In this document: positions 1-64,000 of the stretch, one piece after another
How positions within the stretch are numbered: the first letter of the stretch is position 1
Layout: each line of letters opens with the position of its first letter
Assembly (NCBI GenBank): GCA_030141605.1
Contig: JAQGDQ010000988.1
Span: 1-64,000, forward strand
Reading direction: 5' to 3'
DNA: 64,000 nucleotides
Source of the DNA: Tubiluchus corallicola
Taxonomy: Eukaryota > Animalia > Priapulida
The notes under the pieces: model-generated
Told to the model about the DNA's origin: nothing
The model's input: the letters and a program-made list of their open reading frames with translations, nothing else
Databases searched by the model: none
Translations under genes and position numbers: made by a program

Positions 1-2054
1 AGTAAAAATGAAAATGCACAATAAATCTGCATAAAATAAAAGTGGGTGAACCGTCTACAAAAAAGTGGGTGAACCGTCTACAAAAAAGTGGATAAACCGT
101 CTACAAAAAAGCGGGTGAACCCTCTACAAAAAAGTGGGTGAACCGTCTACAAAAAAGCGGGTGAACCCTCTACAAAAAAGTGGGTGAAGCGTCTACAAAA
201 AGCAGGTGAACCATCTACAAAAAAGTGGGTGAACCCTCTACAAAAAAGTGGGTGAACAGTCTACAAAAAAGTGGGTAAACCATCTACAAAAAGCAGGTGA
301 ACTGTCTACAAAAAAGTGGATGGAGCTTTGCTATCTTTTACTCACCTGACAATTTCCTCAGCAATGTAATAGTATTTCTTGATGACCATGTGGGAATCCT
401 TCATGTAAAATTCATTGTTATCATACAGCTTCTTCAAACCACTGAGATAGTCAGAAATCTGGACAGAATAAAAACGTTTGTTATGTAACGTTATAGAAAC
501 GTTTGTCATGTAACGTTATAGGAACGTTTGTCATGTAATGTTATAAAAACGTTTGTCATGTAACGTTTAAGTTTTGCGAATGATAGAAAATTGACGAAAT
601 GAAAACGGCTTTTAATAATGGTTAATTTTAATAATTGATTAACAAATTATCATTAATTTCTGAAGCTTCATTTATATGAGATTACGGTAAGATATCATTT
701 CGGAAATGACATCATAAAATTTAGAAATCAAGCGTTAGTACAAAATCCTCAATAGATGTCACCACTAGTATAGTTATTGTTCAATAAACTAAACAGGTGA
801 AATAAAAATGGAATTTAATAATAGCTATGTTAGTAATAATTAATTAATTAGTAAAAAATGATCAAAAATGATCAATAGGTGTCACTACTAGTATACTTTT
901 TATTATTATTCATTTAAATAAATAATGCTCAATAGGTGTCACTACCAGTATACTTATTATTACTCATTCAATGAAAAACTGGCCAAATTATAAAAAACAT
1001 TATAAGCATTACGGGCATCAAAGCTACAGTTATAATCAAAATTTTGCTTGTTTTTCCGTCCACTAGGTGGTGATGCTGCACTTTAATACTTTCACCAGCC
1101 CCATCTGCAGCTTGAATTAAACAACTCTCTCATTGCTTACTTCTGAAGTGAAACGACTCCATTCGGACTCCACGTCCTGGAACAGGGCATCCATTTCCTT
1201 GCCCACGTGCTGCTCGTAGTCATAGTAACGGCCGCGGATCTCGTTGCGAACGTCGTTTTGCACCTCCGACCACGGTCGATCGAATTCGACCGATTTCTTC
1301 AGTTTGTCGACTCCAGACTAGAAAAAATAAATTGAGAATTAAAATGTTAAAGTGAAATCAATAGCAAAGCGGCACTGATCTTCATCAAAAAGGCAACATT
1401 TTGTAGTTCTTTTGACAGAAAACCAAAAAAAACATATCACACAATATTGCTACGTTAATTATGGAAGCATTTCAGACAGAAACTACGCTACCACAAGTGT
1501 AACATTGGTATCAACCTAGCAGACCGTTTCTTTGACGGCAAACTTGCAAGTGTGAACTACTTTGCGAGTTACTGTCGGTAAGTTACTGCAGGCTCCCCGT
1601 CACTTGCTGCAAGTCGAGTAACTTGTCCCGTGTGAACCTCGCAGCAAGTTTTGCTCTCTAATTTGAAGAGTTACCCGGCGAGTTACTTTCGACACTTCCC
1701 ACAGTGAACAGAGAAGTGAGTGTGAACTGTCAGAGAGTAACTCACAGCAAATTTCGCTTTCTAATTTGAACACGCTTGTGAGTTACTTGACGGGAAGGAA
1801 CATAATCACTCCGACAAGTTTTTGCTCATCTTAACGAAGCCGATATTCTACCTGATCGCCAACTCTATTCAGAATAAGCAATTTGCTATCAGTTTGACTA
1901 TGACACGGACACGGAGAGAGGAAGATATTCATTCCGCTAAAAAGACTAAATCATATATTGCCTTTTATTCACGATCCGAAGATTATGATGGCTAGGACAT
2001 TCTACGAGTTCAATTCAATTCAATTGTAATTTATTTATCTCTTTATAATGCTAC
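1..2054 (-). repeat. Left arm of a long inverted duplication of 3550-5603 (runs off the window edge), carrying antisense copies of LLTP exons 4287-4463 and 5146-5258
   Basis: Position x pairs with 5604-x at both ends and internally; ORFs 297-488(+) and 5116-5307(-) translate identically; exon copies at 1141-1317 and 346-458 keep their splice sites. Confidence 0.97.
39..320. repeat. 23-bp minisatellite (AAAAAAGTGGGTGAACCGTCTAC), about 12 units; mirrored at about 5284-5565
   Basis: Tandem units read directly. Confidence 0.92.
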
Positions 2055-2701
2055 TTAGGTATTTGTAAACACATAACTTAGGTAGTGGTAAAATGCTACT
2101 TAGGTATTTGTAAAGACATAACTTAGGTAGTGGTAAAAACGCTACTTGGGTATTTGTAAACACATAACTTATGTAGTTGTGACAACACTACTTACGCATT
2201 TCTAAAGATGTAACTTAGGTATTTCTAGAGAACTGACTTGGGTATTTCTAGGACATGTTTAGAAATTTGTAACGACAGGTGGCGCCACTGATGCCACTGG
2301 TGTAACCACTGCTCTAGTGTGTCGGTGTCTAACATTAAGGCGCAAATGTTTCATCAATGTGCAATCAAGCATTTCTATACCCACCTGCTACTTAAAAAAG
2401 TTGATGTTAAGTGAGTTTGTTATATGAGATAACGAGGCTCATTAATACATTCACATCTATGCAAATATTGACATTTTGCTTTCCCAAAGTATGGGCATTA
2501 AGTGAGGTTTGTATTGTAAACGGGGGGAGGGGGGAGGGGCGTTACAACGAGGTTTCACTGTATATTATAATCTTGTCACCTAACTGTTCACAATTGATAT
2601 AAGAGATGTGATTAAGAAGGGGGGAAGAGAAATCTGGACCACTTTACATATTTTTTAACCTGCAGTTTGTGATCCGTTTATTGTTTTTTTGTCACACACA
2701 G

Positions 2702-19653
<16,952 letters not shown>

Positions 19654-21350
19654 CGTGCAATAACATGTTGTAACGCGTCTAATTTCAACCTGTGATTCAC
19701 CCCAATCAAAAAATGTTATATACTAGAACGTACATACTCATAAAGCAATGCAATATTATTATAAATATAATTATTTAAACCAACGTAGTCGCTTCGCCAA
19801 ACCCGGTGTCTGTTAGAACGTCTATTTATTCGATACGTGGCCTTACAGAACAAAAGCATTTGAAACAAATTACTATTATTGTTATTATTATTAAGAACTG
19901 TTTTGTTTTGATAAAGGGATACATGTGGGAAATATTCAGTGTAGGGAAAACGATGTAAAACATTTTTAAGGATAATTTCCGGATTTGCGGGTGCAATACT
20001 TTTGTATAATAATTGATTTTCTGTGATACAGCGAATAAATAAGCATTTTGAAAGTTCGATTTTTTTTCTTTAAGTTATTTTATTGTTATTTATTAAATAT
20101 TTCTCAAAAAGAAAACATTATGCAGACGAAAGTGCGTATCCACGAGTTACGCTTTACGTAAAATAGTTACACATGAACAACAAAAACTAAATTTCACATA
20201 AAAATGTAATCTAAAGAACGTAAATTATTTTTACAATTATTAAAACGGAAAACGAAGAAATACGATAGAAATCATTGAAAAAAACGAAAGCTAACCATAC
20301 ATACTCTGTTACTTATCATAAATTAACAATTTTAACATTTTCTGTGAACTATTTGAGAAAACTGTAAAAGAGGAGGAATAACGTTGCGAAGTATCGACTA
20401 TGCCACATGTTTTTTTGTACCGTATACCAGAAACCGTCTTCTAGTCTGAAAGAAAAAAAGAACTCAACTTTTCAACATGCGAAATGTGACATCGTGTAGA
20501 ATTAATATAACGTGATTTTTATTTATGCCACTTATATAAATGCGTTGCAAAGAAACGGCATCGTACTCAAAGCAGCTTTGCTTCAAAATGGCTACACAAG
20601 TACACAGCGCCATCTTTGGCAGAAAATTGTTACTAGCAATTGTGTGAAAAATCAATATTTTGCAGGCTCACATCAATGCATGATGCAAATTTATAAGTGA
20701 AAGGAAACAAACAAAAATAGAAATGAATTTAAATTTAATATGTGAAATTTTTCATGTACTAAAGTTAGATTATACTGAAAAATCACTACTGTAACAAAGA
20801 TATGTAAGCAGACACAAAAAAACTGTGCAAATATACAATTATTGTATGTTCATTTACATAACACAGAGAGACTGACTAACATAGGCTGCACAAACTGTTT
20901 GTAGTGGCTTAGCAACTTGTTGTCTGCATAAGTGATTTAACAAGTATTATTTTCATGCAACCTTTTGATGTTTGATGAAACGTTGATGGCGACACTGACG
21001 ATGATAATGATCATGACAACAATGACGACGATGATGATGATGACAATGAACTACATTATAACTAAAAACTTTGCAATAATTAAAATTAAAGCTCACAGGT
21101 TTTATATCTGTGAGAGAACTTGATGATAAAATGATTACTGTGCATGCCTCGGGACCACAGTTAAGCAGCACTGAGCCTGTATCAGCATGACTGGCAGGTT
21201 TACTATTTCTTCGCTTTAGTTTCACATGCCATGTACTCACATCCGAACATGACCGCGACACCTCTGCCCGTTTAATTTCTCATCTTGCAATTGCGATGTC
21301 ATCTATCGTTGACCTATTACATTCCAGTCCTGCCACACTATCAATGTTAA

Positions 21351-22000
21351 ATGGCAAGTAAAGGGGTACCTGAAGTTTCGCAAAAAATGGCTTAAGAAAT
21401 TATATTACTTACAGCAATTTTATGCTTACGTCGCATTGAAAGGAATTTTTGTTTGTTTTCATTTTAAATCTCCCGCAATACTGTTCCGACAACATCATTC
21501 CATGACGTCACTTACGCAAACGTAAATCAGGGGAAGAAAAGGAAATGTTAAACTATGTCCCAAAAAACTTTCCGTGCAAATCTACATTACTTAACATTTC
21601 ACTTACTTGCAGGAAAGACTTATGTAATTAGACTAATAATTTAAAATGTTTGTGCCAATTGGTAAAATGTCGCCGACTCACTCTCCAGGGTGCACCACTC
21701 ACTAATCAAACATGCTTTTTTAATCTTATTGACAAGATACAGTAATTTAAAATTTTACTTAATTAGCAACATGTATGCTACGAATGCTCTGATTGTTTTT
21801 CAAATTTTACTTAATGTTATCTAAACTTGTTTCAAACTACCTACCAATAAAATGGCTGCGCCTAACAGTCATCGCGGGTTTAAATTTTCAAGTTTTATAC
21901 AACGTTGCTGTCGACGCAAGCCCTACATGTAAAAAGGCAGTACGTAAGTGGCATAAAATTTCAAGACGAATTTTTTAAGCTTTATGCATTTTCTTGTTCT
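21351..22000 (+). mobile_element. Non-autonomous Kolobok-type DNA transposon, family K1 (other copies: about 8890-9241, 49526-50070, 60085-60290(-), 61675-61880(-))
   Basis: Flanked by TTAA at 21347 and 22001; family ends AGGACAAGAAAA (49526) and TTTTCTTGTTCT are inverted repeats; five homologous segments in the window. Confidence 0.75.
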
Positions 22001-22017
22001 TTAAGTGATATTAATAA

Positions 22018-22133
22018 ACGGCAATATCACGCTGAAAACGCCGGTTCTCGTCTGATCACCGATGTTAAGCAACGCAGAGACTGGCTAGTACTTGGATGGG
22101 TGACCGCCTAAGAAAACCAGGTGCTGTAGGCCT
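22018..22133 (+). pseudogene. 5S rRNA-derived sequence (head of a truncated 5S-SINE), not a functional 5S gene
   Basis: ACGGCAATATCACGCTGAAAACGCCGGTTCTCGTCTGATCACCGATGTTAAGCAACG...TAGTACTTGGATGGGTGACCGCCT..GGTGCTGTAGGC; diverged, first nucleotides missing, no oligo-T terminator. Confidence 0.85.
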
Positions 22134-22170
22134 GTGTTCAACTTTGTGAAAAAGACAAACATCGTACCTC

Positions 22171-24770
22171 TTATTTGTGTATGTCGTCGTACAGGGCTTG
22201 AAGAGAAAGCTTGAATTCTGTAAGCTCAGCTTCCAGGGTTCGAATCCTCTCGATGGTGTGATAGAGTTCGGTAATTTTCTCCTGAGTGCTGGCGCTGGTC
22301 ACGTTGTACACATCGTACATAATGTTCTCGATCGTCGCTATTTGCTTTTGTGCCTAAATCATAGTTTTTTAAATGCAAATCCAGTTTTCCCACGGGCTTC
22401 TTATCTGTGGAATTAACTACTTTATGCGATTCAAGAGCTTTCTGATACATTCACTGCTTCAAAATATCAAAGCACACGATGATTATAGACATGGATAATT
22501 TAAAAAAGGAACATTTGGTATGCAGTCTGCCGCCTTACCAACTACCGAACAGGTCTACTGACTGTGATGGTAATCATTTCAAATGGTTACCACATTTTTA
22601 CAATGGAATAGACCGCTAGTGGACAATACTACGCTCTAATACTAAGGGGCAAAAATCAGAAGACTCGGTCGAAATTTGAATTTCGAATTTTCCTGATGAC
22701 AAAACTTAAAGGAACTGCGGGAAGGCAGTAGACATTTTTACAGGAAGATTCACTCTCCACGAATACGTAAATGTGTCAGATATGAAACATCAAAGACATA
22801 CTTGTGTAGCCCATTTTATTCATGTAAGAGCTGGCTGAGATTGTGAAAAAACGTAAAAAGAAAGATAGAACTTAAAGTGTATAGTGACTTTTGAGACATC
22901 CTGTACTTGTATTTGCATTGAACCACTGATGTATGATTCTTTTATCATAATTATTTGCTGCGTGCCAGAGCGACTTTGATGCATTGTGCATGGTCGTTCT
23001 GGAGAAAACTCATGACAGATAAAACATGGTTACAGGAAGAGTAGAGTTTCCAATTAAAGTGCAGAAAACTGCAAACTAGGGAGTGCAAATGCCTCGAGTC
23101 TGTTACAGTACCAATCTTATCACAGAACATATAAAGCTTTGTCTTTTTGTCAGCAGATGGCACCACATCATGCATGTCACAATTTTATGACGTTTAGTTA
23201 CAGTGTTGCTAAGACTCGTTACTTTTGTCTACTGAAATTTAGTTTGTATATTTTGAATCATTGTTTTATGTTCTGTAAATAAGGAAAAATAGATCAATAA
23301 GTAAACACAATTACTGCCACTACTGTCGCCATCACTACTGTCGCCATCTTCTGAAATTACTAATGTCTATTGAACTAACAAGAATCATATTTGTCTGCTT
23401 GCAAAACCGTCCGTAAGTCGGTATAGTTAAAACTACATTGTGATGCTTCAAAGCAGAATGCACCAAAAATTTGGTCAAAGGCCAATTTTTCGTATTTTAT
23501 CAACACAAACACTAAATAAATATCTTGGACTTTTATATTATAGCATCAAATCATCAAGGAAATGTTCAAAAAATACTAAAAATCTAATTTTATAATCTTG
23601 TACCCACTTTTCTGGCTAAAAACTAGTAATGAAATTGTAAGAAACTCCAACTCTTTTAAACTCTGATAGTTACTCATGGAAGGTCTCATTTTGCTTTGGG
23701 CTTTTTCTGTTGCCAAGCTCAGATCTTCGTCGGGAAGAGCCATCTACTGGATTTAAACATAACTTCAATGTGCTTTTGCAAAGTCCGTAACAACCAACAA
23801 TTGTGCGGTTGCTAAGTGTTTTTGTATAAACGCGACAAAAAACAATGGCTGACTTTAACAGTGATTTTCTCAAGATTATGTTTTTCAGTGTGCAGCCTGC
23901 ACCTCAACTTCAACATGGATTATCTCAGCTTAGAAACAACAAGTGATGAACTTGGTATCAAAATGATCCTCATGAAATGGAGATTGAGGATATGTGAATA
24001 GCTAGAAAAGCTTAGAGCCAACTTATGCACGATTTTGCTATGCAAACGCATATCTGACAATGAATGAATGAATATAAACAAACAAATGAGTCAGCAAACA
24101 TACACGGCACACAATACAAGTAAACAACTAACTAAACCATTTGTTTACCTGCTGATTTACACTGTTCTTGTATTCAGTCAGAATTCCTTCGTCTTCTTTA
24201 CGCTTAGCATTTATATCACGTATTAACTCTTCCATCGCTTCTTCCAAACTGGCAACTTTTGAAGCTGTCCTGCAGAATTCATAGCTAACTAATTACTAAT
24301 TATTTGAAAGTCCAAAACTCCAAACAGCTGCCATCATTGTGCAAACAAGAAACAGCAAGTTTAACACTCATTGCTGGAGTGGATACTGACATTATGTGAT
24401 GCGTCACTACGGCAACGAGGATTTTAATTGTTTTCTTATTACTATACATATTCTTTGTAACAATAATGTAACTCGTTTAATTGTATATTTTCGCGTTTCT
24501 ATTAATTTTACTTTTAATAAAGTTTTATTTTAAAATAGAGTGAAATAATTAGAATTACTGATGTCTTGTAATAGAAGATAAGGTACTAAATAAATTACTC
24601 AGTTCTCTCTCGATCAGAATACCTATCGAGCGCGGTACAGCTCTTATAAAGCAAACTTTATTTTAGTGCAATTAAAAAAAGTAAACAATTAGGCACTCTA
24701 ATGACTCCACGTACCCGCCGGGTTCAGATGTTCTTGGACTACCAATTTCTCGTATAGCTTCGTCTGCCAT
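22171..24770 (-). CDS. SYCE2: Synaptonemal complex central element protein 2-like, 119 aa, 3 coding exons
   Basis: Exons 24770-24715, 24269-24149, 22353-22171 (360 nt, phases 2 and 0 compatible): MADEAIREIGSPRTSEPGGTASKVASLEEAMEELIRDINAKRKEDEGILTEYKNSVNQQAQKQIATIENIMYDVYNVTSASTQEKITELYHTIERIRTLEAELTEFKLSLQALYDDIHK. Matches the SYCE2 core as I recall it (ELIENINKSRQKD..YQIYN..QEKLQE..LETEL..VYKDL). Confidence 0.8.
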
Positions 24771-24849
24771 GGTAAAATAGCCAAACGATAACCTATATTA
24801 TAAAAAGCGTTAAACGCGACTATTCTGCTAAACTAACTTTCTCTTGAAC

Positions 24850-25440
24850 ATCAACCACTGATAATTTCTGAATTGCAGACTCGGCAGGCATAGTCGCAGA
24901 GCAGTGACGTTATCTTTTTTCTGTTGTCAATTTGGGTTTAGATAACTTTATTGCAGCACTACATGGACCACACCACTCGAAAAAACTCTTCACTTTAGTT
25001 CGCTGACATAAACCAAAGACTAAGGCCTGGCTGTAAAGCAAGAAGAAAAAAATCCATTGTGCATACCAAAATTTATTTTTATCAACATATTTATTTAAAT
25101 AATTATACAGATCGTCAATTTAACAGCTTACTGCTGAACTCAAGATTCTTCTATAATGTAATAAAAACTAATACTCACTAGCACTCATTACAAAGACAAT
25201 TAAATAAAGTACACATTTACAATTATAAAAACATAAACTACTTCTAAAGATTTTCTAAGTTATTAAAGAAATACATTTCACAAACTATCACTGATAAACA
25301 ATCATCATCTCATAATATTCGGCTATTCTTTGTGTATGTGATAGAGAAAAATAGTTGCTAAGTACTGATGCTGATGTCTGAAGATGCTTTCATTGGCGAA
25401 AATACATGTATATTGCAATGGTTATTTTATTGTAATTTTT
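24850..25440. repeat. Dispersed repeat of about 550 bp, unclassified; inverted copy at about 41255-41800
   Basis: For example CTAAGTACTGATGCTGATGTCTGAAGATGC at 25359 is the reverse complement of 41287-41316; collinear along its length. Confidence 0.85.
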
Positions 25441-25532
25441 ACAAACACCTTCAAGCACCAGCCACTTTCTACTAAAATTTATTACGGCTTTGAAATTATA
25501 AAATTAAATTAAATTTGTCAAGAAAGAGAAGA

Positions 25533-25582
<50 letters not shown>

Positions 25583-27083
25583 GGACAAAGGGGGAAGAAG
25601 GAGATGATGCGTGCGAGTGCTAATTCCGGATACTCAGGACTGCAAATATTGCATTTCATTGTTTAACCTGATTAACTTACTGGCCATTGAGATATTTCAC
25701 TTTTTACAAAAAAACTCGTTCATTTTGCTGCAATGAAGATTTGCAGGTAAAAACAGCCAAGGGATTTATTAAGAGAAGTACTTAACCTTTGCAATGATCT
25801 CATTTTTGGCTATCAAAATGTGTCAAAATCATTTTGGGTATTATGCGTTTTCAGTAAATTTATTACGTGTTTTATGCTGTTTTGTTTAGTAAATGAAGCG
25901 TTTTTCAAGGGACACCGCTTCACGAGATACAGATTTTTCTCAAGTAGTTAAATTATTTGCCTACTTAAACAAAAACAGTCAGCATCTTCATTAGAACTGC
26001 TGAACTAGTAGTGCAGAAACAACTACTGCGCTAGCAGGATTTGCTTTTTTCACGATCTTCATCGGGGACCTCAAGAGCCTCATAGAGCAACCCAAATGGC
26101 AAGTCAGACATCTTGCTTTGAGAAAGTTTCTTACAGCCAGGGTCGTATCAACACTTTATGACGCTCTAGGCTGATAATTCTGCCCCGCCCATCTCTATTG
26201 TAAATTATGGGAGTTTATCTAATGAGCAGTTGAACAATTACTTGTGGCGTATTAGAAATACAATTAACCTAGTTTCTACGTGATCATTATTAATTACATG
26301 TATTTGCATAGCGCTTATATTCCAACAGGCTGTGTAACTGTTTGTTGTGTAATACCTTGCACCTGTTCGTTATGTGGCACTTATATAAAAGCTGAGCTCA
26401 GTAATAACTGCCTCTAAAATGGGATATCCTCAAACTTTGGCACCTAGACTATAGCCTAGTTAGCCTATTGGTTAACACGCCCCTGAAATAATTAATGCAT
26501 TAATTCTATTATTATAATTCTTTATTTAAAATTTAAAATTGTACGCATATACAAATATTTACATAAAATACATACAGTGACCCTCATTTTTCAAGGGTAT
26601 GGTTAAAAAACTTTGTAAATAAAATAGCTGTTATATTCGTAAGACTTTTAAATACCAATAAATCAATATACCAATAAAAGAACAACTAAAATTACATAGT
26701 ACCAGTTTACACAAAACGACCTGTATACTCCTAGTAATGTTGACGTGTTAATGGTTTAGCCTGAATAAGTTAGTAATTTTCACAGGATAAAAAGTGTCAT
26801 TGATATACCTTTATAAGATGAGAAAAGTGTTTACTGACTACGCAGTTTCATTTACAACAGAAGTTAAATTGTAGCATTCAGCCCAGAACCATTAACAAGG
26901 CGGATACAAATGTTACGCAAACAACATTTACTGAAAGGGAATTCCCTCTGCAAACAGGGTTACAGAAAACAACATCCTCCAAGTTCAAACACTCAAACTC
27001 GTTGATTTGCCAAGAGCAAACAAATCGTGACCAAATTGTTAATAAATTTAAAAAATTGGCGCGTTATTCTGATAACTGGAAAG

Positions 27084-27482
27084 TAGGGGTGGGCGTCGAA
27101 TGTTCGAGTACGAACGTTCGAATTTGATTCGAACGAGTTTTTTAATTGGAATTCGTAGCGAACCTAAAATTATTGATTCGAATAATTCAGCACTTCAACC
27201 ACATGTGTTGTTTATCAATAAAATGTTTGAAACAGCATGCAATTAACATAATTTAGCATAATTTATGTAAAATTTTCAACAAACTAGTAGTAGTTTTACT
27301 GCCGAACAAAATCAGGTAATATGCACGCTCTTTGTAAGACCACTTTGTACTAGTGGTTCAAAAATGTTTTAAGCTCAATTCGATTCGGATACGAAATACT
27401 GAAATTCGTTTCGATTTGAATTCGAAAGTCACAAACTTCATTCGATTCGAATTCACTTTCTGGCAGAGAATGCTCTCCCCTA
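27084..27482. mobile_element. hAT-type MITE with TAGGG ends (partial relative at about 17203-17430)
   Basis: TAGGGGTGGGC...GCTCTCCCCTA, TSD CTGGAAAG/CTAGAAAG, subterminal TTCGA motifs. Confidence 0.78.
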
Positions 27483-27852
27483 CTAGAAAGCCACATGGTC
27501 TTCTCAAGGTGAGGTAAAAGATATTTAATGAAAATTAATAAAAATAAAGTAATTGATTATCACCAAACAATTAGTGAAATAATTGTCAAATAAAATGTGA
27601 TACAAGTTCTTGTTTAAGGAAAAGGTTTATTTGAAATATTTTAGATATTTTTAGATATTTCAGCAAAAATTGGCCCTTAGTGGTATGACCTACTAAAAGT
27701 GGACATCTGTGGGAAGACTGCAACTTCGTCCATTTAAGAAAAAACTCTAAGATGAGACACTGAACCAGCAGGTGAGTCTCAATGAGATGCTTCGATGTTG
27801 TTAATAATTAATACTCACTCACTTAGCACATAGCCAGAAACAGCAAAGCAAA

Positions 27853-28405
27853 TGAAACTACACAAAAACAGTTTTCCTCGCTGACACCCATACAGTTACT
27901 GGCTCAATGTTGCTAAACTTTAGTAGGAATATATTAAACCTAAAAGAGGTACTCACAAAGAAATAGAAGCCATGACACAACACTGTGAAACTACACAAAA
28001 ACAGTTTTCCTCGCTGACACCCATACAGTTACTGGCTCAATGTTGCTAAACTTCACTAGGAATACATTAAACCAGGAAGAGGTGCTCACAAAGAAAGTGA
28101 AGACATGACACAACACTGTGAAACTACACAAAAACAGTTCTATTCGCTGACACCCATACAGTTACTGGCTCAATGTTGCTAAACTTTAGTAGGAATATAT
28201 TAAACCTAAAAGAGGTGCTCACAAAGAAATAGAAGACATAACACAACACTGTGAAACTACACAAAAACAGTTTTCCTCGCTGACACCCACACAGTTACTG
28301 GCTCAATGTTGCTAAACTTTAGTAGGAATATATTAAACCTAAAAGAGGTACTCACAAAGAAATAGAAGACATAACACAACACTGTGAAACTACACAAAAA
28401 AAGTT
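27853..28405. repeat. 133-bp tandem repeat, about 4.1 units; a single monomer also at about 35404-35540
   Basis: TGAAACTACACAAAAACAG recurs every 133 bp. Confidence 0.93.
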
Positions 28406-30317
28406 TTAAAAATTGCATATAATTGACAAAAGCCAGCCCTTCTTTACTTTCTTGTAAACATATTTAGGAGTTTAAGGACAACTAACTTGTTTGATCCGTC
28501 AAACTGTTCAGGACCCATTATCATGTAATCCCTAAGATTAAGTGCATTATGGCACCAGTTTAGTTCACACAATCAGATGCGTTACAAACTCCAATGATGA
28601 GAATGATAAATTGCAAAAACTCTGAAACAGGCCGGGGGTTTGGGGCTGCGTAGGAAACAACAAATTGCAATTTTATGACCACAGGGAGCCTCTAAGTGGA
28701 CTTAAAATATCAATTACCTTGTTTCATGCATAATTTAAAATAACCAACAATCAAGGATACATGATACCTAATTGTCTCAAAAACGCTTAAGTACTGGCCG
28801 CTCCTATGCAAAAGTATATAAAAACTGTCTGCAATTGACTCAAATAACTCCGCACAATTGGTTCTATATTTTTATACATAGAGATATACACGTGGTTACA
28901 CTGATGTACGTGATGTAAACAAAGTGACGGCCTGCCAACTAGCGGTCAGTTTGTGAAATAATGTACTGCCTGCAATTGACTCAAATAACAAGAATAAGTA
29001 CCTGTGGATTGTTCATCATCATTGTTTTGCTCATTATTTGCTTTTTGTCATTTTTAAGAAATTGAACTACAACATTCTAACTTTTAGGTGTCTTTGATGA
29101 AACTACGTGATTACAATCATCATTTTTATTCGTAAAACAATAAAACAACCAATCAGATTTCGCTATTCGTTTATCTATAATGTGAATGTATTTAGATTAT
29201 TATTTATTTGCACAGCTAAATCATAAATTACATCAAAATACACGCACAATTACAAGTACATTTACAATTATGAAATACAAAAAAAAATTAAAATACAATC
29301 GGTAAAATAAATCAGAAAATATTTATTAACGGAGAAGAAAACGCTCTTCGTAAACGAAACGTAAAAATTCACCTTGAAGCGTAGAAATTTTCCAAGAGTT
29401 AGATGCTGTCTTGTTGCATACAGAGCTTGCGTTAGCAGTATCACTGTATATAATTTACAATTTTAAAGCAAAACCAGACTCAATCTCAAACTTAGGTCAA
29501 AATAACCTAGTCCTTAAAATGTTGAAAGAAACATAATATTTTATTGAAAAATGACTTACGTGAAAGAATTACATACCACCCCACCACACAGCTTCACCAA
29601 CACGACACGGAACTTACCACCCCACCACACTATCCACATCACATCATATAACCCACACCACACCACACTGACCAGACTACACCACAACAACCACAGCACA
29701 CAAACTACACCATGCTACACCCACCTCACAAAATCCACAGATGATAATAGACTAAATGAATTTAGTTATAATGTACATTCTATCATACATGTAGAAGACA
29801 GCTTCGAAAAGACAGAGAACGCAATGCCTATCAAGGTACACCATTCTCATGTCTTCATTGAAGGAGGAGGTTCTCAGCAAGAATCGGGCTTATAAGCCAC
29901 CTCCGTACCAATCCTACGAAGTCAGAATGAAACCATGGTCCTCTTCGACTACGAAGGACGAACAACAACAACAACAACATTCTATAACGCTGTACAACAG
30001 AGGCTGAAGACAATGTCTGGAACAGCCACGAAATTTTTCAAATTCAAAGAAAATGGATGTTCCAAACAGCATGCAGCACGGGGAGTTGAAAAAGAAGTTC
30101 TAAATACACCTTTCCCGTTTCGTCCACTGGACATCTCTCAAAGCAAAACCTTCATGAATTGTAGACCCTTTCGTTTTGGAAACAAGGTGTAGTATGTTGA
30201 TACATAACTAAGTCATTGAGAATTAAAATACCACATTCATTAAGTACGGATGTGCCAACAGTGGTACATTTAGATAAATTGTTTAGCATAACCATATACT
30301 ACTAAACTGCATTATCG

Positions 30318-32813
30318 CTAAACGAATGAATCCGATTTCGACTCGGGCTCTGATTCCGACTCGAACTCGTCTGATGAGGACTCAACTACTTCACTGTCAG
30401 TTTGTGATTCAATTGTTCTTTTTCTTCTAACAATATATGCCCCCAGCCCTAACAGAGCAGCTAAAGCGACTCCACCTACAATGCCGACTATTACTAATTT
30501 GTGAGACTTGAAATCCGTTGTTGTTTTTAAAGTGGTGCCTTCCACTGTATTTATTTCGGTCACAGTTGTTGATGCTGCTGTCGACGTTGTTGATGCTGCT
30601 GTCGACGTTGTGGATGCTGCCATCGACGTTGTTGATGCAGCTGTCGACGCTGTTGATGCTGCTGTCGACGTTGTAGATGCTGCTGTCGATGTTGTAGATG
30701 CTGCCGCCGACGCTGTTGATGCTGCCGTCGACGTTGTTGAAGCTGCCGTCGACGTTGCTGAAGCTGCCATCGACGTTGTTGAAGCTGCCGTCGACGTTGG
30801 AGATGCTGCTGTCGACGCTGTTGATGCTGCCATCGATGTTGTTGATATTGTTGTCGTCGTTAACAGTTCATCACAGTCAAAATCATCAGCTGTTGAATCT
30901 TGAACATTTTTAGGCCATACACAATCAACACGAGTGCGATCGTTGAGCGACCAGGGAGGCAGAACAATCCAGGTCAAGTTGCAGTCGCATCTCAGTTGCA
31001 AATCTAAAAAATAGGAAACCATTCAGAAACCGAGATTAGACATCAATCGACAACAAAAGAATATTATTATTTGTCAGCCTACAATAGACACGCTAAAAAT
31101 CTTCACTTTCATTTGACATGACCCAGGTACCAAAATCACTTTTCTGCATTTTGATAAATACATTGTTTTAAGTACTTACCTTCTGAGTGACTTTGGTAAC
31201 TTAAATGTAGACATAGGAATTTCGAATGCGTTTTGGCAACTCAAATGTGACTTAGGTGAGTCAAATGTAGACATAGGATTTTCCAATGTCTTTAGGTAAC
31301 TCAAATGTGACTTAGGTAAGTCAAATGTAGACATAGGAGCTTCGAATGTGTTTAGTAAAGAGCATGTTCAATTTTGCTGTATCCGTATCCGTATAGTTTA
31401 CAAAGACAAATGTCATTACATTCATGAAGGCACTGATACATACCTGTGCACATTATGTATCCTTTGTTTTGGAAACCACGGATGTGTAAAACTGGAAACT
31501 GTGTACGTTCGAATGCCTCTATCTGTCTAGCTAAATTCAGTTCTGTTTACGTATATGTATTTTATATAGGTTTTACATGTCAAATGTTGACCTGTGTTAA
31601 CTCAAATGTAAATTTGGGTAATTCAAATGTGTCTTGGTAACTCAAATGTAGACTTAGGTAGTTCAAATGTGTTAACAAGGGTTTTCAACAAATCTTAATA
31701 GGCCGAAATGAAACGTCTGCTCGCAAATATCAGAGAAAATCTTCTTGTGCAAAATCACGGTCAGAGAATGGCAATATTGGCTCAGTTGGCAGAACAGTCT
31801 GTTAATATCATAACGGCCGCAGATGCAGGCCATTTTGAAATTTGCACTTAACTACCGATTTATTCAAAGTAATTATCTACATTTGACTTACCCAAGTCAC
31901 ATTTGAGTTACCAAAACACATTCGAAATTCCTATGTCTGTATTTGACTTACCTAGGTCACATTTGAACTTTCCTGTGTCTACACTTGAGTTACCTATTTT
32001 GATGTCATTGTGTGCTTAATGTCATTATATTGTACTGAATGCGACAATAATAAACTAAAAAAATCCCTTATATTGCACCTGAATTTTATCAGTTAACTAA
32101 TTAGTGAACTAATAAGAGATTTTCAATTATTTAATTAATTAAATAGTGTCAATTCATAGAAAGAAAAACAACGGCAAAATTATAAACTACAATTGTTTGC
32201 GTTTTCTTTACAGACTTAACTATATTGTTTTCGAGCACTTACCCTGAAGGTAAAATTCCACATTTTCAGCTGCAACACTCTTGTGAATTTTTGGAGGTTT
32301 CAGCCCTTCAATATTGTTATCTGTGATGGTCAAAAGCCCAAAGAATGGATTACCGGAGAAGTCGAACTCCGGAATTTCCGTTAGTTGACCTCCATTGAAG
32401 AAAAGACCCCAGAACTCTGCATTCTTGAAAGCATCTGGATGTATGTAAGAAAGCTTCGTTGATTCAAAAGTAAAATCATTCACGTGACCATTTATTGAAT
32501 TTGGCCCCAAACGTCTCAAGCTACCCCGTCTTATGTGTAAGCTGCCGAGCTGCAATACTTTTCCCTTGAAAAAATTGTCTGGAAGCTCAGTTCCTTTGTA
32601 ATATTCTAAATAAACTTTATATCTCCTATCATTTAGACTTCCCAGATCATTATCTATTTTTGCCAGTTTAACTTTTGTCATGCCTGAGCAAGTTATTTTG
32701 CAGCCTTTATTCCATTTCTCAATCAGACAACCTTTAACAATTTTTTTGCAATAATCTTTAGACAGGCAAGCAGTTATTAAAGATGAGATGCACAACGCAA
32801 ATAGCAAAGCCAT
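30318..32813 (-). CDS. Type I membrane protein, 418 aa: signal peptide, degenerate LRRs, LRRCT, Ser/Thr/Ala mucin-like stalk, TM helix, short acidic tail
   Basis: Exons 32813-32243 and 31003-30318 (phase 1, 1257 nt, open). MALLFALCISSLITACLS signal; LRR-like ELPDNFFKG, LSYIHPDAFKN, LTEIPEFD; LRRCT LRCDCNLTWI..DCVWPKN; (TAASTTS)n from 21-bp repeats; TM LVIVGIVGGVALAALLGLGAYIV followed by RRKR. Confidence 0.85.
31190..32000. repeat. Dispersed element with internal CAAATGTAGACTTAGGT subrepeats in inverted arrangement (relative at about 55370-56015)
   Basis: Shared block GGTTTTACATGTC..AACTCAAATGTAGACTTAGGTAGTTCAAATGTGTTAACAA at about 31570 and 55380. Confidence 0.65.
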
Positions 32814-33039
32814 TTCCTGTACAACCTAAATAAGTTACGTGACTACTACATCTATAGCCTGTATTCCAGAAGTTCTGCACAGTCATTCCAATTACTATTG
32901 TAAATGTTTTTCATTGTCTTCATTGTTTTTTCCACAAACTACCAAAACTTTCAAAATCAACAATGCATTCCTTCAATTGAAGTTAACAATGTGACGTGTA
33001 CGGTGGCGTTTTCCACACAAATAGGCGTATATAACCGAT

Positions 33040-33810
33040 CAAAAATAGAAGAACATATTATTAGAAGAGATGCTAATCAGTTTTGGAAAAAGCACAAATA
33101 CATGGGCTCTTTTCTAAGCACTGAAGATGATATTAAAAGTAGAAAGCAACAAGCAATGCATGCTTTCTTCAATGCGAGAATGTATTAACTAGCAAGAAAT
33201 TAAGTCTTAACATGGTCTTACGTTACCAGCATAGTTATGTATAACAGCGAAACTCGGGGTTTAACGATTACTCGAGAAAAATTTAAATAATGATGATAAT
33301 CTTTATTTAAAATCGGGTTTTTGGGTCAACAATTAACATTAGCTCAAAGAGCTATTATCGCCGACTGCAAATAACAATCTACAACTACATAACAGAGACT
33401 ATTATTACCCCACTTTTACCCCAAAAACCAGGCCTCAGGCAGGGCAATACCAGGTGCCATTTTTAAAGTCCTTGGTATGACCCCAGCACTGTATCGAACT
33501 TACGACCTCACAGACGGAAAGTGACACGTTACTGGTAGATCAAATCGTCTGGTCGAGACAAATTGACACGTTTCATAGAAGTCTTCTAAGGAAAGTTTTA
33601 AAGATAAGATAGTCATATGCAATCAAAAATGAATTATGCATCAGAACAAAAGAAATTTATTGGAGTTCAAAAGGCAAGATCCGAAGATTAAGATAGCTAG
33701 GACATCCTCTAAGATTACCAAGTGAAGCACCAGTAAGAATCGCTTTAAAGGAAGCCTTAAAACCTTGCAAAAAACACCTGGTAAACCTAAAACGACTTGG
33801 ATAGCTAAGT
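33040..33810 (+). mobile_element. Decayed non-LTR retrotransposon fragment interrupted by a SINE
   Basis: WKKHKYMGSFLSTEDDIKSRKQQAMHAF and IDTFHRSLLRKVLKIR..RRLR; collinear with 12840-13140. Confidence 0.75.
33286..33554 (-). mobile_element. tRNA-headed SINE (same family as 18191-18503) nested in a LINE fragment
   Basis: Reverse-complement homology; flanking direct repeats GAGAAAAATT/GAGACAAATT; the empty site is visible at about 12910. Confidence 0.82.
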
Positions 33811-34849
33811 AAATACGCTTTTTGCAGCATTGTGAGACACGAGAACTTAAACTGTTATTGTGTTATTGAAATATTAGGCTATATATATAGAGAGAGATAG
33901 ATAGATATAGGACACATGATTTAACACCAGGTAGTGAATACAGTTACTGGTATAAATAATAATATAATATATATATGCATTGCATGTATTTTTGGCACTA
34001 ATAATAGATGAATAAATAAATACATATATTATATATATATATTTATTTATTTATTAGTGCCACAAAAGCATACAATACAAGAAAAAACAAGACATACATA
34101 CAATTTCAGTTTTGAAATATAATGACACTGCTGACGAACAAAACAATTTTTGATAAAACAAATATCATCAAATCTTCCTGTTAGTTATTTTAATTACTTA
34201 AATGAAAAGTTCAGTGATTACTGTTTAAAATAAATTGTTATTCATCAATCATCAATATTCAATGATCATTACATATTATATTATTCATCATGTCCTAAAA
34301 ACGATTTTTCAACGAAATCAATAAATGCCTTAATTACTTCTAAATCATTACTTCTCATCAGCATCTCGCATAAGGAAAAATTCTGGTTTAATTACATTGA
34401 AGTGATTATATAATCTTCCTCTAAGATCATTGTAATATGGGAATTTTATAACAAAGTGTAATTCGTCTTCGATTTCCATTTTTTAAACAGCATGAGCAGT
34501 TACGATTCTCAAATATGTAACAACTTAAAAATAAACATGTAATATCTACTTATTATACTTGCAATAAAGAAATAATATAACATTTGTAAATCAAATTGTA
34601 ATTGGAATCTGGAAATAAGACTAAGTTCACTTGTTTATGGCTGCAAGAACCAAAATCTAGTCAAATGTAATAAATGCTTGAGACAGTGATTGTAATAGTA
34701 ACATTTGTGTATTTCAACATGTCTGTATATTGCGATGTGTATATAAGCCTGGTTGCTAACATTTATGTAAACCACGTGACTATGCCTTGAAAATAGACCG
34801 CCTTTTGGATTTCGTATTTGTAATACGTAGTTTCTGAATAAACTAGAAT

Positions 34850-34935
34850 AATGATGACGATGATGATGACGATGATGATGATGATAATGATGATGATAAT
34901 GATGATGATGATGATGATGATGATAATGACGATGG

Positions 34936-34972
<37 letters not shown>

Positions 34973-35220
34973 AATGATGATGACGATGATGACTATGATG
35001 ATAATGACGATGGTGATGATGATGACGATAACGATGACGATGACGATGATGATAACAATGATAATGATGATGATGACGACGATGACGATGATGATGATGA
35101 TGATAATGATGATGATGACGATAACGATGAGATGACGATGATGATGACAATGATGATGATGATGATGCCTATGATGATAATGATGATGATGATGATGACG
35201 ACGACGACGATGATAATGAT
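34850..35220. repeat. (GAT/GAC/AAT)n trinucleotide microsatellite
   Basis: Read directly. Confidence 0.95.
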
Positions 35221-37137
35221 CTTATGAAAACATTACTTCACTAGAAACAATGGACCTGTCATATTTGAATTCTGTTTAACCCTGTTGATATTATAATGAT
35301 ATCTAGGGAAGGAATGCAGAAAATGCCTTGAATGCAAATACAGTCAGTTAGTTGTGTATTGTAAAGGCGCGTCTAGACTAGCGCGTTTTTTTTGCCAGGT
35401 AATACTGTGAAACTACACAAACACAGTTTTCCCCGCTGACACCCATACAGTTACTGGCTCAATGTTGCTAAACTTCAGTAGGAATATATTAAACCTGAAA
35501 GAGGTGCTCACAAAGAAAGTGAAAGCATGACACAACACTGCCTAATGTTTACTGGGTTACTCTGCTGCATTTGATTGTCTTTACAAGCTATTAAAGAAGA
35601 GCTAAAATAAAACTATAATAAAATACAGCTAAAATAAAATATTTAAATAAAGCCTAAAAACTTCGTCTTGACATTCTGTATCAGTTGTACACTGTCTTGT
35701 TTCATAAAGAACTTCTATTAGCAGGAACGCTGTGTAAAATTTGTAAATTTAAACTCTCGTGTTGACAAACAAGCGCAGCCATTTTGATGTTAAATTGTGC
35801 GAAACATAATCAGAGCATAATTACACATTAGAATATGCATAGAGTGATTTGCTACCAGGATGTTGGTTGGAAACAAGAAAAATGAACTAGGTAAGATTCT
35901 AGCTAGCTGTTAAAACAGTTATTATTACAACAGCATGGGCTGCGTCGTCTGGTACATCATCATCATCATCATCATTCAGTGAATCATACGTCCAGGGACA
36001 TGATTCTGCTCACCTCCCAATGCCAGGACTCCCTGCTCGCCGCAATGTCCCAAGTACATTTATTTCTAAAGATCAATGCTGAAGTGTTTAAATCTTTCTG
36101 TGCAAAATCTAAATATGTTAACATTTGTCCTCCTGCAGGTTTTTTAGCTGGTTCTGTGGCTTGTTCGTCTGGTACACTTAACCTTTGACCTTTTCTCGAT
36201 CATCGCTGGAACTGTGAAAAGGCCTATTATAACACAGATACAACATAATCTTTAGAAAATCACTGAAATTCTTCAACATCTTGCCCACGATGAACGATGC
36301 TATGTAGTAGCAACAGCCGTGGCGTGACTCGATAGCGCACATGACTGTACTGGTCTCTCCTTGTGAGCATGAAATTTTTGCTCAATACACATTTTCACAC
36401 ACGAAATGGGGTGATAATTAAAGATCTTTTATCTTGGAAAATGGTACATTTATTGCTAGAAAACTGTGAAAGAGTAAAGGACATTTTGCACATAGACCGC
36501 AACAAAAACTCCTCGGTTTGTCAGACAAAAGCTGGGAGACATTAGTCAGCTTTGTGAATTGTCCGTATTTACCGATACTAAGCTATCAAAATCAAATCAC
36601 GAAGAAATTAAGGTAAGTTTTGAAATGGAGGGGGAGGGAGAGAAGGAGAAGAGCAATGTAGAGAAGACAAAAGGAGAGAAGCAGAGGAGTGAAGAGAAGA
36701 AAAGGAGAAGAGAAGAGCAAAAAAAAGAAAAGAAGAAATGCGAAAGGAAAAAAGAAAAGCAAGAAAATGGAGAATAAAAAAACTTAGCTTCTGAACATGT
36801 TAAAAACAACCGAACAGAAAATCAAAATTGTTGAAGTTCCTGTACTGAAACATGAACAAACTTGATTTCAGTTTTGAAACATGTAAAACCGTTTTGTATT
36901 ACCACCCCACACAGGAAGAGGAATTTAGCAATTACCACCCGACCTTCAAACCCCCCCCCCCCCCCAATTATGAAAACTCATTTGTCAACCGACCATTCTT
37001 CCATTAAACTCAATCATTTACCCCAGTAAACAGAGTCAGTTTTCCGCGACGCCGAAGACACGGCAGATGAAACGGCTTAATTCTGCAAACGTGAGATAAT
37101 TCAAGCGAATTTCCTGCATTTTTACCAAAAAAACACG

Positions 37138-37144
37138 TATAAAA
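37138..37144 (+). promoter_or_regulatory. Candidate TATA box of Cys-rich gene A
   Basis: CGTATAAAA 93 bp upstream of ATG 37231; the paralog has CGTATAAAT 98 bp upstream of its ATG. Confidence 0.55.
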
Positions 37145-37230
37145 CAGCAGGTAAGTAACCATGTAAAGTAATCGTCAAGTAAACAGCATCGTAGTAACAG
37201 CGAGACTTTACTAGTTACATCTCAGACAAC

Positions 37231-39885
37231 ATGAAAGCTTTGCCAGTAATTCTACTTACTGCATTGACCATTTTGGTAAGTAAAATTCTTTTCATATAGT
37301 TAGGCAGAGTTGTGGCTTGTAGGTAAAATGAGTGGGGGTGCTGGTTCAGAAAATTGTTATCCATTGTTTTAGTACCGTGTAAAACGTAACAAACATGTAA
37401 TTTTAATGTTAATATTTGAAGATCAGGTGTTGAACGGCCTCTTTTCTTAATTGGAACTTTCTCATGGAGAGACAACTGTGAAAAATTAAGCTGTTGTAGT
37501 TCACTTACAGTCACAGAACTTATTTCTTGTAGATGCAAGGCGTCCATTATTAAATAATTCATATTTTAAGCGCACATGCTAAGTTTACACTTTATTATAT
37601 CCAAGAATATGACAGTACACGGTAAGCACGTGGCAATTGTTAACCGTGATACTATTACAGTACACGGTAAGCACGTGGCAATTGTTAACCGTGATACTAT
37701 TACAGTGAGTTTGTCCTAAAACAGGTGATAATACGACAAACTCGCGATTTTTCTGCAAATCACATTACATGCCAACTAAGCCTTATAATAAACCGACGCA
37801 ATTTATGACATAAATCTGCAGAACTGAATTTTCTAGGTCTGCATAGTAGTTAGATGGGTGATTTAAAAAAATTGTGGGCATTCCCAAGTAAATAATCGAC
37901 AGTATAATGGCTACCCTTTTTGGTTTTATTAAAGGGAAACCGGATGATTGTGTAAACACGAGTTCAGAATAAAGAATGCTCTAAAATATTGAAAACTACA
38001 ATAGCTTTTTTAAATCAAAGCGTAAATTAAATAGTAATTACCTCGGATACTCAAATTTCGTTAAACTTTCAAAGCTACGCACGGCTCAGTGAATCTTCTG
38101 AGATTGGCAGCGGCGCCATTTTGTCACATTCGCGTGGCCGACAAATAGAAAGCGTTACCATGATCATAACCATGATCATGAACTGCTGTGTTAGTTTCTG
38201 ACGTCATATGATGTAGAGCCCATTTTTATGATATCACGTGTTTAAATTGTAACACTTACGCAAACGTGCTTGCCGTGCAGGAAGATGCCTGCCATTGCAC
38301 AAACTGTGGTTAGTTTCTGACGTAAGCAATAGCTGTGTTCTGTTGCCGTTAATTAACTTTCTAAGATAATTATTAAAATATAAGAAAAAATTGCTAACTT
38401 TTATAGGCAAGAAAATGCATATTTTGGACAGTAAATTAAAATGAGATTGAGTCTAAACAATCGTCCGGTTTTACTTTAAATTTATAAGTAATCGGCTCCA
38501 CATGCACATTAAAGCAGAACTGAATTAAATTGTAGATTCTAAACAAATAGAATGTATAAACCTTTCCTTTAATGAATATACAACCCTAGCTGTTACTCCG
38601 GTCAGAATGTTTTTACAGATGACTTTGTCCGTGACCAAAAAAACCCCCAAAGTTCAAGACCAGATTTAAAATTGCTCTTTTTCATAGAATATTTCAAAAA
38701 TTACTAAAAACGATTCGATAACAAGCGAAAGCTCAACAAATGATTTTTGCAGGTGTTAACAGAAATCATTGACAGTCTCACCGCAGAAGAGCGAAGGGAG
38801 CGAAGACTAGCAAGACGTGTCAAGCGATGTTTCCATAGCTGTGACGATGATGATGATGATGATGATGATGATGCGACGAAGATGACGACGATGACCGTCG
38901 CAGACCAAGACGGGGAAGACGGAGATGTCGAAAGAAGTGTCAGGATGAAGATTTTGTCGTTCAATACGAACGATGCTGTCAGATGATAGATGCGGATGCA
39001 ATAGTCAGCTGTGCACCGGATGACTTTGACTATGAATCTGGATGCTTATGCAACTCAAATGGAGAAAACTGTTTTGAGGTGAGGAAATGCGAGTCGTGAC
39101 TGTAATTTAACATAAGCAGTTGTACAAATTTGTAAGGAAAGAAAAATGTTCTCACTTCTCGTGCACCTGCACTTGCAACATTGTGCACCTGCATTCATAG
39201 CTCTAAATAATTGCACTTGCAGTTTGATGCACATGCACTTGCAACATTGTGCGCCTGCATTCATAACTCTAAATAATTGCACTTGCAGTTTGATGCACAT
39301 GCACTTGCAACATTGTGCGCCTGCATTCATAACTCTAAATACTTCTACTAGCAGTTTCACGTGCCTGCATTCCTCACTTTGAAAACTTCCAAATCTTTAT
39401 TAAAAATCGATTTAAAAAATTAACGAATTTTATTTTCTTGCGTAATCTTTTTTGCTTTTTTTAGATACATAGATTTTTAGATAATTTAACATAAGCAGTT
39501 GTACAAATTTGTAAGGAAAAAAAATGTTCTCACTTCTCGTGCACCTGCACTTGCAACATTGTGCACCTGCATTCATAACTCTAAATACCAGCACTTGCAG
39601 TTTCACGTGCCTGCATTCCTCACTTTGAAAACTTCCAAATCCTGATTAAAAATCGATTTAAAAAATTAATGAATTTTATTTTCTTGCGTAATCTTTTTTG
39701 CTTTTTTTTAGATACGCGCCAGACAAGAAGATGGCACGAGATGTCAATGTCTAGATGCCTCAAACGAACTGCTATTATTAAACGGAGAACCGCTAGATTA
39801 CCCAGAATTCTGTTTCGATAGCGACAAGTGCAGTTGCAGCTATGCAAACCTAGTGATAAACACAACGTGCATCGAGGACATGTAA
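37231..39885 (+). CDS. Secreted cysteine-rich preproprotein A (about 181 aa, 16 Cys); 1-nt frameshift at about 38873 (null allele, young pseudogene or consensus error)
   Basis: Exons 37231-37275 (MKALPVILLTALTIL), 38753-39078 (VLTEIIDSLTAEERRERRLARRVKRCFHSC-D10-[frameshift]-DEDDDDDRRRPRRGRRRCRKKCQDEDFVVQYERCCQMIDADAIVSCAPDDFDYESGCLCNSNGENCFE), 39712-39885 (IRARQEDGTRCQCLDASNELLLLNGEPLDYPEFCFDSDKCSCSYANLVINTTCIEDM*). Canonical phase-0 splice sites; homologous to gene B. Confidence 0.78.
37933..38475. mobile_element. Kolobok-type non-autonomous element K2 in intron 1 of gene A
   Basis: TTAA on both sides (37929, 38476); homologous to 6199-6867. Confidence 0.75.
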
Positions 39886-40079
39886 GAAATGGCCGACAAT
39901 AGCCAAGTTGAAGTTTGAAAAATCTTAAATATACTAGTACCAGTAGAGTAGAGATGATGCATTTTTGAAAAAAGTTAATACATGAAGCTTTCACAGCTCT
40001 GACGAAACTATGGGTCCTAGCTAAGTGCAACTATAGTTTAATCTCAGACTTTGTGTTGGCATCCAGTGTCCTACCTAAC

Positions 40080-40255
40080 AAATGATCAGAAGTTTTAGAA
40101 GAAGATGAGTGGCACTTCATTATCCCATTCCTACAAAATCTTCCTATTCCAAATCCGGCATGAAGGAAAGATGAGCATACCATTCTGTTCTAACATAGGA
40201 GTACCTCAAGGAGATTGTTTAAGTCCCGTCCTTTTCACTTTTTATCTTGCTGTGG
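40080..40255 (+). mobile_element. Non-LTR reverse transcriptase fragment
   Basis: SNIGVPQGDCLSPVLFTFYLA (RT motif B). Confidence 0.75.
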
Positions 40256-40270
40256 GTATGACTGATGATG

Positions 40271-40392
<122 letters not shown>

Positions 40393-40781
40393 AACGTGTA
40401 TACAATTCATCAACAATGTGCCCAATTTTAACCACGATTTAATGCTTTATTTATCACTGAAATTATGAAATGTATAAATTTACAGTAGACATGTAAGAGA
40501 CGTTAAAAAGGGCGTCCTCTAATTAATCGGAAACGGAAGCGTTTACAACACACCACAGGCAGTTACTGAGTGCAGCTTTTATATAAGTGTCACATAGCGG
40601 CGCTACTCCAGTGAGCAGGGAAGGGTATTACATAAATGCAGTTGTGCGGTCTTCTTGAATATAGGCATTTATATGCAAATACATGTAATTATTAATGACC
40701 ACGTGGAATACACCACAAGTAATAGTTTGATTCCATTTTTTAAACTGATTAATGTCGCTTGACTAGGCTTTTAACAAAGCC

Positions 40782-40823
<42 letters not shown>

Positions 40824-41809
40824 CATTACTTGTGTGCAGCCCATTGTATTATTTTAAATGTTCATAGATACTGTTTACATACATATTACGTATGTACGTT
40901 ATACACTTTTTGAGCAAGTAGTTGACGTTGTACTTAAATACAAGTTAAAACAGACAATTGACGATACTTCTTGTTTCATTAATGTCCATTCTTATTAATG
41001 TTTTATTAATTAAATTAACATGCAGGTTTATAAGTTCTCAGTATGATCACATTAATGTGTTCCAATTATTATTGAACTTTAATGTAATTATATTTTAAAT
41101 CAAGTACATTATTTCACATGTGCTTGCATAGCAAAATCGTCCATAAATCGGCAATTAAGTTTTTCTAGTTATTTACATATCCTGAATCTCTATTTCACGA
41201 GGATCATTTTGATACCAAGTTCATTGCTCTATGTTATTTCATTTGCAATAAACTATTGAAATATACATGTATTTTCGCCAATGAAGGCATCTTCAGACAT
41301 CAGCATCAGTACTTAGCAACTATTTTTCTCTATCACATACACAAAAAATAGCCGAATATTACGAGATGATGATCGTTTATCAGTGATCGTTTGTGAAATG
41401 TATTTCTTTAATAATTTAGAAAATCTTTAGAAGTAGTTTATGTTTTTATAATTGTAAATGTGTACTTTATTTAGCTGTCTTTGTAACAAGTGCTAGCGAG
41501 TATTAGTTTTATTACATTATAGAAGAATCTTGAGTTCAGCAGTAAGCTGTTAAATTGACAATTCTGTATAATTATTTAAATAAATATGTTTATAAAAATA
41601 AATTTTGGTATGCACAGTCGATTTTCTTCTTCTAGCATTAAAGCCAGGCCTTAGTCTTAGGTCGATGTCAGGGAACTAAAGTGAAGAGTTTTTTTTCGAG
41701 TGGTGTGGTCGTTGTAGTGAGGCAATAAAGTAATCTAAACTTAAATTGACCACAAAAAAGATTAACGTCACAGCTCTGCGATTATGCCTGCTGAGTCCTG
41801 CTATAAGCA

Positions 41810-41970
41810 AGTCAACTACTATATCAATGCAGTATGCTGATGATGTGGCATGGATTACAAGAAACAAAGAAGAAGTAGATGAAATAAAAAAACTCAATTG
41901 AGGAGGAACTGAACAGAATGGATTTTGTTGTAAACAAAAATAAAACTCAAGAGTTTCACATAACACGCCA
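41810..41970 (+). mobile_element. Non-LTR reverse transcriptase fragment (YADD), frameshifted
   Basis: MQYADDVAWITRNKEEVDEIKK / IEEELNRMDFVVNKNKTQEFHIT. Confidence 0.72.
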
Positions 41971-41974
41971 ATGT

Positions 41975-43482
41975 TTATCGATTGTGAATGCTGTTGAGAA
42001 ACCGAGTGAGATATTTCCTTGAAGGTAGACGATTTACAATAAGGACTGACCAACGTGGACTCCTTGCCCAACCACGAACTAAGAAAAATAATCGTCGCCT
42101 GTGCAGGTGGAGTTTGATTTTGTCAGAATTTAGTTGTACCATAGAAGGCATTAGTGGCAATGAAAATACCATAGCTGACGCCTTGTCACGATTAAATGTC
42201 TAGGTGTAAAATAACCATTTTTGATTGATATGAGAGAATTAAGGGTATATTTAGCTTATCATATTTTATTGTTTTGGCATAGTTTCCATATTTTTGGAAA
42301 CAGAATTCAATGTGTTGTTGTCTAATTGAGCATAATTTGAAGATATTAAATTTTTTAAAGTTACTGGAGCTGAGTTAAGCTGCTAAGTGATAGTTAAATA
42401 AAATCTTCTTTTGACAAAGCAAGATTGTATATTGGATGTACTAAAATTAGTTTTGTAATATGTGCAGAAGTACCAAAAGAGTTTGTGTTATATTTAATGG
42501 AAATGGTTGTTTAAATCAGTTGTTTGTCATAAAAGTGTTCTGATGTCATAAAAGTGTTCTGATACTACATTTGAGTATTACTGTATTCATTGTTGCTATT
42601 CATTGATTTGTATTGATCTATTGAATATTTCTATGGCATGGAAGTTAGTAGTCTCAATGTGCATTTCGTAGCTACTCAACTTTTACAGAACCGGGGCTCT
42701 GTGATGGTCCAGTATGGTAATGTAGGGAATCACTAGCCTAACAGCCGGGCACATTATTTGTTTACATTCACGAGCTAGGCTAATGATCTTCTTCCCAGCT
42801 TTTGCCTATGCGGAGTCGCCGTTGTGAATGAGTCTTCTCCACGCATTCCTGTTGTTGACCATCTCTTCATTTATGTTCTTCACTCTAAGGTCTCCATTAA
42901 TACATTCAATACATCTCAGCTTGGGTCATCCTCTTCTTCTATTTCCCAGCACTTCCATTTCCATGACCTCCCTTCCCAAATGATCTTCACAACGAGTTAG
43001 GCTGATGATGAAGAGTTAAAATTCACCTTTCTTTTGCATTTTTAATTTAATTTGATGTTCTACAAAATCGCATTTTGATCTCATAAATTACTACCCCTGG
43101 TAGCTAGGTCACTTGGGTGGGTACACGAGTATTCCGTCGTAGAGGAAGATCTTTACCTTAAAGTTAAATCACTGAAGCCAGACGTTCACGTGAGCAGTGT
43201 GACCTGGATTTTTTTTACCTGCCGATTCTATGCCACGTAGTTGTAGAGAGTGGTTTCCTTGTGTTAAACGGAGGTACGTCTACACGTTAAGTACCTTCCG
43301 TCTTGTATCGTGTCTCAGTTTGATGTCAAGACATGTGATGTGGTCCCCGAGTAGTGGTTCAAGTTTCACAGACCAAAAGAGACGTTAGCAGATCAAGAAA
43401 GACGTAACGGTATACTTCTACTTATGTTATTACTCTCGTAAATCACCAACTGCTAATTGCCATTTGTTGGGTTAACACCACA
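41975..43482 (+). mobile_element. 3' remnant of a Ty3/Gypsy LTR retrotransposon: RNase H end, 3' UTR, probable 3' LTR (about 42700-43482)
   Basis: RYFLEGRRFTIRTDQRGLL..RRLCRWSLILSEFSCTIEGISGNENTIADALSRL* is the Gypsy RNase H C-terminus. A GGGG tract precedes TGTGATGG at 42700, with a complementary-type end ..CACCACA at 43482; LTR limits are tentative. Confidence 0.7.
42788..42991 (-). mobile_element. Short 5'-truncated RTE LINE insertion with 18-bp TSD
   Basis: Homologous to 18860-19025; flanked by ACGAGCTAGGCTAATGAT (42770) and ACGAGTTAGGCTGATGAT (42992). Confidence 0.85.
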
Positions 43483-43669
43483 GGGATGGTAGACTGTAAA
43501 GTGGTCAGTTTCACTTGAGGAGTGTGATGACTGTTTTCATTGCCGTATGGGGATCCTGTTATCTTCACGTAGACGTTAAATTGTTTACCATGTTGGGGTC
43601 GTCTGTGCTACACTGTCATGCAAGAAATCTGTAAGCTGTGACTGTCAGTGTGGACTGTTGTACCGCAGT

Positions 43670-44015
43670 CAGGGGCGGAACTAGGGGGGAGCGAGGGCGG
43701 CGCCCCCCCTGCAAAATCGGACAAATAATTTTTTTTTGCAGTGAAAATTGCAGTTCGCATGTAATCATTTTCAATATGAATTAAAATTAGGTAAAAAATG
43801 TTTGGTAGTTCAAATAACGTTAGGTTAACTGAGAGTTAATTTTCTCATTATTGTTCTGTCCGCTATGCCGTCCTATATACACTAATTATAGGCCTGCATG
43901 CAGTATAAAAGGGGTTAAAATTGGCTTAACCATTATTTAACCACTTCGGATACCATGCCCCCCCCCCAGAAAATTTTTGCGCCCCCCCTGCTTGCCACAT
44001 CTATTTCCGGCCCTG
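43670..44015. mobile_element. hAT-type MITE
   Basis: CAGGGGCGGAACTAG...CTATTTCCGGCCCTG ends; imperfect 8-bp TSD ACCGCAGT/CCGCCAGT. Confidence 0.65.
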
Positions 44016-45383
44016 CCGCCAGTGAACACTCAGCAAAACCCAGGTAGATCACCAGTATTCTGGGGAAAGGGTTTTCCTTTTTTTGTATATTGATGCTGAT
44101 TGTCATTTTTTTGAATATTTGGAATCTTATTAAATTTGTTGTTACATGCCTTTACTTGTTTATGGAGAGTTGGATAAAATGTCGTTAACCAATGAAAAGA
44201 AAACAACTCACGTATTATTTAGGAAAACTGCGAACAAAGTATTTATTCCCATGAACATTTTATGAACATGTCTTAAAATTAGCATAAATAATTCGCATAC
44301 ACCTTTCGGCACACGCTACGTCAAAAGGTGGTTTTCGGGTACCTGTGACCCTTCTAACTCCAACCATCACAGCCACACTGCCGTAGTTCTCGACAAAAGG
44401 TATCCTTGGAACAACACGTCCATCCTTGACCGGTTGACCGTGAGGCGTGCCGGTCAAACACGACTTAGCTAACATTTGTCCACTGAGTGTTTACGATACG
44501 GCGGGCGCACGATTGTTTAACACTCGTGACCACTTTTCCATACACGGATACAAGTACGGGCGGGCGTGTGGCATGTTTACCGAAAGGGAAAGCCCTTCTG
44601 CTAACAGAAAACAACTCTATCCAGTAGAAAACAAACAATTTGATGTAATGAGTCACCTCGCGTAAACGTACCGTGTGACCAAAACTTGGCACCGGCACCA
44701 AACTCATCTCTGGATGTAACCAATCCTCTTGTTTGTATGCAGCTGAAAAATAAACAAGAAATTAAATACTTCCACATCGGAGGAGGTAAAGGAAATAGCC
44801 AAGTGGTGTTATGAAGATTAATTAAGCAACAAAAGTTAAGCAATGCCGAGACAGGACTGTGAATGGATGCGTGACGCAAGGTTTAATACCCACTTTGGGA
44901 GGTCTCACTCATTAGGTCTATTCTTGATGTTTATCTTGTTCACAATAGTAGAACAGCTGCTTATATGTGCACATTTTTTTCAACGAGCTTCTTATCTATG
45001 GAATTTTCTGCCAGGTAATCGTTTCCCTGACAGCTACCACTATGCTGGACTCAAGCAGCACATCAACAAATAGCTCTATCCTTAGTAAATAAGTTATATA
45101 ACTTCTATCTCTCTGGATCTACATTCATAATTTACATTTTCACTTTTTAACCGTGACACCTGTTGCCCTAATCTTGCTTCGTATAAAAGAAAGCCGAAAA
45201 AGTTCATTTGTGTACCTAGGTGTGAAACATGCATGAGTCGGTAACGCAGTAACTTTACAAACCAAACATTTTATAACTAAACACGCTTGTTAGTAAACTA
45301 CACTCAAGTGAGCTGGTCCACAATTTTTAAGCAAACAACAGCCAGGTAAATAACAGTTATTTGTAAACAGTAGGCCTCTCGCG

Positions 45384-45391
45384 TATAAATA
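45384..45391 (+). promoter_or_regulatory. Candidate TATA box of Cys-rich gene B
   Basis: TATAAATA 98 bp upstream of ATG 45482. Confidence 0.55.
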
Positions 45392-45481
45392 AGCTCGAAT
45401 TTTTGGCAAAGTTGCGAACGAATATCGTGGCGCTAAACGACACCATCGATTTTAGAAACTGTTTAAGAAACCGAAAAAAAG

Positions 45482-48400
45482 ATGAAGTTGCTTATGTTTG
45501 TTGCCATGGTAACTATCAACAATCAGTTTAATATTACATGTTAATACTTTGTACTGTAGAGTAATGAAAAGTACCGTATTTTCCCGTGTATAAGAGACCC
45601 TTTTTTGCTCAGAATTTTCACTTTAAAAATAGGGGGTCTCTTATACATGGGAGTAAGTCTTTTCAATAAGATGCATAAATTGTGACACTAATGATTTTAA
45701 AGAAATAAGTGCTCTACAACTGTTTTGCGTGTCGCGTTCGACTATGAAGCGGTTGTAAGCATCGTGACACAGGCATTATCTCCTCGTTTTCTCTTTTCCT
45801 GTTACAGGTTTGCAGGTACGCACTTTAATATATACCAGTACTCTTTTTCTACAACACATTAACTGGTTTTATTTTGTTTTCAGTACCGCACTGAGTTGAA
45901 AAAAGTTGTACTTTACCCTCTAAAAATGTCCGTCTGAAAAAACTTTTTTCCAGAATTTTTGCCTAAAAATTGAAGGGGTCTCTTATACACAAGGGTCTCT
46001 TATACACGGGAAAATACGGTAATCTTCTATAATACAACTTCATGTAATATATAGTATCATGATATACATTATGTAATAGGGTCTTTTATAAGGCATGACA
46101 TATGTCATTTTACCCATAGTGCATATGTGATAACATGCAATATAAGGTGTAGCTTAAAATGGTATTGAAGTTATGAATTGATTAGTTCAGCTAAGCGTAG
46201 CAATACGATTATGTTTTCAGATGATGATGATGACGGCAGTGACGATCGTTAATGGTCACTACTACTGGTATCGTAATTACTGTCCAGGAAGCAGCACTGA
46301 CTGCTCCACACTTACGTGTACAGATGCGAACGGCACCGCCTGCGATAACCTCACCGCAGATGATGATTGGGACACCGTTGGACCCTGTGTGTGTCCCAAT
46401 GGTTCTAACAGCTACTATTGTGATGACTGTTATCAGGTAAAAGTGCATTATTTACACTTCTAAAAAGTATCACTTTTACCTTTTCCTAGAATAGCGTCTT
46501 TTCATAATTTTTTATATAAGTTGCTATAAACGAGGCTGACGGTCTGTTGTGTTTTGTTTCACTCGGAAGGCTCGTAGAGAAAACCAGAAAACACTTCATC
46601 AAATTAAACTAGTTTATTATGTCAGAATTCTGGTTGCTGTTGTGTTTTGTTTCTCTCGGAAAGCTCGTAGAGAAAACCAGAAAACACGCCATTAAATATT
46701 ATTACTTTATTGAGCGAGAATTCTTACACAAAGAGGAAGGAACTTTGAAATGATTATACTAAACGTGAAAATCTGGAAAACATTCAAGTAAGTATAACAG
46801 AATAAGTATAAGTCCGTGTTAGATCTGTGTGCGATGTGCGATCCCGTGTCGGCAGCCTGATTCGCCTTATATAGCGCGCTGGAGAAACTTCTCGAAGAAA
46901 TGTTCGAGAACAATCCAGACGCTAAGGCGGTCATCCCGACGGAACATTCTACGATGTTCCATGCACTTCTACTTGACGTCAGCGATCTCCATAACACGGT
47001 CGGGGTAACGGCTGCAGTTACCGTACGCACAGCAAGCAGTGATCACTATAACAGTTAAGCGCTATTAAAAACTAGAAAGAAAGAACTGTCTTTCTTATTT
47101 TCTTACAGGAAGACAGAATGATTTTCCATATACTACGCCATTTTCAAGTCTGATAAAAACGAAACATTTTAACACAATTAATACTGCAAAAGCACTTCTG
47201 ATAATTAAATAATAGATTAATATCTTAATTAACAACGGGCGAGTGCAACTATTGATGACATCACAAACTAACATGATTTTCAACAGGAAAAATATTCCAC
47301 GAGTATGTTTCACGTGTTTGCAAAAGCGAACGTTGAAATACAGTGCTACTGTAAGATATTCAGTGTGTGGTACTAAAGTTAGGCAAGTTTTAAGATAAAA
47401 ATTCAAATTTCAAATTTACCCCTGCGCTCATGCGTGAGTTGTCGAATGTGTGTAGTTCGTCACAAACTAACACTACTGAACTCAGAAGTCCAGCACCTGT
47501 TTTTGTGCAACGCGTTTCCGAAATGCCGGCATTGGTGCTTATTTAACTAGTGAATGGCAAAATGCATGTGACAGTGAAGAACTAGTGGCACGAATGTGAA
47601 ATTGTGTTTGTGTGGTAACATACAGTGAAGAACTAGTAGCACGAATGTGAAATTGCGTTTGTGTGGTAATATACAGTGAAGAACTAGTGGCACGAATGTG
47701 AAATTGTGTTTGTGTGGTAATATACAGTGAAGAACTAGTAGCACGAATGTGAAATTGTGTTTGTGTGGTAATATACAGTGAAGAACTAGTAGCACGAATG
47801 TGAAATTGTGTTTGTGTGGTAATATACAGTGAAGAACTAGTAGCGCAAATGTGAAATTGTGTTTGTGTGGTAATATACAGTGAAGAACTAGTAGCACGAA
47901 TGTGAAATTGTGTTTGTGTGGTAATATACAGTGAAGAACTAGTAGCACGAATGTGAAATTGTGTTTGTGTGGTAATATACAGTGAAGAACTAGTAGCACG
48001 AATGTGAAATTGTGTTTGTGTGGTAATATACAGTGAAGAACTAGTAGCACGAATGTGAAATTGTGTTTGTATGATAATAATTCTTTCACGCAAGTCATTT
48101 TTGAAAAACTAGTATGTTTTCTTTCAAGGTTCTAAATAAGTAATTATCTACTCTACCAAAAATTGAAGGGAGAAATACTATTTTTTCAGCAATGACTTAT
48201 GTGAAAGATTCATTACCACACAAACACAGTTTCATGTCCACATCACTAGTTCTTCGCTGTTACATGCATTTCGCCATTCGCTAGTTAGATGGGAACTAGC
48301 GCCTGCATTTCGGAAACGTGATGGACAAAAAGCAGGTGCTGTACCTCGCAGTTCAGAGGCATTTAGTTATGTCGTATTATAAGCACGTTCAAAAGCTTCT

Positions 48401-49005
48401 GCGTGAGGACAGCAGTAAACATGAAATTTGAATTTTACACTTTAAATTTGTCGAGTTTTTGTATAACGCATTAAATGTTGTACAACAGAGCTTAAATTTT
48501 TGCTTTCGGAAACACGTGCAACACCTGTGCTGTTGAAAATTACGTTCATTTATGATGTCATCACTAGTTGGGCTCGCATGCCGTTAATTTAGTTTTTAAC
48601 CTATTATTTAATTATCAGAAATGCTATAAATGCTTACAGGTGTTAAAATGAGTACTTTTTACTGTACTTCAAAATGGTGTAGGATAGAAAAACTATTCTG
48701 TTTTCCTTTAAATTTCTCCAACAAATGCAGTTTCATAATATTTCATATCATCATCGAGTAGTTTTATATGCTTGTTTATCACAAATTCAGTTCTTATTCT
48801 TCTAAACAAAATTTTACATTCAACTGTCCACATGCTTTCATATTTTTCTGCATTTCAGATACTTACACGGAACACCACCTGCACGTGCGAATGCACAAAT
48901 CGGTACGGATACACGTTCACATTGAGAAGCTCCAGCTATTGTGTGGAGTCTAATAGATGTGACTGTAGTTTTGCAACATATAAGCAGCAGGCCTGCGATC
49001 CATAG
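45482..49005 (+). CDS. Secreted cysteine-rich protein B (129 aa, 15 Cys), intact
   Basis: Exons 45482-45508, 46221-46436, 48859-49005 (390 nt, phase 0/0): MKLLMFVAMMMMMTAVTIVNG-HYYWYRNYCPGSSTDCSTLTCTDANGTACDNLTADDDWDTVGPCVCPNGSNSYYCDDCYQILTRNTTCTCECTNRYGYTFTLRSSSYCVESNRCDCSFATYKQQACDP*; four N-x-S/T sequons. Confidence 0.83.
45574..46019. mobile_element. Tc1/mariner (pogo/Tc2-like) MITE in intron 1 of gene B
   Basis: Perfect TIR CCGTATTTTCCCGTGTATAAGAGACCC / GGGTCTCTTATACACGGGAAAATACGG, TA on both sides. Confidence 0.9.
47100..48710. mobile_element. Inverted pair of Kolobok-type elements (family K4) in intron 2 of gene B
   Basis: 47100-48140(-) and 48150-48710(+) are both homologous to 52675-53396; right end TTTTCCTTTAA. 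Confidence 0.68.
47570..48070. repeat. 51-bp minisatellite, about 10 units, expanded from inside the K4 element
   Basis: Unit ACAGTGAAGAACTAGTAGCACGAATGTGAAATTGTGTTTGTGTGGTAATAT; single-copy (reverse) at about 48213 and 52785. Confidence 0.93.
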
Positions 49006-50951
49006 TTGCTATTAGTTCAGTATGAAAATCTTCTCATGTTTAGCCAGTTAAGTTGTAGTCCCAGTTAATGATTATTCATGATTTAAATTCTAATTATCAA
49101 TTTGAATGTCGCATGTGCACACAGAGAGATTGCGCCATTTTGTAACGAAAATTCTAGGGTATGCAGTTAGGCGAGTAATGGACGCCATTTTGTAAAAAGT
49201 TTGTAACAAGTTGTATCGCTTTGGCAAACACGTGTAACACACTTGCGGAATATATATCATATTTATATATATATATATATATATTACTTATGTACGAATT
49301 ATGTCGATTAAATTATGTACGAATGTCTGCAGTATGTACGAATAGATTAAATTTTACAAAGAACTATAGCAGTAGATGCTGGACAATCTTTATCTATTTG
49401 TTGTCTGTGTAGAATATTAATAAGTGAAAATGACTAATCAACCACCTGATGTCACTTAAATCATTTATATGATTACTTAAAACTACGAGACTAACAACAA
49501 TAAAAACAAAGCCAGTGTTACTTAAAGGACAAGAAAAGGGGTACCGTACGTTATGCGTATATCGTACTCACGTTAAAAGGAATTTTTGTTTGTTTTCATT
49601 TTAAATCTCCCGCAATACTGTTCCGACCGCACCATTACGTGACGTCACATACGCAAACATAAATCAAGGGAAGAAAAGGAAATGTTAAATTATGACCCAA
49701 AAAACTTTCCATGCAAAGTTTATGTTACTTAACATTTCGCTTATCTGCTTGAAAGACTTATGTAACTTGAAAAGAAAATCATTAATTATTTAAAATCTTT
49801 TCACCAATTGGTAAAATATCATTGACTCACCTCCAGGGTGCACCACCACTCACTAATAAAAAACGTAATTTGTTTAATTTTATTGACAAGATAAAATAAT
49901 TTAAAATTTTATTTGGTTAGTGACGTGTGCGCTACGAATGCTCTGATTATTTTTCCAAACTTTATGCAATGTTATCGAAACTTGTTTCAAATGACTTATC
50001 GTCAGAGTGGCTGCGCCTAACATTTACAAGTTTTATACAACATTATTGAAGATGCAAGTCCTGTATGCAAAATGACAGAAGCACGACCATCCTGATGCAA
50101 AGAACTTAGCCACACTAAACTTTCCAACAAGTACAAGTGTTGCAGTTGTTTTATATTTTAATTATGTAAAGTGAAACGTTTCTAATTCATTAATTTGGAA
50201 GGAAGAGCCAAAACAGCCAATCAGAGACAAGAGTTTAGGAACAAAGTTATTACACAAAACATGCTATTAAGAAATGCAGGGTTGGCATACTAACATCCAA
50301 ATGGAAAGTAGTATTTGTTGCAGAAGGTAGAGGATAATGCGTGACTGCTCGACCAAACTGCCCTCGCCACAATAACAAACCTGGAATTTACTAGCACCTC
50401 AAATCACTAACAATTTCATCACCACTAATCAATCGTGCGCATTCTACAAGTATACTACTGTGTTCAAGACTTCAAGCTTGTATGTCGCCTGTACGTCGAA
50501 TTTTACACCAATTTACAAATACAACAATTAAAAAATTAGCAACTTATACCTGTCTGCCATACTCATGAACCAGGCAAGCTCGTAGTGATTGCTACAGCTG
50601 CATGTCACGCATGCGTAGAAATGCCCCGCCGCCACCTAGCGAGTTGCGGGAAAATTGTTGTAGATTTTTTCTGGGCAGTGTGTATTCGTTGTTTGGTGTT
50701 TTGAAACTTTCTATCACATTTTGTGTTTTCTTTTTGAGTTTGTCTTATTGTTCACGTGAAAGCGCAATTAGTTTCTCGCTAGTTTTCTTTGTGGCAGCTC
50801 TTTTAAACGACTGTATTCGCCTCAGGTGTGTTTAAAATGTACTAAATCTAGTCTTTAAGATTACCCACTAACTTGACTAAGTCACTGAGGGTGGCCCGAC
50901 AAAACCGACGCTTTCATCCTGCTGATTGTGCGCTGAAAAGACTGATCAAAA

Positions 50952-53900
50952 ATGGCTGGAACAATTTTGGAAAATCTTAGTAACAGAAAACTGTTATATT
51001 TGACTGGAATTCTAGTCAGCTTGCAGATCGCTTATTTTCTCGTTGGTGGATTGATAGGTAAGGCTTTGTTTGTCTTTGCTATTTAATGCAATTGAAGAGA
51101 TTCATTTTATTATATTAAGCAACTGTGCAATCTAGACCTGTAGTATGTTCTGCCCAGTGGTGGTTCCTAGCTGAAATTAGTGGGGGTACTGCTTCAACAA
51201 ATTTTTAGCCATTGTTTTAATACTGTCTAAAATGAAATAAACATAATTATGTAATTTTAATGTCATAATTTGTAGTAATTTTAAACACACAAACATATTA
51301 AAGTTTATACATAAACTTGATAAAATCCTAAATTACGATAGTCTAAATCAGGGGTGTGCAAATTATCTGACTAGCCGGGCCACATTAAACTTTCTCGCAA
51401 TTCCTGCGGGCCACAGGCAGTGTGATCAAGGAGCCAAGTATAGAAAGGCCTAATAACGGTTTTTTGCATCCGACCTGCGTACATCATTACTACTGCATTA
51501 CTACACTCAAGAAACTATTTTAGAAGTTATTAAAATTTATATTACAAACCATATATTTCTACTTTCGGGACACATAGTGGTAATTTCATTACAATGCATA
51601 TTAGTAATGTGTATCACACAGTCTGTGTAGTACAGTGACATTAAGCTACAACCGTCTTGTAAGGGTTAATGGCATCCGATCTAGTAGAAAAAACTACCTG
51701 CACTATCTTTGGGATCGTGGCACGGACTTCAGCTGGATACACTCAATTAATCGCCCGGGCCGCACTTTCATTAGGTTGACAAATCTCTTCGCGGGCCGCA
51801 CAAATTCTCTCGGCGGGTCGCAAGTGGCCCGCGGGCCGCAATTTGCACACCCCTGGTCTAAATTGTCGCAGTTTGGCTCATTTTTTTGCTGATTGAAATA
51901 AAATGCACCACGTGAATGCACCTCAATTGCTTAGTGAAAATCCATAGGGACCTGTATTGTGATAGAGTGCTGTTCACTTTTTGATGACATCAGGCGGTAT
52001 TACTTGGCTCTGGTTGAAATTTCAATTATTTGTTATTACTGTGATCGAAGGGAGAAATTGACAAATTTAAAATCTGTGATTGAGGTGGACATGAATGCAA
52101 TCTGAGTTTAAAGGAAAAGTCAACCTTCTGGGAAGTTTAGTAATAAAAGTTTAATAAGCGCTTCGTGTAACTAGTAAAATCACATTAAAGTCAGGATCAT
52201 TTCGCGCTTTGGCGCTCGCATTTTGATGCCATTCGTTCGCCAGTAATGTCATCGTTCAACGGCTGAAGAAATGAAGCGCACTGATAACTTCCGTCAGAAG
52301 TATAAATTTTTACCAAAAATGAGATCACAAATTTTATGATATCTTTGCGTGAACATTAGGTGAGCTGCTGAATTTTCAGTTCAAGCAACGCACGCTTATG
52401 GAAAGCCACGAAGTCTTCCACTTACGACACAATTTTCAAGTGAACAATGTCTACCACTGCTCCTGAAAATACAGCAGCTGTGTAAATTAACTTTAAGCTT
52501 TATAGATGGTTTTTTGCAAACGCTGTGTTATACGTTTTTCTAAGCTTTAGTGCTACCAGCAAAATAAACCCAACATGCTAAATGACTTGTCCTTTCCTTT
52601 AGCACACCACAACAGTTTAAGTGATAATAGTAAATATAAACCCAACATGCTAAATGACTTGTCCTTTCCTTTAAAGGAATATGAAATTTTAAACCAATCT
52701 TAAGCTGTAGATCAAAACAATCTACTCTTTAAAATGTTGAAAGGGAACATACTATTTTTTCAAAAATGACTTACGTGAAATAATTATTACCACACAAACA
52801 CAATTTCACGTTTGCACCACTAGTTCTTCTCAGTTACATGCATTTTGCCACTCGCTAGTTAGACGGGCACCAGCGCCTGCATTTCGGAAGTGTATTGCAC
52901 AAAAAACAGGTACTGTACGTCTCATTTCAGATGTGTTAGTTTTAGAGGAACTGCACACGTTCGACAACTCGTGCGTGAGCGCAGCGGTAAATTCGGAATT
53001 TGAATTTTTTTTCTTAAAACTTGCCTAGTTTTAGTACAACACACTGAATATTTTACAGTAGCACTGTACCTCAATTTTCTCTTTCTCAAATACGTGCAAC
53101 ACGCTCGTGGAATATTTTTGCTGTTAAACTTATATTAGTTTGGAATGCCATTAATAGTTGGGTTTGCCGGAAGTAATTCTTCCACTTAAGTCATTTTTGA
53201 AAAAATATCGTGTTTCCTTTCAACATTTTAAAGAGCTGATAATTTTACCTACAGTTTCAGATTGGCATTACAATCAGTGCTGGAGTAACATTTGATTCTC
53301 AGAAACGCTTTTGCAGTACATTAATTGTGTTAAAATGTATACGTTTTATCTGGAGTTAAAAACGGGTTAGTACATAAAAAATCATCCTGCCTTCCTTTGA
53401 GTGCATTTAACTCGCTGGCTGTAGGTGCTTCAGACTTTTGAATAATATTTTGCTTTGAGTTAACAATCAAAGTGAGATTCTAACTATTATCAAACACTAT
53501 GAATCATTTTATGTGACAATAAGTGTCTTGATTATAGAAAATACATGTAATTTTATGGAAGATACATAATACATAACGAATACATAAAAAATTCTTTATC
53601 TATAAATAACTTCAAAAGAAATCTTAAAAATGAAATCTTTTCTAATTATACAGAATAAATCAATTTGATTAATTACACTGCTGTCCCTGTCATAATCCAT
53701 TGTGTTGCCGGCTATGTCAATTTTTACATTTCTATAGTTCACGTTACTTCATACAGATACTATCACATCTTTCTCCTTCTTTCTATTCTCTATTAACCTT
53801 TCTTTCTACTCCTTTACTGCTCTTTTCTATTACACTCAGTGCACATTCATTTGGGGTACTCTAAACAAGTAATTACTTCTCGAGTACCCCACGGGTCATT

Positions 53901-56900
53901 TGCAGCTTGGCATCTTGTGTACATAAATATATTATTAAATACTTTTACGTACAATGCTGTAACGATCGCTGTGGATATATTTAATAAATAAATAAATGTG
54001 GCACACTGATGCAAGATGCTGGAATTTACTAGCACCTCAAATCACTAACAATTTCATCACCACTAATCAATCGTGCGCATTCTACAAGTATACTACTGTG
54101 TTCAAGACTTCAAGCTTGTATGTCGCCTGTACGTCGAATTTTACACCAATTTACAAATACAACAATTAAAAAATTAGCAACTTATACCTGTCTGCCATAC
54201 TCATGAACCAGGCAAGCTCGTAGTGATTGCTACAGCTGCATGTCACGCATGCGTAGAAATGCCCCGCCGCCACCTAGCGAGTTGCGGGAAAATTGTTGTA
54301 GATTTTTTCTTCATACAGATACTATCACATCTTTCTCCTTCTTTCTATTCTCTATTAACCTTTCTTTCTACTCCTTTACTGCTCTTTTCTATTACACTCA
54401 GTGCACATTCATTTGGGGTACTCTAAACAAGTAATTACTTCTCGAGTACCCCACGGGTCATTTGCAGCTTGGCATCTTGTGTACATAAATATATTATTAA
54501 ATACTTTTACGTACAATGCTGTAACGATCGCTGTGGATATATTTAATAAATAAATAAATGTGGCACACTGATGCAAGATGCACTCAAAACGTCTCCCCCC
54601 GTTGGTTTTGGAACCCCACACAGTTTATTCGTAGTATCTGTTTTTTGCTGGTTCTCATAGTCTCACCTTGGAACATCGATAAAGGCAGAGCAGCTCTCTG
54701 TTTTTTTCTCGTGGCTTCTTATCTGTGGAATTCTCTGCCAGACAGTTTTCTTCATGAACTCTACAACCTCTCTCTATTACTATACTTCTGTAATGTAAAT
54801 CATTTTATAAATTTTCCAAGAAACGAAAATATGAAACATTGGAGCAAAATAAGCAGCCATATTTTTGAAAATGATTTGAATCGGAATTGATAGAAGTCTT
54901 AAGGTCGTCTTATCAGTATTTTGAAATCGATTCAATTCAATTCAATTTCAATTTATTTATCTCTTTATAATGCTACAATAAAACATGATTAATAAAAGAA
55001 TCGCTAATAAGTTTTGAAGAATGGTTAAAATGTATAGATAGATCTAGAACTAGAGAAAGGATAGCGAAAAAACAATTCAACTCAATTCTAATTTATTTAT
55101 CTCTTTATAATACTACAATAAAACTTGATTAATAAAAGGATCGCTAATAAGTTTTTAAGAATGGTTAAAATGTATAGATAGATCTAGAACTAGAGAAAGG
55201 ATAGCAAAAGACAGTCACCTAGTCTGCTATATAGGCTTGAAAATGAGATTATAAATCATTAACTTGATTATTATTTTTCGTGTAAAATTTGTGGATTTAG
55301 TATCTCTTCTACTTTCTCATTGTTGGAGGTTGAAATAAATATGTCTTTTGCTGTGAAATGGCCATTTTCTGTTTTACAGGTTTTACATGTCATATGTAGA
55401 CCTGCTTTAACTCAAATGTAGATTTAGGTAATTCAAATGTGTCTTGGTAACTCAAATGTAGACTTAGGTAGTTCAAATGTGTTAACAATGGTTTTCAAGA
55501 AATCTTAAGTGTTTTTGGTAAGTCAAATGTAGACACATGTCAAGTCAAATGTGACATTGGTATCTCAAATGTGGATAGGTGGTAAAGTTTAAGGAAGTAA
55601 AATTTAATCTCCTTTAATCTTAATTTAATAATTGCTGTGAAAATAATAACTTTATAGGTCTACTAATAGTTCACTAATATTCTGTAAACTTTACATACCA
55701 TTGGAACTGTTAGAGAAAACAATACATTTTTAAAATAAACAATGTTTCTTGAGAGAAACTAATTCATTAATGCAGTGCTAAATGCATTACTTAAAAAACT
55801 AATTAGTGATTCACTGTTCCTTGGGAAGAGATAAACAACACATTTTTCAAAGTTATGAAAGAGGTGATGACTATCTTTGGTTGATTTATTTTTTTTTGTA
55901 ATTTGCACTGAAATGAGTTAATTACCTGTTTATTCAAAGTAATGCATCTGCATTTGACTTACCTAAGTCACATTTGAAGTTTCCTGTGTCTACATTTGAC
56001 GTGTAAAACCTATATAAAGACATGCAAGTCCTGTGGGAAATTGTAATTGTATTTGCCGCTTGCTGTTAAATGAAGTAGACGTGGTTATTGTGTAAGTAAT
56101 CTATACTGAAAAGCTTTTCAATTGGCTCAATCAGCACGTTGGCAGTAATCCGCCATTGATAGAAATCCACAGTTGTTCCTTTTGCTGCTCCATACCAGAG
56201 AACGTGATTGGTTGCTGCTGTAGAATCATGTCGAAGTCGTGAACGTTTATAAACGCGTTTAAAAAACCGTTTTTTATGTTTTAATAATTACGTCAAAACA
56301 GTTGTTTACACACTCACCTTACTTAAATGAAAAAATGATTATAGTTATGCGTGCTTCTGTAGATAACTTAATGTAAATAAGGATGAAGTAAATGAAGTAA
56401 TAATTTGAGTAGTGTGAGGTGAGTGTACGACCATACGGTCATTAACACACTCACCTGACTTAAATGAAAAAATGATTATAGTTATGCGTGCTTCTGTAGA
56501 TAACTTAATGTAAATAAGGATGAAGTAAATGATGTAATAATAGCAATGCTATAAGAGCAATAAACCTGAAAATTTCCATTTGCGTTTGTTGTCAAACATT
56601 TTTCAAATTTTATGTTTATGTTATGAACTGTTGGTAATCAATTTATGAAAAAACGCGTGTGGTAAGAACTTTCATAGTTTCTGTGAATAAAAACATAAAC
56701 ACATAAACATTTTGACTCTCAAAACACTGTGGGGTTGAAAGATAAACAAGAGAATGATCGCTGTTGTATGTTGCTTAGTAAATTCGTACACAATTTACTT
56801 TGAGCACATAACTAGTTTAGATTTGGTTATCTACATTAACTAGGAACATCCTAGTACCAGTTCTAATACGTTTTTTGGTGATATATGTAACTGAAGTCTT

Positions 56901-59900
56901 GAAGTTCAATATTTTACATTGCGAGATCCTTCCTGCCCACGACGACACTCAGATTCACGGATTGTGTTCAAACGTACCGACGATGTTGCTGTACATTTGC
57001 CTGTTAAGTTTACAGCTTAATGAGCCGCATGTATTGCACACATGTGCATCCGACGCACCAGACACCTGCAATCCATAAAATCCGTATTCACGAGAAACTC
57101 CCACACCACGTGTGGGAAAAAGAATTGTTGACAAAATAATATTTTGTATGCACTGCTCACCATACCATGCAATAAATATAATAGACAAACAATAACGTGT
57201 AATGCAATATAATAGACAAACAGTAGCATGCAATGCAATATAATAGACAAACAATACAATGCAATGCAATATAATAGACAAACAATAGCATGCAATATAA
57301 TAGACAAACAATAGCATGCAATACAATATAATAGACAAACAATAGCATGCAATACAATATAATAGACAAACAATAGCATGCAATACAATATAATAGACAA
57401 ACAATAGCATGCAATACAATATAATAGACAAACAATAGCATGCAATACAATATAATAGACAAACAATAGCGTGCAATACAATATAATAGACAAACAATAG
57501 CATGCAATACAATATAATAGACAAACAATACAATGCAATACAATAGACAAACAATAGCATGCAATACAATATAATAGACAAACAATAGCATGCAATACAA
57601 TATAATAGACAAACAATACAATGCAATACAATAGACAAACAATAGCATGCAATACAATATAATAGACAAACAATAGCATGCAATGCAATATAATAGACAA
57701 ACAATAGCATGCAATGCAATATAATAGACAAACAATAGCATGCAATACAATAGACAAACAATAGCATGCAATACAATATAATAGACAAACAATAGCATGC
57801 AATGCAATATAATAGACAAACAATAGCATGCAATACAATATAATAGACAAACAATAGCATGCAATACAATATAATAGACAAACAATAGCATGCAATACAA
57901 TATAATAGACAAACAATAGCATGCAATACAATAGACAAACAATAGCATGCAATACAATATAATAGACAAACAATAGCATGCAATGCAATATAATAGACAA
58001 ACAATAGCATGCAATACAATATAATAGACAAACAATAGCATGCAATACAATATAATAGACAAACAATAGCATGCAATACAATATAATAGACAAACAGTAG
58101 CATGCAATACAATATAATAGACAAACAATAGCATGCAATACAATATAATAGACAAACAATAGCATGCAATACAATATAATAGACAAACAATAGCATGCAA
58201 TACAATATAATAGACAAACAATACAATGCAATACAATAGACAAACAATACCATGTAATACAATATAATGCTGTAATCTGTATTTTTCATTCAGGCGTCCA
58301 TTACACGTTCTTTTGTGTTAAACATTGTTTCATCCTGTTAGCATTGTTTCATCCTGTTAACATTGTTTCATCCTGTTAGCATTGTTTCATCCTGTTAGCA
58401 TTGTTTTATCCTGTTTGATCACACTGCGTGTGAAGTGATAAAGCCGGCTTAATTCGTCCTCATTTTCCGGCATTTTTACGTTCTTACTTGAACGTGTTCA
58501 CACCTTGTGTGTGTGTGGCATCTGTTCAGCTGCAGGGCAGACAGACATACATACAAACGCGTAAAGGATACAGTAGCTCTTCATAAAATAAGCATTACCC
58601 TTCATTGTGCTGGTCGACATGCCGTCATTTATTGTAGGACTATTAGTTCTGTCGTATAATCTTTATTGTACAAGTTGTACACATTTAGAGGTATGATAAA
58701 ACACTTGAAGATATTATACGTATTGACAAGTCATAGACTGTTGTAGGCAATAGTGTTAAACTAGAAAAACAAGTTTTACAAAAGTTAGTTTGAAAAAAAG
58801 TGAATAAAAGAGGTAAAATATACATATTTACATAGCGTGAAATTAAAATTGAATTTCAGAATATAACCTCAACGACGCATGCGCACGAAACATTTGAAAA
58901 TGACGTTAACATATGTATTGCTACAGCGAGCCTTTTTCATTTCAATTATTTTATGGAATTTACATCAGACTGCTGGTTATATATATAGACATAATTATTA
59001 TTTTGTCATTTTTGTAAAGGGGCCTCATAATTTCTGAGTAGTGTGCTCTTAAAGAAAGACCGGACGATTGTTTAGACTCAATCTCATTTTAATTTACTGT
59101 CCAAAATATACATTTTGTTGTCAATAAAAGTTAACAATTGTTCCTTATATTTGAATAATTAGCTTAGAAAGTTAATTAACAGCAACCGAGCACAGCTATT
59201 GCTTGCGTCACAAACTAACCTTTTACTTGTTTGAGAAAGGAAATACCTTGTCCCATTTTTTGTACGATGCTATTTTAACTTGATTGTTCCGTTTTAATTT
59301 GTTACTACTTTCCATACCTAAGATTTGGGTGACTGCAGATTGACACGTTGTTTGATTAAGCACATTAAGTGTTAAGCTTTTTAGCCAGTTTTACATGCTT
59401 CATTTGGGCTTAATATTAGGAATACCGTTTTTCAGGGTTCATTTTTAAGTGATGAAATTTCCAGAATAGATTTGATTTCTTGGGTCTGATTTTGCTTTTA
59501 AGGAAAGGGCAATTCATTTAGCATGCTTGCCTTATTTTATTGTTGTTGGCATCCTTCTGTCTCGGAAGACAATGGAATGTGCGCCAAGAGAGTCAGTTAT
59601 TGATCACATTGATGGAGCGTCGACTGTGGCTGAGCAGTCCGATCCTTGAACCACTGGAGTGGCCTCTCCAGGGCGCACACCTGGGCAAGGTGTATGAGAT
59701 CCTGAGTTGTCCAGACAACAGGAACCCCCTCTCTTCCTCCCTGGTGTAGTCCAAAGGAAAGCTTAGCAATACGTTTGGCACCAGGTTGGCTGCAGGAGCT
59801 GACGGAGTCAGTGAGCATGCTGCACTGGTCCGCCTTCGGGGCTCCACTCCTGATTTGGAAGGTTTACTCCTCTACACATGGCCGTTGGGTCATTTGACCT

Positions 59901-62550
59901 CCTCCGCCCTCTAACCATTGGCTGCTTGTGCAGCTCCTCCACCTAGTGTCGAGATACAGTGTGGGCATCTCGCAGGCCTACAGCACCTGGTATTCGTAGG
60001 CGGTCACCCATCCAAGTACTAACCAGTCTCTACGTTTCTTAACGTCGGCATTTTCAATGTGATATGGCCGTTTATTAATATCACTTAAAGAACAAGAAAA
60101 CCCACCACTTACATAAAGCTTAAAAAGTTCGCCTTGAAATTTTATACCACTTACTAACTGCTTTTTGCGTGAAGGGCTTGCGTCGGCAGTAATGCAGTAT
60201 AAAACTTGTAAATTTAAACTTCCGCGATGACTGTTAGGCGCAGCCATTTTGATGATAGGTCATTTGAAGCAAGTTTAGATAACATTTAGGTAAGTGGCCA
60301 GAATCACTTCGGCAAGTGAATGTCACCCATTCATTCAGCGTCTAACTTTCGCATTGCTTAACTCTTGTCATCAGACAATTGTCACACACACACTATGACT
60401 GCTTGATCATTCCCCTCCTATATTAAGTTACAATGCGCCAGTGTGCACTCAAGTGCATGGAATGAGATTGACGCCTTAAATAGTATCGTGCTTTAATTCG
60501 TGAAAAGGCAGGTGCCAAATTAAACAGCATTGGGTCTGGAAAGTATGTGGATGAGTGAAAGAAGACGATTATTTTGTCATTTTTGTAAAGGGGCCTCATA
60601 ATTTCTGAGTAGTGTGCTCTTAAAGAAAGACCGGACGATTGTTTAGACTCAATCTCATTTTAATTTACTGTCCAAAATATAGATTTTGTTGTCAATAAAA
60701 GTTAACGATTGTTCCTTATATTTGAATAATTAGCTTAGAAAGTTAATTAACAGCAACCGAGCACAGCTATTGCTTGCGTCACAAACTAACCTTTTACTTG
60801 TTTGAGAAAGGAAATACCTTGTCCCATTTTTTGTACGATGCTATTTTAACTTGATTGTTCCGTTTTAATTTGTTACTACTTTCCATACCTAAGATTTGGG
60901 TGACTGCAGATTGACACGTTGTTTGATTAAGCACATTAAGTGTTAAGCTTTTAAGCCAGTTTTACATGCTTCATTTGGGCTTAATATTAGGAATACCGTT
61001 TTTCAGGGTTCATTTTTAAGTGATGAAATTTCCAGAATAGATTTGATTTCTTGGGTCTGATTTTGCTTTTAAGGAAAGGGCAATTCATTTAGCATGCTTG
61101 CCTTATTTTATTGTTGTTGGCATCCTTCTGTCTCGGAAGACAATGGAATGTGCGCCAAGAGAGTCAGTTATTGATCACATTGATGGAGCGTCGACTGTGG
61201 CTGAGCAGTCCGATCCTTGAACCACTGGAGTGGCCTCTCCAGGGCGCACACCTGGGCAAGGTGTATGAGATCCTGAGTTGTCCAGACAACAGGAACCCCC
61301 TCTCTTCCTCCCTGGTGTAGTCCAAAGGAAAGCTTAGCGATACGTTTGGCACCAGGTTGGCTGCAGGAGCTGCCGGAGTCAGTGAGCATGCTGCACTGGT
61401 CCGCCTTCGGGGCTCCACTCCTGATTTGGAAGGTTTACTCCTCTACACATGGCCGTCGGGTCACTTGACCTCCTCCGCCCTCTAGCCGTTGGCTGCTTGT
61501 GCAGCTCCTCCGCCTAGTGTCGAGATACAGTGTGGGCATCCCGCAAGCCTACAGCACCTGGCATTCCTAGGCGGTCACCCATCCAAGTACTTACCAGTCT
61601 CTACGTTGCTTAACTTCGGGGATCAGACGAGAACCGGCATTTTCAACGTGATATGGCCGTTTATTAATATCACTTAAAGAACAAGAAAACCCACCACTTA
61701 CAAAAAGTTTAAAAAATTCGCCTTGAAATTTTATACCACTTACTAACTGCTTTTTGCGTGAAGGGCTTGCGTCGGCAGTAATGCAGTATAAAACTTGTAA
61801 ATTTAAACTTCCGCGATGACTGTTAGGCGCAGCCATTTTGTTGATAGGTCATTTGAAGCAAGTTTAGATAACATTTAGGTAAGTGGCCAGAATCACTTCG
61901 GCAAGTGAATGTCACCCATTCATTCAGCGTCTAACTTTCGCATTGCTTAACTCTTGTCATCAGACAATTGTCACACACACACTATGACTGCTTGATCATT
62001 CCCCTCCTATATTAAGTTACAATGCGCCAGTGTGCACTCAAGTGCATGGAATGAGATTGACGCCTTAAATAGTATCGTGCTTTAATTCGTGAAAAGGCAG
62101 GTGCCAAATTAAACAGCATTGGGTCTGGAAAGTATGTGGATGAGTGAAAGAAGACGATTAAAGGCCATATAATGTGAAGATAAGGTTCTTATAAGAATAT
62201 TACACAGCAATTACTAGGTAATGTGTGATACCATGCTGTGTTATACGTAACTTACAGGGTGGCCCAAAAAGTTTCTCCTTATGTCCATGTCGTTAAGGCC
62301 TTAAGGCTGTCTTAATGATTACGTTTTCCCAAAAAAAACAGGTTATTCTGACTTGTTTAAAAGCCCAATTAAAGTTTTTTTTCATATTAACTTTTCTTAA
62401 TCAGTTACTAGCATTTTGTACTACATGATTCTGTTTCTTCTTTTTTCAGCTCCGAGACCAAACAATGTGCAATCACTGCTCTCCACAGCTTGCGTGGATA
62501 GAGGCGGATACCGCAACTCTAGTGGAAAACTGTTTTATCCCAGAGGACAG
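50952..62550 (+). CDS. WLS: Wntless (Evi/GPR177), coding exons 1-2; continues beyond the window
   Basis: Exon 50952-51057 MAGTILENLSNRKLLYLTGILVSLQIAYFLVGGLI(A), phase 1, and exon 62450-62550 PRPNNVQSLLSTACVDRGGYRNSSGKLFYPRGQ. Matches the Wntless N-terminus (MAGAIIENMSTKKL..FLVGGLIAP.P..KCVD..WFVPWG). Confidence 0.93.
51349..51855 (+). mobile_element. hAT (Charlie-like) MITE, longest copy
   Basis: Perfect 15-bp TIR CAGGGGTGTGCAAAT/ATTTGCACACCCCTG; perfect TSD GTCTAAAT. Confidence 0.93.
52112..52670. mobile_element. Kolobok-type non-autonomous element K3 with duplicated right end
   Basis: TTAA|AGGAAAAGTCAA start; ATGACTTGTCCTTTCCT end occurs twice (52598, 52670). Confidence 0.6.
52675..53396 (+). 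mobile_element. Kolobok-type non-autonomous element K4
   Basis: TTAA|AGGAATATGAAATTTT...AAAAATCATCCTGCCTTCCT|TTGA; homologs at 47100-48710 and a fragment near 29510. Confidence 0.68.
53747..54581 (+). repeat. A-B-A duplication: 273-bp direct repeats (53747-54019, 54309-54581) around a 292-bp copy of 50381-50672
   Basis: Matches read directly; junction overlaps of 1 and 2 nt. Confidence 0.93.
57170..58270. repeat. 31-bp satellite (AATATAATAGACAAACAATAGCATGCAATAC) with shorter variants
   Basis: Read directly; explains the three long minus-strand ORFs. Confidence 0.96.
59540..60071 (-). mobile_element. 5S rRNA-headed SINE with RTE-derived body and tail (copy 1, 18-bp deletion in the 5S head)
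   Basis: 5S-like head 60071-59974; the tail encodes SRIGLLSHSRR* followed by GGCGCACATTCCATTGTCTTCCGAGACAGAAGGATGCC(AAC)n, an RTE 3' end. Confidence 0.82.
61111..61660 (-). mobile_element. 5S rRNA-headed SINE with RTE-derived body and tail (copy 2, near-full 5S head 61660-61545)
   Basis: As copy 1; keeps AAGTTAAGCA (A-box region) and TTGGATGGGTGACC (C-box region). Confidence 0.85.
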
Positions 62551-62620
62551 GTGAGATCCGTTTGTAAAGGTTACATCCCATGTATGCTGATGACACGTGA
62601 CTATTATTTTGCTCCATTTC

Positions 62621-64000
62621 ATCAAGAAGACATTGACAAGAACTTGAGTTGATCAAGAAGACATTGACAAGAACTCGAGTTGATCAAGAAGACGATTGAC
62701 AAGAACTCGAGTTGATCAAGAAGACGATTGATAAGAACTTGAGTTGATCAAGAAGATGATTGACAAGAACTCGAGTTGATCAAGAAGACATTGACTAGAA
62801 CTCAAGTTGATCAAGAAGACATTGTCAAGAACTCGAGTTGATCAAGAAGACATTGACAAAACTCGAGTTGATCAAGAAGACATTGACAAAACTCGAGTTG
62901 ATCAAGAAGACATTGACAAGAACTCGAGTTGATCAAGAAGACATTGACAAGAACTCGAGTTGATCAGGAAGACATTGACAAGAACTCGACTTGATCAAGA
63001 AGACATTGACAAGAACTCGAGTTGATCAAGAAGACATTGTCAAGAACTTGAGCTGATCAAGAAGACATTGACAAGAACTCGAGTTGATCAAGAAGACATT
63101 AACAAGAACTCGAGTTGATCAAGAAGACATTGACAAGAACTCGAGCTGATCAAGAAGACATTGACAAGAACTCGAGTTGATCAAGAAGACATTGACAAGA
63201 ACGTGAGTTGATCAAGAAGACATTGACAAGAACTTGAGTTGATCAAGAAGACATTGACAAGAACTTGAGTTGATCAAGAAGACATTGACACGAACTTGAG
63301 TTGATCAAGAAGACATTGACAAGAACTCGAGCTGATCAAGAAGACATTGACAAGAACTCGAGTTGATCAAGAAGACATTGACAAGAACTCGAGCTGATCA
63401 AGCAGACATTGACAAGAACTCGAGTTGATCAAGAAGACATTGACAAGAACTCGAGCTGATCAAGAAGACATTGACAAGAACTTGAGTTGATCAAGAAGAC
63501 ATTGACAAGAACTCGAGTTGATCAAGAAGACATTGACAAGAACTCGAGCTGATCAAGCAGACATTGACAAGAACTCGAGTTGATCAAGAAGACATTGACA
63601 AGAACTCGAGTTGATCAAGAAGACATTGACAAGAACGTGAGTTGATCAAGAAGACATTGACAAGAACTTGAGTTGATCAAGAAGACATTGACAAGAACTT
63701 GAGTTGATCAAGAAGACATTGACACGAACTTGAGTTGATCAAGAAGACATTGACAAGAACTCGAGCTGATCAAGAAGACATTGACAAGAACTCGAGTTGA
63801 TCAAGAAGACATTGACAAGAACTCGAGCTGATCAAGCAGACATTGACAAGAACTCGAGCTGATCAAGCAGACATTGACAAGAACTCGAGCTGATCAAGAA
63901 GACATTGACAAGAACTCGAGTTGATCAAGAAGACATTGACAAGAACTCGAGCTGATCAAGAAGACATTGACAAGAACTCGAGTTGATCAAGAAGACATTG
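62621..64000. repeat. 31-bp satellite (GATCAAGAAGACATTGACAAGAACTCGAGTT), more than 40 units, continuing beyond the window
   Basis: Read directly; lies in wntless intron 2. Confidence 0.97.

What the first reader, a model, noticed from the sequence alone, without database searches (positions are those of the whole stretch)
37138..49005. Hidden tandem pair of homologous secreted cysteine-rich genes of no recognisable family
Seen: two 3-exon genes about 8 kb apart that the ORF track does not assemble. They share a TATA box 93/98 bp before the ATG, a tiny phase-0 signal-peptide exon, and an intron at the same place (C-aromatic-E/Q | I). They also share a Cys scaffold: C..DD(F/W)D...G..C(L/V)C..NG..C(F/Y)(E/Q)I..R....C(Q/E)C....(F/Y)C.(D/E)S(D/N)(K/R)C.CS(Y/F)A.....C. 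Sequence outside the cysteines is very divergent. I cannot match the spacing to EGF, Kazal, Kunitz, TIL, ShK, WAP, VWC or defensin patterns. Inference: a lineage-specific disulfide-rich secreted family, such as toxin/defence effectors, adhesive or biomineral matrix proteins, or ligands. A conserved Cys frame with divergent loops is typical of effector families.
Basis: partly seen in the sequence, partly recalled or inferred. Interest (0 to 1): 0.85.

Follow-up and report, generated by a model that had tools for sequence, protein, structure and literature searches.

The report
Undescribed twelve-cysteine secreted protein family
Two neighbouring three-exon genes of an invertebrate encode proteins predicted to be secreted that share a twelve-cysteine frame with one unnamed protein from public sequencing data and match no catalogued family, so they likely form a small undescribed family, most likely of defence or surface-binding proteins, although one gene is broken by a frameshift as assembled and no function has been tested.

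Summary
One contig of a public run reads in frame across it, so it is likely an assembly error or a null haplotype. Gene B (129 aa) is intact. A full HMMER scan of 1.84 billion proteins with the exon-3 profile found one true relative, P0001 (178 aa, unnamed, E 1e-9). It has a signal peptide, a Gly/Arg arm and the same 12 cysteines, with 52 of 104 residues identical to A and no break at the exon 2/3 junction. B is a distant member: 0 of 5000 Cys-fixed shuffles reach its score, only just, and its exons alone are not significant. Pfam, NCBIfam, PDB sequences and the ESM Atlas gave nothing; the fold models were too weak to interpret. A neighbouring LRR gene also found no homologue, so the lineage is thinly sampled. 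The scan's earlier notes hold no look-alike. Verdict: a real, undescribed secreted disulfide-rich family of a common kind; function untested.

The parts
37138..37143 (+). TATA box of gene A (predicted)
   Evidence: TATAAA 93 bases before the ATG; 41 TATAAA on the + strand of the window, so weak alone
37231..37275 (+). Gene A coding exon 1, first 15 residues of the predicted signal peptide, phase 0
   Evidence: ATG, hydrophobic run, donor in top 0.7% of GTs
38753..39078 (+). Gene A exon 2: end of signal peptide, Arg/Asp arm with four furin-type R-x-R/K-R sites, first half of the Cys core; 326 nt, not a multiple of three
   Evidence: downstream frame matches P0001 residues 75-119
38846..38874 (+). 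Asp-codon trinucleotide repeat, with the frame break of gene A at its 3' end (38873-38874)
   Evidence: one X1 contig (195 nt, depth 5.55) reads in frame across the place
39712..39885 (+). Gene A exon 3, second half of the Cys core (6 Cys) and stop
   Evidence: 54% identical to P0001 residues 118-171
45384..45389 (+). TATA box of gene B (predicted)
   Evidence: TATAAA 98 bases before the ATG
45482..45508 (+). Gene B coding exon 1, 9 residues of the predicted signal peptide, phase 0
46221..46436 (+). Gene B exon 2: end of signal peptide, aromatic N-terminus, 8 Cys, three N-glycosylation sequons
48859..49005 (+). Gene B exon 3: 7 Cys, one sequon, stop

Best explanation
Genes A and B are likely old tandem paralogues of a small undescribed family of proteins predicted to be secreted, whose acidic 12-cysteine core would form about six disulfide bonds and likely serves as a stable frame for variable surface loops that bind a target outside the cell, most likely in innate defence at the body surface, gut or body fluid. 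Shown: the exon anatomy, the shared cysteine spacing (C-x11/12-C-x7/10-C-x8/14-CxC-x4/11-C, intron, x11/12-CxC-x15/21-C-x5-CxC-x9/10-C), acidic cores (pI 4.05-4.37) and an exchangeable N-terminal arm (Arg/Asp blocks in A, Gly/Arg/Pro in P0001, none in B). Inferred: signal cleavage, disulfide pairing, trimming of A's arm at furin-type sites, and a mode of action like the two-part crustacean defence proteins (penaeidins, stylicins, type II crustins), in which a low-complexity arm sits before a Cys-rich domain; the cationic arm would contact microbial surfaces and the core would bind or agglutinate. Gene A is inferred to be intact in at least some haplotypes; as assembled it would give a 92-residue product without the core.
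For: P0001 is a full-length natural relative: E 1.1e-9 among 1.84e9 proteins, hydrophobic N-terminus, all 12 core Cys aligned with A and 40 non-Cys identities. It matches the part of A exon 2 that was not in the query (score 95; 0 of 3000 shuffles of either kind) and runs on across the exon 2/3 junction. B against the A+P0001 profile scores 11.7 bits, reached by 0 of 5000 Cys-fixed shuffles (maximum 11.6); B against P0001, 1 of 3000. 18 columns are invariant in all three, 10 of them Cys. The P0001 arm has 13 K/R, 6 D/E and 16 Gly in 52 residues. The arm-plus-Cys-domain layout of penaeidins, stylicins and crustins is from passages of PMC9409781 and PMC9680087; anionic pieces that neutralise cationic peptides are described in a passage of PMC10608444. 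An X1 contig over A exon 3 keeps all six Cys while four other residues differ.
Against: No RNA evidence for either gene was obtained, and nothing tests function. The cores are acidic, whereas penaeidins are cationic (pI 9.3-9.8); B has no cationic arm and carries four N-glycosylation sequons. The arms of A and P0001 are not detectably homologous (score 24; 1446 of 3000 Cys-fixed shuffles reach it). The exon-3 differences in X1 (pN 0.038, pS 0.029, six changes) are too few to show selection and fit neutrality. A profile built without B ranks B's two exons only 6th and 7th of 2065 window segments (E 0.78 and 2.1), so B's membership rests on the joined sequence, intron position and adjacency. Gene A is frameshifted as assembled, and the in-frame evidence is one contig with 21 letters upstream of the break.
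Confidence: 0.38

Rival explanations
1. The same family, but structural: secreted cuticle, egg-coat, mucus or adhesive proteins whose cores cross-link through spare cysteines and whose Asp- and Arg-rich arms bind calcium or polyanions.
For: Acidic cores, an Asp-rich run in A with only one Glu among about 15 acidic residues, a Gly/Arg-rich arm in P0001, an odd Cys count (15) and four sequons in B, and extra C-x3-C pairs in A's arm.
Against: No long repetitive region in B or in the cores; no internal repeat between the two core halves (145, 352 and 829 of 1000 Cys-fixed shuffles reach the scores).
Confidence: 0.28
2. A degenerate tandem of EGF-like or laminin-EGF-like modules, or another growth-factor-like fold, released from a pro-arm by furin and acting as a signalling ligand, possibly for the LRR-transmembrane protein encoded head-to-head with gene A.
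For: B exon 2 fits a loose EGF spacing (8 of 1000 shuffles), and exon 3 of A, B and P0001 fits a loosened six-Cys laminin-EGF spacing; P0001 residues 87-132 align weakly to an LDL-receptor fragment (3gcw_E, E 9.6); A has four furin-type sites.
Against: No Pfam EGF or laminin hit for any exon or for whole P0001. The EGF CxC-x2-G-aromatic tail, the 8-Cys laminin pattern and CxGxC are absent in 3 of 3 proteins. The loosened pattern was written after seeing the sequences, and 17 family patterns were tried on 3 proteins. P0001 and B have no furin-type site. E 9.6 is chance level.
Confidence: 0.18
3. A predatory or deterrent toxin family made in pharynx or skin glands.
For: Small, secreted, disulfide-rich and tandemly duplicated, with divergent loops; A exon 2 and B exon 2 together align weakly to a squash knottin (6msu_C, E 0.25).
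Against: No knottin, ShKT, Kunitz or defensin spacing in 3 of 3 proteins and no Pfam hit; acidic cores; only two copies in this 64-kb window.
Confidence: 0.07
4. Gene A is a recent pseudogene or null allele, and B is an unrelated Cys-rich gene whose similarity comes from composition.
For: The frame break in the assembly; B exons alone are not significant; pN about equal to pS in exon 3; no canonical AATAAA or ATTAAA within 1 kb of A's stop.
Against: An in-frame X1 contig; no stop elsewhere in A's exons; the joined B beats Cys-fixed shuffles against A (2 of 5000), P0001 (1 of 3000) and the profile (0 of 5000); same intron position and phase.
Confidence: 0.09

Closest known systems
P0001 (unnamed 178-aa protein, Logan contig of 1469 nt, singleton cluster)
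   Same: Signal peptide, low-complexity arm and the same 12-Cys core; 52 of 104 aligned residues identical to A.
   Different: Gly/Arg/Pro arm unrelated to A's Arg/Asp arm; no furin-type site; no extra Cys in the mature part; organism not known to me.
Type II crustins (PMC9680087, passages read)
   Same: Signal peptide, Gly-rich arm (P0001) and a C-terminal region with 12 conserved Cys.
   Different: Crustins are defined by a WAP four-disulfide core; no WAP profile hit or spacing here.
Stylicins (PMC9409781, passages read)
   Same: Anionic, with a variable N-terminal part before a C-terminal region of many conserved Cys.
   Different: Stylicins have 13 conserved Cys and a Pro-rich N-terminus; here 12 core Cys, and the arm is Arg/Asp, Gly/Arg or absent. 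Stylicin spacing was not compared.
Penaeidins (PMC9409781, passages read)
   Same: Arg-rich N-terminal domain before a better conserved Cys-rich domain.
   Different: Penaeidins are 4.7-7.2 kDa, cationic, with six Cys; these cores are about 100 residues, acidic, with 12 Cys.
EGF-like and laminin-type EGF modules (spacings recalled)
   Same: CxC followed by 8-10 residues and a Cys; six Cys in the exon-3 half.
   Different: No profile hit, no conserved Gly-aromatic tail, longer loops, no seventh and eighth Cys.

Membership tests
Crustin | C-terminal WAP four-disulfide core (PMC9680087) | tested here: not met
   No Pfam WAP hit for the exons or whole P0001; recalled WAP spacing absent in 3 of 3
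Crustin | 12 conserved Cys | tested here: met
   Count only: 12 core Cys in A and P0001; the arrangement differs
Penaeidin | Cationic, 4.7-7.2 kDa, six Cys (PMC9409781) | tested here: not met
   Core pI 4.05-4.37; 12-16 Cys in 129-181 residues
Stylicin | Anionic | tested here: met
Stylicin | Pro-rich N-terminus and 13 conserved C-terminal Cys | tested here: not met
   12 shared core Cys; arms Arg/Asp-rich, Gly/Arg-rich or absent
Stylicin | Stylicin cysteine spacing and sequence profile | not tested
   No stylicin sequence was fetched; the passage read gives no spacing
EGF-like / laminin EGF | Match to curated profiles | tested here: not met
   Pfam: no EGF or laminin family for 4 Cys-rich exon pieces (E up to 5) or P0001 (E up to 1)
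EGF-like / laminin EGF | Six-Cys spacing | tested here: inconclusive
   Loose EGF spacing in B only; laminin-like six-Cys spacing in 3 of 3 but loosened after seeing the data; 8-Cys pattern in 0 of 3
EGF-like / laminin EGF | EGF fold and 1-3, 2-4, 5-6 disulfides | tested here: inconclusive
   Models at mean pLDDT 59.5 and 51.8 are too weak to judge
Cystine-knot growth factors | CxGxC and a distal CxC (recalled) | tested here: not met
   CxGxC absent in 3 of 3; some members lack it, so this lowers but does not exclude
Kunitz, Kazal, TIL, ShKT, VWC, ICK and squash knottins, CSab defensin, prokineticin, thyroglobulin-1, peritrophin-A | Family Cys spacing (recalled) and Pfam profile | tested here: not met
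   0 of 3 proteins match any of these patterns; no Pfam hits
Secreted host-defence protein (works-like claim) | Secretion, induction by microbes, antimicrobial or binding activity | not testable with these tools
   Only a hydrophobic N-terminus is shown; SignalP was not available

The most novel reading that the evidence does not exclude
The 12-Cys core is a disulfide scaffold with a fold not yet in the PDB, used by a little-studied worm lineage (priapulid-like, according to unchecked notes on this genome) as a modular defence platform with swappable cationic, zwitterionic or absent arms, and encoded head-to-head with an LRR receptor that may work in the same pathway.
Probability: 0.15. Interest if true: 0.65.

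Novelty: new variant of a known kind. Interest (0 to 1): 0.35.

Why it matters
If right, it defines a cysteine framework that none of the libraries searched holds, with three members and a usable profile, in an animal group for which my paper searches found no description of secreted defence or matrix proteins. New disulfide scaffolds are starting points for antimicrobial, adhesive and binding-protein work. The limit is that orphan secreted Cys-rich families are common in thinly sampled invertebrates (general knowledge), and nothing here yet points to an unusual mechanism.

Full report
Observation. The window is animal-type DNA (37% GC) with introns and many repeats. Gene A has TATAAA at 37138, coding exon 1 at 37231-37275, exon 2 at 38753-39078 and exon 3 at 39712-39885. 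Gene B has TATAAA at 45384 and exons at 45482-45508, 46221-46436 and 48859-49005. All eight splice sites are GT/AG and all introns are phase 0. By simple scores of my own, the acceptors rank in the top 0.05-5.5% of 3700 AGs and the donors in the top 0.7-1.6% of 3769 GTs; exons 2 and 3 are 44-49% GC against 33-36% in introns. B gives an open 129-residue protein with 15 Cys and a hydrophobic N-terminus of about 21 residues.

A correction. Exon 2 of gene A is 326 nt long. The frame entered from exon 1 passes an Arg-rich stretch and an Asp-codon repeat and stops at 38984-38986; the Cys-rich half lies in another frame. The break is at the 3' end of the repeat, 38873-38874. An in-frame acceptor at 38944 would bypass it but is weak (63% of AGs score as well). 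In public run X1, which is likely DNA because a contig runs unspliced from intron 2 into exon 3, one 195-nt contig at depth 5.55 lies on 38874-39029 with one silent difference and carries the Asp repeat in the frame of the Cys-rich half. Only 21 letters lie upstream of the break in that contig, and X1 may or may not be the source sample. So an in-frame version likely exists, and the window holds an assembly error or a null haplotype. I read A with X at the break.

Are A and B homologous? The joined Cys domains score 86 (BLOSUM62, local): 0 of 5000 full shuffles and 2 of 5000 shuffles with B's cysteines fixed reach it. Exon by exon the signal is weak (81 and 101 of 5000 Cys-fixed shuffles). There is no DNA similarity between the exons, so the duplication is likely old.

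An independent member. Word-seeded searches found nothing. A full HMMER scan of 1,835,955,588 representatives with the exon-3 profile gave 2 hits. P0002 is a translated tandem repeat and was dropped. P0001 (E 1.1e-9) is a 178-residue unnamed protein from one 1469-nt Logan contig, a singleton cluster without a Pfam family. It has a hydrophobic N-terminus, a 52-residue arm with 16 Gly and 13 Lys/Arg, and a core whose 12 Cys align with A's; 52 of 104 aligned residues are identical, 40 of them not Cys. It also matches the downstream frame of A exon 2, which was not in the query (score 95; 0 of 3000 shuffles), and continues across the predicted exon 2/3 junction. That supports the junction and the frame; P0001 is likely from a spliced transcript (inference). 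B scores 80 against P0001 (1 of 3000 Cys-fixed shuffles) and 11.7 bits against the A+P0001 profile (0 of 5000, maximum 11.6). Against this, the same kind of profile ranks B's separate exons only 6th and 7th of 2065 window segments, with E 0.78 and 2.1. I take B as a distant member at roughly 90%. Core identities are A-P0001 47 of 102, B-P0001 30 of 88 and A-B 24 of 92. Whether P0001 is a paralogue in this species or an orthologue in a relative is not known. No third copy lies in the window, and no whole genome was held.

Anatomy. The family is signal peptide, variable arm, acidic 12-Cys core of about 100 residues (pI 4.05-4.37), with three CxC motifs and an intron after the sixth Cys. A's arm alternates Arg and Asp blocks, has two extra C-x3-C units and four furin-type sites; P0001's arm is Gly/Arg/Pro-rich without such a site; B has no arm but an aromatic N-terminus, three extra Cys and four N-glycosylation sequons. 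The arms of A and P0001 are not detectably related. An X1 contig over A exon 3 keeps all six Cys and changes four other residues (five non-silent and one silent base; pN 0.038, pS 0.029), too few to show selection.

Comparison with known families. Pfam gave nothing for the four Cys-rich exon pieces beyond one chance hit (E 0.16) and nothing for whole P0001; NCBIfam gave one chance hit; PDB sequence searches gave only E 0.25 or worse; the ESM Atlas gave no usable hit for two exon queries. Of 17 recalled cysteine-spacing patterns tried on three proteins, only a loose EGF pattern (B only; 8 of 1000 shuffles) and a six-Cys laminin-EGF pattern that I had loosened after seeing the data matched. The two AlphaFold models are weak (mean pLDDT 59.5 and 51.8) and their fold searches cannot be interpreted. 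By layout the closest described proteins are the two-part crustacean defence proteins: penaeidins (Pro/Arg-rich part, six Cys, cationic) and stylicins (anionic, 13 Cys), from passages of PMC9409781, and crustins (Gly-rich part, 12-Cys signature with a WAP domain), from passages of PMC9680087. Membership fails for each on a defining feature; the resemblance is of layout only. A passage of PMC10608444 describes anionic pro-pieces that neutralise cationic peptides, a possible reading of A's Asp blocks.

Mechanism. I commit to a secreted, disulfide-stabilised binding protein in innate defence (0.38). Rivals are a structural cuticle, egg-coat or adhesive role (0.28), a growth-factor-like ligand (0.18), a toxin (0.07), and A dead with B unrelated (0.09). 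Shown are the gene anatomy, the homology to P0001, and the charge and cysteine pattern. Secretion, disulfides, processing and every statement on function are inferred. No RNA evidence was obtained.

Novelty and its limit. Seven paper searches listed no description of such a family (listings only, no supplements opened), and the scan's own notes hold no look-alike. But the neighbouring LRR gene also found no homologue in the word search, so the lack of hits partly reflects thin sampling of this lineage. Unchecked notes on this genome call the animal priapulid-like; I did not test that. The result is a real, undescribed family of a common kind.

Noticed in passing
window 30321-32813, minus strand: A likely two-exon gene for an LRR protein with a Cys cap, a Thr/Ser/Ala stalk (21-bp tandem repeat at 30565-30846), one transmembrane helix and an acidic tail; it lies head-to-head with gene A, about 4.4 kb away. 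Pfam LRR_8 only at E 0.027; no homologue in a word search.
   Followed up: partly
window 2600-14850, plus strand: Exons that look like the 3' part of an apolipophorin/vitellogenin-type gene; VWD domain at E 4.3e-9.
   Followed up: partly
window 39103-39225 and 39482-39603; 39464: A duplication inside intron 2 of gene A (123 bp, 96%), with a second copy of the exon-3 acceptor ending at 39464 that would lead to a stop after nine codons.
   Followed up: partly
window 39576-39880, run X1 record 8: The X1 contig over A exon 3 has 17 differences in 305 bases at depth 19.1, whereas the exon-2 contig has 1 in 156 at depth 5.55; it may come from further A-like paralogues rather than an allele. The places of its four gaps were not shown.
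   Followed up: partly
window 37927-38479: A very high-copy interspersed element in intron 1 of gene A (summed contig depth in the tens of thousands in X1), with copies at 6193-6871, 59049-59220 and 60620-60791.
   Followed up: no
window 38786-38952: A's arm looks like two units of Arg block, C-x3-C, acidic block (43% identical over 23 residues, E 0.03-0.11 within the window), one on each side of the frame break.
   Followed up: partly
window 38-567 and 5037-5566: The same tandem arrays in inverted orientation, suggesting an inverted duplication or element ends around an apolipophorin-like exon.
   Followed up: no
window 45809-45816: An 8-nt stretch in intron 1 of gene B between a pyrimidine-rich AG and a GT (seen); as a micro-exon it would shift the frame, so it is likely not used.
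   Followed up: no
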